Virus record (IMG/VR): IMGVR_UViG_3300034072_002211
Coordinates: 1-64,000 of that record
Length of the DNA: 64,000 nt
Direction: 5' to 3' (one strand)
In this document: positions 1-64,000 of the stretch, piece after piece
Layout of the letters: each line of letters opens with the position of its first letter
Position numbering within the stretch: position 1 is the stretch's first letter
The notes under the pieces: generated by a model
Databases searched by the model: none
What the model saw: the letters and a program-made list of their open reading frames with translations, nothing else
Told to the model about the DNA's origin: nothing
Made by a program: the position numbers and the translations under genes

Positions 1-2475
1 AGGTCGGATGGTAACGGCAACAGCTCGCCCAACACTGGCTTCTTCCTCTACTTCAAGCAGGGCACACTACAGAAGACCGACTATGCGATCTCTGAGCCAC
101 AGGAAAACCGCACCATCTATCTGGATACCCAGAACGTCAACGAAACTGACGTGTGGGTTCAGACGGTTGATGACTTTGGTTCGCTTCTGCCAAACGGTGA
201 TTGGACTCGTGTGGGTCACGTCCCCAGCGACGATCTCGTCAAGGTTCTGCTGACTACTGAGAACATCACCTACAACTCCATTGATCCAGAGGTTCAGACG
301 ATCTACCAGGTCGTTACTCAAGAACAGGACCGCGTTGCTCTGAGGTTTGGTGACGGTCGCTTCGGCAAGTCTCCAGTTGGCAACCTGCGCGTTTGGTATC
401 GTGTTTCTGCGAATCAGAACCTCAACATTCGTCCTGAAGACATGCAGGGCATTAGCATCCAGGTTCCTTTCTACGCACGCAACAATACCCAGAAGCGCGT
501 GACTTTCACCTTTGCGCTTCAGGAAGCTGTCAACAACAGCGTGGCAAGCGAGACCAACGCTGATATCCGTCGTCGCGCTGCTCGTGCGTATGGCACCCAG
601 GGTCGAATGGTGTCTGGCTCGGACTACAATGAGCTGCCAGTCCAGACCAATCTGGCCGTCAAGCTCAAGGCCGTGAACCGCGTTTATTCTGGCCAGAGCC
701 GTTTCATCGATCTCAACGACCCAACTGGTAACTATCAGAACACTCAGGTCTTTGCTGACGATGGTGCGTTCTACCTGCTGGAGAAGAACGATTCCGTGGA
801 AGTTGCCCACACTGTGGCTTCCGTGGAAGAGATGATGACCAACTATATCGCGACTGTGGCATCTAGTGTTCCTCTGCGCGACTTCTACAGCAACTGGCTC
901 TACAGAAATCTACCAGCAGACCAAATCTACTTGCCAACCTATAATCACTTCTCCAACGACTATACGGCGCGTTCCGATACCCGCCGCGAAGTTCGTGAGA
1001 ACCTAGAACTCAACCGCACCTTTGCTCTGGGCTTCAACAACGACCCAGCTGAAGGTTGGTATGTGCTGAGCTCTAGCGAGATCAACCCTGATCTCACCGC
1101 TGGTTATGAGTTTGGAACTACGGCAAACCCTGGTCCGAACAGCTGGCTCATCCATGTGGAATACACCAGTGGCTTCTGGCGTATTACCAACCGCGGCCTC
1201 AACTATGTCTTTGAGTCGGAGCAGGACTGCAAGTTCTTCTTTGTTAGCGACTACAAGAGCATTGACCCCAACACGGGTAAGGCCGGTTCGGACACCATCA
1301 CGTTGCTCAGGGCACCTAACAACTTCAACGGTGTTGTGCTCAAGCGTCCTGATCCCAACAACTCGGCGGTACTCCAGGATGTCAGGCTCTTTGAGGATCT
1401 GGTCCTCAAGCTTGAGGCACCATTTGTCTACGATGACGGCTTCCATGAGCCTTCGCGTGTCAAGGTGCGCTTCAACGATCGTCTGAGCGATGGTATTCCA
1501 GACTTTCCATACACCTACAAGGCACTCAAGAACCTCGATCCCAGCAAGAATGCGATTGTTCACTTGAACACCTATGATACTGACGGCTATCCAGTGCAGA
1601 AGCTAGTCAAGCGTCTGAGCACGGGTGAGAACGGTGTGATCACTGGTCAGCTGATGCCAGGTGTGTTTGGCTTTGTGGAGCGCGTTGAAGGTGGAAATCG
1701 TCTGGTGAGCATCTACAAGGGTAATCCCGCCTACTTGACGCCAAAGGCCGCTGATATGGTTCTTTTCCCTGGTAGTGATTCGCTTCCTGTCACTGACCGT
1801 GCCGCTGATTTCGTTTCGGTTTCGGGTGACAAGTTCACGGTTCAGGAAGGTATCAACGGTCTGATCTACAAGTGGCAGCATTTTGCTCCATCGAACCATC
1901 GCATCGACCCAGCAATCTCGAACATCATCGATATCTTTGTTCTCACTCGTGAGTATAATGATTCGATGATCAGCTGGCGCAACGCTGGTGCTGTCTTGGC
2001 TGATATGCCCAAGGCCCCCAGCGAACTCAACCTGAGGACCACGTTCAATCCTCTCGAGGAGTTCAAGATGTTCAGCGATGAAATCATCTGGCGTCCGGTG
2101 AAGTTCAAGCTGCTCTTTGGACAGAGTGCTGCTCCTCAGTATCAGAGCAAGTTCAAGATTGTTAAGCTGGCGGGCACCGCAATGTCCGATGGTGAAATCA
2201 AGAGCCAGGTCATCGAAGCCATCCGAGATTTCTTCGATGTAAATAACTGGGAATTTGGTGAGACGTTCTTCTTCTCTGAGTTGGGTGCCTACATTCACAG
2301 GCGCCTCAGCACTTCGATTTCGAGCGTTGAAATTGTTCCAGTTCTCAATGATAGTTACTTTGGTAACTTGCGTGAAATTAGGTGCGCTCCCGACGAGCTG
2401 TTCTTCGCAACGGCACAGGTCAGTGACATTGACATCATCAGCGCAAACACGCCAACGAACCTCAGGATTAGGTAA
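1..2475 (+). CDS. Baseplate wedge subunit (T4 gp6-like), 5'-truncated by window edge
   Basis: Frame is open from base 1 (RSDGNGNSSPNTGFFLYFKQG...), upstream of the tracked GTG at 151; contains LRFGDGRFGKSP and AYGTQGRMVSGSDY, typical of myophage gp6-like wedge proteins; TAATG overlap with next gene. Confidence 0.7.
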   Translation, partial: RSDGNGNSSPNTGFFLYFKQGTLQKTDYAISEPQENRTIYLDTQNVNETDVWVQTVDDFGSLLPNGDWTRVGHVPSDDLVKVLLTTENITYNSIDPEVQTIYQVVTQEQDRVALRFGDGRFGKSPVGNLRVWYRVSANQNLNIRPEDMQGISIQVPFYARNNTQKRVTFTFALQEAVNNSVASETNADIRRRAARAYGTQGRMVSGSDYNELPVQTNLAVKLKAVNRVYSGQSRFIDLNDPTGNYQNTQVFADDGAFYLLEKNDSVEVAHTVASVEEMMTNYIATVASSVPLRDFYSNWLYRNLPADQIYLPTYNHFSNDYTARSDTRREVRENLELNRTFALGFNNDPAEGWYVLSSSEINPDLTAGYEFGTTANPGPNSWLIHVEYTSGFWRITNRGLNYVFESEQDCKFFFVSDYKSIDPNTGKAGSDTITLLRAPNNFNGVVLKRPDPNNSAVLQDVRLFEDLVLKLEAPFVYDDGFHEPSRVKVRFNDRLSDGIPDFPYTYKALKNLDPSKNAIVHLNTYDTDGYPVQKLVKRLSTGENGVITGQLMPGVFGFVERVEGGNRLVSIYKGNPAYLTPKAADMVLFPGSDSLPVTDRAADFVSVSGDKFTVQEGINGLIYKWQHFAPSNHRIDPAISNIIDIFVLTREYNDSMISWRNAGAVLADMPKAPSELNLRTTFNPLEEFKMFSDEIIWRPVKFKLLFGQSAAPQYQSKFKIVKLAGTAMSDGEIKSQVIEAIRDFFDVNNWEFGETFFFSELGAYIHRRLSTSISSVEIVPVLNDSYFGNLREIRCAPDELFFATAQVSDIDIISANTPTNLRIR

Positions 2476-5400
2476 TGGCCAAGAAGACTAATCGTAACCC
2501 ATTCGCGTTCACTCCGATTGTCCTGGATCAGGACAACCATGAGAAGCGCCGCGTCATCAAGCAGCTTCCTGCTGTCCATCAGACTGAAACGCTTCAGAAG
2601 TTCTTTGGCGCTTCCTTGGATCATCTCTTTGATCCAGGTAAGGGTAAGCCAATCAATGGTTACGTGGGTCAGAAGCCTCTTTGGTATGATCCTGATCAGG
2701 ACTATTACCTCGAAGAGGGAACGGACGACCGCACCTTCTACCAGCTGGAAGCCAGCATGGTCAGCAAGAACGTCGAGGGTCAGCTCACTGACCTTCTGCC
2801 TTATCCTGATCTGGTTAACCAGCTGCGCTTCCAGGGCGCTCTGACGAACAACCACAACAGGTTGTTCTCGCAGGATTTCTACACCTGGTGCCCACCCATC
2901 GATCTGGACAAGATTGTCAACTTCCGCCAGTATGTCTGGCTTCCAATTGACGACGTCGCACCAACGAGCACCTTTGAAGACGGTCAGACCGACGGTTGGA
3001 TCCTAGCCGATGGTACCCCAGCCCCTGTGAGTGGTCCATACTCAGGAATCAACAAGTTCGTTGGTCGATTCGCTGGCACTCCAGCTGGCGATCAGGTTGT
3101 CAGCAAGACCTTCACGCTGAATAGCGCAATCACGACTGCTAATGCTCAGTTCGACTTCCTTAAGTTGGACTCGTGGGACTACGCTGGCGGCTCTGCTGGT
3201 GTTCGTGAGCGTTTGGTCGTTTACATCAACGATCAGGTTGCTTTTGAATTCACCCCAGTTGGTATCTCAGGTGAAGGCGGTCTAAGCCTCGGTAGTGGCA
3301 CGATTTCGCTCGGCGATATTACCGGCACCTACAACGTGACCTCACCAGGTGTTGACACTCACCTGGGCGCTTCGGCGACTTGGACTGATCGCGTTTATCG
3401 TGTTACGGTCAATCTCACTGGCACTGGTAAGACCTTCAAGCTTGGCTTTGGTTCCACTACCAACCAGGCCATCGATGACGAATCGCTTGGTATCGACAAC
3501 GTTCGCGTTTGGCAGTCCAGCAAGACTGGTATTGAACTCAACGGTCCGACTCACAAGAGCATCAGTCCTGGAACCACCAAGGACTACTTCCTGCCAGGAT
3601 ATGGTCCAACCGGCGATCCTGAGCTTAAGAAGTTCTACGATCTCAGCATCCTGACTGACAAGCTGATCCATGCTGAAGTCGATGGCGTCTCGAGGTCGTT
3701 CACTTACGTTCCGGGTCAGGACAAGATCACCTTTGACCAGCGCCCAGCTGCTGACGCGGAAGTCTCGATCTCTGTTTATAGCGATCTTGAGAATAACGCC
3801 ATTGGCCTGCCAAACGCACGTCCCGAAGCTTTCGGTGGTGTTCAGCTGAGCTCTGGTATGAGGGTGATCATTACCCTCGATCGCAACTCGGATTTCAAGA
3901 AGAGCAACGTCTATATTGTTGAAGGCGTTGGTAGCAGCATCTTCCTCATCAAGGAAGAAGATTGGGGCGCGGGCGCAGCACCTGACTATATGGTCATGGC
4001 CCGTGGCGCAGCAAACCGAAATGAGTGGTCCACCCGTAACCGTTGGTTCCATGTCAGCACTCTGCCTGACAACATGGATCCAGACTATGTGTTGAAGCAG
4101 AGGGCAACTCGTCCAATCATTGAGTTCAACAGGGATCTGGAACTCTACAACTATGGTCTGCGTCGTCGACTCGACGTTGATCTGGTCGTGGAGAACATTG
4201 AAGACCTCAATGGTTACATGAACCAGTTTCCACAGGATGTGACGCTCGGTGGTGTTCGCATCACCACTCGCGGAACCACTCTGATCAATGTTGCGGCAGT
4301 TAACCCACGCACTGGCACCACCTACGGTGACGTGTCGAGCATCCGCGTGATGGTCCGCAACACCGTGAACCCACTGCTGAACAACAATGTCCTGGTTCTG
4401 GTAAACCAGGGTGGTGCTCTCAAGTTGATCCTTGAAACTGATGGTGAGAATCCATCGGGTGAGCCAGTTTACGGTGAAGTGTTCAACGTTCTGCTGGGCA
4501 GCTACTCGGGCAAGAACCTACACTGGGATGGTACCAACTGGGTTGAAAGCCAGCACAAGGTTAAGGCTAATCAGGCTCCTCTGTTTGAGCTCTATGATCT
4601 CAACGGCAACAGCCTGCGCGATGAGGGTCTCTATCCCAACAGCACTTTCAAGGGTTCGCGACTGTTTGGCTACAGGATTGACACTACTGGTTCGCGCATT
4701 GCGGATCAGGCACTTGGCTTGCCACTGATTCACGACAACAAGGGTCAGATCCAGTTTGAGAACTATCTCTCGACTGAGACCTACCAGTATGTGGTGGGCG
4801 GCAAGTTCCTCGATATCGTGGGCTTCTACTTCCACAAGGTCGGCAATATCGACGCTGAGCTAGAGACTCTGAGTAACGACTGGTATAAGGCTCCAACTCA
4901 GACTCGCCAGTTCATGGTTGACCGTTATGTGAGCGATGGCCGCACCAAGCTCTTCAACATCAGCCAGAACGCACAGGACATCACAGTGACCCGAGGTCGC
5001 GTGAATGAGAGCAAGTCCTTCGAGCGCACCACGCTGGTTGAAGACAAGGACTTTATCCGCGTTGGTCGTCAGATCATGATCATCAACATCCAGCTGGGTG
5101 ATGTGATTGAGATCCGCACCTACAGCTCTGAGAATCCACCGGCTGATGCCAAGGGTCACTATGAGGTTCCTCTGAACCTGCAGGCTAACCCAGACAACGC
5201 TGAGGTCGATTTCATGACCAAGGGCGACTTCTACGATCACTTCAGTGAGATCATGAAGAAGCAGGCTGGTTTCAAGGGTGCTGAATACAGCGACAACAAT
5301 TTCCGTGACACCCCCAAGGCGCCAAACCTCGGCACGCATATCATTCAGCACTCTGCTGGTCTGCTGAAGACCATGTTGCTGGCTGGTAACTCGCAGCTGG

Positions 5401-8400
5401 ATATTACCGCAGCTATCCGTTATGCTGATGCTGAGTATGCTCGCTTCAAGGACAAGTTCCAGAAGAAGATCCTCAGCTACACCTTCACTGGTCGTCTCGC
5501 AAATGCCGAGAACTATGACGTGTGGATCAACACGGCACTGGATGAGCTGAACAAGGGCAAGACCAAGCACTTTGCGTTCTACCTTTCGGGTATGGCGCAG
5601 AACGAGTCCAACCGTCTGCCAACGTTCATCCCACCAACTCCAAGTTTCCTCGGCGTCTACCCTCTGTATGCCCCTGAGCTGATCTCTCAGGAGGTCGAGG
5701 GCGCGGACGATGTCTGGTTCGTTCGAGGCCATGATGGTTCTCTGACCCTGGGTGAGAACGAAACTTGCGCCCGTGTGCTCCATGCTCTCGAGCTCAGGAT
5801 CTTCGACAGCGTTACGGCAACTGTTCGCTTGCGTGACCGTCCTGCTTGTGACTTCCAGGAAGCCTATAGTGATCAGTATCGAACCAACGAGTATTCCTAT
5901 GAGGAATACCTACAGGTTCTGCGCCCATCCTTTGAGCGTTGGAGCGTTGCTTACCGTCAGGATTACAAGGTCAACGACCTATCGGATACCACTATTGAGT
6001 CCAAGATCAACCGTAAGGCGAATCCTTGGATGTGGAACTGGTCGTCGGTCCCAATGGCCAATGGTCAGAGTGTCCCAGGTCACTGGCGTGGTATCTATGA
6101 GAAGTTCTATGGCACTCAGCGTCCTGATCTGACGCCTTGGGAAAGCCTAGGCTTTGCGATCAAGCCAGAATGGTGGGATGACCGTTATGGTCCAGCGCCT
6201 TACACCAGCGAGAACCTTGTTCTCTGGGATGATTTGGAGCAGGGTTATATCCATGAGGGTGAACGTCGCGGTATCAATGCCAAGTGGGCTCGCCCAGGTC
6301 TTCAGCAGTTCATGCCTGTTGACGCAAGGGGTCGCCTGCGCCACCCTGGTCCTCGCGATTTGATTGCTTACAATAATGTGACTGCTGACACTGATCTCAG
6401 CTACATTCCAGACCCAACCTACTTCACTGAAGAAAACGGCGGTGGCTGGTTCTGGAAGGTTGAGAACGACACCTACTTGGGTGATGAAGTCCGTGGTCGC
6501 TTTGAGACCAAGGCCGAAGCACTGGCTGACTACGTTCGCTCCTGGGAAGACCGTCACGATGACGGGGTGCTGGGTTGTGGCATCTGTCCTCAGGTTCCTC
6601 TTTACAGCGATCGCGCTGCTGACTGGAACTTTGGTGATATTGGTCCAGTGGAGCAGACTTGGAGGCGTTCGAGCGCATTCGCATTCGCTGCCGCAACTGC
6701 CGGCTATCTCATGAAGCCAGCAAAGTTCGTTGAGCTGGGCTGGAACACCCAGGACATTGGTCTGTTCTTCAAGAACACTCCAAACGAGCAGTGGCTGAAT
6801 CAGGATACCAAGGGCCGCCCACAGCATCGTGAGCTGCAGGTTCATGGCGAAGTCTTGGAAGATCTCAGCCTCGTGACTAAGGTTGGTATTCAGCAGTGGG
6901 TCAGTGACCTGCTCGCCAGCAAGAACACCGCAATCAACGAGAACTTCGCAACTCGCGTGCGCGGTCTGGGTTCACAGCTCAGCTATAAGGTGGCCGGTTT
7001 CACTGATAGCCAGACTCTGGTTGCAGTTACTGACGCATTTGGCCGCGTGCCAAGTGAAGATATCACTATCTCGCTCTACAGGTCACCAAGCATTCGTGAG
7101 GAAACCTACAGTGGTGTGGCAATTGAATACACCGGTCGTGGATATGAGATCTACGGTTATGACGCACTGAATCCTTACTTCAGTGTGATGGCTCCTGCCA
7201 TCCACGCTGGTAGGATCAGTGTTGGTGACGGCGCCAAGAGCGCAGCGGTTCCAAACTGGAACCCAGGCACCTATTACAGCGTTGATATCACGGTCAAGTA
7301 TCAGGACAACTTCTATCGTTCCAACAAGACCCACACCAGCTCTAGCTTCTTTGAGCCTGAGTTCTGGACGCAGGTTGCTCGCCCTCAGTATGCTGATGGT
7401 TCCACTCTGCTTTGGTATCTCGAGGGTGAACTAGACCCTGTTGCTGAGAAGATTGCCTATGGCACCGTGCTCAAGACGCCACAGGATGTCGCTGACTTCC
7501 TCAATGGCTACCAGCGTTACCTGGAATCTCGTGGCTGGATCTTTGAAAATCTGGGCGAGGATGAACAGGAAGTTCGCGATTGGAAGCAGGCACTGAAGAG
7601 CTTCATCACTTGGAGCCGCGCAGATGTTCGTCAGCCAGGCGATTACATCACTTTGAGCCCAAGCAGCAAGCTGGTTCGTTTCGCTACGGATCAGGGCACT
7701 ATTCAGCCCATCGAGCAGATCATCAATGGTCTCTATGCGATTGTGGATCAGAATGGCCAGCCCATTGACAGCCAGGCAACTCGCGTGGTTCGCAACGATG
7801 GCAACATCACAGTGACCTGTGACGCGTCTACGAGCGGCATCTTTGGTCTGAGGCTCTACGTAAGTGAACTGGAGCATGTTCTGGTCTTCAACAACAAGAC
7901 CATCTTCGGCGATACCATTTACTCGCCGCTGCTGAACATCAAGCAGCCACGTATTCGCCTTCAGGGCTTCAAGACTGTTGGCTGGAAGGGTCGCATTGAC
8001 GCCCCTGGTTTCATCGTTACTGGTGACCGTCTGACGCCAAACTTTGAACGTGCGGCTGACGACTTCCGTCGCTTCTTCGACATTGAATCCATGGAGAACA
8101 AGAAGCTTCAGGACCGTGCGCGTGCGAACTTTGGTTATGAGGAAAAGGAATACCTCAACAACCTGCTGCTCACCCCAACGAACCAGTTTGAGTTCTATCA
8201 GGGCATGATTCAGCAGAAGGGTTCTTCGACCTCGATGCGCCGTCTCCTGCGCTCCAACTTCATCCGCCACAACAAGGGCCTGAAGCTGTTCGAGGAGTGG
8301 GCATTCCGCGTTGGTGATTACGGCGGCCAGGAGGTTACGCCGCAGCTGGATATCCAGATTCGCCAAAGCGAGTTCAAGCACAACCCACAGCTGATTCAGT

Positions 8401-11400
8401 TCAGCAATGCTGTGACGCCAAACACCTATGGTATCATCGACGTGGTGGACCTCAATGTGGGTCAGGACAACCGCGCACTTGATGATCGTTGGCACTGGCG
8501 CCCAGACATGAAGGCAATTGAATGGCCACTCCGTGACTTCGGTCAGGGCGATGCTCCTCTGCCAACTGCTGGCTATGTGAACCTCGATGAAGTCCGCTTC
8601 ACAGTTGCCACCAAGGCTGAGTTTGAGGACTTCTTCGGTCAGCAAGAAGCTACCGATGAGCCCCTGGAAGCAGGCGACCGCGTTTGGGTTTACGGCATCG
8701 GTTCTGGCAAGCCAGAGGATTCGTGGATGACCTACAAGTTCCACGACACTGGTTACAACATCCTGAACACCTTTATGCCAACCTTTGAGGGTCAGGGCAC
8801 TGTGGTTCAGTTGGACCAGAACATCAAGGGTTATCAGAACGCTGACACAAACCCATGGAACACCACGTTCTATGTGGCTCAGCCTCTGCTGGCAGGTGAA
8901 AACGACGAGAATGGTAACGCAATCTCGGGCGAAATGCTGGTTCTCAAGAACCTCCAGGATGCTGACGTTAACCCACGCACTACCTACAAGCCAAGGGTGC
9001 TGGGCAAGGCAAAGCTGGCTCTCACTGGAACCAGTGGCACCACCGGCTTTGTGATGGGCTTCACTCCTGAGGCTCAGCAGATGATCCACAGGATCAAGGT
9101 TATTGTCGATGAACCATTCGCTGAGGGTTCCACGTTTGAGCTGGGATACCAGAACGACTTGGATGCTTTCGTGGCTATCCGTGAGGAAGATCAGAGGGAC
9201 ATTTATCCAACCAACTACGACAACGAAGCGGTGTTGGTTCAGACCCCTGCGACGTCCTACATGCCACCAAACGTCTCGACTGCTGACGTTGAATTGATCC
9301 GTGTGGGTCGAGTCTCGAACTTCTGTGCTCAGACGGTGGTTGAATGGTATTGGACCCGCAGCGACGGTTCTACGGCAAATGGCTCGGTGACGTTCCTGCG
9401 TCCTAGCGACGTTGTTGGTGACACTGACACGGATGATGCCTACCTGCAGACCATCCAGCTGCCAGTTACCCCTTCTGCTATGTCGGGCACATTGAGGGTT
9501 GTGACCAACGGTGTTCAGACTGACGTTCAGGTTCTGACTTTCCTCCGCACAAACCAGGCCGGCATCAACTCGGTTGATCTGACCCGTGCTGCTACCTATG
9601 AGTTCAGCCGCGCTGTCGGTATGTCCATGTATCCATGGAACACCAACACGGCTGGTGCTGATCGCGAGATGATCGCAACTCTGAACAGCCTTGGCACGCA
9701 GGGTTCTTTGCGCGTTGAGGTCGACTACTTCTACGTCAAGGGTTTTGAGCTTACCGAAGTGCTTAACGGCGCTGTGGTTCCAGCAACTTCCAACGTTGAT
9801 GGCGGCACCGCTGATGTGTTCACTTGGATTAAGACTCGCTACCCAAGCCTGAACGGCATCTCGGGTGCCCTACAGGACGGCGATCTTATTGAGGTTGACT
9901 CGGCACATGACACCCCAGGTCGTTGGGCTGTCTACAAGAAGGTCGTCAGTGAGTGGACCATCGTGCGTCGTCAGAATCGCAAGATCAACAGCGATCTCCT
10001 GACTAGCGCAGGTATCTTCAACAGCCAGGAGAACAAGCTCAAGCTGATTCTTCAGGTCTATGATCCCTACAAGGGCTTCATCCCAGGTGTCGCTGATCGC
10101 GAACTGGAATTCAAGACCTTTAACGATCCTGCGGTTTACAATGACGGTCGTATGATCTGGGGTAAGGAACAGGTTGGTAAGCTGTGGTGGGACCTCAGCG
10201 CTGTTCGCTATCTCGATTATGAAATCTATGACTCTTGGAAGTCGAATGACCACAGTGGTGTAAACTACCGCTGGAAGAACTGGGGCCGTGTTGCTCCAAA
10301 CTCCAGCGTGGATATCTACCAGTGGGTCAGGAGTCCAGTTGCTCCAAATGGCTGGTCTGACTACGTTGAGAGCAAGGCTGATCTGAAGATTGACAACAAG
10401 CCAACTGGCACTGTCGAGGAAGACGCCAAGTATGTCACCGCCACTGAGTGGAATGATGATATCCAAGCTGACGAGACAATCTATTACTTTTGGGTTAAGA
10501 ACCCAACGGTTGTTCCAACTCTGCCTTCGCGCAAGCTGTCGGCAAAGCAGGTCAGCAACATCCTCACGGATCCAGCAGCCAACGACATTCCGTTCTTTGC
10601 GGTCATTGACACCAACAAGGTGATCGTAGGTGGTATCAAGCAGTTCCTCAACGAAACTGATACGGTGCTCAAGATCAAGTGGCTCAAGGATGCTGAGATC
10701 ACCAACAACCACCACAAGCAGTGGATGATTCTGCGTGAGGAAGACGAGCGCAACACCATCAACGACACGCTATGGAACAAGATGCGTGACTCGCTGGTTG
10801 GTTGGGACTCGACTCAGAAGTATGTGCCTGATGAGAAGCTACCAGGGGCTCAGCAGATTGGTGCTATGGTTCGTCCTCGCCAGAGCTGGTTCCCAGCTGA
10901 TGCTTCGCCAAATGGCGGGCAGCGTCCAAGTCGTAGCGCCCGCGCGGCATTCGTGGATTGTCTGAATGACATCCTGAGTGAGCAGCCGTTCATCGACCAG
11001 TGGTATAACTGGAGCGAAGTGTTTGACAAGGGTGAGAACCTGCCAGCACCAGACCGCTACATCACCACTGCGCTGGATCTTGTTGATCTTCGCAACTTGC
11101 TGCCAGCGGCACGCAATATGGTTCAGCCCGGCGAATGCGTGCTCATTCAGAACACTGCAGAAGCTGCTGGTTTCTGGACCCTGTGGAAGCTGGTTGAAAT
11201 TGCTGGCCAGCGCCAGTTTATCCTCGAGGACTTCCAGAAGTGGAGGATGCAGGAGGGCGAACTGTGGAGTCTTGCTGATTGGTATGCTGATGGTTGGTCG
11301 GCTAAGAACTTCCCCAACTATCGTTTCCCAACCACTGCGGCACGCGATGCGGCAGGTAACTTGGACGTGACTCTGCTGAAGGGCACGTTGGTTCAGATTG

Positions 11401-13574
11401 ACCACAGCGATGGCGATGGCCGTTGGACTTGGGACGTCTACACCTCAACCTCGAAGTATCAGGTTGCTAAGGCGCGTTCCACGATGAAGCTCAGCGAAGC
11501 ATTCTATGATGATTCGCGCGTGGAGTTTGGTCCTCGCCAGGTGGCAGCAATCCTAGGCGCAAGTGAAGCAACCCGTATCACACCAGAGAGGATTCAGGAA
11601 CTCGCAGACATCATCAACTATCGCGATGGTTCAAGCGAGATTGAGTTCATGCTGAACACCATGAAGACTATCCTTCTGAACACCCTTCAGAAGAACAGGC
11701 TCTTCTTTGGCATGGTCAAGAGCGCGTTTAAGCAGAGCCAGGTCGTTGACTGGGCATTCAAGACGTCGTTCCTCTACCTGGGCGGCTATTCGGAGACCCT
11801 GCGTCAGAGCCCAGTTGCCTTCAAGGATCAGATTGACAACGTCATTGCCTACTTGGAAGAGGTCAAGCCATACCACGTCAAGATTCGTGAGTATGTGCGC
11901 CGACTGAGCTATGGTCCTGACCTTGCTGATCTGGCAATCACTGACTTTGACAAGCCTGTCTATCCAGACGGTCAGCGCAATCGCGTTCTCGACGTTAAGA
12001 ACGAGAACGACCGCAACATCATGGGTATCAACCGTCCTTGGAAGGATTGGTTCGAGAACTATGAGAAGGCACCAACGCCACTGACCAAGTGGGATCTGGA
12101 GTGGAACGGCGTTCGCAAGATGAACGTGACCATGAAGTTCGACCGCATTTCTTGCGGCACGGTTCGTGGTTGGGATACGGCTCCTTGGGATCCACCACTT
12201 CTCGTCTACAGCCAGATTGGCAGCAATACGCAGAGCCTCAGTCAGCTGAATGCTCTCTACAGGAATGTGAACACCCAGGGTGAGCTCAACTACTTCCGCG
12301 ATCAGACTGTGGAAACCATTGAGGAACGCAACTTCCTGGTGCGTAAGGGCATCATTACACCAGACCGTCCAGGTTCGATTGTAACTGTCCTTCAGGAAGG
12401 CTCCCACTATATGTGGACCGGCAACGAGTGGATCAAGTTCGAGGCCATTGGCTGGGATCAGGATCCCGACATGGGCACCGCAACCCGCATCGAAGATGCT
12501 TACCGTCCTCTGCCTGGTATGACCCGTAAGGATGATCCAGGTGTGATTGCTGGTTGTGAATTTGACGGCACGGTGATGACTGACACGTTCCAATATGACG
12601 CTTGGGACATCTTCGAGTGGGATTCCACTGGCTACAGCCAGGGTATCCGTGAACGTGCTGGCTTCGATCAGGAAACTGTTGATGGCAACACTACTCCTGC
12701 TGATGAGAACGATCCTGCTTACGTGGGCATCACTGGCAATGAGTTCAGCCAGCCAGCAGTGAACGGCGCACGTCCTCATGAGCTGGTTCAGATCCGTGGC
12801 GTTGAAAGCGTTGTGATCAACGTCCGCAAGGCTTCTGGCCCTTACATGAAGAACTTCATGAACGCACAGGGCAAGTGGCAGGACACTCTGGTCAGTCAGA
12901 GCGAAATGACGTTTGTTTCCTGGGATCAGAGCGCCCACTCAGTGACCCTGACGGTGCCTAGCTGGACTGAGGATGCTCAGGGCTACACGCCGCTACATGA
13001 CCCTCAGAACCCTTCTACGGGCTTCATCAAGAATGTCATGTTGAGCAAGGGTTACAGGTCTTCAAGCAATGTGGACATGAGTGCCGCAGGAACCAAGACC
13101 TTCAAGCTTCGCGATCTCAGTGATATTGATGGTATTCCAGCTGGTCTGAGGGGCGACAATGTGAACGTTGCGGTTGTGAACACCAAGGATCCAACCAAGC
13201 GCGCAATTGGTGTTCTGTCAAACAGCAAGGGTAGCGAAAAGAACTGGGACGGTCAGGTCACTATCACGTTCTCAACGGGCTTCGTGAACCTTGGTTCGGG
13301 TAAGAGCTGGAACATCATCCCAGTTGATATGTTCAACGAACCAGGCATCGTGTGGGTAGGTGACGCACGCTTCACCTACAACAGCATGACCCGCAATGGT
13401 TCGACTGTGGTCCTCGAAAATGCCTACCTGTCAGCAAGCACCTTGGCACCACTGAACATCACTGAAGATGGTGTTTCGCTGGTCAAGACTTCGCCGGTGC
13501 TGGACGGCTCTATCCAGCGCAGGATGGCAAGCAACCATTCTGACGCAGTGCCTCACGGCCCTAACAGGCCGTGA
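2475..13574 (+). CDS. Giant virion structural protein (baseplate wedge/hub, 3699 aa)
   Basis: Uninterrupted 3699-aa ORF between gp6-like gene and fibre genes; ends with YLEEVKPYHVKIRE-type segment seen in jumbo-myophage baseplate proteins. Confidence 0.7.
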   Translation: MAKKTNRNPFAFTPIVLDQDNHEKRRVIKQLPAVHQTETLQKFFGASLDHLFDPGKGKPINGYVGQKPLWYDPDQDYYLEEGTDDRTFYQLEASMVSKNVEGQLTDLLPYPDLVNQLRFQGALTNNHNRLFSQDFYTWCPPIDLDKIVNFRQYVWLPIDDVAPTSTFEDGQTDGWILADGTPAPVSGPYSGINKFVGRFAGTPAGDQVVSKTFTLNSAITTANAQFDFLKLDSWDYAGGSAGVRERLVVYINDQVAFEFTPVGISGEGGLSLGSGTISLGDITGTYNVTSPGVDTHLGASATWTDRVYRVTVNLTGTGKTFKLGFGSTTNQAIDDESLGIDNVRVWQSSKTGIELNGPTHKSISPGTTKDYFLPGYGPTGDPELKKFYDLSILTDKLIHAEVDGVSRSFTYVPGQDKITFDQRPAADAEVSISVYSDLENNAIGLPNARPEAFGGVQLSSGMRVIITLDRNSDFKKSNVYIVEGVGSSIFLIKEEDWGAGAAPDYMVMARGAANRNEWSTRNRWFHVSTLPDNMDPDYVLKQRATRPIIEFNRDLELYNYGLRRRLDVDLVVENIEDLNGYMNQFPQDVTLGGVRITTRGTTLINVAAVNPRTGTTYGDVSSIRVMVRNTVNPLLNNNVLVLVNQGGALKLILETDGENPSGEPVYGEVFNVLLGSYSGKNLHWDGTNWVESQHKVKANQAPLFELYDLNGNSLRDEGLYPNSTFKGSRLFGYRIDTTGSRIADQALGLPLIHDNKGQIQFENYLSTETYQYVVGGKFLDIVGFYFHKVGNIDAELETLSNDWYKAPTQTRQFMVDRYVSDGRTKLFNISQNAQDITVTRGRVNESKSFERTTLVEDKDFIRVGRQIMIINIQLGDVIEIRTYSSENPPADAKGHYEVPLNLQANPDNAEVDFMTKGDFYDHFSEIMKKQAGFKGAEYSDNNFRDTPKAPNLGTHIIQHSAGLLKTMLLAGNSQLDITAAIRYADAEYARFKDKFQKKILSYTFTGRLANAENYDVWINTALDELNKGKTKHFAFYLSGMAQNESNRLPTFIPPTPSFLGVYPLYAPELISQEVEGADDVWFVRGHDGSLTLGENETCARVLHALELRIFDSVTATVRLRDRPACDFQEAYSDQYRTNEYSYEEYLQVLRPSFERWSVAYRQDYKVNDLSDTTIESKINRKANPWMWNWSSVPMANGQSVPGHWRGIYEKFYGTQRPDLTPWESLGFAIKPEWWDDRYGPAPYTSENLVLWDDLEQGYIHEGERRGINAKWARPGLQQFMPVDARGRLRHPGPRDLIAYNNVTADTDLSYIPDPTYFTEENGGGWFWKVENDTYLGDEVRGRFETKAEALADYVRSWEDRHDDGVLGCGICPQVPLYSDRAADWNFGDIGPVEQTWRRSSAFAFAAATAGYLMKPAKFVELGWNTQDIGLFFKNTPNEQWLNQDTKGRPQHRELQVHGEVLEDLSLVTKVGIQQWVSDLLASKNTAINENFATRVRGLGSQLSYKVAGFTDSQTLVAVTDAFGRVPSEDITISLYRSPSIREETYSGVAIEYTGRGYEIYGYDALNPYFSVMAPAIHAGRISVGDGAKSAAVPNWNPGTYYSVDITVKYQDNFYRSNKTHTSSSFFEPEFWTQVARPQYADGSTLLWYLEGELDPVAEKIAYGTVLKTPQDVADFLNGYQRYLESRGWIFENLGEDEQEVRDWKQALKSFITWSRADVRQPGDYITLSPSSKLVRFATDQGTIQPIEQIINGLYAIVDQNGQPIDSQATRVVRNDGNITVTCDASTSGIFGLRLYVSELEHVLVFNNKTIFGDTIYSPLLNIKQPRIRLQGFKTVGWKGRIDAPGFIVTGDRLTPNFERAADDFRRFFDIESMENKKLQDRARANFGYEEKEYLNNLLLTPTNQFEFYQGMIQQKGSSTSMRRLLRSNFIRHNKGLKLFEEWAFRVGDYGGQEVTPQLDIQIRQSEFKHNPQLIQFSNAVTPNTYGIIDVVDLNVGQDNRALDDRWHWRPDMKAIEWPLRDFGQGDAPLPTAGYVNLDEVRFTVATKAEFEDFFGQQEATDEPLEAGDRVWVYGIGSGKPEDSWMTYKFHDTGYNILNTFMPTFEGQGTVVQLDQNIKGYQNADTNPWNTTFYVAQPLLAGENDENGNAISGEMLVLKNLQDADVNPRTTYKPRVLGKAKLALTGTSGTTGFVMGFTPEAQQMIHRIKVIVDEPFAEGSTFELGYQNDLDAFVAIREEDQRDIYPTNYDNEAVLVQTPATSYMPPNVSTADVELIRVGRVSNFCAQTVVEWYWTRSDGSTANGSVTFLRPSDVVGDTDTDDAYLQTIQLPVTPSAMSGTLRVVTNGVQTDVQVLTFLRTNQAGINSVDLTRAATYEFSRAVGMSMYPWNTNTAGADREMIATLNSLGTQGSLRVEVDYFYVKGFELTEVLNGAVVPATSNVDGGTADVFTWIKTRYPSLNGISGALQDGDLIEVDSAHDTPGRWAVYKKVVSEWTIVRRQNRKINSDLLTSAGIFNSQENKLKLILQVYDPYKGFIPGVADRELEFKTFNDPAVYNDGRMIWGKEQVGKLWWDLSAVRYLDYEIYDSWKSNDHSGVNYRWKNWGRVAPNSSVDIYQWVRSPVAPNGWSDYVESKADLKIDNKPTGTVEEDAKYVTATEWNDDIQADETIYYFWVKNPTVVPTLPSRKLSAKQVSNILTDPAANDIPFFAVIDTNKVIVGGIKQFLNETDTVLKIKWLKDAEITNNHHKQWMILREEDERNTINDTLWNKMRDSLVGWDSTQKYVPDEKLPGAQQIGAMVRPRQSWFPADASPNGGQRPSRSARAAFVDCLNDILSEQPFIDQWYNWSEVFDKGENLPAPDRYITTALDLVDLRNLLPAARNMVQPGECVLIQNTAEAAGFWTLWKLVEIAGQRQFILEDFQKWRMQEGELWSLADWYADGWSAKNFPNYRFPTTAARDAAGNLDVTLLKGTLVQIDHSDGDGRWTWDVYTSTSKYQVAKARSTMKLSEAFYDDSRVEFGPRQVAAILGASEATRITPERIQELADIINYRDGSSEIEFMLNTMKTILLNTLQKNRLFFGMVKSAFKQSQVVDWAFKTSFLYLGGYSETLRQSPVAFKDQIDNVIAYLEEVKPYHVKIREYVRRLSYGPDLADLAITDFDKPVYPDGQRNRVLDVKNENDRNIMGINRPWKDWFENYEKAPTPLTKWDLEWNGVRKMNVTMKFDRISCGTVRGWDTAPWDPPLLVYSQIGSNTQSLSQLNALYRNVNTQGELNYFRDQTVETIEERNFLVRKGIITPDRPGSIVTVLQEGSHYMWTGNEWIKFEAIGWDQDPDMGTATRIEDAYRPLPGMTRKDDPGVIAGCEFDGTVMTDTFQYDAWDIFEWDSTGYSQGIRERAGFDQETVDGNTTPADENDPAYVGITGNEFSQPAVNGARPHELVQIRGVESVVINVRKASGPYMKNFMNAQGKWQDTLVSQSEMTFVSWDQSAHSVTLTVPSWTEDAQGYTPLHDPQNPSTGFIKNVMLSKGYRSSSNVDMSAAGTKTFKLRDLSDIDGIPAGLRGDNVNVAVVNTKDPTKRAIGVLSNSKGSEKNWDGQVTITFSTGFVNLGSGKSWNIIPVDMFNEPGIVWVGDARFTYNSMTRNGSTVVLENAYLSASTLAPLNITEDGVSLVKTSPVLDGSIQRRMASNHSDAVPHGPNRP

Positions 13575-13583
13575 GTAGCTGAA

Positions 13584-13589
13584 TAAATA
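13584..13589 (+). promoter_or_regulatory. TAAATA motif, candidate T4-type late promoter
   Basis: Intergenic TAAATA also at 14202 (+) and on - strand at 21575, 33444, 38316, 40520, 47260, 63688; resembles T4 gp55 TATAAATA. Confidence 0.5.
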
Positions 13590-13614
13590 CACACATAATA
13601 GGAGTGGAGAAACC

Positions 13615-14178
13615 ATGAGCGAAGATTTCAAGGACGACGTTCTTCCCAAGATTACGGGTCACGTTCTGATTCGCGACCCAGAAACTGGTCATGTCCTGCT
13701 GGACAAGAAGAACGCGGTTCACTATGAAAACATGAGCCTTGCGATTGGCTATGCCCTCGCAAACAAGGGTGAAGGTGTTATCTACGCCATGGCGTTTGGT
13801 AATGGTGGTAGTGCGGTGTCTGGCACTGGCGCAATCACCTATTTCCCAACCAACACCCAGGATCCTAAGGCTGACCTCTACGATCCCACGTATCAGAAGC
13901 TGATCAACGGCACCTCGACCAACTTTATTGAGGTCAAGCATCTGTTGGGCACGCCTTACACTGACATCGTGGTCACCTGCACGCTGGATTACAATGAGCC
14001 AAGCGGACAGGAAGCCTTCGACGACGCAACCAATGCCGACGGTATGTTCGTGTTCGACGAACTTGGACTCAAGACTAGCGAAGGCATGTTGCTCACTCAC
14101 GTGATCTTCAATCCAATTCAGAAGTCCCTGAACCGACTGATTGAGGTTGTCTACACGCTCAGGATCCAGATGTCCTAA
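13615..14178 (+). CDS. Conserved baseplate/tail structural protein
   Basis: RBS GGAG; KKNAVHYENMS...FDELGL...LLTHVIFNPIQKSLNR pattern; structural module context. Confidence 0.6.
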   Translation: MSEDFKDDVLPKITGHVLIRDPETGHVLLDKKNAVHYENMSLAIGYALANKGEGVIYAMAFGNGGSAVSGTGAITYFPTNTQDPKADLYDPTYQKLINGTSTNFIEVKHLLGTPYTDIVVTCTLDYNEPSGQEAFDDATNADGMFVFDELGLKTSEGMLLTHVIFNPIQKSLNRLIEVVYTLRIQMS

Positions 14179-14225
14179 TAAGTGCGTGGTTTATAGGACA
14201 CTAAATATCAGAAATTGGAGGGCTT

Positions 14226-15335
14226 ATGAGCTATCGACTCACAAAGGCAGACGGTAAGAGCGTCATTGTCCAGGACATGGCCAAGGAAATCGTTGGCGGT
14301 CTGACTATGCTGGGTTATGGCTTCACCAACTATGGTGATGAAGTGGCTCAGAACTTTATCAAGGATCTAGAAAACAACGCTGGTCTTGCTGAACCAGCTA
14401 ACCCAGTGCTTGGTCAGTTCTGGTTCCAGTTGCCATTGGATCAAGCCACTCAGAACAAGAATCTTCGCGTCTGCGTTTCTACTTCTGCTCCTACGCTAGA
14501 GGGACGCTGGAAGATTCTATTCGGCATTAGCCCAGCCGGACAGGTTCTGCTTGATGCTTGGACTCTGCGTGGCGCAGGCCCTGATGCTAATCCCGGTGTT
14601 CCTGGCTCTGTTGTGACCCGTGGTTCCAACGGCAAGATCCTCTCCTCCAACATTGATTTCCCAGCTCAGGCCAGTACGGTTGATGCTGCGAACCGTCTAA
14701 CCAATACTCGTATTTTTGGTTCGCGTAACGGCGGTCTTCCGTTCAACGGAACTCAAGACGTCGGTCTCACGACTGCCCATATCGCAGAAGCTGACCAGCT
14801 CTATTATAGAACTGATCGTGCCCGTCAGGCATTCTCCGGTGGTCGTTATATCACTGTTGATCAGAATACTGGTCAGATCAGTTTCAATGGTCCAGATCCA
14901 ACAAGTGGTGCAACTGGTCCACAGGGACCGGCCGGTCCAACTGGTCCACAGGGCCCACAGGGCCCTCAAGGTCCACAGGGCCCACAGGGACCCCAGGGCG
15001 CAACCGGCACCTTTGATGGGTCTGCTGGTTTTGAAGGTTCAAAGGATTTGAATGGTTGGCAGAAACTGCCAAGTGGTCTGATTATCCAGTGGGGTCAGTT
15101 CTACTGGCCTGACACTGACGGCCCAATGTATATCAGCTATCCGGTCTCTTACCCAAGTCAGGCTTTTAACGTCTGGCTATCTATTCTTGGAAACCCAAAT
15201 AGAGGTGGTGACCGAAACGAAGAAGACGACGAGCAGATCTGGGCCAACACTTATACTAATTCTCAGTTCGTTGTCCGAGACACTGGTGACGACAACGCCG
15301 GCTACAATGTGGCTTGGCTTTCGATAGGATATTAA
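14226..15335 (+). CDS. Tail fibre protein 1 with collagen-like (GPQ)n linker and C-terminal receptor-binding tip
   Basis: N-terminal baseplate-anchor motif (LGYGFTNYG...NF...GQFWF); GPTGPQGPQ repeats; C-terminal GWQKLPSGLIIQWG motif typical of tail-fibre tip domains. Confidence 0.8.
   Translation: MSYRLTKADGKSVIVQDMAKEIVGGLTMLGYGFTNYGDEVAQNFIKDLENNAGLAEPANPVLGQFWFQLPLDQATQNKNLRVCVSTSAPTLEGRWKILFGISPAGQVLLDAWTLRGAGPDANPGVPGSVVTRGSNGKILSSNIDFPAQASTVDAANRLTNTRIFGSRNGGLPFNGTQDVGLTTAHIAEADQLYYRTDRARQAFSGGRYITVDQNTGQISFNGPDPTSGATGPQGPAGPTGPQGPQGPQGPQGPQGPQGATGTFDGSAGFEGSKDLNGWQKLPSGLIIQWGQFYWPDTDGPMYISYPVSYPSQAFNVWLSILGNPNRGGDRNEEDDEQIWANTYTNSQFVVRDTGDDNAGYNVAWLSIGY
14868..14980 (+). repeat. Copy 1 of 113-bp near-identical block shared by the two fibre genes
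   Basis: Matches 16474..16586 at 111/113 nt; a further identical 35-mer at 14775..14809 = 16381..16415. Confidence 0.9.
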
Positions 15336-15336
15336 C

Positions 15337-15723
15337 ATGGCAACCCATTTCTACAGCCCCAAGACGTCAGGGTTCTATAACAAGAACATTCACACCTCGA
15401 TGCCAGAGGATGCTTTCCCTGTTTCTGACGCCAAGTATGACGAACTCATGGAAGGTCAGTCCGCTGGTAAGAAGATTGTCTACAAGGCCAGGAAGCTTCA
15501 GCTTGAAGATTATGAAGTTGCGACCGTCACTTGGGAAAAGATTCGTGATCGTCGTGACACACTCCTGACAAAATGCGACTGGACTCAGATTCCAGACGCT
15601 CCTATGGACGAGGAAACCCGCACCGACTGGCGTGAATATCGTCAGAAGCTGCGCGATATTACTGAATCGTTCCCTTCGCCAGAGCAGGTTGTTTGGCCAA
15701 TGGCTCCTGACGCTACTTCGTAA
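15337..15723 (+). CDS. Tail fibre assembly chaperone
   Basis: FYSPKTSGFY N-terminus and WEKIRDRRDTLLTKCDWTQIPDAP...WREYRQKLRDI...WP motif; lies between two fibre genes. Confidence 0.85.
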   Translation: MATHFYSPKTSGFYNKNIHTSMPEDAFPVSDAKYDELMEGQSAGKKIVYKARKLQLEDYEVATVTWEKIRDRRDTLLTKCDWTQIPDAPMDEETRTDWREYRQKLRDITESFPSPEQVVWPMAPDATS

Positions 15724-15735
15724 ACTGGAGACAAA

Positions 15736-16950
15736 ATGAGCTACACAGTCAACAATAGCAACGGCGACATTGTTTCGATCGTCAACGACTTCAGGAAGGA
15801 GATCGCTGGCGGTCTGAACCTCCTAGGTTATGGCTATGTGAACTTTGGTGAAGACATTGCTGAAAACTTTGTCAAGATTGCTGAAAACTTCACCAAGATC
15901 AGTCCACCCTACAAGTATAGGATTGGTCAGATCTGGATGGACAGCCTGATTGATCCAACGGCAGATCTCAAGGACGACAGTGGTGCGCTGATTGTTAAGA
16001 GGAACAACTATTACACCCTGAGGGTGGCAGTTGCGAACTCTACCTATGAGGCCCTGGACGAAACCACGGTCAAGCATGTCCCATATGTGGACAACCACTG
16101 GGTTCCTCTATTTGCCATCGACGGTGCCGGCAAACGTGCGGCTCTTGTCTACAATGGTGTTGCGGCTTTTCCAGATGTGAACGCAACCCCTGGCTCACTG
16201 GTCATTCGTGGTTCCGATGGTAAGATCCCATCGAGCAGCTTGCCTTCGATTGATAACGTGCCTAGTGCTGCCAACTCCAACCACTCAAACTCGTCTACAA
16301 AGCTGGACAATGTTCGTGTCTTTGGTTCGCGTAATGGTGGTATCGGTTTTGATGGTACGCAGAACGTTCCCCTAACTACAGCCCATATCGCAGAAGCTGA
16401 CCAGCTCTATTATAGCGACGGTCGAGCTCGTAACGCGATTTCAGGTGGACGCTATATCACAGTTGACCACAACACTGGTCAGATCAGTTTCAATGGTCCA
16501 GATCCAACAAGCGGTGCCACTGGTCCACAGGGACCGGCCGGTCCAACTGGTCCACAGGGCCCACAGGGCCCTCAAGGTCCACAGGGTCCACAGGGCCCTC
16601 AAGGTCCACAGGGCCCCGCAGGCTCCTCCGCAGACGTTATCGTGGCTTCTTCCTACGGCACCAACGGCTATGTAGTTTATAATGGTGGCTTCTGTATCCA
16701 GTGGGGTAGGTATCGAGGCTATATGTCAGGAGAACGTTCGCTTTTGGTAACTCTTCCAATTGCTTTCGCTAGTTCGCCGTACGTCGTAAATACGGTCGCT
16801 TACCTGAATGCATACAGAAATAAGGCGGACCTTTGGGTTCAGCGTGTAGGGGAAGGTACTAGCACTTACTTTTCAGTTGCGCTACAGAGTGATGACGGTG
16901 ATGACGCGAACGTTGATGGTTTCGACTGGGTAGCATACGGTAGGGTCTAA
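15736..16950 (+). CDS. Tail fibre protein 2 (paralog of 14226..15335)
   Basis: Same N-terminal anchor and collagen linker; different tip (YGTNGYVVYNGGFCIQWG). Confidence 0.8.
   Translation: MSYTVNNSNGDIVSIVNDFRKEIAGGLNLLGYGYVNFGEDIAENFVKIAENFTKISPPYKYRIGQIWMDSLIDPTADLKDDSGALIVKRNNYYTLRVAVANSTYEALDETTVKHVPYVDNHWVPLFAIDGAGKRAALVYNGVAAFPDVNATPGSLVIRGSDGKIPSSSLPSIDNVPSAANSNHSNSSTKLDNVRVFGSRNGGIGFDGTQNVPLTTAHIAEADQLYYSDGRARNAISGGRYITVDHNTGQISFNGPDPTSGATGPQGPAGPTGPQGPQGPQGPQGPQGPQGPQGPAGSSADVIVASSYGTNGYVVYNGGFCIQWGRYRGYMSGERSLLVTLPIAFASSPYVVNTVAYLNAYRNKADLWVQRVGEGTSTYFSVALQSDDGDDANVDGFDWVAYGRV
16474..16586 (+). repeat. Copy 2 of shared fibre block
   Basis: See 14868..14980. Confidence 0.9.
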
Positions 16951-16954
16951 GACA

Positions 16955-16985
16955 GTTGAACCCCGGACTAGGTCCGGGGTTCAAC
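16955..16985. terminator. Perfect 14-bp hairpin between convergent late and early genes (probable bidirectional terminator)
   Basis: GTTGAACCCCGGAC-tag-GTCCGGGGTTCAAC; no strong U tract. Confidence 0.7.
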
Positions 16986-17000
16986 CATGAGTAGAAGACC

Positions 17001-17939
17001 TTAGAGCTTGAAAGCAGCCTTGAACTCGTTGAGCTCACGCTTGCTCATACGGAAGTGATCCAGCATTTCGGCTTCAGTTTCGAACTGCGCCTGAATGTGG
17101 TCATAAGCTTCCGAGAAGCTGAGATCGAACTCGTTGGAACGAGTGATCAGTGCCTGAAGGAATTCCACTTCCATACCCGAGAGGGTCTTGGCGTCGCGGA
17201 TGTAGTCCTCATAGGCTTCGCAAGCTGCTGGGAACAGAGGCTGAATCAGCTTGTAGATGGCGCGTGCGAACTCCTGGATCTCCCACTGAGCGTGTGAGTC
17301 TTCGCGCAGCTTCAGCATGTGGAAGAGGTTGTGCAGGTTCTGCTTCCAGTAGAGCTCAGTGTAACCGGCGACTGGCATCACAGTGCGAGCCAACTCACGA
17401 GTCATGCCAGGGAACTCTTCGGTAAAACCAAAGTTGTCCATGGTCATCTCGCTGCCCTCGCCGAGCAGGGTCTGATAGACCTGGTGGCTATGCTTGGTTG
17501 CCTGAGCAATCAGCTTCTGAGCTGCCTCAGCATCGCGTGGGTCCATTTCACCGCCGCGGCCCTGCTTGTTCAGGGTGCTCTGTGGCTGAATGTTCTCGAG
17601 CTTGGGGATATACATCTCGTCAGTGAGAACCGAGTAGCGGGCGCTATACTCGTTGAGGCTGCTGGTGCGGTGACGGACCAGCTGGCGCATGACGAAGATG
17701 GGAAGCTTGAGGTGAAGCTTTACTTCACACATCTCAAGCGGGCTGGTGTGCTTATGGCGCACTAGGTAGCGGATGAGTCCACGGTCCTCACGAACACTCT
17801 TGGTGCCGTTACCGTAAGAAACTCGAGCCGCGCTGACGATGTCTGCGTCGCTGCCCATGTGATCAACCAGGCCAACGAAGCCATGGTCGAGAACTGGGAC
17901 ATACTTGGCATCGCCAAGAACGTCGGTCTGAAGGGTCAT
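17001..17939 (-). CDS. thyX: Flavin-dependent thymidylate synthase ThyX
   Basis: RHRTSSLNEYSARY signature; AARVSY; start reassigned to ATG 17939 with GGAG RBS. Confidence 0.95.
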   Translation of the reverse strand: MTLQTDVLGDAKYVPVLDHGFVGLVDHMGSDADIVSAARVSYGNGTKSVREDRGLIRYLVRHKHTSPLEMCEVKLHLKLPIFVMRQLVRHRTSSLNEYSARYSVLTDEMYIPKLENIQPQSTLNKQGRGGEMDPRDAEAAQKLIAQATKHSHQVYQTLLGEGSEMTMDNFGFTEEFPGMTRELARTVMPVAGYTELYWKQNLHNLFHMLKLREDSHAQWEIQEFARAIYKLIQPLFPAACEAYEDYIRDAKTLSGMEVEFLQALITRSNEFDLSFSEAYDHIQAQFETEAEMLDHFRMSKRELNEFKAAFKL

Positions 17940-17956
17940 TCTACACTCCTGGTATT

Positions 17957-17988
17957 TTCTGGTTTGAGTGTGTCTTCTCAAACCAGAA
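17957..17988. terminator. 12-bp hairpin upstream of thyX
   Basis: TTCTGGTTTGAG-N8-CTCAAACCAGAA. Confidence 0.5.
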
Positions 17989-17994
17989 TATACG

Positions 17995-18279
17995 TTAGAG
18001 CGCGATATCCTTCAATATAATTTCGGCGAAGTGGCGGATTGTGTCCTTGACTTCGGAGAGATTGAGGATGAGACCAATTTCAGCGATGCCTTGCTCTTCG
18101 AGGCTCTCGTCGTCCAACATGATCTCCTCGAGCTCTTCGCGCGAGATGATGTAGACTTCGTCATCGAGGTCTGTAACGCACGCCGCTGAGACAAACTCAG
18201 CTGGAACATGGTCAGGTTCGATTTCGCTTAGGATCTTATCGAGAAGGTCCTCAAACTCCTGTGTCGCCATTGTCGTCAC
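17995..18279 (-). CDS. Hypothetical acidic protein
   Basis: 94-aa ORF, GGAG RBS, coding-like codon usage. Confidence 0.7.
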   Translation of the reverse strand: MTTMATQEFEDLLDKILSEIEPDHVPAEFVSAACVTDLDDEVYIISREELEEIMLDDESLEEQGIAEIGLILNLSEVKDTIRHFAEIILKDIAL

Positions 18280-18826
18280 TCCTTACGAGCTTGACCGCTA
18301 CTTGGTAGCGTTCATACACTTTGCGAACCACTTCGTTCTCTCGAACAATCCGTTGTTCGCTAATGTATTTAATCAAATTCTCGCGGGAGATGCTCTCTAC
18401 GGAACCGTCTTCCATTTCGACCTCGACCTTCTTCTCACTCTTGCTCACTCGAGGTGCAGCTTTGAAGTAGGTGTCATAGTCACCATATCCATAGGAATAG
18501 GGCTTGTAGCTTGGACCCAGCAACTTCATCATGTCCTGAAGGTCCTTGATCGTCAGGGAGGAGGTTGGAATGGTGCTCTTGGTAGTCACCACGGTATTAT
18601 TGGCAGGCTTCGTGGTGATCTGAGGCGAAATGCTGGTATGTGGCAACGTGATCTCTGTGCAGGGATTACTCAGATACTTCTTGTAGAGATCGTCCATTAC
18701 CTGCTTCTGATAGTCGTAGAGGTATGGATCCTTCTTGGGTTCGATGTATTGGATCTCATCAAACGTCTTGAAGGTATCATCCTTCTTGCCCAGGTTGCCA
18801 AAGCTGTAGGTTTTCTTGTCGCTCAT
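18251..18826 (-). CDS. Hypothetical protein (C-terminal helix family, member 4)
   Basis: ATGA overlap with upstream gene; C-terminus RENEVVRKVYERYQVAVKL. Confidence 0.7.
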   Translation of the reverse strand: MSDKKTYSFGNLGKKDDTFKTFDEIQYIEPKKDPYLYDYQKQVMDDLYKKYLSNPCTEITLPHTSISPQITTKPANNTVVTTKSTIPTSSLTIKDLQDMMKLLGPSYKPYSYGYGDYDTYFKAAPRVSKSEKKVEVEMEDGSVESISRENLIKYISEQRIVRENEVVRKVYERYQVAVKLVRSDDNGDTGV

Positions 18827-19227
18827 TGTTCAATCAACTTGAAAGTCATGACCAGCTTGTCCCAGCATCCTTTGAGGACCGCGTGGTCGTTGATACCCTT
18901 GAGCATGATCTCGAAGTCACGCCCCATTTTGACTAGTCTTGCGAGCTCTTCCTGAAAGGCATCCATGTCCGCAGGCACGGACAACTTGGGTTCATTGGTG
19001 AACGAAAAGATGCCGTCATCGTTAAGGACCTTGAGATCCTGGTCGTGCGCGACTAGGTAGTGCTGCTGAACCATCTTGACCATAGTCTGCCACTCAGTGC
19101 GAAGCAATGCTACTTCTTCGGACTCTTTCTTGAGCTTTTTGATCTGCTCGTGGTAGTCCAGTTTGCCTTGCTCTAGACCCTTTTTGTAGGCCTCGGTTTT
19201 GATCCGTTCGATTTCATCGGGTTCCAT
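18823..19227 (-). CDS. Hypothetical coiled-coil protein (C-terminal helix family, member 3)
   Basis: Coupled ORF; ends NDHAVLKGCWDKLVMTFKL. Confidence 0.7.
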   Translation of the reverse strand: MEPDEIERIKTEAYKKGLEQGKLDYHEQIKKLKKESEEVALLRTEWQTMVKMVQQHYLVAHDQDLKVLNDDGIFSFTNEPKLSVPADMDAFQEELARLVKMGRDFEIMLKGINDHAVLKGCWDKLVMTFKLIEQ

Positions 19228-19489
19228 CGTAACCTGCCAATCTCAGAGCCATCATGAATTTGTCCCAAGAGGCTTTGACCAGTTCGTTATCCTTGACGGC
19301 TCCCATAAGAATGTCGAAGTGGTCTGCTTTGGCCTTTGCTTCTGCCAACTCCTTGGTTCTGACGTCTAGAGTCAGCTTGAGTTGGTGATTCTGACCTTTG
19401 AGCCAAGTGTTCTCGTTGACAGCCTTAGAGAGCTGTTCCTCGATAGGTTCTGTTGCTCGAATGTGCTTATCAGACACCTTCGCTACCAC
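19214..19489 (-). CDS. Hypothetical coiled-coil protein (C-terminal helix family, member 2)
   Basis: Ends KDNELVKASWDKFMMALRL. Confidence 0.7.
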   Translation of the reverse strand: MVAKVSDKHIRATEPIEEQLSKAVNENTWLKGQNHQLKLTLDVRTKELAEAKAKADHFDILMGAVKDNELVKASWDKFMMALRLAGYDGTR

Positions 19490-19904
19490 CCAGCTTACGC
19501 ATCAGCTGGATGTCGTTGAACATCTTTTTCAGCTGTTCATTGTCTTTCAGGTCTTCCATGAGATAGTGCCACTTGAGTGCGTTGTGGCACATCTTGCGAT
19601 AGGCGCGCTCAAACTTCTTGATCTCTCGAAGATGGCGCTCTTCCATTTCACGGACGTTCTCGAGCGGCAGTTCAGCCTGATACCAGACTTCCTCCATAGG
19701 GAGGTCTTCCTGTTCGTAATGATCAGACGATGCTTCGCAGACTTCCTCTGCGTCATCATAGTCATAGACGCCGAAGATATCACAGGCCATCTGAGGACCA
19801 AAAGGATTGGAGTCCTTGGGATACGAAGACCTAGGACTGATTCTGTTATAGACAGACTTCGACAGAATGGATGCGCCACGAAGTGGCCGAGGGTTGCGAG
19901 CCAT
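19470..19904 (-). CDS. Hypothetical protein (C-terminal helix family, member 1)
   Basis: Start reassigned to MARNP (AGGA upstream); ends KDNEQLKKMFNDIQLMRKL. Confidence 0.6.
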   Translation of the reverse strand: MARNPRPLRGASILSKSVYNRISPRSSYPKDSNPFGPQMACDIFGVYDYDDAEEVCEASSDHYEQEDLPMEEVWYQAELPLENVREMEERHLREIKKFERAYRKMCHNALKWHYLMEDLKDNEQLKKMFNDIQLMRKLGGSEGV

Positions 19905-19966
19905 AGAAAAATCCTGGGAAGTGGTTAAACTCCCCAGGATTCTACACACCAGAGTCTAGAAGCGCA

Positions 19967-20227
19967 TTATTGAAGTTCGCCGCGGCCCTTCATGACTTCA
20001 ACATTCTCTAGTGCGGCAATAATGACAGCCGCAGCCTTAACCAAGTTGTCCTCGAACTCCTCAGTTTCAGGCACAATGCCATTGCGGCGCACCTCGGCAC
20101 TCACGTAGTGGCTGATCATAGCCACCCAGTCGCCTGGGGTGTTCTTGGCATCCCATTCAGAGCCAGGGAGGTCAGCTTGACGCTGACGCTCCGCACGGAT
20201 CTTTTCAAGAAGCGAATCTAGCTTCAC
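19967..20227 (-). CDS. Small all-alpha protein, possibly MazG-like NTP pyrophosphohydrolase fold
   Basis: AERQRQ...DWVAMI...EE..DNLVKAAAVIIAALE resembles MazG-like helices. Confidence 0.45.
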   Translation of the reverse strand: MKLDSLLEKIRAERQRQADLPGSEWDAKNTPGDWVAMISHYVSAEVRRNGIVPETEEFEDNLVKAAAVIIAALENVEVMKGRGELQ

Positions 20228-21225
20228 TTCTTGGCCTTAGGCGGACGACCGCGCTTCTTAGGCGCAGGAGCAGGTTCAGCCTTGCTACCAGCAGGAGTGC
20301 CATCCTTGCGGGGGCGACCAACTGGATTCTTGGGCTGCATTGCTTCCCACTTTTCCTTGTCAGCCTTGTCTTCACGCAGCGCAGCACGATCCAGGAACTC
20401 CTGGATAGCAGCATCGCTGGTGTCAACCTGATTGCCTTCAACCTCATCAGCGTCCGCGACCTCAGTAGCCACAAAAGCTTCTGGGTTGAACTCTGCCTGA
20501 GCAGCCGCAAGAGCAGCGGCAACCTCAGGTGGGAGCGAAGGGTCAACGGCAGGAGTAATCACTTCGGGTACTAGGACTGCTTCTGACAGCTCTTCAACCT
20601 CAGTGACGCTCGCAGGGGCTTCTAGGGGTGCCTCAGGCGCAAGAGCAGGAGCCGATGCCTCGGTTACTTCTGGACTAGCCGTCACCTGTGGGCGAAGCTG
20701 CGGAACCATGCGGTATGCCTGCTCACGCTTGCGAGCAGCTTCAGCTTCGAGGTCTTCGGCCTGACGCAGGATGTTTTGCGCGATGTCGACCTGCGACTGC
20801 GCGACGTCTGCCTTCTGATTTTCAAGAACGCGGTTCTCGAGTTCAGTCTTGACCTCCACTGGAGCATCTTCGCCGTTCATGTAGTCGACGATGGTGCGGA
20901 GAGGGCAAGGCGCATTTGGCGCAGGATACATCACGATGTTGTCAATGTTCACAGGACGGAGGAAACCGTAAGTGTGGAGGGCATTCATCATGTCCAGTCC
21001 AGTGTTTGGCATGGGACGACGAGCCAGTAGGGTGTGGAGGTGTGGCACCTGCTGACCTTCGACGGAATCAATGATTTCCATCAGAGGATCATGGAAACGG
21101 TCTGGCAGCGCATCAGTGTCTACGATAAGAGCATTCTCCTCGTTGCCTGGGATCTGCATGTAAACCACGACGCAGCGGCGGTCAGTGTTCCTGATGCGAC
21201 CAACGTGCTTCTTGAAATTGCTCAT
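20224..21225 (-). CDS. Hypothetical protein with low-complexity linker and two C-terminal AT-hook-like motifs
   Basis: PVGRPRKDG and KKRGRPPKAKK at C-terminus; Ala/Pro/Glu-rich middle. Confidence 0.7.
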   Translation of the reverse strand: MSNFKKHVGRIRNTDRRCVVVYMQIPGNEENALIVDTDALPDRFHDPLMEIIDSVEGQQVPHLHTLLARRPMPNTGLDMMNALHTYGFLRPVNIDNIVMYPAPNAPCPLRTIVDYMNGEDAPVEVKTELENRVLENQKADVAQSQVDIAQNILRQAEDLEAEAARKREQAYRMVPQLRPQVTASPEVTEASAPALAPEAPLEAPASVTEVEELSEAVLVPEVITPAVDPSLPPEVAAALAAAQAEFNPEAFVATEVADADEVEGNQVDTSDAAIQEFLDRAALREDKADKEKWEAMQPKNPVGRPRKDGTPAGSKAEPAPAPKKRGRPPKAKK

Positions 21226-21276
21226 TATTGAGTCTCCTTATTGGGTGATTGCCAGTCACCAGACAGGCAGAAAGGA

Positions 21277-21486
21277 TCAGGCTTCTGCCTGATCCTCTGC
21301 TGGTTCTTCTTCCTTGGGCATGGTTGCCTCGAGGAAAGCGGCAAGCTTATCGCGAACCGAGCCAACGCTCGAGAGTTCGCCGCCCTTGAAAGCACCACGC
21401 TCGGCCGCAACATCAATGATGCGGAGCGTGTTCTGCAGATCGACCAACGTGATCTGTGGGGCTTCCGTCTGGGTCTCTTCAGCCAT
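21277..21486 (-). CDS. Small conserved phage protein
   Basis: ITLVDLQNTLRIIDVAAERGAFKGGELSSVG; GGAG RBS. Confidence 0.75.
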   Translation of the reverse strand: MAEETQTEAPQITLVDLQNTLRIIDVAAERGAFKGGELSSVGSVRDKLAAFLEATMPKEEEPAEDQAEA

Positions 21487-21604
21487 AGGTGTTCTCCTTG
21501 ATTTCGGCTTATCCGATCTCTGGAGAATACTAGAATTGGTGAGGAAAACTCAATATTCTAGCGGCACCCAACCATATTTAGTTAAGTGCCGCTAGAACTC
21601 CCTT

Positions 21605-22183
21605 TTAGAGGATGGAAGTGCGCCTGCGCCTCTTGGCCTTCACGGTGACGAGGTCCTCGTTCCAGCCAGTGAACTGCGCCCACGACTCGTGAGGCACCTC
21701 GATGGGCATCTGCTGCGCCTTGGCCACCAACTGGTAGTAGTCAGGACGCTTGGGAGTGCCGCACTTGGGCTTCATGTTCATGAAGTGCGCCTTCTCGAGG
21801 TTGCAGGGACCACAAGCGGCCACCACGTTCTCCCAGCGAGTCTTACCGCCGTGGAAGCGGGGAACAACGTGGTCGAGCGTCAGCAGCGACTTGTCGTGCT
21901 TGCAGTCCTTGCCGCAGTATTGGCACTGGTAGTCGTCGCGCAACAGAACGTTAGCCCTGCTGAACTTGACCCCGCGGTTCACCTTGACATAGTCGCGGAG
22001 CAAGAGCACCGCGGGCACCTGGATGGTGGTCGAAGGCGAATGCACGTCCCAGTCCTCATAGTGGGCGAGGACCTCGGCGTTCTCGAGGAATTGCAGCTTG
22101 ATGGCAGCTTGCCAGTTGAGGGTGCTCAGGGGCACCACGCTCAAGGGCAAACCGTCCGCGTTCAGGATCAACGTGTCAGACAT
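21605..22183 (-). CDS. HNH endonuclease (McrA-like/HNH_5 type)
   Basis: LLRDDYQCQYCG...LTLDHVVPRFHGGKTRWENVVAACGPCNLEK. Confidence 0.9.
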   Translation of the reverse strand: MSDTLILNADGLPLSVVPLSTLNWQAAIKLQFLENAEVLAHYEDWDVHSPSTTIQVPAVLLLRDYVKVNRGVKFSRANVLLRDDYQCQYCGKDCKHDKSLLTLDHVVPRFHGGKTRWENVVAACGPCNLEKAHFMNMKPKCGTPKRPDYYQLVAKAQQMPIEVPHESWAQFTGWNEDLVTVKAKRRRRTSIL

Positions 22184-22293
22184 GGGGCACCTAATCGTTC
22201 TATGCGTTTGTGTACCCCTACACTCTTTTACTTATACAGACAGATAGGATAGAATCAATCTAAAAGTGCAGGGACACCAGAAAAAACGCTAAG

Positions 22294-23565
22294 TTAATGA
22301 TACTTAAAGTTTTGAACCACGAGTTCGTCGCCTTGGAAGAACACATCTGCGGAGGTTAGGCGACCACCCTTGCCGCTTCCTGTGTCCATGAAATATGCTA
22401 CACCTCCCTGGCTACCACGGACCAAAAGCGGCTTCACAGTGCTCCTAATGTCATGGCCGACCATGACCTGCTTGCCCTGTGGAATCCTATTCACCCACTC
22501 GTAAATGCGCGTGGGATAGCCGTCTGCCCTCTGGGGAGCCGTGTTGTCGACTTCACCAAAGAGCGCCATGGTCTCGAACTTGCCGGTCAAGCGAGCACTC
22601 GTGATGTCAAACATCTCAGGCTCAGCCGCGCCATGCGTGAAGAGAGTGTTGCCAATGATCCAATGGTGCCTAGAGAACCCTAGCAGGGCCCTGTAGCGCG
22701 TTTCGAACTTACGACGGGCGTCGGATGCTAGAGCTTCAATGGCCCTTGTAGTGACCTTGTTACCGTCACTGAGACGCACTCTTACGTCGTTGTGCTTGAC
22801 TTGTTCTAGCCAACGCTCAATCTTGCGCTCATGATTGCCAATGAGGCTGATGCCACGACCGCGCGTCACAATGCTGTAGACGTGATCCACACACTCAAGT
22901 GAATTGATACCATAATCCAGAATATCGCCCAGGAACACGCAGAAAAGCTTTCTCTGAGTTGCCCACTCGGTAGCATTCTTAAGCGGTTCAATCATACCAT
23001 GGACGTCGCCGACTACCATGATTCCGCGATAGCCACGGTTCTCAATGACCTTCTTGAGATCGATGTTGGTCAGTTTGCTGACAACCTCAAAATCCTCATT
23101 ACGAAAGTCAATGACGTTCGCAATACCATCACCCCTGAGAATATCACGCTCATTGGTGCGGAAAACATGCTCGTGCTTGGAGATTGTACCAGTAGCCGAA
23201 AGCCGCCAACTACGCTTGGCATCTGAGAGCTTGGTCTCCAGATTCCTATTACATACGATATAGAAAATGGGAACGCCAGTTCTCGAGCCAATATCGGCGA
23301 GACTCATACGATCCTTTTTGCGGAGATTGGTAGCATCGACGACCACGCGCTCGCCAAGCTCTAGCTTGAGCTGGGTGCGGCGATGAATCTCCTTGAACAC
23401 CACATCATTGATATCAAGACGCTGATAGTCTCCCGAGAGCTCATAGCGGATTTCTTCGCTGCTCATGATCTCATAGGGATCGAACTTCAAGCTAGTCAGG
23501 TGGGTCTTTCCGCCGCCCGCGGGGCCAACCATGATAACCAAACTATGGAGCGGAATTCTTTTCAT
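22294..23565 (-). CDS. pnkp: Polynucleotide kinase-phosphatase (P-loop kinase + metallophosphoesterase), no ligase domain
   Basis: GPAGGGKT P-loop, VVDATN; VGDVHG, LGDILDYG, GNHE, GHD, DTG phosphoesterase motifs as in bacterial Pnkp N-terminal two domains. Confidence 0.85.
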   Translation of the reverse strand: MKRIPLHSLVIMVGPAGGGKTHLTSLKFDPYEIMSSEEIRYELSGDYQRLDINDVVFKEIHRRTQLKLELGERVVVDATNLRKKDRMSLADIGSRTGVPIFYIVCNRNLETKLSDAKRSWRLSATGTISKHEHVFRTNERDILRGDGIANVIDFRNEDFEVVSKLTNIDLKKVIENRGYRGIMVVGDVHGMIEPLKNATEWATQRKLFCVFLGDILDYGINSLECVDHVYSIVTRGRGISLIGNHERKIERWLEQVKHNDVRVRLSDGNKVTTRAIEALASDARRKFETRYRALLGFSRHHWIIGNTLFTHGAAEPEMFDITSARLTGKFETMALFGEVDNTAPQRADGYPTRIYEWVNRIPQGKQVMVGHDIRSTVKPLLVRGSQGGVAYFMDTGSGKGGRLTSADVFFQGDELVVQNFKYH

Positions 23566-23639
23566 ATCACCAGCTTACTTGCTAATTGACTTTGGTGTCA
23601 ATTTAACCTCATAATAACACATACTGGTGAGGATACCAT

Positions 23640-24092
23640 ATGCGCCGTGCTTTTCTTCTTGCCGGCATTGCTGCTGGCGCTGTTGCTCTATTTACAACTG
23701 TCTCTGTGACCGTTTCTGCTCGTCAGGCTTCGCAGATCCAGACCTTCAAGACCAAACTCGCTGATCTGACGTTCTGCCGGACTGGCTACGACATTGCGAG
23801 TTCGCGTCCCCACTACATTGCGAGGTTCACAGAGGACGCCCAAGAAAAGGCTGACCTCATTGAACTCAGTGATGTCCTTCTCGAACGCAAAGAGCAGCTG
23901 GATCAGCTGATCTCTGACCATCTCAAGGAAGCTAAGGACCTTCCCTTGGATGCCTATGAGCGTTCGTTGCTGGTCGAAAAGACCACGTGGGAGGCAGAAC
24001 TTGATGCCGTTCATACGGCAGGATGGGTCCAGGAACCCGAAGCATTCCTGGACCACCTGTTGGAGCGTTGCGAGCCCTATATCAACGAATAA
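23640..24092 (+). CDS. Hypothetical exported/membrane-anchored protein
   Basis: Signal-peptide-like N-terminus MRRAFLLAGIAAGAVALF; GAGG RBS; divergent promoter region 23572-23615. Confidence 0.65.
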   Translation: MRRAFLLAGIAAGAVALFTTVSVTVSARQASQIQTFKTKLADLTFCRTGYDIASSRPHYIARFTEDAQEKADLIELSDVLLERKEQLDQLISDHLKEAKDLPLDAYERSLLVEKTTWEAELDAVHTAGWVQEPEAFLDHLLERCEPYINE

Positions 24093-24609
24093 CCGCATTG
24101 CCCTCGGCATCAATGCTGAGGGTGCCGCGCTTGACTCGAAGTGAGCCCTTAGTGCTGGGATGCTCCGGGGTCTCACGGGTCGTGAAGCCGGCCAGACAAT
24201 CCATGTGGTTGACGTAGAAGGTCTTGCCCCGGGCCTTCACAACCCACATGGGGATGAAGTCGAACTCGATGGACTTCTTGTTGAAGTGGAAGTCGATGTT
24301 CTTGCTTTCGACCTCCAGGGGAAACTCCTTCTTCTGCTCCTCGACACCCTTTTTCATGTCCTTGATCTGCTGCCAGCGGATCTTGGCCGTTTCGAGTGCG
24401 GTCATGAGCTTGCGAGCGATTGCGCGCTTGTGACCATGCTCCTTGATCAGGGCGCCGACCGGCTGACCTGCGCGCTGTCGAGCCTTGATCTCGAACTTGC
24501 TCGCCCGGACCTCCGAAGAGGCGTGAGCATAAAGCTCACGCCAATCGGAACGCCACTCGCTGTAGCCCTGGTAGTCGGTGAACTTGGGCTGCATACCGTG
24601 AACGCTCAT
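24082..24609 (-). CDS. Hypothetical protein (N-terminal domain paralogous to 24623..24880)
   Basis: FTDYQGYSEWRSDWRELY vs FTTRDEYLAYRTDWRAKY. Confidence 0.7.
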   Translation of the reverse strand: MSVHGMQPKFTDYQGYSEWRSDWRELYAHASSEVRASKFEIKARQRAGQPVGALIKEHGHKRAIARKLMTALETAKIRWQQIKDMKKGVEEQKKEFPLEVESKNIDFHFNKKSIEFDFIPMWVVKARGKTFYVNHMDCLAGFTTRETPEHPSTKGSLRVKRGTLSIDAEGNAVIR

Positions 24610-24622
24610 CAGTCCTACTCCC

Positions 24623-24880
24623 TTACGCTGCCTGAGCGACCGAAGCCGCCAGCTGGTTGTTCTTGAACTCCGTGGCTGCCGTGCGCTCCAACATCATCTT
24701 GTTGGCGCGAACGCGCAGGTAGTGGAGTGCGGACTGCAGGTCGGCGTTGTCGCCCTTGTTGGCACGCTGAGCGGCCTTGTTGGCGCGGATCTCGAGGGTG
24801 AGAGCCTTATACTTGGCACGCCAGTCGGTGCGGTAAGCCAGGTATTCGTCGCGGGTGGTGAAAGTGAAATTGTAAGTCAT
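24623..24880 (-). CDS. Hypothetical basic protein
   Basis: 85 aa, coupled to neighbours. Confidence 0.7.
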   Translation of the reverse strand: MTYNFTFTTRDEYLAYRTDWRAKYKALTLEIRANKAAQRANKGDNADLQSALHYLRVRANKMMLERTAATEFKNNQLAASVAQAA

Positions 24881-25200
24881 TACTGTGCTCCTCCGAAAGT
24901 AAGTTTGAAAAGGACCGCCAGGTCCTGCTTCTCGAAATACCAGCGATTACCGCCGCTGGTGTGCCAGTAGCTACCGGCGCGTTCCTCGCACCACTGCTTC
25001 ATTTCGGCCATCAGGGTGCTGTTGGGCTCCCTCAGGTCGACAGTGGTCATCTCCGGCCAGGCTTCCCGAAGGTGCCGTGACCAGTGCTTGTCTCGAGTGT
25101 TTGCGCCAATGGGTGGACAGAACTTGAGGCCCTGTTCCCGCCAGACCTTAAGGTAGGCCTGGGTAGCGAGGCTTTGTGCGGTTTTGAAATCCGTCGCCAT
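24880..25200 (-). CDS. Hypothetical protein, FxxxxDAxxFKL family
   Basis: EMKQWCEE...WYFEKQDLAVLFKLTFGG. Confidence 0.7.
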   Translation of the reverse strand: MATDFKTAQSLATQAYLKVWREQGLKFCPPIGANTRDKHWSRHLREAWPEMTTVDLREPNSTLMAEMKQWCEERAGSYWHTSGGNRWYFEKQDLAVLFKLTFGGAQ

Positions 25201-25658
25201 CAGTTGATCGCCGAGAATCGCTTGGTGATCGCATGGGCCTGCTCCTTGGTGCAGGGACCAATGCCGAGGGCGGTCACGATGGGGCTACCATCGAACGCGG
25301 TTCCTGGGATCACGTGGTTCTTGTCGATAATCAGCGAGGTGATCAGACCAGCAGCCTGGGCTTCTTCGTAAGCGCGCTGGAGAGCGGCTTCGTTCTTAGC
25401 CTTGAGGATGATCTGGGTGCCGATGAAGTCGGGGCCCTGATAGACCCGGAGCAACTCGGGATCGCGACGGCTCGCGAGGAGCACACAATTCTTGGCCGCG
25501 TGACAAGCCTGGCTTGCCATCTTACCCGGAGCCATGTCCAGGTCGCCGCGAATGATGCTGTAGATGCGAAGCTTTTCCGAGGCAGCTTCGAACGCCTCAT
25601 AGTCGTTGTCGTTGTCGTAACGAGCAGCGGCTTCCTACAGGAACGAATTGGTAAGCAT
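25200..25658 (-). CDS. pth2: Peptidyl-tRNA hydrolase type 2 (Pth2) with in-frame TAG at codon 8 (25635-25637); read-through or pseudogene
   Basis: LRIYSIIRGDLDMAPGKMASQACHA, IILKA, IID...T.LGIGP = Pth2 motifs; ATG 25658 preceded by AGGAG; translation MLTNSFL*EAAARYDNDNDYEAFEAASEKLRIYS... Confidence 0.85.
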
Positions 25659-25737
25659 TAAACTTCTCCTTCTCTTTTTGTCCAACATCGGACAACGCTC
25701 AACATAGGCACTCTTTTTCCTACGTCAACCGTTTTTC

Positions 25738-26106
25738 TTACCTCCAACGCAATTTGAACATCATTGCGTCTTTGCCATTCTCGAAAACCACACCCACGCT
25801 GGACGAGCAACCGCTGCTCCAGCCGACCTTTTTGAAGTCGCCGAACTTGACGTTCTCTTCCAACCAGGGAAGCATCTCAGAGAATGTTGAAGCAATAAAG
25901 CCTGTGATACGAACCAAATACCAACCGGGGTATTTGGCATTCACAGAATCAGCAAATTCGAGGTCAGGGAACTCATCCTCCTCGAACATACTGTTGAGCT
26001 TGGCCTCACCCAAGACACCATCGGTCTCAGGCTCTGCGAGGTCGTCGAACCACTCGTCGACATGCTCGTTATTGGGATTGTAATAGTAGGGGGTAAACGT
26101 CGTCAT
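25738..26106 (-). CDS. Hypothetical protein, FxxxxDAxxFKL family
   Basis: EMLPWLEEN...VVFENGKDAMMFKLRWR. Confidence 0.75.
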   Translation of the reverse strand: MTTFTPYYYNPNNEHVDEWFDDLAEPETDGVLGEAKLNSMFEEDEFPDLEFADSVNAKYPGWYLVRITGFIASTFSEMLPWLEENVKFGDFKKVGWSSGCSSSVGVVFENGKDAMMFKLRWR

Positions 26107-26172
26107 CTCTCATCTCACTCTTAAACCAAAATCACAGGGGACCTTGGGAGTGAGTGGAGGGGCTCGAGGGGC

Positions 26173-26196
26173 CTAGACGTGGATGTTGGTCTTCAT
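26173..26196 (-). CDS. Putative leader peptide MKTNIHV ending in TAG
   Basis: ATG 7 nt downstream of a TTGACT-N17-TATAAG promoter (26204-26232); followed by C-rich non-coding tract. Confidence 0.45.
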   Translation of the reverse strand: MKTNIHV

Positions 26197-26234
26197 GCTT
26201 CTACTTATACGCAGAAAGCGTGTGGAAGTCAAAA

Positions 26235-26675
26235 TTAGATCAATCCACGCTCATGGCACTCTTCGAGCACGCCACGATAGACGCGCATGTTGGGCTGATA
26301 CGGACCCCGGCCAAAATACTTGGCATCGTCCCCGTTGAGGGCCTTGTCGAGGGCCGCGCCAATGGCTGCGCTGCGGCACCGCCCCATGAGGCAGTGGATG
26401 TAGATGACGCTCACATCCTTGCTTTTCATGTCCTCCACGAAGTCGAGGACAGCTTCAGCATGGGTGGGATTGAACAGAATGCGAGCTTCCTCTTCGGGCT
26501 CACCATTCTTGTATTCGTCAATGTCATGGAACTTGAGGTTGAGCCTTCCAGTCAGGTGCTCGTTCTCATAGACCTCCGGAAAGTCACCTTTCTCGCAGAT
26601 GCTGATGAGCGCCCAAGGCTTGTCGGGCGGAGTTGCGGTCATCATGACCGCACGGCTGTAGACTACGAACTTCAT
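26235..26675 (-). CDS. Protein-tyrosine/dual-specificity phosphatase-like protein
   Basis: IYIHCLMGRCRSAAIG = HCxxGxxRS P-loop; ISI...LNLKFHDID. Confidence 0.85.
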   Translation of the reverse strand: MKFVVYSRAVMMTATPPDKPWALISICEKGDFPEVYENEHLTGRLNLKFHDIDEYKNGEPEEEARILFNPTHAEAVLDFVEDMKSKDVSVIYIHCLMGRCRSAAIGAALDKALNGDDAKYFGRGPYQPNMRVYRGVLEECHERGLI

Positions 26676-26705
26676 GTCACCAGTCTACAGCCTAGCACCA
26701 GTTTG

Positions 26706-26981
26706 TCAACCCTCGATGCTGGAGATCTCGATCTCCAGATAATAGTCTTCAGCCATCATCTGGAGAACTCCGCCTTCGATCCATGCTTCTTGGCGAGGAT
26801 CGAACTCAGCCCAATCCAGAGAAGCCGGCGACACTGTGACGGCCTTTCCTTTGTGGTGTTGGACGAAGAGATCCATGGGAGCGAAAGCCGGTGGATTCTC
26901 GGCATCACGAGCTCGATACTTGCGGGCGCTGTAGGTCTGGCCATTGACCAGCTTGTCAGCTAGATCTGAACCCTTGCTCAT
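26706..26981 (-). CDS. Hypothetical protein
   Basis: 91 aa; ATGA overlap with upstream synthetase-like gene. Confidence 0.65.
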   Translation of the reverse strand: MSKGSDLADKLVNGQTYSARKYRARDAENPPAFAPMDLFVQHHKGKAVTVSPASLDWAEFDPRQEAWIEGGVLQMMAEDYYLEIEISSIEG

Positions 26982-27796
26982 TCACTCGGCTCCCTGTTGA
27001 TGTCGTCACGCTGGGCCTGTTGCCAGTTGTAGACGCAACGGTCGAGGCCGATGGCAATCTCGAGCACGAGCGCATCCTTTTCGACCAGACCTTTCTTGCT
27101 CTGGAAAGCCAGCTTCTGAGGGAAATCAGTCCGCTTGCTGATGCTGCAGACTTCCATCCACTTGTCGCCGTTCCAGACCTCGACGTCCATGGTGCGGAGC
27201 GAATAAGCGGGCAGACGATCACTCTCCACAAGCCGCGTCGGCAAGTGAATCTGAGAAGCGATCATCTTGCGGACCTTCTCCAGCATCTCTTCCTGATAGT
27301 CGAGAGCTGTGTCGGCGCTGTAGACGCACTGAAACTCCTGCTGGTAGAATTCCTTGAGCCGCATGTGCTTGGTTGGCTGGACGATCTCGCGCCGGAAACT
27401 CTTACCGGCCTGCCAGACGCAGAAGGGCGGGAAGATGCTCAGTTGATTGTTGAGCAGGTATTGCGCGTAGGCGTAGCTGCCGGGCGTCGTTTCGGGCCGC
27501 AGAGCCAGTTCACGGTAGCCTTGCCGCGCCTGCGTCAGAGCCTCGAACTCTTCTTCAGTTTTGGCAGGAGCATCCACGTCTTCCTGAACCCAGATATCCT
27601 GTTCGGTATAGTTGACGTTGAGGAGGTCGCGCGGAGTCAGCAGCGGTGCTTCCACGAAGAAGAACTTCCACTGTGGGTTGAGGGCAACAAGGTCCCGCTG
27701 AACTGTCTGGGCGAAGAAGTCCCGGAAGTGTTCGCGGAGCCGGATCTCTTCCTCACTCCAGAAGATCAGGCCGTTGATGTCAAAGGTATTCTGCAT
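26978..27796 (-). CDS. Minimal class II aminoacyl-tRNA synthetase, GlyRS (alpha2-type)-like catalytic core without anticodon-binding domain
   Basis: LRPETT (GlyRS LRPETAQ), motif 2 QAGKSFRRE...MRLKEFYQQE, WMEVCSISKRTDF, motif 3 VLEIAIGLDR; ends about 15 aa after motif 3 (272 aa). Confidence 0.8.
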   Translation of the reverse strand: MQNTFDINGLIFWSEEEIRLREHFRDFFAQTVQRDLVALNPQWKFFFVEAPLLTPRDLLNVNYTEQDIWVQEDVDAPAKTEEEFEALTQARQGYRELALRPETTPGSYAYAQYLLNNQLSIFPPFCVWQAGKSFRREIVQPTKHMRLKEFYQQEFQCVYSADTALDYQEEMLEKVRKMIASQIHLPTRLVESDRLPAYSLRTMDVEVWNGDKWMEVCSISKRTDFPQKLAFQSKKGLVEKDALVLEIAIGLDRCVYNWQQAQRDDINREPSE

Positions 27797-27797
27797 G

Positions 27798-28178
27798 TCA
27801 GACCAACTTCATTGGCGTGGGCAGGGCAACGTAGGCGCCTGTCTTGGGATAACGGATGTGGGTTGCGGTGGTCGTCCCGTCCTCTTGGATCTCCACGCGG
27901 AAGTAGATCTCCAGCCCCGAATAGCGGAAGTTGTCGCTACAGCTTTCCGGGAGGTTGAGCTGGATGGCGTCATGATCCCGCGAGTCCTTGGTGGACCCTA
28001 CCTGATAGTCGTCCCAGATGATGGGAAACTTGGGCTTCTTGGCCTCTTCCTCACGGCGAGCCAGCTCAGCCTGCATCCGCTGGATCTGCCCCTGTAGGTC
28101 CTCGTCGCTCTTCCCGGCGAAAGGATCGCGCTTGGGCGCGGTATCGTCAATACCACCGGGAAGAGGAGAAATGCTCAT
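27798..28178 (-). CDS. Hypothetical protein
   Basis: Start reassigned to MSISPL (ATGA overlap at 28175-28178); stop 1 nt before synthetase ATG. Confidence 0.7.
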   Translation of the reverse strand: MSISPLPGGIDDTAPKRDPFAGKSDEDLQGQIQRMQAELARREEEAKKPKFPIIWDDYQVGSTKDSRDHDAIQLNLPESCSDNFRYSGLEIYFRVEIQEDGTTTATHIRYPKTGAYVALPTPMKLV

Positions 28179-28696
28179 TTGAATGCTCCAAGGGCAACGA
28201 GAATCAGACCTAGGATCACAGCCATAGTGCCAATAATCAGCGTGGGAAAGCTGATTCCTTTCTTCACGACCTGTGGTGCAGGTGGAGTTGGCTTGACCGG
28301 CTCGGGCTTGGGAACGCGAATGCCCAACGAACCACCCCAATCGAGATTGTCCCAGGGGATGCCACCCCGATTGTTGTTGCCCATACTGTGGCCGGTGCGG
28401 ATAAACAGGTTCTCCGAAGCGGCCCAAGCATCCAACTCACGCCACACCGCATTGTAGGGGCTCTGAGGGTTGCTATGGGAGTTCTTGTAGCCAGCATCCA
28501 GAGGAGCGGCAAAGAGATGCCGGATCTCTTTGGGAGCCAGGACGGGAGCATAGTCATTCCCGCCCTTGTCGATTTGTGTTGTCAGCGCGTTGAGGAGGTC
28601 CTCTTTGACAAACTTACGGAGCATGTCCGACCTGCGCGTCACTCGTTCCTGGCGGCGCAGTTCTTCAGTTTGCTTCAGTTGTTCACCAATCGACAC
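28175..28696 (-). CDS. Hypothetical C-terminally membrane-anchored protein
   Basis: GTG 28696 with GAGG RBS just downstream of tRNA; C-terminal TM LIIGTMAVILGLILVALG. Confidence 0.65.
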   Translation of the reverse strand: MSIGEQLKQTEELRRQERVTRRSDMLRKFVKEDLLNALTTQIDKGGNDYAPVLAPKEIRHLFAAPLDAGYKNSHSNPQSPYNAVWRELDAWAASENLFIRTGHSMGNNNRGGIPWDNLDWGGSLGIRVPKPEPVKPTPPAPQVVKKGISFPTLIIGTMAVILGLILVALGAFK

Positions 28697-28716
28697 TACA
28701 CTGACCTCACAAGTTT

Positions 28717-28792
28717 TGGCGCTCCCGGTGGGGCTCGAACCCACGACCCGCAGATTTAGAGTCCGCTGCTCTGCCAGCTGAGCTACGGGAGC
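28717..28792 (-). tRNA. Amber suppressor tRNA, anticodon CUA
   Basis: 76 nt: GCTCCCG-TA-GCTC-AGCTGGCA-GAGC-A-GCGGA-CTCTAAA-TCTGC-GGGTC-GTGGG-TTCGAGC-CCCAC-CGGGAGC-G-CCA; 7-bp acceptor, D-loop GG, U33, anticodon CTA at 28757-28759, encoded CCA. Confidence 0.95.
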
Positions 28793-28803
28793 ATGTAACC
28801 TGT

Positions 28804-29262
28804 TTAGGACTTTTTCTCCAAAGCGTCAAGCCGTGCGGCAATTTCCTGGACCAGTCGCAGCGTCTCCTCAGAGTTCTGCTTGATCTGCTCCTGCTCATCA
28901 TGAGTCCAGGCGTTGCTGTCTACGATCATGTGGGCGGCCAGCTTGGCCGTGATGATCGGTGCCACGAGGAAGGAGCAGATGTGCATGAAGATTGCGCCGA
29001 AGAATCGGCTGCTCGTGTGGGTTGGCGAATAGTCGCCATAGCCGACGGTGGTCGCCGTGACGCTGGCCCACCAGTAGCCCTCTGCGAGCTTCTTGCCCTC
29101 GATGAAGCTGAACATGACCGCTGCGAGGGTCATGATCAGTAGGTATGCGATCAACAGGCTGAATAACCGGTTGAACATCTTTTGCATCAGCGTGAGCTCT
29201 TGTCCCGCATGGACTGCGGTGCTCAGGATGTCGCTACCGGCTTGTTCGATCTGTCTACGCAT
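28804..29262 (-). CDS. Two-TM potassium channel (KcsA/Ion_trans_2-like)
   Basis: YWWASVTATTVGYGDYSP selectivity filter flanked by TM helices; GGAGG RBS. Confidence 0.9.
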   Translation of the reverse strand: MRRQIEQAGSDILSTAVHAGQELTLMQKMFNRLFSLLIAYLLIMTLAAVMFSFIEGKKLAEGYWWASVTATTVGYGDYSPTHTSSRFFGAIFMHICSFLVAPIITAKLAAHMIVDSNAWTHDEQEQIKQNSEETLRLVQEIAARLDALEKKS

Positions 29263-29360
29263 TTGTGCCTCCTTTCCTGAACCGTAACACAGGAGAGCAG
29301 CCTGTCAACAGAAAAGGGCGCCAGTTTCCTGACGCCCTTATAACCGTAGTGAGCTGTCGG

Positions 29361-29951
29361 TTAATTCAGCTCGCTATACTTGCTCGCCATGCCGTCCGAC
29401 ATGCGCTGGAGCATTCCAGCCAGCGTCTTGTAGATCGTGTTGAACACACGGACCAGGAAGTCGCCGAGGAAAGTCTCGAGCAGCGAGAAAGGCCAGAACA
29501 CCATCCAGGTCGTGATACGACCCTTGTTGTGACGAACCATGCGGTTGTAGTTGACGTCCAGACGTGCCACGTCGTGCTGGTCGTTGAACTCCTTGCGGAC
29601 TGCCGGATCAGCAGGCATCTCGTCGAGACCCTTGCGCTTCAGGAAGTTGTAGCGAAGCTCTTCATACTTCTCGAACAGTGCCGGAAGGAAGAACGCGCGC
29701 CACTTGATGGTCGCCCAGAGAGCTGCCACGCCCAGATAGCCCAGGAAACCATAGAGATAGTAGATCGGCGGAATGCCAGCGAGCAGCTTGACCGTGTTGG
29801 TCAGTGCGACGACCGCCGCAACTGCGGCGAGGAGGGTAAAGGCGGCCCAGCCGACCTTCTCCTCATGAACCTGGGTCGTGATGACCAGGGCAACAATGCC
29901 GACGATGCTCCAGAACAGGAGACCGCCGAACGTAACGATATCCCAAAGCAT
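29361..29951 (-). CDS. Membrane protein
   Basis: Three or four hydrophobic segments in N-terminal half. Confidence 0.7.
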   Translation of the reverse strand: MLWDIVTFGGLLFWSIVGIVALVITTQVHEEKVGWAAFTLLAAVAAVVALTNTVKLLAGIPPIYYLYGFLGYLGVAALWATIKWRAFFLPALFEKYEELRYNFLKRKGLDEMPADPAVRKEFNDQHDVARLDVNYNRMVRHNKGRITTWMVFWPFSLLETFLGDFLVRVFNTIYKTLAGMLQRMSDGMASKYSELN

Positions 29952-31304
29952 TTAGGACTTCCTCCATTCGGTGCCGTGAACGCCATCGGCCAGCGTGATC
30001 CCCATATCAGTGAGCTGCTGACGGATCCTATCAGCCTCCCCGTAGTTTTTGGCCCTACGTGCCTCTTGACGAGCCGCAATTAGAGCCTCGACAGCCTCCT
30101 TGTCAACACCAAGTGTCCGCCATTGGTGCGGAGTATGGTTAAAGAGACCGAGAAACTGACCAGCCTTGATCAGTCGAGCCTTTGCGGGCGCCTTGTCCTT
30201 GGCATGGTCGAGGTCATCTGCGAGTCTATGGAGGACAGACAGAGCTGTGGTGGTATTGAGGTCCTGCGATAGCGCAGAGATGATCTCTGCTGGCACATCA
30301 ACGTCCTCGGCGTAGTTGAGCTCGTCGTGCCGATAGAGGACCTCATAGAGCCCGTCGAGGGCACGATGCGCCATGTCCAGCTTGTCCATAGTAAAGTCCA
30401 TGGGCGAGCGGTAATGTGACTGCATGAAGAGGTAACGAACGCTCTCCGCGGGATACTGATCGAAAAGCTCGTTCAAGAGGATCACGTTGCCGCGGCTCTT
30501 GCTCATCTTTTCGCCATTCACTGTCAGGAGACCGTTGTGTATCCAGTAGTTGGCAAGCGGAGCACCGTTGTGGTGGCACTGGCTCTGAGCGCACTCGGCT
30601 TCATGATGCGGAAAGCGCAGATCCTGACCACCACCGTGAATGTCGATTGTTGGACGTGCGAACGTGTGGTTGATCATGGCCGAGCATTCAATATGCCAAC
30701 CCGGCCGCCCCTGGCCCCAAGGCGAGAACCAGCTTGGCTCGCCCAGCTTTGCGGGTTTCCAGAGCACGAAATCTCTGGGGTCCTTTTTCTTGGGATCGAC
30801 CTCAACCCGTGAACCCGCTTCCGTGTGGGTGTGATTTGCGAGACCGGGATGGGGATTGCTGGGAACGTGGAAGAAAACCTCCCCGTCCACCGCATAGGCA
30901 TAGCCGTGATCGATCAGTGCGATGATCATGGCAATCATACCAGGAATGTGCTGGGTGGCCCTTGGTTCCACAGTGGGCGGCAAGCAAGCCAGAGCCTCGA
31001 GATCCATATGGTAGGCCGCGAGTGCCGTGTCAGTGATCTGGCTGATCGGAACACCGCGCTCGATTGATGCTGCGATGATCTTGTCATCCACGTCCGTGAT
31101 GTTGCGGACATAGCGGACTTCGCGCTCTCCGTAGACGTGGCGCAGAAGCCGGAAGACCTGGTCGAACACGATGGCTGGGCGCGCGTTACCGATATGCGCT
31201 GGCCCATAGACCGTTGGACCACAGACATACATAGCCACCTGCTGCGAAAACGCAGGCTTGAACTCTTCCACTTGGCGGCTCTGACTGTTGTAGAATGTGA
31301 TCAT
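29952..31304 (-). CDS. cysS: Cysteinyl-tRNA synthetase
   Basis: MYVCGPTVY, HIGN, NITDVDDKII, GRPGWHIECSAM, DIHGGGQDLRFPHHEAE, KMSKS, C-terminal ADRIRQQL...I.L.D. Confidence 0.97.
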   Translation of the reverse strand: MITFYNSQSRQVEEFKPAFSQQVAMYVCGPTVYGPAHIGNARPAIVFDQVFRLLRHVYGEREVRYVRNITDVDDKIIAASIERGVPISQITDTALAAYHMDLEALACLPPTVEPRATQHIPGMIAMIIALIDHGYAYAVDGEVFFHVPSNPHPGLANHTHTEAGSRVEVDPKKKDPRDFVLWKPAKLGEPSWFSPWGQGRPGWHIECSAMINHTFARPTIDIHGGGQDLRFPHHEAECAQSQCHHNGAPLANYWIHNGLLTVNGEKMSKSRGNVILLNELFDQYPAESVRYLFMQSHYRSPMDFTMDKLDMAHRALDGLYEVLYRHDELNYAEDVDVPAEIISALSQDLNTTTALSVLHRLADDLDHAKDKAPAKARLIKAGQFLGLFNHTPHQWRTLGVDKEAVEALIAARQEARRAKNYGEADRIRQQLTDMGITLADGVHGTEWRKS

Positions 31305-31342
31305 CTGTCCTATCTACGACAGATAGGCTTGATGTCAACCAA

Positions 31343-31666
31343 TCATCGACCGCCCAATGTGAGCTTACACATCAAGGCGGTATTGAGATCCGTGAAGCCA
31401 ATCTCGACCAAGGGCGCTTGGTAGTTCAAGAGACTTCTATAGCCTCCTACACCACCTGGATATTCCTTTCCATGGGCGGTATATCGCATCAGGCCCTTGC
31501 CATGTGCTTTGAACCACTTCTGGAGATCAACTCCATTGTTGCTCACAACGGTCCAGTCCTGACCCTTGATGCGAGGACAAAGCCAGGTCTTGAGTTCAGC
31601 ATCATGGAGGACCACCCGGTAGCTGTAAAGGGTTGTCCAGTGCCACCAGCGGCGCCACCGTCCCAT
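31343..31666 (-). CDS. Hypothetical protein, FxxxxDAxxFKL family (start uncertain)
   Basis: DLQKWFKAHG...IGFTDLNTALMCKLTLGG; ATG 31666 avoids overlap with upstream gene. Confidence 0.55.
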   Translation of the reverse strand: MGRWRRWWHWTTLYSYRVVLHDAELKTWLCPRIKGQDWTVVSNNGVDLQKWFKAHGKGLMRYTAHGKEYPGGVGGYRSLLNYQAPLVEIGFTDLNTALMCKLTLGGR

Positions 31667-31694
31667 GACCCTTACGAAATCACTGGATAGTGGC

Positions 31695-32534
31695 TTATTC
31701 CAGATCCAGACCGGACCACTCTCTAAGAGCCGCTCGGCTAACGCCTTCAACGACTTTTGCCAAGTCGCAAGCATAGAGTCCCGCGCAGCTGAATCCGTTG
31801 AGTTCGACAATGCGAGGTCCTTCCGCAGTTAGCGCAACGTCACAGGTATAGGCAATGTCAACTTGCCACTCATGATCAGCTACCATTTGCGCCAAGTCCC
31901 AGCATTCCTGGGGCCAATCACGCCTGATGTCAAGCTTGCCATCCCAGCGATATTCGGATGCTGCGATAACTTGCTTGTCGGCAATCACAAAACGGAATTC
32001 ACCCTGGATATCAATACCAGGATTCACAAAGCACATGGTTTCATCCATGACACCAGAGAGCTTGTCTAGCGTCTCGATATCATGGTCGATTGTGCCATAC
32101 ATCATGCGCTGACCCGCAAAGGTCTTGAACCCACTATCGGGGCGCAGAAACAGCATGTTGGTATCGTGCTGATAGAATAGATCCCGGCGACGTTGCTTGA
32201 ACATCGCCCAGGTCATGAACACGCCGTCACGGTTGAGAAACCAGTAGATCGGCAAATTGCTCATGTAGGCGGAGGCACGAGTCCGCTCGTTTACACCCAG
32301 ATGCCCTGGCTGAAATCTTCCGTCGGGATTGACGGCTTTGACGAAGCTGTGTGATCCAAAAAGAATCGTGCATTCATCAGGTCGAGGAGCCACACTGGCG
32401 TAGGACCCGTCAGCGTTGCGTTCAACTCCGACAACTTCATAGCCTGCGGCTCGAATGGTATCGGGGAGGCCTCGCCTATCATGCGTGAGCCTTTCTAGGA
32501 TCTGATTGTCAAGAATCCAGGTAATGGGTGCCAT
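31695..32534 (-). CDS. ATP-grasp domain protein (DUF4343/R2K-like)
   Basis: FLRPDSGFKTFAG, EFRFVI, YTCDVA, IVELNGFSCAGLY. Confidence 0.75.
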   Translation of the reverse strand: MAPITWILDNQILERLTHDRRGLPDTIRAAGYEVVGVERNADGSYASVAPRPDECTILFGSHSFVKAVNPDGRFQPGHLGVNERTRASAYMSNLPIYWFLNRDGVFMTWAMFKQRRRDLFYQHDTNMLFLRPDSGFKTFAGQRMMYGTIDHDIETLDKLSGVMDETMCFVNPGIDIQGEFRFVIADKQVIAASEYRWDGKLDIRRDWPQECWDLAQMVADHEWQVDIAYTCDVALTAEGPRIVELNGFSCAGLYACDLAKVVEGVSRAALREWSGLDLE

Positions 32535-32574
32535 CCAATCATATTAAGACTGGATAGCACCCAAGTCAACCTGT

Positions 32575-32976
32575 TTAGGCTGCGCGACGAACGTCCTCGT
32601 CGTAAGCCTTCTCGAACGGCAATTCTGTCGAGATCTCAACATCGTCGCCGATCGCCTCCACGCTCATATTGGCCTGAGCCATAAGCGTGATCATCATTTT
32701 GCGGATCTGCTCCGACATCTTGATGACTTTGACGTCTGCGTCCATGGCCTGATCGCGTCGGATGCGATGTAGTTCATCCTTGGCGGCCCTGCGAGCCTCA
32801 TTGATGAACATACGAGTCACGACGTCCTCAACCACGTCTGTTCCGACGGGGGTTGGACCCATGAGCATTTCCGGCGCAATCTGGGTGAGATCCAGATTGA
32901 ACGAAACCTTGAACTTAGACACTATCGATCTCCCTACTGGGACCTCCAATACGGAAAAGGGAGGTTGTTTAGGCAT
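32575..32976 (-). CDS. Hypothetical protein
   Basis: 133-aa ORF with coding-like codon usage. Confidence 0.65.
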   Translation of the reverse strand: MPKQPPFSVLEVPVGRSIVSKFKVSFNLDLTQIAPEMLMGPTPVGTDVVEDVVTRMFINEARRAAKDELHRIRRDQAMDADVKVIKMSEQIRKMMITLMAQANMSVEAIGDDVEISTELPFEKAYDEDVRRAA

Positions 32977-33094
32977 TTGGAGCGAACTCCATTAGGCCCT
33001 AGAGCCCTTTTCCGATCTGCGCCTAAGCAACGCAAATCGTTTAGCAGAATTGCGCCTACGCGCCAAGCGAAAATTGTCAAGAAATAACACACCC

Positions 33095-33439
33095 TTAAAT
33101 AAGGGCTGGACCACTTAGGGAAACGGTGTTGCTATGAAAGCACACAAAGAGTGGCATCTCGGGTTTGCTGTAGAGAGAATGTGGGCCCATTTTGAAATAC
33201 AGGGCCTCACGCACGTCTTTGAAAACAATGCGAATATAAGTGTGAACCTTGTGGTCGGCTGTTTGGGCTACCTCTTCCAACTGTGTTAGGTCCCAAGGGC
33301 TTTTACAGTTCTTGAAAAGCCATGCTTCGATGAAGCTGTAGAGGAGATCAACAGTCATTTTCTTGAGATGCGAAACCTCAAGGGTGACCGTAAACCCATC
33401 GGCCAGAGTCTTTTCGTGCGACTCTCTTAGCAAGTTCAT
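33095..33439 (-). CDS. Hypothetical protein, FxxxxDAxxFKL family
   Basis: FIEAWLFKNCKSPW...IVFKDVREALYFKM. Confidence 0.6.
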   Translation of the reverse strand: MNLLRESHEKTLADGFTVTLEVSHLKKMTVDLLYSFIEAWLFKNCKSPWDLTQLEEVAQTADHKVHTYIRIVFKDVREALYFKMGPHSLYSKPEMPLFVCFHSNTVSLSGPALI

Positions 33440-33449
33440 CCCTTATTTA

Positions 33450-33479
33450 TGAGCCGTGCTAGGGGTATAGCACGGCTCA
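33450..33479 (-). terminator. 12-bp hairpin downstream of RNA ligase
   Basis: TGAGCCGTGCTA-N6-TAGCACGGCTCA, immediately followed on - strand by TAAATA. Confidence 0.6.
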
Positions 33480-33488
33480 CAGGGTGGA

Positions 33489-34691
33489 TCACTCGCTTAG
33501 ACTGTTGTCCCGGTAATCAGACCAGCTCGCCCCTCCCCAGAGGTGCCGCATGGCATTGACCTTGCTCTGACTACCAAGCTGCGAGCCCACAAACTTGATG
33601 ATGTTGGCGTAAACGCCTTCTTCGCCCTCGTCCAAACGATCCCAGGCAGTGAACTTGAAGCCCTGGAGACCATCATTGACCTTGGTCACCTTCTCCGCGA
33701 ACTTCTTCTTGCTGCCGTTGAGGTTGTCGAACTCAGCCTGGACTTCCCAGAAGATGTCACTGGCCAGCTTCTTCAACCCGGTGAAGATGGTCTTGGCGAA
33801 GTCGTCGCTAGCCTTGACTAGATCCTCGGGCAGGAAGGGCTTTGCATCATCCAGCTTCTCGTCCACAATGAGACGGATCACATCCTTCTCATGGGTCAAG
33901 TGCTCAAGCGTCTTGTGGAGTAGCGAATACCACTCGCCCTTCAACTTGAGCATGGTGCCATCGGGCCAACGCAGAACGTCGCCTTCTTCACCCTCGATTG
34001 CTCGGATCTCTTCAATCATCTCCTCGTCCAGGCCATCCTGGAGAGAAGAGAACGAGCAGCAAGGAATGCCATAAGCGGCTGCTTCTTCCTTGAGCTCAGG
34101 TGCATCCATGTATTCACCGGTGGTGTTGTCACGGATTGCGGTGAGAACCAGCTGAGTCACAGGATAGTCGATGACGATCCGCTGAATACGAGAGCACCAC
34201 TCAAAGATTGGAGTCTTGCCTTGGCTCATCCAATACTTGCAGAACTCGTGATACTCAACACGGTCCTTGGCCCACTCGTCAACGGGCGCAGCCACGCCAG
34301 TGAGGCCCATCTTAGTGCAGAAGCGCACCTGACCCTTGATCAACAGAGGCGTGATCATAGATCCGTCTAGCTTCTTGAAGCGACGGTAGGGCTTGGACCA
34401 GTCCACATTCTCAGGAAGCGTTTCGTTGCGCTCACCGAGGTTGAAGAACTTGTGATACTTGCGAGCAAGGACCTTGCCAGTGGCCGTGTCAAACGTGATG
34501 CCGCGGCATTCACGCAGGAGCGCCGTCCGGCGATCGGTCACAGGTGGGAAGGTGTCCTCGAAGTTGACCAGATAGTTGACGACCGTGTAGCCGTGCTCTT
34601 CGTCAACCTTGACCACGAACTCTTCACGGCCCTCAATGGCCTCAAGGATTTCACTCAAGTGAGTGATCGTGGGAAACTGATAGTGAGTCAT
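33489..34691 (-). CDS. rnl1: RNA ligase 1 (T4 Rnl1-like)
   Basis: ECRGITFD...KYHKFFNLGE, motif I KLDGS, IFEWCS, EGDV, LKLKGEWY. Confidence 0.9.
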   Translation of the reverse strand: MTHYQFPTITHLSEILEAIEGREEFVVKVDEEHGYTVVNYLVNFEDTFPPVTDRRTALLRECRGITFDTATGKVLARKYHKFFNLGERNETLPENVDWSKPYRRFKKLDGSMITPLLIKGQVRFCTKMGLTGVAAPVDEWAKDRVEYHEFCKYWMSQGKTPIFEWCSRIQRIVIDYPVTQLVLTAIRDNTTGEYMDAPELKEEAAAYGIPCCSFSSLQDGLDEEMIEEIRAIEGEEGDVLRWPDGTMLKLKGEWYSLLHKTLEHLTHEKDVIRLIVDEKLDDAKPFLPEDLVKASDDFAKTIFTGLKKLASDIFWEVQAEFDNLNGSKKKFAEKVTKVNDGLQGFKFTAWDRLDEGEEGVYANIIKFVGSQLGSQSKVNAMRHLWGGASWSDYRDNSLSE

Positions 34692-34780
34692 AGGTGGCCC
34701 CTGGGCAGAAATCGATCTGCGGCAGATTAGGACTAAGCAGGGAGCGCGATGGCTCCCTGCGTCTCAGGCCACGGTTAGGA

Positions 34781-35398
34781 TTACTTGATTGTCACTCGGA
34801 AACGGCGGATGTAATCTTCCACGTTCCCAAGGGCTGTCGCATTGTTGCTCAGGACGCGGAGATAGAGATCATCCCCATCCTTCAGCAACCCACCGGGGCC
34901 GTCTATTGCGGTGCCGGGACCCACATAAGCGACAAATACCTCATCAGCCGGAATGGCATCGCCCACATAAACAGCAATGCCGCCAATAGCAACGCCTTTC
35001 TTTTCCCAGCGACCCACGGTCTCCTGAGGGACCGACTGGAAGCCATTAGAGCCGATAGCCGTATAGGCATCCTCTAGCTTTTGGTAGACATCGCGACCCA
35101 TGAGAATCACATTGCCAGAGCCACGGCGCGAGCAAGAAGCAATAGTGTTGCCGTAGCGCATTGCCTGGATCAGGATACCAGCAAAGACCTCCGGGACCTG
35201 TTTACCATCAGTATCAACCTCATGGTCGATAACAGAACCAACCGCTAGGAGAACGTCTTCGGCTTCCTCCACGCTGGCCACCAGTTGGCAGTCAGCGGGA
35301 GTTACCTTCTCCATCTTGATAGCAATCCCACTTGCGGTCGCGCTCACGCGGACCTCGTAGGAAACATTGCCATGAATGGTGGGGAACAGCGGGCTCAC
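34781..35398 (-). CDS. Small protein resembling the C-terminal part of T4 gp23/gp24 capsid proteins
   Basis: [23 protein letters not shown] and [20 protein letters not shown]...IDG echo gp23 motifs (RRGxGNFIIxS; YIDPY...VGYKG). Confidence 0.5.
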
Positions 35399-36015
35399 GG
35401 ACGGTGCTCGATGACCTTGTCGCCGAGACCCATCGCGACTGCTTCTTCAGCCGAGAGGAAAGTGTCGAACTTCATGCTCTCGAACATCTCCTCGTAGGTC
35501 TTGCCGGCGGTGTTGTGGCGCACGTAGAGCTCAGTGAGGCGCTGGTTGATGCGCTCCGACTCTTCGAACGAACGCTTGGCATCCTCGAACTGCAGGGCCT
35601 GGACGTGGACCGAACCGCTGGTGCCACGAGTGCCCGACGACACGCGATGAATCATGGTGCGCGACTCGGGAAGCAGGTAACGCTTGCCAGCAGCACCCGC
35701 CTGGGCCAGGAACGAACCCATCGAGCAAGCCTGACCCATGACCAACGTGGCCACGTCCGGCTTGATGAAGCGCATGGTGTCATAGATTGCCAGACCGGCA
35801 GTCACCGCGCCACCCGGCGAGTTGATGTAGAGCCAGATGTCCTTGGTGGGATCCTCGGACTCGAGGAACAGAAGCTGGGCGCAAACAATCTGCGCCATGT
35901 GGTCTTCAACCTCGCCATTGAGGAACACGATGCGCTCCTTGAGCAGGCGCGAGTAGATGTCGTAAGCGCGCTCGCCGCGACCCGTCGTCTCAATGACCGT
36001 TGGAACCAGTGCCAT
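35395..36015 (-). CDS. clpP: ATP-dependent Clp protease proteolytic subunit
   Basis: [37 protein letters not shown], catalytic [21 protein letters not shown]. Confidence 0.97.
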
Positions 36016-36082
36016 AAACCGAAAACTCCTTGCGTTACTTCACCGTGTTACAACCAGTAGAACACCAGCTGCAATATTCTTG

Positions 36083-36421
36083 TCACATATTTTCGTAGGC
36101 CTGATGACCGCCGCGAAGCTTGAACATCAGCGCATCATTCTTGTCCTCAAACCGCACGACCATGACGTGGTCGTTGGTCTTACCTCGGGGGCTCTGATAG
36201 TTGTAGGTAGCCCAGCGGCCGGGGCAGTTCTCGTTGAGCCACTGCTCGACCTTCCTAGGGGCATCGTATGCGTCCGGAACAACAAATTGCGTCCGAACCC
36301 AGTCGAGGTTCATTGGGCCCAAGTGCGACTTGCGGAACAATGCTTCAGTGGGGATCTCGAAATCAGTGAACTTGAGACTTGCTGGCTTTTCCATACGTCC
36401 AGCATATGGCGAGTCGCTCAC
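36083..36421 (-). CDS. Hypothetical protein, FxxxxDAxxFKL family
   Basis: VEQWLNENCPGRW...VRFEDKNDALMFKLRGG. Confidence 0.75.
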   Translation of the reverse strand: MSDSPYAGRMEKPASLKFTDFEIPTEALFRKSHLGPMNLDWVRTQFVVPDAYDAPRKVEQWLNENCPGRWATYNYQSPRGKTNDHVMVVRFEDKNDALMFKLRGGHQAYENM

Positions 36422-36440
36422 CAGAGTCTATATTGGTGAC

Positions 36441-36466
36441 AAAAAAGAGCCCCGCAGAGCGGGGCT
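36441..36466 (-). terminator. Rho-independent terminator
   Basis: AGCCCCGC-tct-GCGGGGCT followed by CTTTTTT on - strand. Confidence 0.85.
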
Positions 36467-36488
36467 AGTTGGCAGCAAACACAAGGAG

Positions 36489-36644
36489 TTAAAGCGTTAT
36501 CCCAGCCCCAGCGAGCAGCTTCTGAGGGTCAAGCGTAGGGTCCTGTTGCGCGGCTTTAGTCACAACATGCTGAACAACGTCGCCGTTCTCAGGCTTGTAA
36601 TCACGGAGGATGCGAAGAACTTTCAGGAGGGTTGGTTTATGCAT
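36489..36644 (-). CDS. Small protein (51 aa) not in ORF track
   Basis: MHKPTLLKVLRILRDYKPENGDVVQHVVTKAAQQDPTLDPQKLLAGAGITL; TAATG coupling with upstream gene; followed by terminator. Confidence 0.65.
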   Translation of the reverse strand: MHKPTLLKVLRILRDYKPENGDVVQHVVTKAAQQDPTLDPQKLLAGAGITL

Positions 36645-36925
36645 TAGAATGCCGTCAGCGTTTGCTCACAACGCTCTTCAGCAACTTCTCTCGCCAGGCG
36701 ACCTTTATTGGGGTAGGCGTGAAGCTTGGGATAAGAGCCCATTTCCTTAAAATAGGCAATTCCTCGCTCGGTACACGCCGCGACTGAATCTTCAGTTTCG
36801 TTCGGTTCTGGCTCTGCGGCTTTTGCCTGGCTCGTCACCGGAGATGTCTTTTGGCCAGCTTCGTGATTGCTGGCTACTATTGCGAGCAGAACTAGTCCGC
36901 CCACAATCCAAGCAGCTTTCTTCAT
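36644..36925 (-). CDS. Hypothetical exported protein
   Basis: Start MKKAAWIVGGLVLLAIVAS (signal peptide-like). Confidence 0.6.
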   Translation of the reverse strand: MKKAAWIVGGLVLLAIVASNHEAGQKTSPVTSQAKAAEPEPNETEDSVAACTERGIAYFKEMGSYPKLHAYPNKGRLAREVAEERCEQTLTAF

Positions 36926-36943
36926 GCTACACTTCCGATCTAT

Positions 36944-36965
36944 GGGGAGGGCCGGAGCCCTCCCC
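36944..36965 (-). terminator. GC-rich hairpin after VWA gene
   Basis: GGGGAGGGC-cgga-GCCCTCCCC. Confidence 0.55.
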
Positions 36966-36971
36966 GAAGCC

Positions 36972-38258
36972 TTACGCCGCCTGGCGCTCGTCTTCCTTGA
37001 CATAGTAGGCCGTCATGCCGAACGGCGCCACAATGCTGGTGTTGCCGTGGACGATGAAGAGGGTATCGCAATAGTCCTCTTCGCCCCACGTGCCGCACGG
37101 ATAGCCGTCCGTGAACATCACGAACTTCTTGGGCTCGATGCTGTCACCGATGCCCTCGATGTCGCCGAAGCCATAGCCGGCCGGATCGCGCATGAACTCC
37201 CAGTTGCACTCGAACATGGTGCCACCGCCGCCCTTGGGCTCGTAGTCCATGATCTCGTCGATGTTGTTGTGCGTGAACACCTTGGGGTTATAGACCTGCG
37301 TGTCGAACGTCCAGAGCGTCAGCTTGAAGTCGTCGAACGTCTCCATGATGCCCTTGGTCTCCGAGAGGAAGTCCCGCAGCATCTGGTCGGTCATGGAGCC
37401 CGAGGTGTCGATGCAGACCGCAACGTCCACCGTGTCCTTGAAGTTCTGACCGGGCAGGATGACCGAGGCACCGCCGCCCACGCCCCACGAACGCTTGCTC
37501 GGGCGGTTGAACGTGTAGTCGTCCTTGATCGAGCTCTGGATGTGCATTTCCAGCAGCGTCCGCCAGTCCATGATCGGGTTGGTGAACGCGTCGATGAGCC
37601 GCTTGACACCCGCGGGAACCTTGCCGGCGCCGACCGCCTGGGCCGCGTTGATCACAGCCGCCTTGATCTCGTTGCGGATCTTCTGCTTGTCCTCTTCGGT
37701 CAGCTGGGGAGGTCCGTCGGGGCCGCCCTGGACCGTGACCGTGATGGTCTTGCCGCCGCCCTGGCCGTCACCGTCGTCGCCGTCCGAGCCGTCCATTTCC
37801 AGGTGCTCGTCGAGCGTCATCTGGATCTTGGCCTGGTTCTGCTCCAGCAGGCGGTAGACTTCCTCGGAGGTCATCTCGTCGGTGTACTTGTCGTCGTAGA
37901 GGCCGCCCTTGGGCATGTCGCCCAGCTTCTCCTTGACGAGGGTGTAGTTGACGATGTAGTCGTTCGCCATGTTCCAGAGCTTGTGCTCGCGCGAACCCTT
38001 ACGACCGAGGTGGTCGTAGACGCAGTGCATGACTTCGTGACCGATAAGGAAGAGCAGCTCTTCCTGGGTCAGCGACTTGATGAACTCGCGATTGTAATAG
38101 AGCTTGCGGCCGTCCGTGGCAGCAGTCTTACACCACTTGGTGGCGTCGACCAGTTCCATGCGGGTCGCGAGGTTGCCGAAGAACGGCTGGTTGAAGAGAA
38201 GCCCCACTCGGGCCTGGACGATGGCCTGAACCACCGGATCCGACATATTCGCTGCCAT
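36972..38258 (-). CDS. Metallopeptidase-like + VWA domain protein (DUF2201-like)
   Basis: TAATDGRKLYYN, HEVMHCVYDH (HExxH), VCIDTSGSM (MIDAS), GGGGT, MFTDGY; tracked ATG 38288 overlaps the -10 box so start reassigned to 38258. Confidence 0.88.
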   Translation of the reverse strand: MAANMSDPVVQAIVQARVGLLFNQPFFGNLATRMELVDATKWCKTAATDGRKLYYNREFIKSLTQEELLFLIGHEVMHCVYDHLGRKGSREHKLWNMANDYIVNYTLVKEKLGDMPKGGLYDDKYTDEMTSEEVYRLLEQNQAKIQMTLDEHLEMDGSDGDDGDGQGGGKTITVTVQGGPDGPPQLTEEDKQKIRNEIKAAVINAAQAVGAGKVPAGVKRLIDAFTNPIMDWRTLLEMHIQSSIKDDYTFNRPSKRSWGVGGGASVILPGQNFKDTVDVAVCIDTSGSMTDQMLRDFLSETKGIMETFDDFKLTLWTFDTQVYNPKVFTHNNIDEIMDYEPKGGGGTMFECNWEFMRDPAGYGFGDIEGIGDSIEPKKFVMFTDGYPCGTWGEEDYCDTLFIVHGNTSIVAPFGMTAYYVKEDERQAA

Positions 38259-38286
38259 GAGATCCTTCCTTGTTGTTCTGCCCGCC

Positions 38287-38314
38287 ATTATAGCGGACTG
38301 CCCCTGCGTGTCAA
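38287..38314 (-). promoter_or_regulatory. Sigma70-type promoter
   Basis: TTGACA-N16-TATAAT. Confidence 0.8.
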
Positions 38315-38362
38315 CTATTTAGGTGACGCGGGTGGAGCGAAAACTACTCGCCGTTCGCCTGT

Positions 38363-38399
38363 AAAATGAAGGGGCGGCACGTTGCCGCACCGCCCCTTC
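38363..38399 (-). terminator. Terminator after AAA+ gene
   Basis: GAAGGGGCGG-N12-CCGCCCCTTC then ATTTT. Confidence 0.7.
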
Positions 38400-38427
38400 C
38401 CCGTTAGGCCACGGGAGCCGTAGCGCA

Positions 38428-39627
38428 TCAGGCCTGCAGGATGAGGTCCTGATACTTGTCCGAGAATTCGTCCCAGTTCTTCATGCCCGACGGGTCGAAC
38501 TGGATCCGGAAGATCGCCAGCGCCGTCCGCGAGCCCATGATGACCATTTCCGACTGGAAGTTCTTCATCATGAAGCCGAGGAAGTTGTCCACGTTGGCCG
38601 AGAACTTCTTCTTGTCCTCCGCCTTGGCGCCCTTCGCCGAGGAATTCTCGTAGCGGTCCTTCAGCTCGTAGCAGAGCGCCGTGGTCAGCGCATACATCAG
38701 GCTGATGTCCGCGCCCTTCTTCAGGTCCGTCACGCGACCCTCGAGGATGTCGCTGGCGTCCGGCAGGCTGGCCGCGTTCTTGCGATATTCCAGGAACTTG
38801 ACCGCGATGCCGTCACCGACCGAGCCGGCGATCAGGCCCATCTGGACCATTTCCGGAATGTTCGGGTCGCCGCGCAGAATGTCGGAGACCATTTCCCAGG
38901 AACGCGGGGTCGGGAAGCCGCGCGACGCGCTGGTCGCCTCGAACTGGAACAGCTCGTGCTTGAAAGCGGTCAGGTAGCCGACGACCGCCTGGTGGAAGCC
39001 GGTCTGGAGCGCGAAGGTCTGGAAGTCCTCGAAGTCCACGCGCATCTCGATGTGCGTGAAGCGATTCTGGAGCGGGGTCGGCATCTTGAAGGTCGCGCCC
39101 TTGTCCGTCTCGCGGTTACCGGCCGCCATCACGATCACGTTGTCGGGAACGTAATATTCGCCGAGCGCGCCGTCGAGAACGAGCTGGTAGGAGCCGGCCT
39201 GGACCGAAGGAGCAGCGTTGGGCAGCTCGTCCAGCAGGATGATCGCGCCGTCATATTCCTTGCCGAACTGGTCGGTCACGGTCGCGGTGCGCTTGCCTTC
39301 ATCGCGCTTCGGCAGCAGAGCCGGGATGGCCCACTCCACGAACGCCTTGCCGTCGTCCGACTTGAACGGAACCGGGATACCGCGAAGGTCGGTCGGCTCC
39401 ATCTGGGTGAGGCGAATATCGATGAGCTTGAAGTTCAGCTCGTCGGCGACCTGCTCGACGACCGACGACTTCGCAATGCCCGGCGCACCCCAGACGAAAA
39501 GACCACGGCGCTTCTTGCCGCGCTTTGCGTTCTCGAGGTTCACATTCACCATGTGCTTGATCGCGATCGCTGCTTCCGACGGCTTCAGCGTCAGCGAGTC
39601 GATACGCGAGGAACCCTTCTTGCTCAT
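38428..39627 (-). CDS. MoxR-like AAA+ ATPase
   Basis: Walker A WGAPGIAKS, Walker B ILLDELPNA, AAGNRETD, PLQNRF, FPTPRSWE; start MSKKG with AAGGAG RBS. Confidence 0.9.
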   Translation of the reverse strand: MSKKGSSRIDSLTLKPSEAAIAIKHMVNVNLENAKRGKKRRGLFVWGAPGIAKSSVVEQVADELNFKLIDIRLTQMEPTDLRGIPVPFKSDDGKAFVEWAIPALLPKRDEGKRTATVTDQFGKEYDGAIILLDELPNAAPSVQAGSYQLVLDGALGEYYVPDNVIVMAAGNRETDKGATFKMPTPLQNRFTHIEMRVDFEDFQTFALQTGFHQAVVGYLTAFKHELFQFEATSASRGFPTPRSWEMVSDILRGDPNIPEMVQMGLIAGSVGDGIAVKFLEYRKNAASLPDASDILEGRVTDLKKGADISLMYALTTALCYELKDRYENSSAKGAKAEDKKKFSANVDNFLGFMMKNFQSEMVIMGSRTALAIFRIQFDPSGMKNWDEFSDKYQDLILQA

Positions 39628-39812
39628 TTGAACTCCTTTGTTTGGCCTAACGGTCTGTAAAACCACAACCACCAATAGCACCGAGGAAAAAGGTGTCAAC
39701 CAACTTTTTCTGGGCCTTGGTGAGGAATTGCTTCCCCCGCCGCTGTCCTGTGGTTAGCGGGGGCGAATCAAACTCGCAATATAGAAAATGCACCAAAGGT
39801 AAGATTTTTGGG

Positions 39813-40208
39813 TCAGCCCTCGAAAGCTGTGAGCAGAATGTCCAAGTCACCTACTAGCTTGGCTCGCATGGCCAGGTCGGCCTCAAAGAATGTAATCTCG
39901 ATAGGGAGAAAGTTGGTCGCATACCATGGCATGGTGCATTTGCGATCCAAGTACAATATATGACGGCTAGAAAAAGTCGTCTGATCAGGGAACGTCACCA
40001 CAAACTTCTTGAAGAAGCTGCTCATGATAGCCAGACCACCCTGACTCAGCTGAAGCCCATGCTTGTGCTCGTTGCCGTTTCGGAAATTCACAAACATCAT
40101 GCGGATGACTTCTTCATCCGTCATGCCAGGGATTTCACTCGCGTGCTTTACCGGCTTGGCGTCGTTGGCCTTCCGGATTGCGGCAACAATGGGATAGTGG
40201 ATGCTCAC
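39813..40208 (-). CDS. Hypothetical protein (divergent FxxxxDAxxFKL-like C-terminus)
   Basis: ITFFEADLAMRAKLVG; ATGA coupling. Confidence 0.7.
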   Translation of the reverse strand: MSIHYPIVAAIRKANDAKPVKHASEIPGMTDEEVIRMMFVNFRNGNEHKHGLQLSQGGLAIMSSFFKKFVVTFPDQTTFSSRHILYLDRKCTMPWYATNFLPIEITFFEADLAMRAKLVGDLDILLTAFEG

Positions 40209-40492
40209 TCGGAGATAGGCTTGCCGCCTGTTAGCTCATAGACCTTGAACTTGTCGGTCTTGAAGAGCTTGTTGAGCTTTTCAGCCAGATTGAAAGCATG
40301 GCCAGGATTGCTGAAGCTGACCTTCTTATACTTGGGACCTGGATAGTTGACCAAGCTGTTGATCGATCTCAGGTTAATAGGCTTGCCCTCATAGAAGACA
40401 GCATAGATCGCCTCAGCCTCCAAGACCTGTTCAGCCTTGTAGGTCTTGGGATCTGTGTAGTCCAGGAGAATCTTAGGCTTTGGACGCGACAT
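40205..40492 (-). CDS. Conserved jumbo-phage hypothetical protein
   Basis: MSRPKPKILL...IYAVFYEGKPINLR...YPGPKYKKVSFSNPGHAFNLAEKLN. Confidence 0.75.
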   Translation of the reverse strand: MSRPKPKILLDYTDPKTYKAEQVLEAEAIYAVFYEGKPINLRSINSLVNYPGPKYKKVSFSNPGHAFNLAEKLNKLFKTDKFKVYELTGGKPISE

Positions 40493-40530
40493 TTCCAACC
40501 TCTCTATTAAGCACATGGTTATTTATCCAA

Positions 40531-40558
40531 TTGACACTTTGGAGACCAGTGCTAGATA
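40531..40558 (+). promoter_or_regulatory. Sigma70-type promoter of coaE-coaD, probably leaderless transcript
   Basis: TTGACA-N16-TAGATA-ggacag-ATG; the same TAGATAGGACAGATG 15-mer precedes cysS (31302-31316, - strand). Confidence 0.75.
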
Positions 40559-40564
40559 GGACAG

Positions 40565-41152
40565 ATGGAAGAGTTCACTCGCATCGTAGGACTGACCGGC
40601 GGCATGGGCGCAGGCAAGAGCACCCTCGTCGAAGTCATCAGGAAAGCTAGTATTCCAGTCTTTGATGTGGACGCAGAGGTCCATGCCCTCTATGAGAATC
40701 CAGAGATCGCAGACCATATTGGCTGGTTGATCGGCTTGCCAAAGCCAGTGACCCGGCAGCTGGTCAGCCAGGAGATCGTCAAGTGTCCTGATCTTTTGCC
40801 CATCGTGGAAGAAGCCATGATGCGGAATCTGGAGCAGGAACTCCGGCGGCGACTTCTCCAACCCTATGACCCATTCCTCGTCATCGACGCTCCCCTGCTC
40901 TTTGAAATGGGCTGGGACAAGCGTTGCGACATGATCATCGCCATTCAGTGCCCAAGAGAGATCCGGGAAGCACGGGTGATTCAGCGCCCCAACATGACGC
41001 AGGAGAAGATGAAGCTGCTCATGGACAAGCAGGTGGACGAAACATTCCGCCTCATGAACAGCCACTTCATCATCCACAACGACAAAAGCATCGAAGAGGC
41101 CAAGGCCAAGATGGCCGGTATCATCGAGCACCTCAAGGATTTCTACGCATGA
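40565..41152 (+). CDS. coaE: Dephospho-CoA kinase
   Basis: IVGLTGGMGAGKST, VFDVDAEVH, VIDAPLLFEMG, R..R...R, QVD...R...SHFIIHN. Confidence 0.92.
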   Translation: MEEFTRIVGLTGGMGAGKSTLVEVIRKASIPVFDVDAEVHALYENPEIADHIGWLIGLPKPVTRQLVSQEIVKCPDLLPIVEEAMMRNLEQELRRRLLQPYDPFLVIDAPLLFEMGWDKRCDMIIAIQCPREIREARVIQRPNMTQEKMKLLMDKQVDETFRLMNSHFIIHNDKSIEEAKAKMAGIIEHLKDFYA

Positions 41153-41673
41153 GCACGATCGCACTCTACGCTGGATCCTTTGATCCCCTGACCCGTGGTC
41201 ACCTGGATATTGTGAGTAAGGCGGTTCAGACTTTTGAGACCACGCATGTGGCAGTGGGTCGCAATGCCACGAAGAAGGGCTTCTTTGCGGTGGAAAAGCG
41301 ATTGGAGCTCATCAAGAGCGCGATCGAGGAATGGGAGAATCCCATCCTGGCTCAGGCTCTGGCACATGGTCGTCTTCTGATCGGAGACTATGCGGGCATT
41401 TCCATTATCAAGTATGCCCATGAGATTGGCGCTACTCACATCGTGCGCGGCTTGCGTCAGGCAGGCGACTTCAATGATGAGTTCACACTCACGGGAGCGG
41501 CGGCCCATCTGGACCACACTGTGATCTTCACGCACTTCATCGGCAAGGAGAAATACCTCCATGTTTCGAGTGGTGTTGCGCGAGAGCTCGCCAGTCTTCA
41601 AGAGGACATCAGCTGGTTGGTAACACCCAGCGTGGAAAAGGCTCTGAAGGACGAATTCGCCTCCAGAGCCTAA
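41149..41673 (+). CDS. coaD: Phosphopantetheine adenylyltransferase
   Basis: IALYAGSFDPLTRGHLDIV, VAVGRNATKKGFF, IVRGLRQAGDFNDEF, HVSSGVARELA; ATGA overlap with coaE. Confidence 0.92.
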   Translation: MSTIALYAGSFDPLTRGHLDIVSKAVQTFETTHVAVGRNATKKGFFAVEKRLELIKSAIEEWENPILAQALAHGRLLIGDYAGISIIKYAHEIGATHIVRGLRQAGDFNDEFTLTGAAAHLDHTVIFTHFIGKEKYLHVSSGVARELASLQEDISWLVTPSVEKALKDEFASRA

Positions 41674-41678
41674 ACCAA

Positions 41679-41933
41679 TCAGTAGTCATCGCGGTCGTTG
41701 AGATCTGCGCGACGTTCCTGCCAAGTCTTCTCACCAAACCACTTGCGGGGATTACCGCAACAATAGCTTGAGCAAGGATGAGGGGTGACCGCGTTCTTGC
41801 GGATTGCCACCTCTCCCTCTGGATCACTCCAGCGGGTGAATGGATCAGTAAACCAGCCGTGGGACTTCATCCAACGACGAGTGTGGGCGATTGCGCGTTC
41901 TCGTTGCGCGCGGCGCCAGGACCTATCTCGCAT
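41679..41933 (-). CDS. Small basic Cys-containing phage protein
   Basis: MRDRSWRRAQRER...TPHPCSSYCCGNPRKWFGEKT; GGAGG RBS. Confidence 0.7.
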   Translation of the reverse strand: MRDRSWRRAQRERAIAHTRRWMKSHGWFTDPFTRWSDPEGEVAIRKNAVTPHPCSSYCCGNPRKWFGEKTWQERRADLNDRDDY

Positions 41934-42020
41934 GTTAACCTCCACATGCCTAGGCCCCGGAGCCAATTCCCCGGGGTCAGGGCATGAACGGAGGATTGAA
42001 TCCCTGTGTGTTCATATCGC

Positions 42021-42896
42021 CTACTTAGTAGCAACCTCGATTTGAGTCAAGGTAAAGGGTGGATTTTCCCTCGGATAGCCCCGAGCGTTATTGGCATAAA
42101 TCACACCATCAATCTCGGTCATCTTCCGCGTGTGAGTGTGACCATAGATCCAGTAACGAATCTTGTTGTTCACATCCGCATCAAGAACTTGCGACAAGGC
42201 GGTGTTCACGTAGCTGGGAGTCAGCGCATTCCAGACCGTGTTGCCGGGCTTCCACTCCATGATGTCAGCACGTGGGCTCATATGGGTAGCAACCACAATA
42301 CTCTCAATGGCATCGTCCTCACTGGCCAGCTTTACCTGGGATGCTAAGTTGATTGCCTGCTCAGCAGCAAGGCTTTCGGGGCTCTTGAGGTCGAAGTTGG
42401 GATAGCGGGAGTCATTGGAATACTGAACCCACGCGCGCTTGGCCGTGAAGTCAGGAATACCAGCCGTCTCATAGGCCTTGAAATCATACCAGCCCACCGC
42501 TCCAAAGAATGCTACCCCATCCACGAGCAAGCCAGTGTCATGCTTGAGGTGGTAGACGTTTGGATACTTGGCGAGTAGCTGAGTGAAGAAGGCATTGCCC
42601 TGATCTACCGTCATATCATTCTGGTAGTGATCATGGTTGCCTTCCACGACGACCACATACTCATATTCTTCCGCTGCCGCAGCAACCACCTGCCAGCTGG
42701 TCATCATGGTGTTCGCAATATCACCTGCGATCACTAGAACACGGCTGTCTGGGTTCTTAAACTGGCGCCAGTCAATGTAATAGAACATGGACTTGAAAGG
42801 CTCACCGGCCCACATGCGACGCTCAGGGTCGTGAAGCTGAGTCTTGCCGAACCAAGCATCCACGTGGAGGTCAGAGCAGAAATCAATCTTCATCAT
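42021..42896 (-). CDS. Metallophosphoesterase
   Basis: SDLHVD, IAGDI, VEGNHDHY, THMSP, YGHTH. Confidence 0.9.
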   Translation of the reverse strand: MMKIDFCSDLHVDAWFGKTQLHDPERRMWAGEPFKSMFYYIDWRQFKNPDSRVLVIAGDIANTMMTSWQVVAAAAEEYEYVVVVEGNHDHYQNDMTVDQGNAFFTQLLAKYPNVYHLKHDTGLLVDGVAFFGAVGWYDFKAYETAGIPDFTAKRAWVQYSNDSRYPNFDLKSPESLAAEQAINLASQVKLASEDDAIESIVVATHMSPRADIMEWKPGNTVWNALTPSYVNTALSQVLDADVNNKIRYWIYGHTHTRKMTEIDGVIYANNARGYPRENPPFTLTQIEVATK

Positions 42897-43114
42897 GACT
42901 TGAAAGATCCTCCACCGATCACAACTTCGGTGACCTGATTGGTATTTTGTAGCTTGCTGATTTCCTGGAGGAGTTCATTCTCCCTCAGGAGCAGCAGAGC
43001 GAGTTCGTTGGCGAGGTCCTGTGCCTCATCCATTGGCATATTGAGAACTGAGGTGCGGGACCGCGCCTGCTGGCGCACTCGGTCCACAAAGCGACGAATA
43101 ACAGGGTGGTTCAC
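42893..43114 (-). CDS. Hypothetical protein
   Basis: 73 aa, coupled to neighbours. Confidence 0.65.
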   Translation of the reverse strand: MNHPVIRRFVDRVRQQARSRTSVLNMPMDEAQDLANELALLLLRENELLQEISKLQNTNQVTEVVIGGGSFKS

Positions 43115-43578
43115 TTGTCTTGTCCCACCGAGAGATTTGCCTGTGTGTTCAACATGCTAATGTGGTTACTCAGCTCAAGCTTATTGCGGAATGGACCAAC
43201 GCTTTCGTAGTCCACGGTGGTCTTCTGCTTGGGGCAGTAGGCAATGGTCCAGCCGTTGGGATACTTGAGACCCCAATAGCCGGCCGCAAAGACCTGGCGT
43301 CCACCAGTCGTGTAGAGAGGCGGCTTCTCGCTCTGAACCACAATATGCTCATGCTTGACGGGAAAGCCGGCGATGTGGCTGACTTCGTCCTCATCTTGGC
43401 GCTGTTCAAGAGACAGCTTGCCAAACTTCTTCACCACCGCATCATAATCCTCGAACTCAATGCGAGTCGTTGGGCTCATGAAGAGGTAGCCAGGATCGAC
43501 CTTGAATAGAAGGCCTGAAGTGCCTGAATTTGCGCGAATGAGCCAGCTGTTGCTGGTCAATTGGAGCATTTTGCTCAT
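43111..43578 (-). CDS. Hypothetical protein
   Basis: 155 aa, GGAG RBS. Confidence 0.7.
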   Translation of the reverse strand: MSKMLQLTSNSWLIRANSGTSGLLFKVDPGYLFMSPTTRIEFEDYDAVVKKFGKLSLEQRQDEDEVSHIAGFPVKHEHIVVQSEKPPLYTTGGRQVFAAGYWGLKYPNGWTIAYCPKQKTTVDYESVGPFRNKLELSNHISMLNTQANLSVGQDK

Positions 43579-43636
43579 AGAAATCTCCAGTTAGTAGCTC
43601 AGTTGTAACTGAACCACTAACCAGAATTCAATAAAC

Positions 43637-44197
43637 TCAGCGGTCTAGAATGGCTTTCAGATGGTCCTGAATCACAGTGGGATTGCCTGAACCATGGAGG
43701 CGTTTCATAACCTGCCCTACTAGATAAGACAACAGAGCAGGGTTGCCATTCTTATAGCCCGTAACGTGAGGAGTATTCTTGCCCAAGGTTTCAGCAATGG
43801 CTTGCCACATTTTGGCCTCAGCATCCTGCCCGGTCTGCATCATATTGTCAATGCGGCCAGCCAGCGGATGATCCAGCCCTACTTGTCGCTCAGCAGTTTC
43901 AGGGATTACCTGACCCGTCGCCGCGTAGGCTTTGTGAAAAATGGGTCGGGTGCGATCCCGCTCGGCAGAAAAGTCGAGCACACCACGGCAGCGCATCACG
44001 CCTTGAACGCAGCCAATCCAGCGGCTGATCTTGTCGATGGGCCATACAAACAGATGCTCCAAGCAGCGATTCATCATCCAGCGGAGATGAGGAAAAGAAG
44101 TGTCGTCAGTCTCTGGAAGTGTGTCCTCAGAGGGGATCATATCCAAGAGACCAACGATGGTCTCCCGGTGTGCTACCCTGAGTGGGAGGTCGCTCAC
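43637..44197 (-). CDS. Hypothetical protein with C-terminal GatB/YqeY-like domain
   Basis: C-terminus YKNGNPALLSYLVGQVMKRLHGSGNPTVIQDHL matches GatB tail (YxxGKxxxxGFLVGQVMK..KGKANP). Confidence 0.65.
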   Translation of the reverse strand: MSDLPLRVAHRETIVGLLDMIPSEDTLPETDDTSFPHLRWMMNRCLEHLFVWPIDKISRWIGCVQGVMRCRGVLDFSAERDRTRPIFHKAYAATGQVIPETAERQVGLDHPLAGRIDNMMQTGQDAEAKMWQAIAETLGKNTPHVTGYKNGNPALLSYLVGQVMKRLHGSGNPTVIQDHLKAILDR

Positions 44198-44628
44198 AGG
44201 GCCTCCGCAGGGGCTTCTGAGGGGCGATAATAGTCCTTGGAAGCCTTGCTGTCTAGGCGGTGTTCGTCATTTTTGTCGTTGGCCCAAGCCGAAACGATGA
44301 AGCCCTCGCGAGCCAGAACGTATGAATAGTCATACTGCTCGTTGAGGTTGTGAACGCGGATCAGCATTTTCTGAATCTTGTTCAGCGACACACCGAACTC
44401 GTTGATCTGCTCGTAGATCTCCACCAGCGTGTTGCTGGGGTGGAAGATTTCCTCGCGGCTCGGCAGCGGGATGATGCCCCGGCGATCCTCGATCAACTGT
44501 TCAGCGGCATGGTAGGTAATGTCAACGTCGTTGATCTGGCCAATGAATTCAGCGCACATTGCGCCAAGGTTTTCAGGAAAGTAGATCTTGTTGTGGTAAC
44601 GACGCAGATTGGGACGTGGCTTTGCCAT
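44194..44628 (-). CDS. Hypothetical protein
   Basis: 144 aa, coupled. Confidence 0.7.
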   Translation of the reverse strand: MAKPRPNLRRYHNKIYFPENLGAMCAEFIGQINDVDITYHAAEQLIEDRRGIIPLPSREEIFHPSNTLVEIYEQINEFGVSLNKIQKMLIRVHNLNEQYDYSYVLAREGFIVSAWANDKNDEHRLDSKASKDYYRPSEAPAEAL

Positions 44629-44631
44629 GAT

Positions 44632-45192
44632 TTAGGCGATCTCCTTGAGCAACTTTTCTACGAGCTTGCGCTCGCAGAGCTTGCGGTTCTTGAACCGACT
44701 ATCATCTTCTGGGACTGCATAAACGAGGTAGTCCCTGACAAGCGGATGAAGTCGATCGGGAGGTCCTGCGTCAGCGGGAACCTCAAACTCCGCCATAGCC
44801 AAGTAGATGCCTTGTTCGTCTTTGAAGAGATCAATTTCCCACACGCCTGCGGTGTTATTGCAGGGTAGCAGGTATCGGGTCTTGGAAAGTTTGTGGTCGG
44901 CCTCACTCCATGCGAGGTCAAAGTCCTCCGTGCTCATTGGCATCTCGAGTTCGAGACAACCGGGTTGCTGCGTCAGATCATATTTGTAGGTGAAGATGCG
45001 TTCAACCTTGGGCTTGTCTGCTTCAGCATGAAAAGCCCATTCGCGCTTGCGGATACGACCTCCCTTGCCCAGGTAAGCCTGAGCGATATCGGCTCGACCG
45101 ATCAGCAAACCCGAAGTGGTGATGGGCTGAAGACGCGCATACAGTTCTTCGGGTGAGCGAAGGACATACTTGAATTCACGTTCGATAGGCAT
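44632..45192 (-). CDS. CYTH/triphosphate tunnel metalloenzyme
   Basis: IEREFKY (ExExK), RIRK, ELEM, SKTRY, WEIDLF, AEFE. Confidence 0.85.
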   Translation of the reverse strand: MPIEREFKYVLRSPEELYARLQPITTSGLLIGRADIAQAYLGKGGRIRKREWAFHAEADKPKVERIFTYKYDLTQQPGCLELEMPMSTEDFDLAWSEADHKLSKTRYLLPCNNTAGVWEIDLFKDEQGIYLAMAEFEVPADAGPPDRLHPLVRDYLVYAVPEDDSRFKNRKLCERKLVEKLLKEIA

Positions 45193-45276
45193 GCAACTTT
45201 CCCCTACGCTCCAGCGTTATATGCTGCCAGTGGAAGTGCGGGTCAACACCAAACACTGGCATTGCCCGCACCGCTG

Positions 45277-46323
45277 TTAATCCTGACTGTACGCGGCCTG
45301 AAGCAGCGTCGCATAGTCGTTAGGGTTGCTGGCCAATCGGGGCAGATTCATTTCCTCGCAGAACTTGAGAAACCAAATACCCACGCCAGTCTTCTTCGGC
45401 TGCTGAACCGCTTCGAGGATCACAGAATCCATAAGAGCTTTGATCTCATCGGGTTGTGCCCGGAGGTCGATGAGCTCTTGGTTGCGCTTGTAGGCGTCCT
45501 GGACCTTGATCATGTTGCCTTCGTGATCTTCCCATTCATCCTGCATGAACAGAGTCCAGTCGTAACCGCGACCATGGCGGTCTTCGTAGGCTTCCTTGAT
45601 GCCGGGCTTCTTGGAAGAGCCGTTCTCACGGACACCAGGTTTGGCAGACATGATGTTGTCCGAGGAGTCACCGCGAATGATCTTCTTGAAGAGTTCATAC
45701 TCTGGATCAGGTGGGCTGATCTTTTCGGTGACCTTCTTCTTGACCTCGCGAATCTTGCCAGTCTTACCTTCAATCTTTTCGGTGACCGTGCGCTCCTTGG
45801 AAGCTGGCTTGCCGTTCTCATCCAGGATTTCATCCTTGGAAATTGTCCAGCCCTTGACGCCATCGTAGATCTTTACCTTGTCCGAGAGCAGCTGATAGAA
45901 ATCGCTGTCGCCGGAGAGGATCACATGGTTGTCATCGGGATGAAGGTCAATCCAGCGAGCAATGAAGTCATCTGCTTCACAGCCCACAGACTCGAGAATA
46001 GTCACGTTGGTGCGCTTCTTGAGGAACTCGATGAGATGCTTCATGGCATCAAAGTAGAGCTCATCTTCCTCACGCTCAGCCTTAGTCTTGAGAGCATCCT
46101 GAACGCGGCGGTGTGCCTTATAGTCTGGGTAGACTTCTTTACGCCAGGAACTCTTGTCTAGAGCAACCACAACGTGGCTGGCTCCAAACTTGCGCCACAT
46201 CATGCGAAGGCTGTTGAAGCAGATGTGGAGGGCCATACCGGCCTTGGTTGCTGCGTCGCCCATGGTGGCGTGCTTGCAGCGATGGAATAGGTTGCTTGCG
46301 TCTACGATCGCGTAGGTTGCCAT
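45277..46323 (-). CDS. rnh: RNase H / 5'-3' flap exonuclease (T4 rnh-like)
   Basis: IVDASN, ALDKSSWRKEVYPDYKAHR, EADDFI, ILSGDSDFYQL, IRGDSSDNI. Confidence 0.92.
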   Translation of the reverse strand: MATYAIVDASNLFHRCKHATMGDAATKAGMALHICFNSLRMMWRKFGASHVVVALDKSSWRKEVYPDYKAHRRVQDALKTKAEREEDELYFDAMKHLIEFLKKRTNVTILESVGCEADDFIARWIDLHPDDNHVILSGDSDFYQLLSDKVKIYDGVKGWTISKDEILDENGKPASKERTVTEKIEGKTGKIREVKKKVTEKISPPDPEYELFKKIIRGDSSDNIMSAKPGVRENGSSKKPGIKEAYEDRHGRGYDWTLFMQDEWEDHEGNMIKVQDAYKRNQELIDLRAQPDEIKALMDSVILEAVQQPKKTGVGIWFLKFCEEMNLPRLASNPNDYATLLQAAYSQD

Positions 46324-46328
46324 AAGGA

Positions 46329-46365
46329 AACTCCTGAGTGTCACCTAATGTAACACTCAGGAGTT
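46329..46365 (-). promoter_or_regulatory. 13-bp hairpin sequestering the rnh Shine-Dalgarno
   Basis: AACTCCTGAGTGT-N11-ACACTCAGGAGTT; 3' arm contains AGGAG, which lies 7 nt upstream of the ATG. Confidence 0.6.
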
Positions 46366-46381
46366 CAGGGAATCATTATTC

Positions 46382-47236
46382 TTAGCGGTATTCCGTCAGA
46401 CCGTCATCGCGCTTGAAACGATGGCTTCCGGCTAGTGGCATGGGATCTGCTGATCCATCATCAATGCCGCCCATCTCTTCAATGTCGAGCATCTGTCGCA
46501 TGGCTGATTCAAACCACTTGTCAACAATCTCGTCTGGGCTTCGACCTTCCCAACCTTTGCTCTCAAGGAACTGAACAAAGTATTCGTTCCAGTCTAGCTC
46601 AACTGCCATCTGAACATTTTCGCCCTGGATCCTCTGATCAGCGCCAACGACGTTGAACCAAGGCTCGCGCAGCAAGGTAGCAACTTCCTTGTCGTGCTGG
46701 TTCTCAGTGATATTGCCCCACTTGAGCTCCAACCCTAGCCTCTTGACCTGGTAATCAATGGACGTCTTGTCATCGAACTGTAGATCCAAGAGCTCGTGAT
46801 CGGCTTCCTCTTCGGTCTTCTTGCCGAACCTGACGTCTAATTTTAGTTTTTCGCGCCGATAAGCCTCAGTGTCCTTGACTTCAAAAGAGAGTTCAAAGAG
46901 CTTGTATTCCATCTCTTCGGCGGTGATTCGCCCGTAACGATTCAGATATTTGGCAATTTCACGTTCGCGTTCAGACTCGGTGAGCTTGATGTCGTTTTCC
47001 AGTAGGCCCAAACCGTAGTCGAACTCGCCAATCTTGTGGTAGCGATAGTCCAAGCGCAGCTTGTCAGTGCGATACTCCTTGGAGTCCTTGTCCTCATGGT
47101 CGATATCCAGAAGACGATAGGCAAGGTCTTCACCTTCCCAATAGTATTCGGCTTCGGCTACTGCCCTGCGGGTGCCCGTCAATCCCCAGTTGGCTGGCCA
47201 CCAGCCGAATGGAATAATGCGTTTGATCTTCGCCAT
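46382..47236 (-). CDS. Hypothetical protein with four internal ~33-aa helical repeats
   Basis: Repeats of D..Y...KL.L..+.G.I.E.E.D..L. Confidence 0.75.
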   Translation of the reverse strand: MAKIKRIIPFGWWPANWGLTGTRRAVAEAEYYWEGEDLAYRLLDIDHEDKDSKEYRTDKLRLDYRYHKIGEFDYGLGLLENDIKLTESEREREIAKYLNRYGRITAEEMEYKLFELSFEVKDTEAYRREKLKLDVRFGKKTEEEADHELLDLQFDDKTSIDYQVKRLGLELKWGNITENQHDKEVATLLREPWFNVVGADQRIQGENVQMAVELDWNEYFVQFLESKGWEGRSPDEIVDKWFESAMRQMLDIEEMGGIDDGSADPMPLAGSHRFKRDDGLTEYR

Positions 47237-47245
47237 ATTAACCTC

Positions 47246-47797
47246 TTACTTAACTGGAGTATTTACCCCAATCATGTTGAGGATCTGGGTTGTGCGATCA
47301 ACGTAAGGATCGTTGGTTACGCGGGTATATGCGACTTTGTGGCTGTCCAGCATATTCTGGATCAAGCAGTCGACCTCAACGGCTTCTTCTGCGGTCTGAT
47401 TGCGACCAGCGGCTTGATACGCAAAGTCCCGACCAATTAGGAAGTTGTGATTGTCGTAGCTGTTGAAGACTTCCATGGTGAAGTCATCGAACGTCTCAAA
47501 GTAGTCTGGGGTCTTGTAGATCAGACCAAGCAGGAGGGGAGAGTCGGTGATCACCCATTCAACCTGCCCCTTGAGGCGCTGAACCCTGCGATTCTGCTTG
47601 GCCAAAATGTAGAGCTGATCACTCAGCACATTGGTGCGCTTTTCCCACGTCATATCCTTGGCATACTCGGTGACGAGTTCTACCTCAATTTGACGCTTCT
47701 TCATTTCAAAGAAGAGACCAGCGGCAGTTGTGGACTTGCCCGCTCCTGGACCTCCGAAAACGTTCAGAACTTTTAGTTTTCCGTGTTCTTTGACCAT
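47246..47797 (-). CDS. P-loop NTPase / nucleotide kinase-like (AAA_28/NadR-type)
   Basis: GGPGAGKSTTA, VTEYAKD, ITDSPLLL, GRNQ. Confidence 0.8.
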   Translation of the reverse strand: MVKEHGKLKVLNVFGGPGAGKSTTAAGLFFEMKKRQIEVELVTEYAKDMTWEKRTNVLSDQLYILAKQNRRVQRLKGQVEWVITDSPLLLGLIYKTPDYFETFDDFTMEVFNSYDNHNFLIGRDFAYQAAGRNQTAEEAVEVDCLIQNMLDSHKVAYTRVTNDPYVDRTTQILNMIGVNTPVK

Positions 47798-48393
47798 CGT
47801 TTCCTCAATGTTTCCGAGGCTATCTCTGAACGCCTCTGTCTTTGCTGTTCATTGAGTAGTTTTCCTGGTGACCATTCCGGTCCTGGAGATTCTACCGATC
47901 TTTTGTTGATGGAACCATCATTCCAGAAGGTTCCTAGTTTAGTCCCAATCTTAGGTCCAGTGCCAGACACGTTGCGTCCTCGATACCAACCCTCTCCAGG
48001 ACAATTCGTTGACTTTGTATCCTTATCACCATTAGTCCACCATACTTTACCACGATGGGCTAGGCCCCCTTTTCTACTGTGGACTGCTTTTTCTTCTGGT
48101 GAGAAGGCATGAAAGCCTTTCTTATCCTTAAAGGCTTGCTTACCAGCTAGAGAATCCAGACGCTTCTGTTCCTCTGATGAGATCCTTATTCTTCTAGCCA
48201 CCGCGGCAGCGGCTTGGTGATCACCCTGCTTCAAATGGATTTCGAAGTGCTCACGAATGGAGACACACTTCAGATTCTCTAACCGATTATCTGAGTGGTC
48301 TCCATTGATGTGATGAATCTCGTAAGACCGTCCTTCCTCATCTTTAGGAATAGGACCATTGGCTTCTCGCCAAATCTTACGGTAACACTTCAT
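47773..48393 (-). CDS. HNH homing endonuclease with C-terminal NUMOD-like repeats
   Basis: YRKIW...YEIHHINGDHSDNRLENL...EH...H; repeats WWTNG...PGEGWYRGR / FWNDG...PGPEWSPGK; AT-richer than flanks; start reassigned to MKCY. Confidence 0.85.
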   Translation of the reverse strand: MKCYRKIWREANGPIPKDEEGRSYEIHHINGDHSDNRLENLKCVSIREHFEIHLKQGDHQAAAAVARRIRISSEEQKRLDSLAGKQAFKDKKGFHAFSPEEKAVHSRKGGLAHRGKVWWTNGDKDTKSTNCPGEGWYRGRNVSGTGPKIGTKLGTFWNDGSINKRSVESPGPEWSPGKLLNEQQRQRRSEIASETLRKRWSKNTEN

Positions 48394-48394
48394 C

Positions 48395-49270
48395 TTACTT
48401 GCCGATGACGTTCCCAAAGACCCAAGTATGAACTCGGGCACTGACGGAATAGCCACGCTCAACTGCCTGCTCCGCGATGCGAGCCTGGTGACTCTCCTGC
48501 ATTTCACGGTCAGCACCAACTGGCATGATCCAAACGTCCCAGTCGATGCCTGCTTCACGGTAAGCCTCAGTCGCGCGAGCAACTTCGTCCCAAGCACGAT
48601 CGGTGCCGTTGCTGACGAACTTCAGCTGACCAGTCGGGCTGATTGCCTTGTAGTGAGCCAACACCTCAGGCTTGATTGCGTTTGCCCACATCTCACCAGA
48701 CAAGTAGAGCTTAGGAGAAACGGACCAGAACAGTTCACCATCATGGTTGGCAAACAGGTTCTCAAAAGCCGGACGTGGCTTCTGAGTGCCGTTGGTTTCA
48801 ATGGTCACGAACTTTGGCGTGTTGCCACGCGCTGCGAAGTTCTCCATAACATCCACGATGGCAGTCTGGCTCATCATTGGCTCACCGCCAGTGAATGCCA
48901 TGTGGTGCCACTGCTTGGACTGCGGATGAAGGAACTTACCATGAGGCAGAACAGCCTCAATCTTCTCGCAAATCTCGGCAGCGGTGCTCTGATGTGCGAG
49001 GTGCGAGAACTTCTTTGCCCAGCTGTAGCTGGAGTCACAACCACGATGGAAGACCGGCAAAGCTTCCATACTCTTGTATTCCGAAGGATCAATCTTCAGA
49101 TAGTCCAGATCGTAGGTCTCGGGCTTGTCTGGCTGCTCCTGGCCGAAACCAGCGCACTCAAAGTTACAACCCCAGACGCGCAACCATGCGGTTGGCCGAC
49201 CGGTGTACTGGCCTTCACCCTGAAAGGTCTGTCCGAAGATCTCGGAATAGCGGTATTTCTTCTCTGTCAT
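48395..49270 (-). CDS. queE: 7-carboxy-7-deazaguanine synthase (radical SAM)
   Basis: YSEIFGQTFQGEG...WLRVWGCNFECAGF...CDSSYSW, FTGGEP, IETNGT, SVSPK, SARVH. Confidence 0.9.
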   Translation of the reverse strand: MTEKKYRYSEIFGQTFQGEGQYTGRPTAWLRVWGCNFECAGFGQEQPDKPETYDLDYLKIDPSEYKSMEALPVFHRGCDSSYSWAKKFSHLAHQSTAAEICEKIEAVLPHGKFLHPQSKQWHHMAFTGGEPMMSQTAIVDVMENFAARGNTPKFVTIETNGTQKPRPAFENLFANHDGELFWSVSPKLYLSGEMWANAIKPEVLAHYKAISPTGQLKFVSNGTDRAWDEVARATEAYREAGIDWDVWIMPVGADREMQESHQARIAEQAVERGYSVSARVHTWVFGNVIGK

Positions 49271-49271
49271 T

Positions 49272-49766
49272 TTACAGTCCCTCAAACAGACCAGAACTTA
49301 CAAAGCTATAAGTTTGATCTTTCTTGGTGATCCATGTAGTCGCAACTGGAGCAGGCTTAGCGGCTTCACGTATCATCACTTCAATTGCTTTGGCCGGCGT
49401 GCAGTTAAACCATTCGCCGTGTCCCGTCTGCTTAGTGGTATCATGTCGCGAAACATACCCTTCTTTTCGAAGAGCAGAATGAACCCTGGCTTCTAGCTCT
49501 AAAGCTTCACGTTTGGCCGGCGAATCAGTCTTCGGCTGATATCCTTCACCAAGATCTTTTTCAAACCTGTGCGTGTATGAAAAGTCTAGTTTGCGAATAT
49601 TGCCCTGTTGAAGAGCCCTTCTGCGCTGATGGTATGGGTCTGCGTGGCAGCTTTCTGCCATTACACCAACCTTGCACCAGTTAGTAGCAGTCGGGAATCC
49701 TTCTTCCTCTACTTCATGTGCCACGTAAACATAAGCCACTCTTGGATCAGTTTGCGACTTAGCCAT
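49272..49766 (-). CDS. GIY-YIG-like (T5orf172/MUG113) nuclease
   Basis: AYVYV, CKVGV, LQQGN, LEARVH, GEWF. Confidence 0.7.
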   Translation of the reverse strand: MAKSQTDPRVAYVYVAHEVEEEGFPTATNWCKVGVMAESCHADPYHQRRRALQQGNIRKLDFSYTHRFEKDLGEGYQPKTDSPAKREALELEARVHSALRKEGYVSRHDTTKQTGHGEWFNCTPAKAIEVMIREAAKPAPVATTWITKKDQTYSFVSSGLFEGL

Positions 49767-50269
49767 TATGCTTTCCACCACTCCTCGTAGGGAAAGATCA
49801 CCCAACGCTCGTCTTCCGCGCGGGAGATCTCTCGACCCACATAATCTGCTTCAAAAACGTCTTGGCTGATGTTGTTCCACAACACCGCAACCTTCAGACG
49901 GGCTTCCCAACCCTGGTATGGATCGTTCCAACCCTTGGGCATCTGAGAAGTAATCTCATCCACCACTTTACGCAGGGTCTCTCCAGAATCGCAAATATCA
50001 TCAACCAGAAGGATCGAATTTCCTTCCTTGATCTTGCGCGCAGCGTCACTGATCTCTGAGACATGACTGACCATGTTGTCCCGGAGGCTGTAGTTGATAG
50101 TCTGGAGTGGCTTGCCTAGGTAATGGCTCAGCATGGTCGCCGGAACCAGTCCACCGCGCGCGATGCCAACAACCACGTCGGGCTTGAAATCGTCCTTGCC
50201 CATCTGACGGATGATCTCCTGGAGATCGCCCCGCATCTGGTCGTTGGTGTAGATGATCTTCTCAGGCAT
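49766..50269 (-). CDS. Purine phosphoribosyltransferase (Gpt-like)
   Basis: VVGIARGGLVPA, PRPP motif ILLVDDICDSGETL, WVIFPYE. Confidence 0.9.
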   Translation of the reverse strand: MPEKIIYTNDQMRGDLQEIIRQMGKDDFKPDVVVGIARGGLVPATMLSHYLGKPLQTINYSLRDNMVSHVSEISDAARKIKEGNSILLVDDICDSGETLRKVVDEITSQMPKGWNDPYQGWEARLKVAVLWNNISQDVFEADYVGREISRAEDERWVIFPYEEWWKA

Positions 50270-50945
50270 TCTTGATCTCCGAGAGGGTTGGGGCAGCGAG
50301 GGTGATGTTGCTACCCAGCGGGATTACAGTGGCATTGCCAGTTGTTGCTGGACCAACAGTCACCGTGAGGCGGTCTAGCGTCTTCTGGAAAAGGTCTGCG
50401 CGGACCATTGCGTCAAAGTGCTTGGTGGACTTGTCAGCGAACATCTGACGCGAATAACCAGTCCAGTCCGACTGAAGAGCATTGTACTTGGAGTCAATGG
50501 TCCTCAGTTCCTTGACATAATCCTCCCAAAGCTTGCGAGATGCCATGACATCATCGGCGTGGAAGATCGCGGTCTGGTTATACTTCTCAGAAGTCAGGAT
50601 GTAGATGCAACCTGCCTTGGGTGGAACACCATTATACATGGGCTTGTCACCCTTGGTGCTCTTGGCCTCTAGATCCTGGTAAGTGCCATCGCTGAAACGA
50701 ACGAGAAAGTCTGGATTGCCATTGGAACCAGCAGGCTGGCACACGAAATGACCAGCTGGAAGAGCAGCACGGACATTCTTATAGCCCGTGATCATACCCT
50801 TGTTGAACTCCTTGAAACCATACTGGATCAGAAGCTTGCGGATGGATTCCTCATGCTGTGAACCAGAATAGCTTCCCTGGGAGTAGGAAAGGTTCTGGAA
50901 TGCATCAGTGAGGAAGGCAATGAAAGTAGCAACATTTGCGTTCAC
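50262..50945 (-). CDS. Putative PD-(D/E)xK restriction endonuclease
   Basis: QPAGSNGNPDFLV...DLEAKS; GTGA-coupled to upstream MTase. Confidence 0.6.
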   Translation of the reverse strand: MNANVATFIAFLTDAFQNLSYSQGSYSGSQHEESIRKLLIQYGFKEFNKGMITGYKNVRAALPAGHFVCQPAGSNGNPDFLVRFSDGTYQDLEAKSTKGDKPMYNGVPPKAGCIYILTSEKYNQTAIFHADDVMASRKLWEDYVKELRTIDSKYNALQSDWTGYSRQMFADKSTKHFDAMVRADLFQKTLDRLTVTVGPATTGNATVIPLGSNITLAAPTLSEIKNA

Positions 50946-51799
50946 TTGTTGTATTCCTGTATTACGTCGGCTTTCCCAAATCCTGGGATGCCACTGTTTT
51001 TCTTGGAGAGCTCAACAAAGTCCAACTTGTTGAGCTTCTCGAGGGCTGCTGGAGTCTTGGCTTTGAAGAAGATCCATTGCTTCTTCCGGTCACAGTCTTC
51101 CTTTTTGTAAACCTTCACCGAATAGTCGTAGAAGCCCTGACGAGGGACAGCGAAGTCCCAGTCGTAATCAAAGAACTTCTCCGCTTCCTTGGTGCGGTTG
51201 TACTGCCACATCTCAAACTCAGGGTGGCTCGTAGGTGGTGCTTTGGACAAGCGCAGATCCTTGGACTGAGGATGCTGAGTTGACCAAACCTGAAACGAGC
51301 ACCTGAGTGCGTATGGCTTTCCGTTGAAGCTGAATGCTTCTTCAGGGAGGTCCTTGTCCATGATCAGGCTTGCGCCCTTGATGATCTTGGACTGAGCAGA
51401 CCATTTGCGGAACTGAATGGGGAGCACGAAACCAACAGTGCCGCAGAGTTCTAGGCACTTGTTGATGAACTGGATTGCGAGCACGCCTTTCTTGCCGAAA
51501 GGTGGATTGCCCACAAAGACAGCATCCTCGATATCAATGTGATCGCGAATGTCGTCAGCCAGAAAGTCCAGCTGGATGATTCCGGTATCCTCGGGAAGGA
51601 TATCAAAGCCCGTGATCGTGCGACCCACGGCTTGTGCAGCGCGGATAAAGGATCCGCCGCCTGCGCTTGGCTCAATGAGCGAAGCTGTCTCGGACACCAG
51701 CGGGAGGAAGTCTCCCAGACAGGTGGAAGCGACTTCGTCCCTTGTATAGTATTTGTCTAGGTCCTTGGCGGTCTTCGCCGCCTTGGGGGACTTGGTCAT
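50942..51799 (-). CDS. N6-adenine (amino) DNA methyltransferase
   Basis: DKYYT, motif I IEPSAGGGSF, FDI, LDFL, motif IV GNPPFG, FVLP. Confidence 0.88.
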   Translation of the reverse strand: MTKSPKAAKTAKDLDKYYTRDEVASTCLGDFLPLVSETASLIEPSAGGGSFIRAAQAVGRTITGFDILPEDTGIIQLDFLADDIRDHIDIEDAVFVGNPPFGKKGVLAIQFINKCLELCGTVGFVLPIQFRKWSAQSKIIKGASLIMDKDLPEEAFSFNGKPYALRCSFQVWSTQHPQSKDLRLSKAPPTSHPEFEMWQYNRTKEAEKFFDYDWDFAVPRQGFYDYSVKVYKKEDCDRKKQWIFFKAKTPAALEKLNKLDFVELSKKNSGIPGFGKADVIQEYNK

Positions 51800-51902
51800 T
51801 TCTCACCAGTTTGTTCTTATAGGGTGAAAGAGTCCCGCAGCCTTGAGGCTGTCTTGATTTCACCCAGTTATTGGAGCGTTTGCTCAGTACCCAGTTATAA
51901 CA

Positions 51903-52220
51903 CTAGGTTCGATGCCACCTCAATTTCATTTCGACCTCTCCCTTAGGATCGGTGAAATGAATGAGAGTGTAGCTGGTGTCCTCACATACAGTCACGCTTG
52001 GTTTCCAGCTACACTCTCGAGCCCACCTTTCAGCAGGTGGGAAGTCGTATAGAATGAACCATCCCTGGCCTAAATGTCCACAAGCAGAGTTGCTGTGGTT
52101 CCATTCAGCATGTTTGTTCCGAAACTCGTGAACGGCTTCGTGAAGCCCCTCAGGAACATCGGCCTTATCCAGGCTGATGATCATCTGAACGTAGGGATAG
52201 TCCATACTATCGGCGAGCAA
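51903..52220 (-). CDS. Hypothetical protein, FxxxxDAxxFKL family (start may be 52205)
   Basis: ERWARECSWK...IHFTDPKGEVEMKLRW; ends TAG. Confidence 0.55.
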   Translation of the reverse strand: MLADSMDYPYVQMIISLDKADVPEGLHEAVHEFRNKHAEWNHSNSACGHLGQGWFILYDFPPAERWARECSWKPSVTVCEDTSYTLIHFTDPKGEVEMKLRWHRT

Positions 52221-52221
52221 C

Positions 52222-52956
52222 TTAGGAGTGGCCCTTCATGCTCAGCATGAGCTTGTAGAACTCTTCCTTGAGGTGCGGCTCATCGCGGAACTTGCCGCGC
52301 ATGATGGCCGTTGTCATGTCGGACTCATGTTCACGCACGCCACGATGGGTCATGCAGTGGTGCTCGGCCTTCAGGACAACTGCGACGTTCTCGGTCTCCG
52401 CGTAGCGGACCAGTTCGTCAGCAATCTGAGTGGTCATCTCTTCCTGAATCTGCGGACGCTCCGCAATCCAGTGGACCAGGCGGTTGAACTTCGAGAGGCC
52501 AATGACCTTGTCCTCTGGGAAGATGCCAACCCAGCAGCGACCAACGATGTTCTGGAAGTGGTGCGCGCAGGTCGAACGGATCGAGATCGGACCAGCGGTG
52601 TAAAGATCCTGGTATCCCACGTTGGGGAACGAGGTGATCTTTGGTGCGCCAACATAGCGGCCGCCGTAGGTCTCGTTTACATACATCTTGGCGACTCGAC
52701 GAGCGGTGCCATTGGTATTGTGGTCATGCTCGGTGTCAATGACTAGACTGCGGAGAACCGCTTCCATCTTCTCAGTGACTTCGTCGACTAGAGCGGCGCG
52801 CTCTTCCTCGGTGATGAACTTCGAGATGTTGTCATTGCAGTGAAACTTCTGGCCGGCTTCAATGAGGCGCGCGCGGATCTTCTCAGAAACGGGAACCTCT
52901 TGCCCATGGGCGCAATCGTTCGAACCGCAACCCGTGGTAAGTTTGGTATCGGACAT
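52222..52956 (-). CDS. folE: GTP cyclohydrolase I
   Basis: TARRVAKMY, STCAHHF, GLSKFNRLV, PQIQEEMT, AEHHCMTHRGV. Confidence 0.96.
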   Translation of the reverse strand: MSDTKLTTGCGSNDCAHGQEVPVSEKIRARLIEAGQKFHCNDNISKFITEEERAALVDEVTEKMEAVLRSLVIDTEHDHNTNGTARRVAKMYVNETYGGRYVGAPKITSFPNVGYQDLYTAGPISIRSTCAHHFQNIVGRCWVGIFPEDKVIGLSKFNRLVHWIAERPQIQEEMTTQIADELVRYAETENVAVVLKAEHHCMTHRGVREHESDMTTAIMRGKFRDEPHLKEEFYKLMLSMKGHS

Positions 52957-53028
52957 TATCTGTCTCTCCTTATTGTTGTGCTACACTCTACTTAGAACTG
53001 GTGAGAGTGTCAATTATTGGGTGTTAAT

Positions 53029-53430
53029 TCAAATCGCACTCAATTTGAACATCACCGCGTGCTCCTTGACAAAGCGCGCATAGTCGGTATGGTCTTCAAA
53101 GAAGACGGTGATCTGGCCTCGTGCCGAATCACAATCTACCCGGAAGTCGTCACGATCCTTATAGGCTCGATGACCGTCCAGGAAGAACTGCTCATGCTTC
53201 TGAAAGGCGTAAAGACCCACATTATTGCCATCTAGGTCCCGACGGATATCTTTCATGAACTTGTCGAACATGATGCCCTTTTCCATGTCTACCATCTGCC
53301 TAGGAAAGGCGACGATAGCTTCAATGGTGACACGATTCCGCATCATTTCAACAAAGAGCTCACGGCAGTTCTGAACTGAGTCCCAGGTGATTTCCTTGCT
53401 CAGACTGACTTTGGTAATCTGAAGGTCCAT
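53029..53430 (-). CDS. Hypothetical protein, tandem triplet member 3 (FKL family)
   Basis: VFFEDHTDYARFVKEHAVMFKLS. Confidence 0.7.
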   Translation of the reverse strand: MDLQITKVSLSKEITWDSVQNCRELFVEMMRNRVTIEAIVAFPRQMVDMEKGIMFDKFMKDIRRDLDGNNVGLYAFQKHEQFFLDGHRAYKDRDDFRVDCDSARGQITVFFEDHTDYARFVKEHAVMFKLSAI

Positions 53431-53825
53431 TAGTAGGTCAACCTCACAATGGTGCCATGGTCCTTAAGGAACAACTCCAGTTCGTCTTCCTTCTCGAACA
53501 TCAGATCAAGCTCAAGCGACCGTGTCATACCATCGATATTGCGATTGCTGATCTTCCAGGTCCAATGTCCGGTGAGCTTGCTATCGCAGAACTCCTTGAC
53601 TCGTTCCCTGATCTGTCGGAATTCATCCGACTTGGATTCACGAGGAATGGTGAACCTCAACTCCACGCGATTGCGGAAGAAGGCCATGCCTAGATCCTTC
53701 ATTTCCTTACGAAGGCTGATACTCCGCTCCCATTCGGGCATGTGGTCTTCGCGCTTGATGTCAAAGACGATATCGCGGTCGATGAAACGACTGCGACGAA
53801 CATGGGTACAGACTAGATCACTCAT
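53430..53825 (-). CDS. Hypothetical protein, tandem triplet member 2
   Basis: EFCDSKLTGHW...LMFEKEDELELFLKDHGTIVRLTY. Confidence 0.7.
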   Translation of the reverse strand: MSDLVCTHVRRSRFIDRDIVFDIKREDHMPEWERSISLRKEMKDLGMAFFRNRVELRFTIPRESKSDEFRQIRERVKEFCDSKLTGHWTWKISNRNIDGMTRSLELDLMFEKEDELELFLKDHGTIVRLTY

Positions 53826-54229
53826 CAGTAGCTCAACTTCATTAGAATGGCACAGTCTTTGATGAAGCGCATGAGATCCTCCTCAAGCTCAAACATCAGG
53901 TGGACCTCAATGGACACTTCAGTGGCATTCTGATCCAGGTCTTCCTCATTGTCCCTGATGGACCAGAGGCCGGAACAATTGATATCACACCATTCTTCCA
54001 TACGGTCGAACATCTTGGTGTAGTCATCTGTGATCTCGTCAACGTCTCGGCCACCACTGGTGACTTGAGCCATATCCAACGTGATCATGAACTTGTTCCG
54101 AGTGAAGGCCTGGAAGAGGGAGGACCACTGGGCCCTCACCTCTGCCTTTGGATCTCTTCCAAGGAACAAATCCTCGTAGCGGACAAACCTGCTACGGCGC
54201 ATTGTTCCAATTGAGATCTTAGCCTGCAT
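53825..54229 (-). CDS. Hypothetical protein, tandem triplet member 1
   Basis: EEWCDINCSGLW...LMFELEEDLMRFIKDCAILMKLSY; start approximate. Confidence 0.65.
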   Translation of the reverse strand: MQAKISIGTMRRSRFVRYEDLFLGRDPKAEVRAQWSSLFQAFTRNKFMITLDMAQVTSGGRDVDEITDDYTKMFDRMEEWCDINCSGLWSIRDNEEDLDQNATEVSIEVHLMFELEEDLMRFIKDCAILMKLSY

Positions 54230-55361
54230 AGCGATACTGCTCACCATGTCCCATCAGAATGTCGATGGTGCGGTCAATGCTCTTGTGCTGGTCGTCAGCC
54301 GCATAGCTGACTTCTGAGTCATCGAGCGTGGTCAGCAGGTAGTTCATCTTGTTCACTGCGTCTTCAATCGACCATGGCACAAAGAGGTGCTTGGCCGAGT
54401 TGTTGAGCGCCTGTGGGAAGCTGCGGAAAGCAGGACAAAGCGACAGCGTGCCAAGTGCCGAAGCCTCGTTCAGGGTGTTGCTCTGCCAGTCCTGGCGAGC
54501 GCAGTTGAACTGAAGCTGCGAGTCTGCGAGGATCTCATAATACTCGCTCTTCTTCAGACCAGTCTTGATGACCAGCTTGCCCTCGGCAGCGAGACGCTCA
54601 GCGCGTTCCACATACTCAGGGTGAGTCGAGCGCAGCTTCTGCGAACCAGTGAGGATCCAGAACTCGTAGCCACGTTCCACGAAGTCACTCTGCTCAATGA
54701 GATCCATGAGGAACCATGGCTGCTTCTCATAGTCAAAGCGCGAGCTGTAGATAATGCGCTTCTTGCGCGCATGAAGCGGCTTGAGAGCCTGCCAACCACC
54801 AACTCGGCTGCGGACTTCCTCACGGTCGAACGGCAAGCCAGTGACGTAGAGTGGGGCTTCCAGGCACGCAATACGCATGTGGGGACCCATCTCAGTGTTG
54901 GCCATCAGAATGCCGTCACAGGTCTTGCTGACCAGCTGCTCAAAGTCACGCATCCAGTTGCGCCATGGGAACACAAAGTCATCGGGATCGATGCTCTGTG
55001 CCAGGTTGCGCGTGAAGACCTTGGGCTTCTTTTCAGCGGGCAGCTGGTTCATGATGTAGGGCAGCGATTCATAGCCGGGCTGGAACAGATCTTCGCTGAA
55101 GATCACGTCGTTGCCACCGACTTCACCGCTTTCCATGAGGCGGACCAGCTCTGCCATCTGGGTCATCGACCAATAGCAACGACCATGGGCATCGAGGACC
55201 TGTCCGGTCTTGATGTCCTTGTCTTCGCGCAGGGTGCGACCATGAACGGTCAGGAATGGAATGCCGCGCTCCTTGAACCTGCTCTCATTCCAGTCCTTGA
55301 GCTGTAGCGTGTAACGCTCCTCATAGGGTTCCAGAGGCAGGTAGACAATACGCTTGGTCAT
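54219..55361 (-). CDS. GT-B fold glycosyltransferase
   Basis: IIYSSRFDYEKQP, YYEILADS...NTLNEASALG...PAFRSFP (family-1-like nucleotide-sugar motif). Confidence 0.75.
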   Translation of the reverse strand: MTKRIVYLPLEPYEERYTLQLKDWNESRFKERGIPFLTVHGRTLREDKDIKTGQVLDAHGRCYWSMTQMAELVRLMESGEVGGNDVIFSEDLFQPGYESLPYIMNQLPAEKKPKVFTRNLAQSIDPDDFVFPWRNWMRDFEQLVSKTCDGILMANTEMGPHMRIACLEAPLYVTGLPFDREEVRSRVGGWQALKPLHARKKRIIYSSRFDYEKQPWFLMDLIEQSDFVERGYEFWILTGSQKLRSTHPEYVERAERLAAEGKLVIKTGLKKSEYYEILADSQLQFNCARQDWQSNTLNEASALGTLSLCPAFRSFPQALNNSAKHLFVPWSIEDAVNKMNYLLTTLDDSEVSYAADDQHKSIDRTIDILMGHGEQYRYAG

Positions 55362-55373
55362 TTGGTTCTCCTT

Positions 55374-55745
55374 TTACGCCTTGACGGCGTATTCTGCGAA
55401 CGAACCATTCTCACCATCTTCGCTAACTTCGATAGTGATGTGACGCCCAGGATACTTCGCAGTAATCTGAGCGTAGAGGTCGTCGCTGATCATTTCGCAG
55501 CTCTTGTAATCAAGCTGCAGGGTACCCTCGCTGTAGAGGCCTTCGAGCCAACGCTTGAACTGGATGAACTCCAGGTCGCGGTCGTCGTGGAAGACCTCAA
55601 TCCACACCTTGAACTTGAACATATGGCGGTGCGGATAACCCAGAAACTGAACGTCCTCTAGGTTAGGATCCGTAAGGGCTGCGGGATATTTGTGGATACC
55701 TTCCTTCTGAAAGGTCACCCAGATCATCTTGAAGTTTTCGGTCAT
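55374..55745 (-). CDS. queD: QueD/6-pyruvoyl-tetrahydropterin synthase-like T-fold protein
   Basis: EGIHKYP...HRHMF (Zn ligands), DRDLEFI, SCEMI, IEVSEDGENG; clustered with folE/queE. Confidence 0.7.
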   Translation of the reverse strand: MTENFKMIWVTFQKEGIHKYPAALTDPNLEDVQFLGYPHRHMFKFKVWIEVFHDDRDLEFIQFKRWLEGLYSEGTLQLDYKSCEMISDDLYAQITAKYPGRHITIEVSEDGENGSFAEYAVKA

Positions 55746-55781
55746 ATCCTGTTGTAACAGAACTGGTGACCGCTGGTCAAT

Positions 55782-56006
55782 TTACATCCACGTCAACTTG
55801 AACAACATCGCCTTCTGAGGGTCCTGGAACCAGATGGCTTCTACCGCGGCACCATTTCCAACTAGGCTATGGCGAGCCTTATTTTGAGACAACCAGGAGA
55901 CTATCTCAGGCTTCAAGGCAATGCGCTTGTGCTTGAACTCGTAGGGATCGCCTTTAAAGGAGGCCCATTCCCAGTGGTCCTTATACCTGATAGGAACTAT
56001 GGGCAT
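55782..56006 (-). CDS. Hypothetical protein, FxxxxDAxxFKL family
   Basis: Start MPIVP with GGAGG; LKPEIVSWL...WFQDPQKAMLFKLTWM. Confidence 0.7.
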   Translation of the reverse strand: MPIVPIRYKDHWEWASFKGDPYEFKHKRIALKPEIVSWLSQNKARHSLVGNGAAVEAIWFQDPQKAMLFKLTWM

Positions 56007-56418
56007 ATGATCCCTCCGCACCAAGTCGCCTGCGAATCTCAGCATCACTGATTGCGGCAACATTCCACACTGAGGCAAAATATCGCGCATCTTTGGTGCT
56101 TGTAAAGAAGAGGATCACGTCAGTGCCTTGCTGAACACCTGGACGCTTTTTGATCCTGAGCGCGTATTTCTTATAGACCATATTGCGCTGCTTGAGCCAA
56201 CGAGTGATCTCAGGGTTAACTCGCATTGTCCAGTTGCCATTGCCTGGATATTCGGGATTGTTGGATTCCCAACGCCAATGCTCACGACGCTTTAGGACAA
56301 CACCTACATCCAGGAAAGCTTGAACAGGATTGCCTGCTTTCTGTCGTGAACGTGAAGCATAGCGTTGAGTCCGCCTGTTGGCGTTAACGTGTAGGCCACC
56401 CTGTTCAACACCAACCAC
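55981..56418 (-). CDS. Hypothetical protein, FKL family (true start uncertain, likely downstream of tracked start)
   Basis: VNPEITRWLKQ...LFFTSTKDARYF. Confidence 0.5.
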   Translation of the reverse strand: MVGVEQGGLHVNANRRTQRYASRSRQKAGNPVQAFLDVGVVLKRREHWRWESNNPEYPGNGNWTMRVNPEITRWLKQRNMVYKKYALRIKKRPGVQQGTDVILFFTSTKDARYFASVWNVAAISDAEIRRRLGAEGSYAHSSYQV

Positions 56419-56528
56419 CGAAGGACTTCCTCTTTAAGAACCAACTGGCTACGACGATATGTCACATACTCAGATTCAAGATGCCGCTTGTCTAGTGCGA
56501 ACATCTGATCCAGAGCGGTTATATCCAT
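56304..56528 (-). CDS. Hypothetical protein, FKL family
   Basis: LKEEVLRWL...VHDRKQAILFKLSWM; ends TAG. Confidence 0.7.
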   Translation of the reverse strand: MDITALDQMFALDKRHLESEYVTYRRSQLVLKEEVLRWLVLNRVAYTLTPTGGLNAMLHVHDRKQAILFKLSWM

Positions 56529-56803
56529 GTGAGCTTGAATAGAGCCGCGTGGTTGTCTTGTTCAAATATGATTTTGCTCTGCCCACCGCCCTTGAGATTG
56601 AGGCGGTAGGGAAAGCCCATAGTGTCAAGCCATTCTTGGATCTCAGGCTTGAGGCGCCGCTTGGGCATTTGCCTGGTGTTGGGCTGACGTGGTTCGTTCT
56701 CGGGGATAGTCCAGTGAACGTTGAAATAAAGCCTGAACGACCGACGCCTGCGCTCTTTGTAGATCGCAGGGTCAGTCCATTTCTCAGGCAGTCTTTCGGG
56801 CAT
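56519..56803 (-). CDS. Hypothetical protein, FKL family
   Basis: LKPEIQEWL...IFEQDNHAALFKLTWI. Confidence 0.7.
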   Translation of the reverse strand: MPERLPEKWTDPAIYKERRRRSFRLYFNVHWTIPENEPRQPNTRQMPKRRLKPEIQEWLDTMGFPYRLNLKGGGQSKIIFEQDNHAALFKLTWI

Positions 56804-57359
56804 ACTTGTTCCAGATCATCATGTCGAAGTCTGCTACAGTCATCTTGGCCTGGTCCGCAAGCTTGATGAATTGCTCCTCAAGCTTCTTGTAGGTTGGACC
56901 AGCGGGTGGAGTGCCCTTCTGCGTAGTCAGACCCAAATCGCGCATGTGACGGATCATGTGGGTGTCGAGGGCAGCAACGCGAGCGCCCTTGCGGGTGTGG
57001 AGAACATAGAAACGCGAGGTCTTGGCACCAACGCCGGGGATGGTTTCCAGCTGGTCAGTGGTGACCGTCTTCATGTCGAACTGAAGCGAGTCCTTGAACA
57101 CGCGCTCCAAGCGTGTGAACTGACCCAAGCGGCTGTCCTTGATGCGCTGAAGGAGAACATTCGTGTCCACCATCCACTGGATCTTCTCAAAGGGCGTTGC
57201 GTCCTTGAGTTCATCGGGAATGTCAGTGGTCAAGAAACGCTCAAGCGCCTTGGCCTGAACCGTAGCAGTCTTACCGGCAACCACAACGCTGAACAACCAG
57301 TATTCCTGAAGTTCAGCGAGCGAGCGGTCGTAGTTCGTCACATCACTGGGATCAATCAC
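56784..57359 (-). CDS. Helix-hairpin-helix DNA glycosylase-like protein (HhH-GPD)
   Basis: LETIPGVGAKTSRF (HhH with Lys), AALDTHMIR, YKKLE...DFDMMIW. Confidence 0.8.
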   Translation of the reverse strand: MIDPSDVTNYDRSLAELQEYWLFSVVVAGKTATVQAKALERFLTTDIPDELKDATPFEKIQWMVDTNVLLQRIKDSRLGQFTRLERVFKDSLQFDMKTVTTDQLETIPGVGAKTSRFYVLHTRKGARVAALDTHMIRHMRDLGLTTQKGTPPAGPTYKKLEEQFIKLADQAKMTVADFDMMIWNKYARKTA

Positions 57360-57361
57360 GC

Positions 57362-57841
57362 TTATTCTCCTAGTAGCTCAATCGCACGGCGCTTGAAACC
57401 ATCCCAATCAATGCCACCGATGATGGGGCGTTCGTTGGCACGAACCCATCGCTGGCACATCATGACCATTGCTTCCTCGAGGGCAGCATCTTCGTCACGG
57501 ATTGGAAGGTTGTGGGCAAGGTTCCAGAGAATGGGCGAGACATCGCCATAGAAGATTTCACCAACGAGGTGATGAAAGACTTCATGCTCCCTAGCATAGC
57601 GCCAAATGTCGTCCCCATAGCCAGTGCGATGGGAAATCACATGATAGTGATGCGTGTCATGGGCATGAGCACCATATTCAGTGCCATCCCAGAAATAGGA
57701 CATACAACCCCAGTCCACATACTCGACGCGGACATCTTCGTTGATCTGAATAGTAGTCATTCGATCTGGGGGAGGCGCCCCTCCCCGCCTTCTGCCTGCT
57801 CTCGGGACACGCGGTCCCTCGGTGCGTTGCTCCGGAATCAC
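57362..57841 (-). CDS. Hypothetical protein with HE-x-x-H-H metal-binding-like motif (start uncertain)
   Basis: REHEVFHH; N-terminal 27 aa may be non-coding (alternative start MTTIQ). Confidence 0.6.
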   Translation of the reverse strand: MIPEQRTEGPRVPRAGRRRGGAPPPDRMTTIQINEDVRVEYVDWGCMSYFWDGTEYGAHAHDTHHYHVISHRTGYGDDIWRYAREHEVFHHLVGEIFYGDVSPILWNLAHNLPIRDEDAALEEAMVMMCQRWVRANERPIIGGIDWDGFKRRAIELLGE

Positions 57842-57944
57842 CTCCTCAGGTATAATGTATGGCAGGCTCCAGCAAAGCGTTGTGCTTCCTATGATGTCCT
57901 AAGACCCCACCTTTATACAGGTAGGGCCCAGGCCAGTCATTATT

Positions 57945-59435
57945 TCACCAACGCTGACTGATCAGCATTCCAGGGAAGAATCGCCCCCAGATACTCTCCG
58001 TGATGAAGGGCATGATGGGATGGAACAGCTTGAGGAGGATTCGCAATCCGTCCATGAGCGCGGACAATGCCTCGGCATCATCAGCGTAGAGCCGTTCCTT
58101 GATGTCCTCGAGGTATGAGCCGCAGAAGTCATCGAAGAGAATCCTCCGGCACTCAATAGCTGCCTTGCTGAACTCGAGATCCTTATAGAGGGCTCGAATA
58201 TGCTCCTGTCGCTCCCTGAGATGCTCTAGCAGGGCCTCATCGCGCTCATGTGTGCTCGACATAGCCGTGATACCGATACGTCTCAGATGGTGCTCAGCGA
58301 AGCGAGCAGCATTCCACAACTTGGTCGCTGTGGCTTTACCAGCTTGGAACTTCTCGTCCCACATCTTCATGTCTTGTGCTGGCTGAGTTGCCTCCGCAAG
58401 AGCATACCGCATTGCGTCGCAACCATAGCGGTCGATAATGGTTAGCGGATCAATACCGTTGCCCAGACTTTTGCTCATCTTGCGACCCTGCTTGTCACGC
58501 ATGATCCCGTGGAGGTAGATTGTCTGGAATGGCATCTTGTCTGTGAGGAGCAGACCCATCATCAGCATACGGGCGCACCAGAAGAACAGAATGTCGTCCG
58601 CGGTTTCAATCATGTCCGCAGGATAGAACTTCCGCATGTCTGGAGTATCGTTGGGCCAGCCAAGAGTGGCAAAGGGCCACAGGGCTGAGCTGAACCAAGT
58701 GTCCAAGCATCCTTCCTCACGCTGGTAACCTTCGGGACCCTCTAGACCAATGAAGATCTTCTCGCCCTTGGTCCAGATGGGAAGTTTGTGACCCCAACGG
58801 ATCTGACGGCTGATATTCCAGGGCTCGATGTTGTCCAAGAAGTGGATCAATGTCTTGTTCTCATGCTCAGGAATGATCTTGAGCTCACCCCGTATCATAC
58901 GATTTCTCAATTCCTTTGCAGGAATACGCATGTCGATAAACCACTGATTATCAGTGGTATAAAGGAGGCCTTGTGCGTGGATGCGGGCCAAAGCTTCAAT
59001 CACAGCATCGGAATATGATTTGTCGAGAGTAAAGGTATAGCGCGACCAATCACAGGATGCGCCAGTGCGGCGGATCTGCTGGTTGATCTCACCAGACAAG
59101 TTGGCCTTGTAGGTCTCCGCGAACGCGTCGAAGGCGGGACCCTTGGGATCCAAACCTTGAGCCAACATGGCTTCGTCCAGCTTTTGCTGAGTTGCTAGAC
59201 CCGCGTGATCAGTGCCAGGAAGCCATAGAGCTGCCTTGCCCTCAAAGCGAGCGTTGCGGATAGAGATGTCTTGAAGGGTTGTGAAAAGCGCGTGCCCCAT
59301 ATGGAGTTTGCCCGTGATATTGGGCGGGGGCATCGGGATAAAGTAGGGCTCTTGGCCCTCGGGCTTGAATGCGCCGCTTGCTTCCCACTTGTGATAGATG
59401 GACGCTTCTTCAGTGTGATCGAAGCGTTTGGTCAG
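57945..59435 (-). CDS. valS: Minimal valyl-tRNA synthetase lacking the CP1 editing domain and C-terminal coiled coil; non-canonical start
   Basis: PPPNITGKLHMGH, DHAGLATQ, WNISRQIRWGH, LDTWFSSALWP, DILFFW, KMSKS; ValRS-like N-terminus (KRFDHTEEASIYHKWEASGAF) extends 34 codons above tracked ATG to CTG 59435. Confidence 0.88.
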   Translation of the reverse strand: MTKRFDHTEEASIYHKWEASGAFKPEGQEPYFIPMPPPNITGKLHMGHALFTTLQDISIRNARFEGKAALWLPGTDHAGLATQQKLDEAMLAQGLDPKGPAFDAFAETYKANLSGEINQQIRRTGASCDWSRYTFTLDKSYSDAVIEALARIHAQGLLYTTDNQWFIDMRIPAKELRNRMIRGELKIIPEHENKTLIHFLDNIEPWNISRQIRWGHKLPIWTKGEKIFIGLEGPEGYQREEGCLDTWFSSALWPFATLGWPNDTPDMRKFYPADMIETADDILFFWCARMLMMGLLLTDKMPFQTIYLHGIMRDKQGRKMSKSLGNGIDPLTIIDRYGCDAMRYALAEATQPAQDMKMWDEKFQAGKATATKLWNAARFAEHHLRRIGITAMSSTHERDEALLEHLRERQEHIRALYKDLEFSKAAIECRRILFDDFCGSYLEDIKERLYADDAEALSALMDGLRILLKLFHPIMPFITESIWGRFFPGMLISQRW

Positions 59436-59452
59436 ACTTCCAACGTGGTCAT
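59432..59452 (-). CDS. Putative leader peptide MTTLEV coupled to valS
   Basis: GGAGG-N8-ATG ACC ACG TTG GAA GTC TGA; TGA overlaps valS-frame CTG as CTGA. Confidence 0.45.
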   Translation of the reverse strand: MTTLEV

Positions 59453-59476
59453 TTCGTTATCCTCCAGATAAGAGTA

Positions 59477-59506
59477 TAGGGAGAGTGGAACAATCCACTC
59501 TCCCTA
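59477..59506 (-). terminator. 13-bp hairpin between clamp and valS
   Basis: TAGGGAGAGTGGA-acaa-TCCACTCTCCCTA. Confidence 0.65.
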
Positions 59507-59535
59507 CTTATAGCATCGCGCTGGGCGCGATCCTA

Positions 59536-60291
59536 TTACTTCTTGCGCGCTGGCAGAATGTAGCGATACTCAGCAGTTGCGCTGGTCATGGTGATCTGGA
59601 GAGCACCACGCGAGCTGAACTGAAGCTTGAGGTTCTCTTCAGCACCCAGCTTGAGGATCGAGAGAACGCTCTGGATTGGCCAGTGCAGGTCGCCGCCCAG
59701 CGTGCCTTCAACGTCGTCGTTGATGGTCAGGAACGCGCGGTGCATGGACGAACCCTCTTCACCGATGTAGAAGCGCAGCTCGTTCTTGCCTTCGTCGCTC
59801 TTCACGGTCTTGACAGTGAAGTAGCTCTCGAACTGGCTGTAGAGGGTGGCCAGTGCCTGCAGTTCCTTCAGCTTGGAAGCCGAAGGGTCAACCTCAACGT
59901 CCCACTGAGTGCCAAGGAACTTGGCCTGCTCTGGAATGAGGTCAGTTGCCATCAGGCGGTAAGAAGCCGACGACTTGGTGGTTGCGTTGTGGAAGCTGAT
60001 CTCCTCGGGGACCTGCTTGCCATTGCGCTCACGACGCTTGACGTCAACGCTGACGCCGTCGCCTTTGTAGAGAGCCGAGCCAACGAGACCCTGGATCAGG
60101 CTCAGGTTGCTCATGCCGAATTCGCCCTTGAGATTGGTCTCAGGGGTCAGAAGCTTGCCCTTGACAATGACGGTACGCTCATTGTCCATGGCCTCAACCA
60201 GGGTCTCTTCTTCGCTTCCCGTGATCTTCACGGTTTCGATGAAGCCCAGACCGCCGGTGTGCTTTACGATATCCTGGATTGTTTCACGCAT
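59536..60291 (-). CDS. Probable DNA polymerase sliding clamp (gp45-like)
   Basis: 251 aa predicted beta-rich; ends LQITMTSATAEYRYILPA as in clamps; adjacent to polymerase. Confidence 0.6.
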   Translation of the reverse strand: MRETIQDIVKHTGGLGFIETVKITGSEEETLVEAMDNERTVIVKGKLLTPETNLKGEFGMSNLSLIQGLVGSALYKGDGVSVDVKRRERNGKQVPEEISFHNATTKSSASYRLMATDLIPEQAKFLGTQWDVEVDPSASKLKELQALATLYSQFESYFTVKTVKSDEGKNELRFYIGEEGSSMHRAFLTINDDVEGTLGGDLHWPIQSVLSILKLGAEENLKLQFSSRGALQITMTSATAEYRYILPARKK

Positions 60292-60362
60292 GTGGGATTT
60301 TATCCTTCTGTGTTGCTTGCCACCAATCTACAAAGACTGGTGGCAAGAGTCAATAATTGGTG

Positions 60363-60668
60363 TTAGATGACGCGAACTTCGCACTGGCCGCCGTGGCGGG
60401 TGGTGCCGTTTGCGTAAACAGCGACTTCATAGCCGTCCGCTTCAACGGTCTTAGCGAAGGTGTGGAACGCGGCCACATCATCTTCGTCAATGATCCAGTT
60501 GGCAGACTTGCGGTTGAAGCCTTCTGCGATGATGTAACCGGCCCAGCGGAGGTTAGGGAATTGGGCGAACAGGAGTTCTCCCGTCCGACGCTCGCTGGTG
60601 ACCAGCTCTTCACGGCTTGGGGCCTTGGTCTTGTTGATCAGGATTACTCTGTTCATTTCATTCCTCAA
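60363..60668 (-). CDS. Hypothetical protein
   Basis: 101 aa, ATGA-coupled to polymerase. Confidence 0.65.
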   Translation of the reverse strand: MRNEMNRVILINKTKAPSREELVTSERRTGELLFAQFPNLRWAGYIIAEGFNRKSANWIIDEDDVAAFHTFAKTVEADGYEVAVYANGTTRHGGQCEVRVI

Positions 60669-63655
60669 AAGCTAAACAGGTCGTTGAAGGTAGTGTCCTC
60701 ACGGGTTGCCGAGAGATCCCACTTCAGAACACCAATGAGGTTATTGACCTTTTTGTCAATAATTGTGTCCTCCATGGTCTCATGGTCGAAAGGCAATTCC
60801 TTATACCAATTCGGCAAATGGGGCTCGTCAAACGGGTATGCGACACTGTCCATCTTCAGTGGGTTAGGCTTCAGCTTACAGACGATGACCTTCTGACCGT
60901 CGGTGATCTCCATGGAGTAGTGATCACCATACATCTGGCGCAAGGTATTCCAGTTCATTGCCGCGCGAACGTGACCAGGAACCATGACCTTCTCCTTGGG
61001 GCCAGCCTTCAGAACGTCCTTGGCATTGTTGCCAGCATTCAGTCGGTCATTGTAACCGGTGATACCGTTGACCTTCTTGGGAGTGCCCTTGAGCCAACCA
61101 TCAAGGTTGCGGAAGTCGGTGCGGAAGTCCTTGATCATCTTGATGATGTCATCCTTCTCGCCGCCGTCCAGCAGCTTGGTGATGATCTGCTCCAAGAACT
61201 CCTGCATCATCTTGGGTGTGTCAGCGCGCTTGAGGTCCAGACCGACAGCCTTGACCTTACCTGGCTTGCCGTTCACATCCAAGCGCACGTTGTCCTTGTC
61301 ATACATCAGAAGCGCATAACGCTTCTTGGTGATGAACAGACCACGGCTGGCAATCAGTTCTCGACCTGCCTTGATGATCGCACCACGTTCCAGACCAGTA
61401 TTGAACGCCATGTCCATGAATGGTGGGAAGCTATCATTGACCGCCTCGCCGATGCCATTGTAGAGCTCGACCATTGCGTCCCTGTCGTCTAGCATCGACT
61501 TCATCTCCGGATCAGCTTCCAGCATGTTGACTGCCGTGAAGTAAACCGAGTCAGTGTCATTGTAGAGGATCGCGTCACCACGCACGTCGTAGACGCCAGT
61601 GATGATCTCGTTGGTCTTGCTGCTCATGTGCTTGGTGATCGAACGACCCGAGAGGGTAACCGACTGACCAATACGCGCGTCGTAGAACCTGCAGCCCTCG
61701 TTCAGCAAAGCGCCGTAGAGCGAGTTTAGAAGGATCTTACGTGCCTGCTGACGCTGGTTCCAGAACACCATGTGGCTCTTGGCTTCCTTCAAACGAGGTT
61801 CCTCGATGAAGACCTTGTTGTCAGCAATCCTGATATCACCGTTCTGGCAAAGGAACCTTAGCTTGGCAGCATCCTTGGACTTGATGTAATCTGGCAGATC
61901 AGCAAATAAAGCTTCCTCGGCAACCGTGCGGTCAGCAAAGACCTCCAATGCCAAGTCTTCCTTGATTTCAAAGCCCTTACCAGAAGCCATGGCCTCACTG
62001 AACACAGTCTCCTTGAACTGCATTGCCTTACGCTGCGAATACCACTTGCTCAGCAGACCAGGGATAACAGCTTCCACATCAGTGCGGAAGATGGTTCCAT
62101 TTGCTGTGATGCAATAGGGATTGCCCTGGAGGAAGATGTATTCGTAGAGCTGCTCGCCCGTGACTTCGATGGAAGAACCTTCCTCAAAATCAACGATCAT
62201 CTTCTCCTGCGACTTGGTGATCACCAAGTCATATTCGAGAGTTGCGAAGAGACCTTCCCAACATTCTGGACCAGGAATGCCCTGCGCCAAGCGGCTGTCG
62301 ATGAGCGCATTTGTGCGGTCAAGACGGATCTGACCAATGAGCGTCTCAGGACCCATGTTGAGGGCGCGCAGAGCCGACGGATACAGGGAGTTAATGTCGC
62401 AGCACGCGATTTCCCTGTGGATACCAATCTTTGGCTTCGCAACGTAAGCACCAACAACCGGTCGCTTTCCGTCCGACTTGAATGGACGTGGGCCGTCATC
62501 TTCTTCGTTCCAATCGTCATCTTCGTCCATGTCGACTTCCCAGTCTGGACGCTTGCGATTTGGAACGCACATTCCGCGCGAGTGCGCTTCGTTGATGATC
62601 GACTGCTCAATCAGTGCCACCGAGCCCATGGTCGTTGGCAGCAACACGGTATTCGTGTGAGCAATCTGGTTGGCCAGTTCGATGAAACGCTTCTTCTGGT
62701 CAATCTTGTAGAGCAGCGCGGTGTCCTGGCGGTTGTATTCCAGGAACAGCTTGAAGTCCCTCTTGTAGAGGTTGTCCAGAGTGCCACTATAGGCGACCTT
62801 GTTCTCACCAACTTCAATCTCACCAACATAGTCAAGTCGGTAGCTGTGAAGTTCCTGAGGGTTATGCTTCCTGTAGAGCTCTAGGTAGTCCAAGTGGATA
62901 CGACCAACTAGCTCGTAAGTTTCCTGTTCTTTCTTGAACTGGACAAACTTCTTCTTCTTGGGACGCTGGTTCCAGAGGCACATCCTCTTGGTGTAGTCCT
63001 TACCCATGATCCGCTCGATGCGGTTCACGATGTAGGGAATATCGAAGCCCTTTGAGTTCCAGCCCGAGAGAACGTCACAGTCCTCAATCAAGTCCAGGAA
63101 CATGGTGAGCAGCTGAGTCTCATCATTACACAGGAAGGTGTTGGGCAGCTCGTTACAGATCTTGTCTGCCATTTCCCACGTGAGATGGTCCTTGTCGACC
63201 ACTGGCAAGTTGGGCTTGAGGCAGAGGGTGATCAGTTCATTGTCGTGGCTGCGGTGAACAGAGACCGCCGTGATCGCGCTGAAGGGATCATCGGGTCGCG
63301 CAAAGCCGCGCTGAGGGTCAAAGTCCACCTCAATGTCGAAGAAGCCAATATTCAGAACTGGCGACTCAACATCTTTGTAATTCTCTTCGAGACAGCGGAA
63401 GATCGGATTCACATCCGATTCAAAAATCCTGCGCCCGCTCTGAAGCTTGAGCTCCTGCTGGAACTTCTTCTTGGACGTAAAGGTGCTCTTGGACACGGGG
63501 CGACCCCACATATCCTTGTAGCGACCACCGCGAGGATCATCATAGTAGAAGGAATAGGTAGCAGGGATCGTGTTGTAGACCCTCTGCCCATTGATGCGTT
63601 CTACGATGAGAATCTCGTCCGTCTCCTGGTTGTGCATGGCATCAACGTAGGACAT
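60665..63655 (-). CDS. polB: Family B DNA polymerase (T4 gp43-like) with 3'-5' exonuclease
   Basis: FFDIEVD, GWNSKGFDIPY, YNRQD, DINSLYPS, KILLNSLYG, YNDTDS, KKRYA. Confidence 0.97.
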   Translation of the reverse strand: MSYVDAMHNQETDEILIVERINGQRVYNTIPATYSFYYDDPRGGRYKDMWGRPVSKSTFTSKKKFQQELKLQSGRRIFESDVNPIFRCLEENYKDVESPVLNIGFFDIEVDFDPQRGFARPDDPFSAITAVSVHRSHDNELITLCLKPNLPVVDKDHLTWEMADKICNELPNTFLCNDETQLLTMFLDLIEDCDVLSGWNSKGFDIPYIVNRIERIMGKDYTKRMCLWNQRPKKKKFVQFKKEQETYELVGRIHLDYLELYRKHNPQELHSYRLDYVGEIEVGENKVAYSGTLDNLYKRDFKLFLEYNRQDTALLYKIDQKKRFIELANQIAHTNTVLLPTTMGSVALIEQSIINEAHSRGMCVPNRKRPDWEVDMDEDDDWNEEDDGPRPFKSDGKRPVVGAYVAKPKIGIHREIACCDINSLYPSALRALNMGPETLIGQIRLDRTNALIDSRLAQGIPGPECWEGLFATLEYDLVITKSQEKMIVDFEEGSSIEVTGEQLYEYIFLQGNPYCITANGTIFRTDVEAVIPGLLSKWYSQRKAMQFKETVFSEAMASGKGFEIKEDLALEVFADRTVAEEALFADLPDYIKSKDAAKLRFLCQNGDIRIADNKVFIEEPRLKEAKSHMVFWNQRQQARKILLNSLYGALLNEGCRFYDARIGQSVTLSGRSITKHMSSKTNEIITGVYDVRGDAILYNDTDSVYFTAVNMLEADPEMKSMLDDRDAMVELYNGIGEAVNDSFPPFMDMAFNTGLERGAIIKAGRELIASRGLFITKKRYALLMYDKDNVRLDVNGKPGKVKAVGLDLKRADTPKMMQEFLEQIITKLLDGGEKDDIIKMIKDFRTDFRNLDGWLKGTPKKVNGITGYNDRLNAGNNAKDVLKAGPKEKVMVPGHVRAAMNWNTLRQMYGDHYSMEITDGQKVIVCKLKPNPLKMDSVAYPFDEPHLPNWYKELPFDHETMEDTIIDKKVNNLIGVLKWDLSATREDTTFNDLFSF

Positions 63656-63690
63656 CAGATTCTCCTTATCTTATGTTCTTGGGTGCGTAT

Positions 63691-63978
63691 TTACCTTAGC
63701 ACCAGGACGGTTAACCCTACAATATTCAGGATGGTATTGAAGCCCATAAGGACAAACATCCAGGATGCTTTCCTCATATAGGCACCAATCATGATCATCG
63801 CTGATCCAACGAGCCAGATGGAGTAGCAGAGAATCATGGGCGGCACGTTGGCCCAGATGCTCAAGATGGTCGTTGAAGTCACACTCAGAAGGGTGCCTAG
63901 GAATTCAAACCAGAACATTGTCCGGTTGTTCTCCCAGTCGTGCTTCCAGTGATTCCAAACGTCACGTAGAATATTCAT
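63691..63978 (-). CDS. Small membrane protein
   Basis: Three hydrophobic segments. Confidence 0.65.
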   Translation of the reverse strand: MNILRDVWNHWKHDWENNRTMFWFEFLGTLLSVTSTTILSIWANVPPMILCYSIWLVGSAMIMIGAYMRKASWMFVLMGFNTILNIVGLTVLVLR

Positions 63979-64000
63979 GAAGCACTCACAGGTATGGGGA

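What the first reader, a model, noticed from the sequence alone, without database searches (positions are those of the whole stretch)
25200..29305. Candidate conditional amber read-through system: suppressor tRNA(CUA) + anticodon-blind GlyRS-like enzyme + amber-interrupted Pth2 + amber-terminated leader
Seen: four TAG-related elements within about 4 kb. (1) A perfect 76-nt tRNA with CUA anticodon (28717-28792). (2) A 272-aa class II synthetase core with no anticodon-binding domain (26978-27796) in the same apparent transcript (promoter about 29305, K+ channel, tRNA, then overlap-coupled ORFs to the synthetase). (3) A Pth2 gene with TAG at codon 8. (4) A promoter-proximal uORF also with TAG at codon 8. 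The genome is not globally recoded: long genes contain no TAG and only three called genes (42021, 51903, 56304) stop with TAG. Inference: the phage uses amber suppression as a timing or stress switch, producing Pth2 (and perhaps relieving polarity downstream of the uORF) only once the suppressor tRNA is made and charged, possibly by its own synthetase that ignores the anticodon. Caveat: TAG is also the rarest stop in many hosts, so scarcity alone is weak evidence.
Basis: partly seen in the sequence, partly recalled or inferred. Interest (0 to 1): 0.92.

Follow-up and report, generated by a model that had tools for sequence, protein, structure and literature searches.

The report
Suppressor-tRNA-gated gene switch in a phage
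A giant soil phage carries its own amber-suppressor tRNA and two nearby genes that can only be switched on when that tRNA reads a built-in UAG stop, one of them through a ribosome-stalling leader peptide, which looks like a natural version of the amber-codon switches that synthetic biologists build.

Summary

- **The suppressor tRNA.** tRNA(CUA) lies at 28717-28792 (-).
- **The Pth2 gene.** It starts with SD+ATG (25658), has TAG at codon 8, and continues in frame. Without read-through the first beta strand of the fold is lost. More than 20 related jumbo-phage contigs keep ATG + 2-8 codons + in-frame TAG.
- **Covariation.** Agrobacterium phage Atu_ph07 has TGA at the same place, and its only suppressor tRNA is UCA. 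Stop codon and suppressor anticodon therefore covary.
- **The promoter-proximal "uORF" (26196).** This is an amber-gated ribosome-arrest leader: a leaderless M-x6-TAG followed by A-P-R-A-P-P.
  - In 15 distinct relatives the residues after the TAG keep R-(A/G/S/D)-P-P while using all six Arg codons, so the TAG is translated. RxPP is the published, EF-P-refractory arrest core.
  - The RNA under a ribosome stalled there pairs with the ribosome-binding site of the next gene (X, unknown function).
- **Best model.** The suppressor tRNA reads both TAGs. It turns on X by stalling-induced RBS unmasking, and Pth2 directly.
- **Not supported.** There is no good evidence that the GlyRS-like mini-synthetase charges this tRNA. 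The genome is not globally recoded.

There is no experimental evidence yet.

The parts
28717..28792 (-). Amber suppressor tRNA, anticodon CUA, discriminator G73, CCA encoded. It lies 11 nt after the K+ channel stop codon.
   Evidence: ARAGORN; Rfam RF00005 at 64 bits. 13 distinct orthologues keep the D arm, the CUCUAAA anticodon loop and the T loop, while the stems change in a compensatory way.
28804..29308 (-). Probable transcription unit start: TTGACA (29308-29303) after a terminator-like hairpin (29339-29314), then a 152-aa K+ channel-like gene (29262-28804) directly upstream of the tRNA.
   Evidence: Sequence; Ion_trans_2 E 1.6e-10; terminator-like site. The promoter assignment is by eye; the -10 is weak.
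26978..27796 (-). 272-aa GlyRS-like class IIa catalytic core without an anticodon-binding domain. It is linked to the tRNA, but a functional tie is not shown.
   Evidence: Invariant motifs RPET, SFRxE, FxQxE, RxDF and ExxxGxDR.
26204..26232 (-). Sigma-70-type promoter TTGACT-N17-TATAAG. The -10 ends 7 nt before the leader ATG, which implies a leaderless mRNA.
   Evidence: The same -35/-10 with 6-7 nt to the ATG is found in all relatives, while the spacers differ.
26110..26196 (-). Amber-gated arrest leader: MKTNIHV, TAG (26175-26173), then APRAPPL... to TGA (26112-26110). The RAPP codons are at 26166-26155.
   Evidence: 15 distinct homologous leaders all have TAG followed by R-(A/G/S/D)-P-P. 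All six Arg codons are used, and variable sites fall 2/3/11 by codon position.
26107..26159 (-). Hairpin. The 5' arm starts in the Pro-Pro codons (CUCCACUCACUC...). The 3' arm is the ribosome-binding site of gene X (GAGUGAG..AUG..GAG).
   Evidence: Part of the MFE fold in all 10 leaders folded. Footprint segment against RBS duplex: mean -13.7 vs -6.1 kcal/mol for controls, and 16 of 17 fall in the best 5%. Some compensatory pairs.
25738..26106 (-). Gene X (122 aa), the gene behind the arrest leader. Acidic N-terminus plus a conserved C-terminal alpha/beta domain. Function unknown.
   Evidence: 90 homologues, all unnamed and without Pfam hits, on jumbo-phage-size contigs. No family hit. Model pLDDT about 80-89 in the C-terminal domain; no PDB fold match.
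25680..25728 (-). pth2 promoter TTGACG-N16-TATGTT (25728-25701) and a small conserved 5'-UTR hairpin GUCC-GAUGUU-GGAC (25693-25680).
   Evidence: Promoter scan. The hairpin is kept with compensatory changes in relatives. Its role is unknown.
25200..25658 (-). Amber-interrupted peptidyl-tRNA hydrolase Pth2: MLTNSFL, TAG (25637-25635), then 144 residues.
   Evidence: An in-frame stop 2-8 codons after SD+ATG is kept in every clade member seen: 13 distinct TAG leaders, and 1 TGA leader in two Atu_ph07-like phages.

Best explanation
The phage encodes an amber suppressor tRNA that acts as the trans-acting inducer of a small set of stop-gated genes next to it.

Element 1 is a leaderless mini-ORF.
- Without the tRNA, ribosomes terminate at UAG after 7 codons, and the downstream hairpin keeps the ribosome-binding site of gene X closed.
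- With the charged tRNA, the ribosome reads UAG, makes A-P-R-A-P, and stalls with Pro-tRNA in the A site. This is the RxPP arrest, which EF-P does not relieve.
- The stalled ribosome sits on the 5' arm of the hairpin, so the RBS of X is freed. One read-through event can then license many initiations, which amplifies the signal.

Element 2 is pth2 itself. UAG at codon 8 must be read to make a Pth2 that contains its first beta strand.

Output at both elements should follow the ratio of charged suppressor to RF1.

Shown by sequence and comparison: the elements exist, the UAG is translated, stop and anticodon covary, and the anti-RBS pairing is present.

Inferred: that stalling happens, that it opens the RBS, which amino acid is inserted, and the purpose. 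I favour coupling a translation-maintenance module (Pth2, X) to the presence and activity of the suppressor, either as a delay timer after infection or to match peptidyl-tRNA recycling to the load created by suppression and by the arrest leader.
For: **The UAG is translated.**
- After the leader TAG, R-x-P-P is kept in 15 distinct leaders using Arg codons CGA, CGG, CGC, CGT, AGA and AGG, four Ala codons and all four Pro codons. There is no start codon between the TAG and the motif.
- In 7 gapless leaders the variable sites are 2/3/11 by codon position across the TAG (binomial p 0.004).
- In pth2, the leader (M[LI][TSI]NSFL) and the 23-50 codons after the stop both change synonymously, and protein similarity extends upstream of the first ATG in Phosso and Atu_ph07.

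**Link to the tRNA.**
- tRNA(CUA) lies 2.3-4.9 kb upstream in the window, in 7 further IMG/VR relatives, in Phosso and in several metagenome contigs.
- Atu_ph07 and a second Atu-like phage have TGA in pth2 and TGA before a Pro-Pro-stop anti-RBS element. The only suppressor of Atu_ph07 is UCA, and it is of unrelated sequence.

**Arrest motif.**
- RAPP and RGPP are the most robust arrest cores and are refractory to EF-P. RSPP and RDPP are partly permissive. These are exactly the four variants seen here (PMC12992588).
- The stall has RAP in the P site and Pro-tRNA in the A site. It works in ApdP of Sinorhizobium (PMC10951233).

**RNA switch.**

**TAG avoided at gene ends.**. The TAG-ending genes have a second stop 2-3 codons later.
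Against: - There is no experimental datum: no stall, no read-through product, no charging assay.
- A simple occlusion model opens the RBS only modestly (mean unpaired probability 0.45 free, 0.48 with a ribosome at TAG, 0.58 stalled) and not in every leader.
- Alignment-based covariation of the hairpin is weak, because the arms shift register.
- The nascent chain at the stall is only 13-14 residues long. Published RxPP arrests were studied in longer chains.
- The TGA/UCA counterpart rests on one lineage. Its leader has K-P-P-stop rather than RxPP.
- Atu_ph07 does not avoid TGA at gene ends (267 of 714; PMC6102473).
- Two contigs with both TAG elements (L029, L030) show no tRNA(CUA) within 7 kb, and the rest of those contigs was not seen.
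- The purpose of the gating is not derived from data.
Confidence: 0.65

Rival explanations
1. One reading: as above, but the suppressor is charged by the phage's own anticodon-blind GlyRS-like mini-synthetase. The switch then reports expression of a phage-private tRNA/synthetase pair, and glycine is inserted at UAG.
For: - The mini-synthetase lies 0.1-1.2 kb downstream of the tRNA in the window and in about 12 further contigs that carry a pth2-linked CUA tRNA.
- Its catalytic motifs, including the GlyRS-type RPET, QxE and ExxxGxDR, are invariant.
- The CUA tRNAs next to it have G73 in 12 of 13. Three of the four distinct copies away from it have A73; the G73 copy in L039 is the exception.
Against: - The same enzyme family sits beside tRNA-Gly arrays (LR745206, LR756504), beside tRNA-Ser(GCU) (XbC2), or beside no tRNA (Brevundimonas and Caulobacter phages).
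- Atu_ph07 has the opal system but no homologue.
- L039 and L042 carry CUA tRNAs with no mini-synthetase within 6 kb.
- Acceptor stems vary freely (G1-C72 or C1-G72), and G73 is not the bacterial Gly discriminator (own knowledge).
- The linkage among close relatives may be plain synteny.
Confidence: 0.2
2. The UAGs sense release factor 1 rather than the phage tRNA. Read-through by near-cognate host tRNAs rises when RF1 is limiting, and the phage tRNA has another purpose.
For: UAG is read only by RF1 (own knowledge). The arrest leader would amplify rare read-through. L029 and L030 show no tRNA nearby.
Against: - Stop identity follows the phage's suppressor anticodon: TAG with CUA, TGA with UCA.
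- The tRNA is tightly linked to the gated genes in most contigs.
- TAG depletion at gene ends fits efficient suppression.
Confidence: 0.08
3. Nothing is read through. The short ORFs are ordinary terminated uORFs, pth2 is a decaying or N-terminally shortened gene (or starts at a non-canonical codon), and the TAGs are coincidence or assembly error.
For: Annotators of Phosso and Atu_ph07 called pth2 from the internal ATG. Standard gene callers do the same.
Against: - The same in-frame stop is found in three sequenced isolates and more than 20 independent metagenome assemblies.
- Amino-acid-level conservation holds on both sides of the stops.
- No conserved start codon lies after the stop.
- The internal ATG is the family's conserved Met inside the fold, and starting there deletes beta-1.
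Confidence: 0.04
4. The phage uses a reassigned genetic code (TAG as a sense codon throughout, code-15-like), and these are just two of many recoded sites.
For: Phage-encoded tRNA(CUA) is typical of recoded phages (preprint 10.1101/2021.08.26.457843; PMC13037316).
Against: In 64 kb only pth2 and the leader carry a translated TAG. Long genes (3699, 996 and 774 aa) have none. Coding density is normal with the standard code.
Confidence: 0.03

Closest known systems
RAPP-type ribosome arrest peptides (ApdA, ApdP, ApcA; SecM with RAGP)
   Same: A small upstream ORF with an R-x-P-P core. The stall has R-A-P in the P site and Pro-tRNA in the A site. The downstream gene's RBS is held in a hairpin that the stalled ribosome would open. 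Such arrests work in alpha-proteobacteria (ApdP of Sinorhizobium) (PMC10951233, PMC12992588, PMC7897499).
   Different: Here the arrest motif lies behind an in-frame UAG, so it is reached only by suppression. The leader is 7-8 residues plus the gate, is leaderless, and has no signal or membrane segment, so release by Sec/YidC pulling is not possible. The regulated gene is not a protein-localisation factor. The element is phage-encoded.
Stop-codon recoding in phages with suppressor tRNAs (code 15 / code 4 phages; crAss-like, Lak, jumbo phages)
   Same: A phage-encoded tRNA(CUA) or tRNA(UCA) reads a stop codon inside phage genes. A role in timing of expression has been proposed (10.1101/2021.08.26.457843; PMC9523058; PMC13037316).
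   Different: Those phages carry the stop in many, mostly late or structural, genes. Here the code is standard, TAG is avoided at gene ends, and only two regulatory positions a few codons after a start are gated.
prfB (RF2) autoregulation and TnaC (own knowledge)
   Same: An in-frame stop early in a translation-factor gene, or a leader, makes expression depend on how that stop is decoded. Pth2 is also a translation-quality factor.
   Different: prfB uses a +1 frameshift and senses its own product. TnaC stalls at the stop itself. Here a dedicated tRNA reads the stop, and no feedback from Pth2 is evident.
Leader-peptide attenuation and T-box control (own knowledge)
   Same: Translation of a short leader, or direct tRNA binding, reports on a particular tRNA and remodels a downstream RNA structure.
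   Different: Classical attenuation senses lack of a charged tRNA. Here the presence of an extra tRNA lets the ribosome advance into an arrest site.
Engineered amber-codon translational switches (review PMC6412442)
   Same: UAG placed near the start of a target or leader, with an orthogonal suppressor tRNA as the inducer.
   Different: Those are man-made. This would be a natural counterpart with an added arrest-peptide amplifier.

Membership tests
RxPP (RAPP-like) ribosome arrest peptides | R-x-P-P core (x = A or G strongest; S or D permissive) at the stall site | tested here: met
   Window APRAPP. Relatives have RAPP, RGPP, RSPP or RDPP in all 15 distinct leaders. Motif rules come from PMC12992588.
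RxPP (RAPP-like) ribosome arrest peptides | Small ORF directly upstream of, and co-oriented with, a regulated gene whose RBS is sequestered in RNA structure overlapped by the stalled ribosome | tested here: met
   The hairpin is in all MFE folds. Footprint-RBS duplex is -13.7 vs -6.1 kcal/mol, with 16 of 17 in the best 5%. The occlusion model gives only a modest effect.
RxPP (RAPP-like) ribosome arrest peptides | Demonstrated elongation arrest (toeprint, stable peptidyl-tRNA) | not testable with these tools
   Needs in vitro translation.
RxPP (RAPP-like) ribosome arrest peptides | Monitoring-substrate design: N-terminal signal or TM segment so that Sec/YidC pulling releases the arrest | tested here: not met
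   Only 7-8 polar residues precede the gate (MKTNIHV, MKKILTHH). There is no hydrophobic segment.
Phage stop-codon reassignment (code 15-like) | Phage-encoded suppressor tRNA matching the reassigned stop | tested here: met
Phage stop-codon reassignment (code 15-like) | Many genes interrupted by the reassigned stop; fragmented ORFs under the standard code | tested here: not met
   One CDS and one leader in 64 kb.
Pth2 (PF01981 / TIGR00283) | Whole-domain HMM match above the curated cut-off | tested here: met
   Pfam 74.8 bits against a cut-off of 23, HMM positions 3-113 of 115. Below the NCBIfam equivalog cut-offs (64 vs 126; 55 vs 82). PDB 1q7s E 1e-9.
Pth2 (PF01981 / TIGR00283) | Uninterrupted ORF encoding beta-1 from a start codon | tested here: not met
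   Beta-1 lies between the TAG and the first canonical start codon. The domain is complete only by read-through.
Dimeric (alpha2) glycyl-tRNA synthetase | Class II motifs 2 and 3 and GlyRS signature residues | tested here: met
Dimeric (alpha2) glycyl-tRNA synthetase | C-terminal anticodon-binding domain; equivalog score | tested here: not met
   The protein ends after motif 3. NF003211 scores 61 bits against a cut-off of 312.
tRNA-Pyl (ARAGORN's label) | Atypical tRNAPyl architecture and pyl genes | tested here: not met
   Canonical D loop with GG, 5-nt variable loop, 5-bp anticodon stem. No PylS-like match; the best hits of the neighbouring enzyme are GlyRS, SerRS and ProRS. The criteria for tRNAPyl are from my own knowledge.

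The most novel reading that the evidence does not exclude
The suppressor tRNA is a dedicated regulatory RNA that defines a small 'amber regulon' in Atu_ph07/Phosso-like jumbo phages. The RxPP leader acts as a built-in amplifier. The G73 class of CUA tRNAs forms a private, anticodon-independent pair with the adjacent mini GlyRS-like enzyme. This would be a natural orthogonal tRNA/synthetase/amber-switch system that evolved at least twice (CUA/TAG and UCA/TGA).
Probability: 0.2. Interest if true: 0.95.

Novelty: new variant of a known kind. Interest (0 to 1): 0.86.

Why it matters
Phage suppressor tRNAs have so far been read either as codon-usage helpers or as signs of whole-genome recoding. Here a phage with a standard code seems to use one as an inducer for a few genes. 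The arrest-peptide leader converts rare read-through into gene activation.

If true, this would:
- give arrest peptides a new kind of input, a tRNA;
- explain "orphan" suppressor tRNAs in jumbo phages such as Atu_ph07, Phosso and AP-J-162;
- correct the annotation of a family of mis-started pth2 genes;
- offer natural parts for amber-based genetic switches.

It is directly testable with culturable phages and simple reporters.

Tried and rejected
- **Assembly error or pseudogene:** rejected by conservation in isolates and metagenomes.
- **Global recoding:** rejected.
- **A search for the RxPP-after-stop pattern** in the other jumbo-phage loci (XbC2, LR745206, LR756504, Domovoi, CcrSC) and elsewhere in the window found nothing.
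- **XacN1**, which has a tRNA-Sup, has a normally started pth2 of another lineage. The gate is therefore clade-specific and not a general property of suppressor-bearing phages.
- **Function of gene X:** no result from Pfam, NCBIfam, PHROGs, a 5.8-billion-protein search or a PDB fold search.
- **Identity of the tRNA.** Among 38 phage tRNAs at hand, the body is closest to Phosso tRNA-Lys(UUU). No tRNA-Trp of a relative was compared. BLAST neighbours are a mix of Thr, Lys, Asn and Arg. The amino acid remains open. From my own knowledge, Lys via host LysRS is a reasonable guess.
- **Alignment-based covariation of the hairpin:** only weak, because MAFFT shifts the 3' arm.
- **Rfam:** no family for either leader.
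- **Not done:** a scan of host genomes for the parent tRNA (an exact-pattern scan on a generic D arm would not discriminate isotypes), and whole-genome tRNA and TAG surveys of the 277-480 kb contigs (only flanks are retrievable).

Full report
**What is there.**

The window comes from a jumbo phage. It is identical to IMG/VR contig 3300034072_002211 (277 kb). Its nearest sequenced relatives are Sinorhizobium phage Phosso (469 kb) and Agrobacterium phage Atu_ph07 (490 kb).

On the minus strand the region reads as follows:
- CysRS
- a membrane protein
- a terminator-like hairpin
- TTGACA promoter
- K+ channel-like gene
- tRNA(CUA)
- two small ORFs
- the 272-aa class II core
- a 91-aa ORF
- a promoter
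- a phosphatase-like gene
- a promoter
- mini-ORF
- gene X (122 aa)
- a promoter
- pth2

The wider window also holds a T4 Rnl1-like RNA ligase, a Pnkp-like AAA_33+Metallophos protein and a truncated class I synthetase. This is a translation and tRNA-maintenance neighbourhood.

- The tRNA is a high-scoring canonical tRNA with anticodon CUA.
- The class II core is closest to dimeric GlyRS, keeps all catalytic motifs, and lacks an anticodon-binding domain.
- pth2 has a strong SD, ATG 25658 and TAG at codon 8, and then 144 in-frame codons.
  - The Pth2 domain begins 10 residues before the first canonical start codon that follows the TAG.
  - A protein started at that ATG would therefore lack beta-1.
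- The second TAG-at-codon-8 element is at 26196. It lies 7 nt after the -10 of a good sigma-70-type promoter.
- Rough gene calls give TAA 39, TGA 31, TAG 1.
  - TAG is 16 of 69 among the first in-frame stops upstream of genes, so TAG is specifically avoided as a terminator.
- No other gene in the window shows coding signal across a TAG.

**pth2 is gated by a stop in a whole clade, and the stop matches the phage's suppressor.**

- Phosso has SD-ATG-AAG-TAT-TAG in frame with its annotated pth2. It also has a syntenic tRNA(CUA).
- Eight IMG/VR contigs (87-100% identical Pth2) keep M[LI][TSI]NSFL-TAG with synonymous changes inside the leader. Each has one tRNA(CUA) upstream.
- More distant metagenome and IMG/VR relatives (57-84%) have other short leaders: MSY, MTYN, MKY, MDFT, MSEFT, MTAFT, MTM, MKTEFL. 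Every one is followed by an in-frame TAG and the Pth2 N-terminus.
- Unrelated Pth2 lineages start normally (L037, L038 and XacN1).
- Atu_ph07 and a second Atu-like phage have MIGEHF-TGA at the same place.
  - The Atu_ph07 paper reports 33 tRNAs with exactly one suppressor, anticodon UCA (PMC6102473).
  - I located it at L019:34714-34788.
  - It is not homologous to the CUA family. The stop/anticodon match therefore arose by separate recruitment.
- The published annotations start pth2 at the internal Met, and none of the three jumbo-phage papers I read (Atu_ph07, AP-J-162, the 2026 jumbo-phage survey) links it to the suppressor.

**The "uORF" is an amber-gated arrest peptide.**

- All relatives with enough upstream DNA have the same element. 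It consists of a promoter with 6-7 nt between the -10 and the ATG, 5-8 sense codons, and TAG.
- The conserved part continues after the TAG:
  - APRAPPL
  - APRGPPL
  - AQRAPPL
  - VQRGPPP
  - LHRSRSPP(F/L)
  - HHPSQARDPPF
- Across 15 distinct leaders the Arg is invariant while all six Arg codons occur. Ala and Pro codons also turn over. No start codon lies between the TAG and the motif.
- In seven gapless leaders the variable sites are 2, 3 and 11 at codon positions 1, 2 and 3.
- The frame is therefore translated through the TAG, and the peptide matters.
- R-x-P-P is the published arrest core.
  - RAPP and RGPP give the most robust arrest and are refractory to EF-P.
  - RSPP and RDPP are partly permissive, and all are strongly avoided in proteomes (PMC12992588).
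  - The ribosome stalls with R-A-P on the P-site tRNA and Pro-tRNA in the A site. ApdP of Sinorhizobium is a natural example (PMC10951233).
- Only one such motif-after-mini-ORF exists in the window.

**RNA switch.**

- In all ten leaders folded, the minimum-energy structure contains a hairpin whose 5' arm starts in the Pro-Pro codons. Its 3' arm is the purine-rich ribosome-binding site and start region of gene X.
  - The paired sequences differ between lineages: CUCACUC/GAGUGAG, CCUCCA/UGGAGG, CGUUCUCC/GGAGAACG.
- I compared the 25 nt a stalled ribosome would cover (-9 to +15 from the P-site Pro codon) with the RBS.
  - They pair at a mean of -13.7 kcal/mol, against -6.1 for other 25-mers of the same loci.
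  - 16 of 17 are in the best 5% (16-nt version).
- The segment under a ribosome terminating at the TAG pairs only weakly (-6.6). It ends before the arm.
- A partition-function model with occluded footprints opens the RBS only modestly, and alignment covariation is weak. I therefore rate the switch as well motivated but unproven.
- In the Atu-like phages an upstream gene ends ...KMK-TGA-IVFKPP-TAG, and CCUCCAUAG is the 5' arm of the hairpin that sequesters the RBS of X. This is an opal-gated variant that would park a ribosome at a Pro-Pro-stop.

**What the gate controls.**

- Gene X has 90 homologues. All are unnamed and have no Pfam domains, and they lie on contigs of up to 480 kb.
- Its C-terminal alpha/beta domain is modelled with fair confidence but matches no solved fold.
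- In a distant relative (L042/L043) the X homologue is itself interrupted (MTYY-TAG, in frame) and sits 1.5 kb from a tRNA(CUA). "ATG, a few codons, TAG" is thus a recurring device in these phages.

**The mini-synthetase.**

- It is a conserved, probably active GlyRS-like core.
- Its family is spread over jumbo phages of Xanthomonas, Brevundimonas and Caulobacter and two 630-kb metagenomic phages. There it lies beside tRNA-Ser(GCU), tRNA-Gly arrays, or no tRNA.
- Atu_ph07 lacks it.
- CUA tRNAs occur without it nearby.
- One lead in its favour: the CUA tRNAs adjacent to it carry G73 in 12 of 13, whereas three of the four distinct copies elsewhere carry A73.
- The acceptor stems are otherwise unconserved.

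**Which amino acid.**

This is unknown. The tRNA body is closest to a phage tRNA-Lys among those at hand.

From my own knowledge:
- U35 is the main LysRS determinant.
- LysRS and GlnRS are the usual mischargers of amber suppressors.
- Rhizobial hosts generally lack GlnRS.

Lys is therefore a reasonable guess, held with low confidence.

**Mechanism and purpose.**

- Shown: the elements, their conservation, translation through the stops, stop/anticodon covariation, and anti-RBS pairing.
- Inferred: suppression efficiency set by tRNA against RF1; RxPP stalling on a 13-14-residue chain; RBS unmasking.
- Speculative: the gate delays or conditions a translation-maintenance module on the presence of a working suppressor.
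  - Pth2 may be needed to recycle peptidyl-tRNA shed from read-through and from the arrest leader itself.

**Novelty.**

Searches of the paper library found nothing that links a suppressor tRNA to an arrest peptide or to pth2. The closest natural systems are RAPP arrest peptides and phage stop-codon recoding. The closest in logic are engineered amber switches (PMC6412442).

I class it as a new variant that combines two known kinds. Interest is high because the comparative evidence is strong and the tests are simple.

Noticed in passing
L017:12001-12076; L039:9032-9183; L042:7921-7994; window 28717-28792: There are two discriminator classes of phage tRNA(CUA). G73 is found in 12 of 13 copies next to the mini class II synthetase. 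A73 is found in three of the four distinct copies located elsewhere. Phosso and L039 carry one of each; in L039 they are in tandem.
   Followed up: partly
L042:5900-6460 (also L043): A distant homologue of gene X is itself amber-interrupted: TTGACA-N17-TATAAA, then ATG ACC TAC TAT TAG in frame with the protein. A tRNA(CUA) lies 1.5 kb downstream.
   Followed up: partly
L002:5041-5126 and L040 (Atu_ph07-like): An opal-gated variant. The upstream 53-aa CDS ends KMK-TGA and is followed by IVFKPP-TAG. CCUCCAUAG forms the 5' arm of a hairpin that covers the RBS of the X homologue.
   Followed up: partly
window 25680-25693 (-): A small hairpin GUCC-GAUGUU-GGAC in the pth2 5' UTR. It is kept in relatives with compensatory changes. 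It does not cover the SD, and its role is unknown.
   Followed up: no
window 26173-26181 (-) and homologous leaders: His at position -2 before the gating TAG is invariant in all 15 distinct arrest leaders (THH, IHV, THL, THY ...). It may tune termination against suppression, or it may contact the exit tunnel.
   Followed up: no
window 57945-59333 (-): A 462-aa class I synthetase of the Ile/Leu/Val/Met type with an anticodon-binding domain but only part of the catalytic domain. With the full CysRS at 29952-31304, this makes a third synthetase-like gene in the window.
   Followed up: no
window 33489-34691 (-) and 22294-23565 (-): A T4 Rnl1-like RNA ligase and an AAA_33+Metallophos (Pnkp-like) protein flank the module. 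This suggests a tRNA-repair set like the T4 answer to anticodon nucleases.
   Followed up: no
window 2475-13574 (+): A 3699-aa ORF with strong coding signal and no Pfam match. It contains no TAG.
   Followed up: no
window 42021-42896 (-); 56304-56418 (-): The few genes that end in TAG have a second, different stop 2-3 codons later (TGA, TAA), as expected if TAG is leaky in this phage.
   Followed up: partly
L003:3699-8079; L005:5113-5889; L004:5893-5980: In other jumbo phages the mini GlyRS-like gene sits inside or beside tRNA arrays. These include tRNA-Gly(UCC/GCC), or tRNA-Ser(GCU) directly upstream.
   Followed up: partly
L018:43484-44191 (Atu_ph07): The gene annotated as 'threonyl-tRNA synthetase' (235 aa) matches only the tRNA_SAD editing-type domain. 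It may be a free-standing trans-editing factor.
   Followed up: no
L001 and L002 annotations: The deposited pth2 CDSs of Phosso and Atu_ph07 start at the internal conserved Met, 21-23 codons inside the region of protein similarity. These annotations are probably too short.
   Followed up: yes

Follow-up and report, generated by a model that had tools for sequence, protein, structure and literature searches.

A conserved phage leader peptide with an in-frame amber codon and a predicted ribosome-arrest motif

A jumbo phage places a very short leader peptide, carrying an in-frame TAG followed by a known ribosome-stalling motif (Arg-Ala-Pro-Pro), directly ahead of a gene encoding a 122-aa protein (P0001), and this gene is probably translated only once the amber-suppressor tRNA of the phage is working. 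The layout is conserved in thirteen distinct related phage contigs and in the cultured Sinorhizobium phage Phosso, whereas in Agrobacterium phage Atu_ph07, which carries an opal suppressor, the corresponding stop codons are TGA. This data may suggest a mechanism by which read-through of the TAG leads to a RAPP-type arrest that frees the ribosome-binding site of P0001. The proposed read-through, arrest and regulation are inferred from sequence comparison and computation alone.

Genomic setting and sequence features

The window analysed here comprises the first 64,000 nucleotides of a 277,444-bp IMG/VR virus record (IMGVR_UViG_3300034072_002211) with about 53% GC. The element lies on the minus strand in a run of minus-strand genes, which are in order a K+ channel gene, a tRNA with anticodon CUA, a 209-aa ORF, a class II aminoacyl-tRNA synthetase catalytic core of 272 aa, a 91-aa ORF, a phosphatase-like protein (P0002), the 128-nt intergenic region in question, P0001, and a Pth2-type peptidyl-tRNA hydrolase. 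The features are as follows.

28804-29262 (-): small K+ channel-like protein (Ion_trans_2; PHROG 14690), immediately upstream of the tRNA-CUA and syntenic in several relatives
28717-28792 (-): tRNA with anticodon CUA (amber suppressor), the presumed decoder of the gate codon, 2.5 kb upstream of the leader
26978-27796 (-): class II aminoacyl-tRNA synthetase catalytic core without an anticodon-binding domain, a candidate charging enzyme for the tRNA-CUA
26235-26675 (-): P0002, phosphatase-like protein
26227-26232 (-): -35 hexamer TTGACT
26204-26209 (-): -10 hexamer TATAAG, after a 17-nt spacer
26176-26196 (-): leader codons before the TAG (MKTNIHV), with the ATG at 26196-26194, 7 nt after the -10 hexamer
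26173-26175 (-): in-frame TAG (gate codon)
26146-26172 (-): C-rich tract
26155-26172 (-): post-TAG codons A-P-R-A-P-P, with the RAPP core at 26166-26155; predicted arrest has CCT (26160-26158) in the P site and CCA (26157-26155) in the A site
26140-26159 (-): left arm of a predicted hairpin (anti-Shine-Dalgarno side), starting at the Pro codons
26107-26133 (-): right arm of this hairpin, covering the 15 nt before the P0001 ATG (the ribosome-binding site)
26110-26112 (-): TGA that ends the read-through frame
25738-26106 (-): P0001, the putatively regulated gene, with its ATG at 26106-26104, an acidic N-terminus and a conserved C-terminal alpha/beta domain
25680-25728 (-): promoter-like pair and small hairpin ahead of Pth2
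25200-25658 (-): Pth2 with an in-frame TAG at 25637-25635, the second amber-gated gene of the module
2475-13574 (+): a single open reading frame of 3,699 aa under the standard code, elsewhere in the window

A first-pass annotation of this stretch, made from the sequence alone, had described the promoter pair, the leaderless 7-codon ORF ending in TAG, the C-rich tract and the TGA shortly before the next ATG, and all of these features were confirmed on the minus strand. The exact promoter pattern, allowing one mismatch, occurs once in the window against 0.06 expected by chance; a generic promoter scan did not list it because the -10 box ends in G and lacks the usually invariant last T. A 7-codon ORF alone carries no weight, given that the record contains 938 ATG-to-TAG ORFs of 12 codons or fewer. 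However, the pattern of ATG, up to 12 codons, TAG, up to 7 codons, then R[AGSD]PP occurs exactly once in the 277-kb record, at this site.

Conservation in related phages

Conservation of the short ORF in relatives had been proposed beforehand as a check, and it provides the decisive evidence. A megablast search with 6 kb against cultured phages found no match, but searches with P0001, P0002 and the Pth2 protein recovered related jumbo-phage contigs from IMG/VR and from metagenomes. Gene order is conserved (synthetase-like, P0002, zero or one inserted gene, P0001, Pth2, a 106-aa ORF). Thirteen distinct sequences carry the element directly upstream of the P0001 homologue, whatever gene lies further upstream. 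In three relatives (locus records L002 3517-3903, L004 4441-4824 and L007 4437-4796) an extra ORF of 119-128 aa lies between P0002 and the leader, and the leader promoter overlaps its end. The C-terminus of this ORF resembles the conserved C-terminal motif of P0001 (DA-hydrophobic-hydrophobic-x-KL), and it may be a paralogue.

In the 13 leaders the -35 hexamer is TTGACT (8), TTGACC (2), or TTGACA, TTGATT and TTGCCC (1 each). Spacers of 17-18 nt are unrelated in sequence, and the -10 hexamer (TATAAG, TAAATA/TTAAAT or TATAAA) always lies 5-7 nt before the leader ATG. This distance leaves no room for a Shine-Dalgarno sequence, from which a leaderless mRNA is inferred; no RNA run was found to hold the locus, and the only DNA run that does is probably the source sample. 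The ATG is followed by 5-8 sense codons, kept at the peptide level with synonymous changes, then by TAG in all 13 leaders and in Phosso, and after 2, 4 or 6 more codons by Arg-x-Pro-Pro, in frame with the TAG in 13 of 13.

Two details of the first-pass annotation are not conserved. The likeness of the leader to the Pth2 minigene MLTNSFL (same length, T-N at positions 3-4) is treated by us as coincidence, as the leaders have 5-8 codons and most read MKK[IV]LTHH, while Pth2 leaders have 2-7 codons. The TGA located 3 nt before the P0001 ATG is not shared either, since the read-through frame ends in different places and frames in the relatives.

Codon-type conservation across the TAG

In the six MKKxLTHH-type leaders, over the 15 codons from ATG through TAG to Pro-Pro, variable sites fall 2, 2 and 11 at codon positions 1, 2 and 3, and pairwise codon differences are 87 synonymous against 21 non-synonymous. 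Immediately after Pro-Pro all three positions vary (7, 8 and 7 of 8). The Arg is invariant across the 13 leaders and is written with all six Arg codons (CGA, CGG, CGC, CGT, AGA and AGG), TAG and RxPP are in frame at three different spacings, and no start codon lies between them. RNA-level constraint cannot explain this pattern, and the anti-Shine-Dalgarno nucleotides shift relative to the codons between lineages. We take this as evidence that the TAG is translated, although actual read-through is inferred.

The arrest motif

The motif reads RAPP (7), RGPP (3), RSPP (2) and RDPP (1) among the 13 leaders, and RSPP in Phosso, which is the published arrest-competent or arrest-permissive set. RAPP and RGPP give robust elongation arrest that EF-P does not relieve and that tolerates varied upstream sequence, RSPP and RDPP are partially permissive, and all four are depleted from bacterial proteomes (PMC12992588); the motif class is further known from PMC10951233. 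In the proteome of this phage about 3 RAPP-like motifs are expected and 1 is seen, which does not by itself show avoidance of the motifs. Published RAPP arrests need about 10-20 upstream residues, and RAPP alone is not sufficient (PMC7897499). The whole 10-12-residue segment before the Arg is conserved here, which fits this requirement, but arrest with a chain of only about 13 residues remains a prediction. The only indirect support for the arrest is that peptide-level selection ends at Pro-Pro. One characterised RAPP peptide, ApdP, comes from Sinorhizobium, the host genus of a cultured relative of this phage.

A predicted hairpin over the ribosome-binding site

In all 13 sequences the minimum-free-energy fold is a hairpin whose left arm begins -7 to +4 nt from the first Pro codon and whose right arm covers most of the 15 nt before the P0001 ATG. 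For the window the fold energy is -26.7 kcal/mol (z = -2.49). The arm sequences differ between lineages but stay complementary. Since a plain MAFFT alignment of all 13 leaders is not structure-aware, and RNAalifold on the seven closest sequences gave only 11 consensus pairs (4 of them with compensatory changes), an alignment-free test was used, in which arms from the same sequence pair at a mean of -18.1 kcal/mol against -11.1 kcal/mol for arms from different sequences (permutation p about 5e-5).

In 13 of 13 folds the ribosome-binding site pairs with the stretch from -7 to +15 nt around the first Pro codon, and most of these partners lie beyond the reach of a ribosome terminating at UAG. In footprint modelling a ribosome with UAG in its A site does not reach the hairpin, whereas one arrested at RxP|P covers the partners of the ribosome-binding site. 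Modelled accessibility of the binding site is 0.40 with a terminating ribosome and 0.56 with an arrested one, and rises in 12 of 13 (p = 0.0007). However, in the subgroup of the window the modelled gain is small (0.22 to 0.31), because weak alternative pairings appear, and the ribosome-binding site of P0001 in this subgroup is a weak GAG-rich stretch. No terminator-like site was found between 26107 and 26196, no U-run follows the hairpin, and Rfam finds no RNA family here.

Suppressor tRNA, synthetase-like protein and Pth2

A tRNA-CUA is present in 8 of 8 loci whose flank reaches far enough (the window plus seven relatives), and in Phosso. Its anticodon loop and G73 are invariant and its acceptor stems covary. 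The nearby synthetase core is syntenic in all relatives whose fetched flank reaches that far. Its closest matches are GlyRS, HisRS and SerRS cores, far below family cut-offs, and Phosso annotates it as a serine-tRNA synthetase. Together, the two may represent a dedicated suppressor-charging pair.

The Pth2 gene has a Shine-Dalgarno sequence, an ATG, MLTNSFL and then the in-frame TAG, after which about 33 codons of conserved protein follow with no start codon before the catalytic domain. An early TAG after 2-7 codons is kept in close and distant relatives. Database annotations start this gene too late. Pth2 also has its own conserved promoter-like pair (TTGACG/TTGACA, 16-17 nt, TATGTT), followed by a small conserved hairpin (GTCC, a 6-nt loop, GGAC, at 25693-25680) that sits upstream of the Shine-Dalgarno sequence and covaries to ATCC...GGAT in one relative. 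More distant phage Pth2 genes (XacN1, Xoo-sp13, RsoM2USA, phiM19) have ordinary starts, so the gate is specific to this clade.

TAG is not generally recoded in this genome. Crude ORFs cover 88.7% of the record under the standard code, with stops TAA 173, TGA 170 and TAG 60 (60 of 403 ending in TAG). A codon-score scan for internal in-frame TAGs across the genome was dominated by antisense and out-of-frame noise; a pattern scan used in its place found the early-TAG gene pattern only at Pth2. In listing open frames, Q at TAG was a placeholder only.

For P0001 itself no Pfam, PHROG or NCBIfam family was found, and atlas leads were unnamed viral clusters. Foldseek against the PDB gave nothing at E <= 0.001, and VIA-align gave Z <= 5.9 to generic ferredoxin-, RRM- or ACT-like folds.

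Cultured relatives

Sinorhizobium phage Phosso has the leader (MNKKYTHL, TAG, then LHRSRSPPF), the hairpin, the P0001 homologue, a Pth2 gated as MKY-TAG, and a tRNA-CUA. Its annotation omits the leader, and in both Phosso and Atu_ph07 the Pth2 gene is annotated as truncated. Agrobacterium phage Atu_ph07 (MF403008.1) carries an opal suppressor, tRNA-UCA, as its only non-canonical tRNA (PMC6102473). There Pth2 is gated by TGA (MIGEHF-TGA), and upstream of the P0001 homologue (profile E = 6e-27), at 3541-3630 of the locus, MK is followed by TGA, IVFKPP and a TAG stop. The Pro-Pro codons and the stop pair with the Shine-Dalgarno region of the P0001 homologue. In this case a Shine-Dalgarno sequence precedes the ATG, and an annotated 53-aa ORF ends at the same TGA. 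The gate codon hence matches the suppressor anticodon in both genes. However, this rests on one lineage only, whose motif is KPP followed directly by a stop and not RxPP, and searches turned up no further TGA-type relatives.

A possible model of suppression-gated arrest

Based on this dataset, we hypothesize that the leader reports whether the amber-suppressor tRNA of the phage is active and gates translation of P0001. In this view a conserved sigma-70-type promoter starts the mRNA at or next to the leader ATG, and ribosomes translate 7 codons and reach the TAG. If release factor wins, the ribosome would leave about 13 nt before the hairpin, which pairs the region around the Pro codons with the 15 nt before the P0001 start, so that P0001 stays off. 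Read-through would lead to a RAPP-type arrest with a nascent chain of about 13 residues, and the arrested ribosome would sit on the left arm and free the ribosome-binding site. The analysis itself establishes the conserved layout, the peptide-level selection that crosses the TAG and ends at Pro-Pro, the covarying hairpin, the linked tRNA-CUA and the match between gate codon and suppressor anticodon, whereas the transcription start, actual read-through, actual arrest and the direction of regulation are inferred. We hold this model with moderate confidence. The adjacent amber-gated peptidyl-tRNA hydrolase may be involved in resolving the arrest, but this is speculation.

The interpretation given in the first-pass annotation, a tnaC-like attenuator in which suppression covers a Rho rut site and couples translation to the downstream gene, is supported only in part. 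The promoter and the leaderless start are backed by comparison, the TAG appears to be a regulatory decoding point tied to the phage suppressor tRNA, and read-through is likely to switch on the downstream gene. Two conserved features pointing to SecM/ApdA-like translational control, the RxPP motif and the hairpin over the ribosome-binding site, had been missed. The Rho mechanism is not supported and appears unlikely. It may be argued that the tract after the TAG is C-rich and G-poor in the window (C 0.63, G 0.11 over 27 nt), that an engineered switch of exactly this design exists, with a UAG in a tna/trp leader that unmasks a rut site (PMC6412442), and that an arrested ribosome would also block Rho. 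However, the C excess is limited to about 27 nt, is explained by Ala/Pro/Arg codons plus an anti-Shine-Dalgarno arm, is partly base-paired and is weaker in relatives (0.37-0.59). The remaining 31-42 nt have G equal to or above C in 11 of the 13 leaders, and only 58-69 nt lie between the TAG and the next ATG.

Read-through without arrest, in which ribosomes passing the TAG simply unwind the hairpin or terminate near the P0001 ATG and re-initiate, with Pro-Pro at most an EF-P-sensitive pause, is the least unlikely alternative. In 8 of 13 relatives the read-through frame ends within a few nt of the P0001 ATG, overlaps it or runs in frame into P0001, and any ribosome crossing the left arm would open the hairpin. 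On the other hand, in 5 of 13 the frame ends 17-31 nt upstream of the ATG, so that coupling through a nearby stop is not conserved; peptide-level selection stops exactly at Pro-Pro, and the invariant Arg and the restriction of x to A, G, S or D match the arrest motif and not a generic polyproline pause. An ordinary stop, with the 7-codon ORF a chance ORF or a bar-like minigene and the downstream sequence acting only as RNA, is very unlikely, although short ORFs are common and the hairpin alone could set a low constitutive level of P0001. Third-position variation continues across the TAG, six Arg codons are used, the in-frame spacing is kept at 2, 4 and 6 codons, and the gate codon switches to TGA in the phage with the opal suppressor. 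Equally doubtful is the view that the roughly 28-residue read-through product is itself a functional small protein whose position upstream of P0001 is incidental. The frame is open for 12-27 codons after the TAG in all relatives, but length, sequence, stop position and frame after Pro-Pro are all unconserved.

We consider it slightly more likely than not that the element is a natural sensor of genetic-code switching, in which an arrest peptide of roughly 13 residues can only be completed by decoding the stop codon of the phage's own suppressor (TAG with tRNA-CUA, TGA with tRNA-UCA), so that P0001 would be translated, and the amber-gated Pth2 produced, only when suppression is active. It would be the shortest RAPP-type arrest peptide known and the first whose input is stop-codon suppression. 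If the model holds, it gives a natural counterpart to engineered amber-suppression gene switches, extends RAPP arrest peptides to phages, to chains far shorter than any studied so far and to an input other than protein export, and shows that phages with suppressor tRNAs can wire specific genes (P0001 and Pth2) to suppression activity without recoding the whole genome, which bears on how stop-codon reassignment begins. The system is directly testable, as Phosso and Atu_ph07 represent cultured relatives with the TAG and the TGA version, respectively.

Relation to known systems

RAPP-type arrest peptides (ApdA, ApdP, the Streptomyces RAPP/RGPP uORFs) and SecM (RAGP) share with this element an Arg-x-Pro-Pro core near the end of a small ORF, upstream of and co-oriented with a regulated gene (PMC12992588, PMC10951233, PMC7897499); here, six to more than 21 unconserved codons follow the motif. 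As in SecM-secA, a hairpin hides the downstream Shine-Dalgarno region and the predicted arrest site lies on its left arm. Known members are about 100-200 residues long, have secretion or membrane signals, and are released by translocation force. In the present case the chain at arrest would be about 13 residues, and with 5-8 residues before the TAG and 10-12 before the Arg there is no room for a signal peptide. The mRNA looks leaderless, the element is phage-encoded, and the predicted arrest would be reached only after an in-frame stop codon is decoded. No sequence homology can be claimed.

In TnaC and the tna operon leader, the translation state of a leader peptide controls the downstream gene, and the engineered version uses amber suppression in a leader as its input (PMC6412442, section 6); full-text searches found no natural example in phages. 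The leader described here has no conserved Trp, no stall at its own stop, no convincing rut site and no evidence for Rho, and control appears to be translational, through a Shine-Dalgarno-sequestering hairpin. Classical amino-acid attenuators (trpL, hisL, pheL) likewise sense the supply of one charged tRNA through one or a few regulatory codons of a short leader peptide. In our model the sensed species is a suppressor tRNA competing with a release factor, and there is no terminator/antiterminator pair and no U-run after the hairpin. In lambda bar-type minigenes, a conserved last sense codon sequesters a specific tRNA as peptidyl-tRNA; here the last sense codon before the TAG varies (GTC, CAC, TTG, TAT; Val, His, Leu, Tyr) and selection continues past the stop.

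Stop-codon recoding in phages (TAG or TGA reassigned, with suppressor tRNAs; bioRxiv 10.1101/2021.08.26.457843, PMC9523058) likewise involves a phage-encoded suppressor tRNA, and in-frame stop codons proposed to control translation timing. Those phages carry in-frame stops throughout many late genes, whereas here TAG still ends 60 of 403 crude ORFs, and conserved in-frame TAGs were found at only two regulatory positions, the leader and the start of Pth2.

What the first reader, a model, noticed from the sequence alone, without database searches (positions are those of the whole stretch)
26978..27796. Anticodon-domain-less GlyRS-like synthetase
Motifs 1-3 of class II aaRS with GlyRS-specific LRPET and R-T-D signatures are present, but the protein is about half the size of alpha2 GlyRS. 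It lacks the C-terminal anticodon-binding domain and the large insertion. Some glycine-pocket positions look altered (EQxExE to YQQEFQ; EPS to EIA). Such minimal enzymes could charge a tRNA by acceptor stem only (e.g. the co-transcribed CUA tRNA or nuclease-damaged tRNAs), acylate a carrier protein as amino acid:carrier-protein ligases do, or synthesise Ap4A-type signals.
Basis: partly seen in the sequence, partly recalled or inferred. Interest (0 to 1): 0.75.

Follow-up and report, generated by a model that had tools for sequence, protein, structure and literature searches.

The report
Core-only glycyl-tRNA synthetase-like phage enzyme
A jumbo phage carries a half-size copy of glycyl-tRNA synthetase that keeps every catalytic residue but has no tRNA-anticodon reader; it belongs to a large, uncharacterised family spread through big phages and some soil bacteria, and what it attaches glycine to is still unknown.

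Summary
The ORF at 26978-27796 (-), 272 aa, is real. It is the catalytic core of an alpha2-type glycyl-tRNA synthetase. Motifs 1-3 and all GlyRS-specific ATP and glycine ligands are present. The anticodon-binding domain and the insertion domain are absent.

It is not a one-off. More than 1,800 90%-identity clusters of 220-290 aa proteins exist. Most lie on very large phage contigs, with a few in a small temperate-like phage. One shallow clade sits in Rhizobium, Devosia and Phenylobacterium chromosomes, where NCBI names it 'aminoacyl--tRNA ligase-related protein'. I found no paper describing the family.

No separate anticodon-domain subunit, GlyQ or conserved carrier protein turned up in the complete relatives. 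No neighbouring gene is conserved across the family. In phages the gene sits among tRNA genes in about 45% of dereplicated loci, against a 5-14% background, and beside other synthetases and tRNA-repair enzymes.

The link to the CUA tRNA holds only in the window's own clade.

Best reading, about 0.45: a minimal GlyRS that makes Gly-AMP and charges tRNAGly by reading the acceptor end. Main rival, about 0.3: glycine goes to a non-tRNA acceptor.

The parts
26978..27796 (-). CDS, 272 aa: core-only GlyRS-like class II synthetase (P0001)
27629..27667 (-). Motif 1 (aa 44-56, KFFFVEAPLLTPR, Pro51), preceded by the long helix aa 15-39. This is the class II dimer-interface element.
   Evidence: AF2 secondary structure; E49 nearly invariant
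27485..27502 (-). LRPETT (aa 99-104). E102 is the first glycine-ammonium ligand of GlyRS and is invariant.
27323..27406 (-). Motif 2 (aa 131-158, GKSFRRE...RLKEFYQQEFQ). R135, E137, F150, E154 and Q156 are invariant.
27125..27211 (-). GlyRS-specific ATP-binding strands (aa 196-224, PAYS..TMDVE..WMEV..SISKRTD). Y198, D204, E215, R222 and D224 are invariant.
27029..27067 (-). E-I-A plus motif 3 (aa 244-256, VLEIAIGLDRCVY). E246, D252 and R253 are invariant. A248 replaces the Ser of the canonical EPS.
27503..27628 (-). Variable, lower-confidence linker (aa 57-98) at the site of GlyRS insertion domain 1. It is about 25-95 aa long in different family members, acidic and helical, with no recognisable domain.
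   Evidence: pLDDT 68-84; alignment; long variants
28717..28792 (-). tRNA with CUA anticodon, G73, encoded CCA. It lies 921 nt upstream on the same strand. This is context and probably not the dedicated substrate.
29952..31304 (-). Full-length CysRS (context: translation island)
   Evidence: TIGR00435, 455.8 bits against cut-off 340; syntenic in 14 loci
25200..25535 (-). PTH2-type peptidyl-tRNA hydrolase (context)
   Evidence: syntenic in 13 loci

Best explanation
The gene encodes a stand-alone catalytic core of an alpha2-type glycyl-tRNA synthetase.

Shown:
- It has the class II fold with motifs 1-3.
- It keeps every residue that GlyRS uses to bind ATP and the glycine ammonium group.
- It lacks the anticodon-binding domain and the insertion domain.

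Inferred, strongly: it binds ATP and glycine and forms glycyl-adenylate.

Inferred, moderately: it then transfers glycine to the 3' end of tRNAGly, phage-encoded and/or host. It would recognise only the acceptor end, meaning G1-C72, C2-G71, G3-C70 and U73, which nearly all phage tRNAGly genes found next to family members share. This would give the phage its own supply of Gly-tRNAGly during infection. That supply would be independent of the host's unrelated alpha2beta2 GlyQS enzyme.

The gene is part of a mobile 'translation and tRNA maintenance' gene set of large phages. One lineage of it has been captured by alphaproteobacterial chromosomes.
For: Fold and homology:
- Pfam class II core above its cut-off.
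- GlyRS is the best hit in NCBIfam, the PDB and Swiss-Prot models.
- AF2 model pLDDT 93.3.

Active site:
- 16 invariant and 15 nearly invariant positions in 64 diverse members. They map onto the GlyRS ATP and glycine ligands and on nothing else.
- The motif 2 loop, which reads the acceptor end in class IIa enzymes, keeps GlyRS-like length and sequence (compare HMRLKEF with N. equitans LLLRLREF).

Stand-alone status:
- No gene other than the gene itself is conserved across the 85 phage loci or across the bacterial contexts, of which there are at least five.
- No HGTP anticodon domain in this genome or in 4 of 5 complete relatives.
- No GlyQ in any of five genomes.

tRNA link:
- A tRNA gene lies within 1 kb in 25 of 56 dereplicated phage loci, against 5-14% expected. 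158 of 159 nearby tRNAs are on the same strand.
- Annotated immediate neighbours are enriched for CysRS, an Ile/Val-type synthetase, an AlaRS-like core, RtcB, RlaP and RNA ligase.
- The window itself carries CysRS, PTH2, RNA ligase and a ValRS-like gene.
- Only 10 proteins are shared by four unrelated jumbo-phage lineages. This one is the best conserved, and another is the tRNA CCA-adding enzyme.
- All five genomes encode tRNAGly. Nearly all phage tRNAGly have GCG...CGC-U73, which matches the bacterial glycine identity set (PMC9976931).

Origin: Caulobacter, a host of phages carrying the gene, has GlyQ (control list). The phage enzyme is therefore not a copy of the host enzyme.
Against: - No assay exists for any family member.
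- Every characterised natural class II paralogue that lost its anticodon-binding domain (EpmA/PoxA, AsnA, HisZ, amino acid:carrier-protein ligases) uses a non-tRNA acceptor or none. This is my own knowledge, partly covered by PMC9437257.
- C35 and C36 are major glycine identity elements, and this protein cannot read them.
- From memory, and not checked here, a Thermus GlyRS lacking its C-terminal domain activates glycine but does not charge tRNA.
- The family is acidic (median pI 5.6; this protein pI 5.0). It has few conserved basic residues outside the active site.
- Bacterial homologues have no tRNA genes nearby (3 of 80 loci).
- A deep-branching member sits in the early ERF-SSB module of a small phage contig; no tRNA scan was run there.
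- tRNAGly is not clearly enriched over other tRNAs next to the gene: 15 of 94 within 1 kb against 44 of 388 in the flanks.
- The tRNA-docking prediction was not run by the tool.
Confidence: 0.45

Rival explanations
1. Glycine ligase with a non-tRNA acceptor. The enzyme makes Gly-AMP and transfers glycine to a protein side chain (as EpmA lysylates EF-P), to a host carrier protein, or to a small molecule. The purpose would be host take-over or anti-defence.
For: - All known domain-stripped class II paralogues work this way (own knowledge; PMC9437257).
- The protein is acidic and has no extra RNA-binding module.
- The gene persists as a lone gene in Rhizobium, Devosia and Phenylobacterium chromosomes away from tRNA genes.
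- It also sits in the early ERF-SSB module of a small phage.
- In another phage an AlaRS-like 308-aa core lies directly beside the GlyRS-like core. Gly and Ala are the pair of amino acids that the rhizobial carrier-protein ligases activate.
Against: - No acceptor candidate is conserved next to the gene in phages or bacteria.
- A PP-binding protein passes its cut-off in only one of five genomes, far from the gene.
- Similarity to aa:CP ligases is insignificant (E 0.026 and 0.44).
- The conserved positions are only those of the GlyRS active site, with no family-specific extra patch.
- The strong association with tRNA arrays and synthetases in phages would be unexplained.
Confidence: 0.3
2. Nucleotide-signal or adenylate enzyme. 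The core is used for Ap4A-type dinucleoside polyphosphate synthesis or for making Gly-AMP itself, not for transfer of glycine.
For: - Human GlyRS is known to make Ap4A (own knowledge).
- In one bacterial context (6 loci), HIT and NUDIX genes follow on the same strand. Both families hydrolyse adenylates or ApnA.
- NUDIX and NAD-salvage genes lie within a few kb in Brevundimonas and Caulobacter phages.
Against: - The HIT and NUDIX matches are barely over their cut-offs (22.6 and 23.4 bits) and occur in one context only.
- The three glycine-binding glutamates are invariant. That is not expected if glycine were dispensable.
Confidence: 0.08
3. Dedicated synthetase for the neighbouring amber-suppressor (CUA) tRNA. 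It would charge that tRNA with glycine or a small amino acid through acceptor-stem recognition, an orthogonal pair like PylRS-tRNAPyl.
For: - Same strand, 921 nt apart, with no terminator-like site between them.
- The arrangement is conserved in Phosso and about 9 close relatives.
- All syntenic CUA tRNAs whose encoded CCA end was read in register have G73.
- An enzyme without an anticodon domain is indifferent to the anticodon.
Against: - Adjacency is seen only in the near clade.
- Domovoi and CcrSC carry the gene but no CUA tRNA.
- The first three acceptor pairs of the syntenic CUA tRNAs differ (GCU, CGC, GUC, GCG, GCC, GUU, CUU), so no shared acceptor identity exists beyond G73.
- The window's long ORFs read through with the standard code, so no recoding is needed.
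- The family profile matches GlyRS at 1e-20 and PylRS only at about 1e-5.
Confidence: 0.05
4. Catalytically inactive structural or regulatory paralogue, like HisZ or the GlyRS-like accessory subunit of mitochondrial DNA polymerase.
For: - The GlyRS fold has been reused this way before (own knowledge). The Atlas lists DNA polymerase gamma-2 as a distant feature neighbour, score 0.82, which is chance level.
- One member lies beside ERF and SSB.
Against: - All ATP and glycine ligands are invariant over a very deep family. Inactive paralogues lose them.
- There is no anticodon-like domain, which POLG2 retains.
Confidence: 0.03

Closest known systems
Alpha2-type glycyl-tRNA synthetase (e.g. Mycobacterium 8sld/8t5n, Thermus 1ati/1b76, Nanoarchaeum 5z5e, human 2pme)
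   Same: Same class IIa catalytic fold. Same motif 1-3 and the same GlyRS-only signatures: RPET, FRxE, EFxQxE, Y..D.E, R-T-D and E-x-(S/A)-x-G-x-D-R. These are the best sequence and structure matches in every library.
   Different: - About 190-230 residues shorter.
- No HGTP anticodon-binding domain.
- Insertion domain 1 is reduced to a variable linker and the hairpin before motif 3 is shortened.
- About 20% identity.
- Far below the curated GlyRS model cut-offs: 61 against 312 bits, and 38 against 243 bits.
- Ala instead of Ser after the third glutamate, and Thr instead of Ala after RPET.
'Aminoacyl--tRNA ligase-related protein' of Rhizobium, Shinella, Labrys, Devosia and Phenylobacterium (NCBI placeholder name, function unknown)
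   Same: Same family. 53-57% identical over the whole length, 249-250 aa, same invariant residues. It forms a single well-supported clade next to the window/Phosso clade.
   Different: - Chromosomal, lone gene in at least five different contexts (three of them in Rhizobium).
- No tRNA genes nearby.
- Shallow branches compared with the phage radiation.
EpmA/PoxA (GenX), the LysRS-derived core that lysylates EF-P
   Same: Same design principle: a class II catalytic core that shed its anticodon-binding domain while keeping adenylation chemistry.
   Different: Derived from LysRS (class IIb), not GlyRS. Its acceptor EF-P is known, and no comparable acceptor is identified here. There is no sequence match.
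Amino acid:[carrier-protein] ligases (Bll0957, Atu2573)
   Same: Truncated class II synthetase homologues of Rhizobiales that activate glycine or alanine.
   Different: They are SerRS-like and encoded beside their carrier protein. Similarity here is not significant (E 0.026 and 0.44), and no carrier protein is linked.
GlyQ, the alpha subunit of the bacterial alpha2beta2 GlyRS
   Same: A catalytic-core-only subunit of about 300 aa that makes Gly-AMP.
   Different: An unrelated subclass (AlaRS-like). It needs the tRNA-binding GlyS subunit. No GlyQ or GlyQ-type match exists in the phage genomes.

Membership tests
Class II aminoacyl-tRNA synthetase catalytic domain (Pfam tRNA-synt_2b) | Model score above the curated cut-off | tested here: met
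   43.6 bits against cut-off 29.3, aa 91-255; also found by genome search at 44.7 bits
Class II aminoacyl-tRNA synthetase catalytic domain (Pfam tRNA-synt_2b) | Antiparallel beta-sheet fold with motifs 1, 2 and 3 | tested here: met
   AF2 pLDDT 93.3 with the expected helix and strand order. Foldseek probability 1.00 to GlyRS and ProRS cores. Motif residues P51, R135 and R253.
Alpha2 glycine--tRNA ligase (TIGR00389 / NF003211) | GlyRS-specific ATP and glycine ligands: three Glu, motif 2 Arg, R-T-D, motif 3 Arg | tested here: met
   E102, R135, E137, F150, E154, R222, D224, E246 and R253 are invariant in 64 members and align to the GlyRS signatures
Alpha2 glycine--tRNA ligase (TIGR00389 / NF003211) | C-terminal HGTP anticodon-binding domain | tested here: not met
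   The protein ends 19 residues after motif 3. There is no PF03129 match in the protein or anywhere in the held genome.
Alpha2 glycine--tRNA ligase (TIGR00389 / NF003211) | Insertion domain between motif 1 and the RPET strand | tested here: not met
   Only a 40-aa variable linker with lower pLDDT. The structural alignment spans 1-260 against ~20-343 of GlyRS.
Alpha2 glycine--tRNA ligase (TIGR00389 / NF003211) | Curated equivalog score | tested here: not met
   61.1 against 312 bits (NF003211); 37.7 against 243.3 bits (TIGR00389)
Alpha2 glycine--tRNA ligase (TIGR00389 / NF003211) | Charges tRNAGly with glycine | not testable with these tools
   The tRNA docking job was not folded by the tool. 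Only indirect genomic association with tRNA genes is available.
Alpha2 glycine--tRNA ligase (TIGR00389 / NF003211) | Homodimer through motif 1 | not tested
Amino acid:[carrier-protein] ligase | Significant similarity to the family model, and an adjacent carrier protein | tested here: not met
   NF005479 E 0.026, 13.5 against 357 bits; PDB 3mey E 0.44. PP-binding passes its cut-off in 1 of 5 genomes and lies far away.
Pyrrolysyl-tRNA synthetase (partner of a CUA tRNA) | Best similarity to the PylRS core, and universal pairing with a CUA tRNA | tested here: not met
   Family profile E about 3e-5 to PylRS against 2e-20 to GlyRS. CUA tRNA is missing from 2 of 4 complete phage genomes that carry the gene.
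Inactive synthetase paralogues (HisZ, POLG2) | Loss of catalytic residues; POLG2 keeps the anticodon-like domain | tested here: not met
   Catalytic residues are invariant. There is no anticodon-like domain.
'Aminoacyl--tRNA ligase-related protein' family (NCBI name), including the phage members | Full-length homology, 220-290 aa, shared invariant set | tested here: met
   1,821 and 1,720 cluster hits. 53-57% identity to the Rhizobium, Devosia and Phenylobacterium proteins. One tree.

The most novel reading that the evidence does not exclude
The family is not a translation enzyme at all. It would be a phage-borne glycine ligase that uses Gly-AMP to modify a host or phage macromolecule, or to make a nucleotide signal, as a take-over or counter-defence device. 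It has spread horizontally among unrelated phages and been domesticated by alphaproteobacteria. That would make it the first GlyRS-derived member of the non-tRNA class II ligases, alongside EpmA, AsnA and the carrier-protein ligases.
Probability: 0.35. Interest if true: 0.85.

Novelty: new variant of a known kind. Interest (0 to 1): 0.62.

Why it matters
Domain-stripped synthetase paralogues have repeatedly turned out to do unexpected chemistry, such as EF-P lysylation, asparagine synthesis, carrier-protein loading and histidine regulation. None derived from alpha2 GlyRS has been described.

This one is unusually widespread. It is the best-conserved of only ten proteins shared by four unrelated jumbo-phage lineages, and some soil bacteria have taken it up.

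If it charges tRNAGly, it is a natural example of a synthetase working from the acceptor-stem 'operational code' alone. It would also be a ready-made minimal, anticodon-blind enzyme. If it does not, a new glycylation target in phage-host conflict is waiting to be found.

Cultured phage-host pairs (Sinorhizobium/Phosso, Xanthomonas/XbC2, Caulobacter/CcrSC, Brevundimonas/Domovoi) and Rhizobium genetics make it directly testable.

Tried and rejected
- **tRNA docking.** Complex prediction with two copies of the protein plus the phage's own tRNAGly(GCC) was accepted but not folded. The tool gives no verdict for RNA partners. This is no evidence either way, and the one job is spent.
- **Conserved partner gene.** BLAST clustering of all ORFs in 85 phage loci and 80 bacterial loci found none.
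  - The 91-aa ORF overlapping the stop codon (ATGA, 26706-26981) has no homologue in any locus.
  - The Cys-phosphatase downstream is confined to the near clade. It is unrelated to the Rit1_C-like neighbour of a distant member.
- **Split anticodon-domain subunit.** None found.
- **Other GlyRS genes in the phages.** None found.
- **Carrier protein.** Not conserved.
- **PHROGs.** No family match.
- **Literature.** Five searches found no description of the family. The Mom paper (glycyl-tRNA used to modify DNA, PMC13219725) shows phages can spend Gly-tRNAGly outside translation. No Mom search was run here.
- **Transcript evidence.** Only the source subsurface DNA metagenome holds the sequence.
- **The 232-aa ORF upstream of the small-phage member.** No similarity to the family or to any solved structure.
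Full report
**1. What is in the sequence**

- It passes the Pfam cut-off for the class II core shared by Gly/His/Pro/Ser/Thr synthetases.
- In NCBIfam its best hits are three GlyRS models, all far below their cut-offs because they cover the core only.
- In the PDB its best hits are Mycobacterium, Nanoarchaeum, Thermus and human GlyRS.
- An AlphaFold2 model built on 64 family members is confident (mean pLDDT 93.3, pTM 0.90).
- Foldseek places the model on GlyRS first and ProRS second in the PDB. In Swiss-Prot models it matches only bacterial alpha2 GlyRS. Residues 1-260 cover roughly GlyRS residues 20-343, the catalytic domain up to the start of the anticodon-binding domain.
- No HGTP anticodon domain is detectable in the protein or anywhere in the 277 kb of the genome that is held.

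**2. The active site is intact and the 'altered pocket' is overstated**

In an alignment of 64 members down to about 30% identity, 16 positions are invariant: E102, P124, Q129, R135, E137, F150, E154, Q156, Y198, D204, E215, R222, D224, E246, D252 and R253 (M1 is also invariant). HMMER alignments to solved GlyRS show where these fall:
- the RPET glutamate;
- the motif 2 FRxE arginine and glutamate;
- the adenine-stacking Phe;
- the second glutamate of EFxQxE;
- the Y..D.E and R-T-D strands that are peculiar to GlyRS;
- the third glutamate, and motif 3.

Q156 and the residue after E246 are also Q and L in the solved N. equitans GlyRS. Only Ser-to-Ala at 248 is typical of the family, and a few members keep Ser.

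Nothing outside the canonical GlyRS catalytic set is conserved. I infer that the protein forms glycyl-adenylate. This is inference from conservation, not a measurement.

**3. It is a large family, not an oddity**

- The 90%-cluster database holds 1,821 relatives with E <= 0.001. All 120 listed are 243-325 aa, many on contigs of 250-960 kb. JGI labels some 'glycyl-tRNA synthetase'.
- An exhaustive profile-free search of 50% representatives finds 285 clusters; the near-full-length ones are short too, about 210-350 aa. The longest carry a bigger acidic, helical linker at the insertion-1 site and no added domain.
- Named phages with a homologue are Sinorhizobium phage Phosso (61% identity), Xanthomonas phage XbC2, five Brevundimonas phages, the Caulobacter Bertelyvirus group, and two 635-kb metagenomic phages.
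- The window is syntenic with Phosso: CysRS, a hypothetical gene, tRNA-CUA, a hypothetical gene, the GlyRS-like gene, then a phosphatase and PTH2 further on.
- The window carries a family B DNA polymerase, a tail-fibre-like protein and RNA ligase, so it is a jumbo phage.

**4. Is there a partner or a missing subunit?**

I fetched 80 IMG/VR loci, took four loci from named phage genomes and added the window itself, then clustered all ORFs.
- Only the gene itself is universal. CysRS appears in 14 loci and PTH2 in 13.
There is no HGTP anticodon domain in a complete 462-kb near relative, nor in XbC2, Domovoi or CcrSC. Phosso's single hit lies inside a 665-aa ORF.
- None of five genomes has GlyQ.
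- PP-binding passes its cut-off only in XbC2, about 177 kb from the gene.
- Whole-genome comparison of Phosso, XbC2, Domovoi and CcrSC finds just ten shared proteins: PhoH, an AAA_28 kinase-like protein, lysozyme, dNMP kinase, ribonucleotide reductase, glutaredoxin, TelA, the tRNA CCA-adding enzyme, an HNH protein and this one. This one has the highest identity of the ten, 42-47%.

So it works alone, or with something universal in the cell.

**5. Association with tRNA biology in phages**

- 34 of 85 loci have a tRNA gene within 1 kb.
- After dereplication at 75% identity the figure is 25 of 56, and 158 of 159 tRNAs within 3 kb are on the same strand.
- In five whole genomes only 5-14% of placements would lie that close to a tRNA. 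The binomial p is 5e-8 against the highest background. Relatedness of the loci inflates this figure.
- I scanned 87 same-strand immediate neighbours against Pfam in one call. Most have no family. The recurrent families are synthetases: class I Ile/Leu/Met/Val-type, CysRS, and the AlaRS core. Single cases of RtcB, RlaP and RNA ligase also appear.
- The window adds a full CysRS, a PTH2 hydrolase, an Rnl1-type RNA ligase and a ValRS-like protein. The genome also has a full SerRS.

**6. The CUA tRNA**

ARAGORN calls it tRNA-Pyl only because of the anticodon.
- It is adjacent in the window's near clade only: it is the nearest tRNA in 11 of 85 loci.
- Domovoi and CcrSC have the gene but no CUA tRNA, while all five genomes have tRNAGly.
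- The syntenic CUA tRNAs share G73, but their first three acceptor pairs differ from phage to phage. An enzyme confined to the acceptor end could not treat them as one identity class.
- By contrast, phage tRNAGly genes near family members almost all read GCG...CGC-U73. This is the bacterial glycine set of G1-C72, C2-G71 and U73 (PMC9976931).
- No terminator-like site lies between the tRNA and the gene, so co-transcription is possible but not shown.

**7. Bacterial and small-phage members**

- A scan of one genome per prokaryotic species found 120 relatives, of which 80 were kept. Most lie in Rhizobium chromosomes, others in Shinella, Labrys, Devosia and Phenylobacterium. They are 53-57% identical to the query.
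- NCBI names them 'aminoacyl--tRNA ligase-related protein'.
- They sit as lone genes in at least five different contexts that are stable within a clade. Examples are a site beside a DD-carboxypeptidase and a giant repeat protein, and a site between a DUF459/lytic transglycosylase pair and gltDB. A third context has weak HIT and NUDIX genes downstream.
- Almost none has tRNA genes nearby.
- In a maximum-likelihood tree, the 14 sequences from the named bacterial genera (Rhizobium, Labrys, Devosia, Phenylobacterium) form one shallow clade with SH-aLRT 99. It is nested in the deep phage and metagenome radiation and lies next to the window/Phosso clade. The tree is midpoint-rooted only. This is most simply read as capture from a phage.
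- A deep-branching member lies in a 24-35 kb temperate-like phage contig between ERF-SSB and a nuclease/endolysin block; I ran no tRNA scan there. Another sits beside a Rit1_C-like protein.

These settings fit less easily with a pure translation role, and they keep the non-tRNA rival alive.

**8. Weighing**

For tRNAGly charging:
- an intact GlyRS active site, including a GlyRS-like motif 2 loop;
- no partner and no alternative acceptor;
- strong placement in phage translation and tRNA-repair islands;
- hosts that use the unrelated GlyQS enzyme (Caulobacter rings for GlyQ in the control list).

Against:
- the precedent of all characterised domain-stripped class II paralogues;
- the importance of C35 and C36 for glycine identity;
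- the acidic surface;
- the bacterial and small-phage contexts.

I put the minimal-GlyRS reading at about 0.45, a non-tRNA acceptor at about 0.3, a nucleotide signal at about 0.08, a CUA-specific enzyme at about 0.05, and an inactive paralogue at about 0.03. The rest is unassigned.

**9. Novelty**

No paper in the searchable library describes the family. A review of synthetase paralogues lists no GlyRS-derived truncated paralogue. It is a new variant of a known kind: a synthetase-core paralogue with an unknown acceptor.

Noticed in passing
window 57945-59333 (-): A 462-aa ValRS-like protein (506 bits against cut-off 704). It aligns to valS profile positions 351-685 and has an anticodon-binding domain, but it seems to lack the CP1 editing domain and the C-terminal coiled coil. 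This is a second 'stripped' synthetase in the same phage.
   Followed up: partly
window 28717-28792 (-); own genome 253634-253712 (-): Two tRNAs with CUA (amber-reading) anticodons in a phage whose long ORFs read with the standard code. The first has G73 and an encoded CCA, and is syntenic in Phosso and near relatives. Its amino-acid identity is undetermined.
   Followed up: partly
window 26235-26675 (-): A 146-aa protein with a Cys-phosphatase signature (HCLMGRCRS). It has a weak DSPc match and belongs to phrog_5614. It lies directly downstream of the GlyRS-like gene in 9 near relatives only. Its substrate is unknown.
   Followed up: partly
window 25200-25535 (-): An archaeal/eukaryotic-type peptidyl-tRNA hydrolase (PTH2), kept in 13 related loci.
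   Followed up: partly
window 33489-34691 (-) and 22294-23565 (-): A T4 Rnl1-type RNA ligase, and a 423-aa protein combining a P-loop kinase domain (AAA_33) with a metallophosphoesterase. Together they look like a tRNA healing-and-sealing set.
   Followed up: no
window 2475-13574 (+): A giant 3,699-aa ORF with no Pfam match at all. The 774-aa ORF before it (151-2475) also has none.
   Followed up: no
window 28804-29262 (-): A 152-aa potassium-channel-like membrane protein (Ion_trans_2, phrog_14690) between CysRS and the CUA tRNA. A strong terminator-like hairpin lies just upstream at 29314-29339.
   Followed up: no
window 27020-27958 (+): A 312-aa antisense ORF overlapping the gene has 'homologues' in 29 loci. 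This is a shadow of the conserved sense gene, not a gene.
   Followed up: yes
L071 9091-10014 (+): In another large phage, a 308-aa protein matching only the first ~250 positions of AlaRS (catalytic core, no tRNA-recognition or editing domains) lies immediately upstream of the GlyRS-like gene. A second immediate neighbour in the set of 87 also matches the AlaRS core model.
   Followed up: partly
L249-L252 (e.g. L249 6017-8702): A deep-branching family member in a 24-35 kb temperate-like phage. The order is Cro, ERF recombinase, SSB, an unknown 232-aa ORF overlapping by 14 nt, then the GlyRS-like gene. This is an early-region setting; no tRNA scan was run on these loci.
   Followed up: partly
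L178 9030-10336 (+) and five similar loci: In one Rhizobium-type chromosomal context, weak HIT and NUDIX genes follow the homologue on the same strand.
   Followed up: partly
PMC7162821 (literature): [quoted passage not shown] This is an independent hint that big phages interfere with host glycine charging.
   Followed up: no
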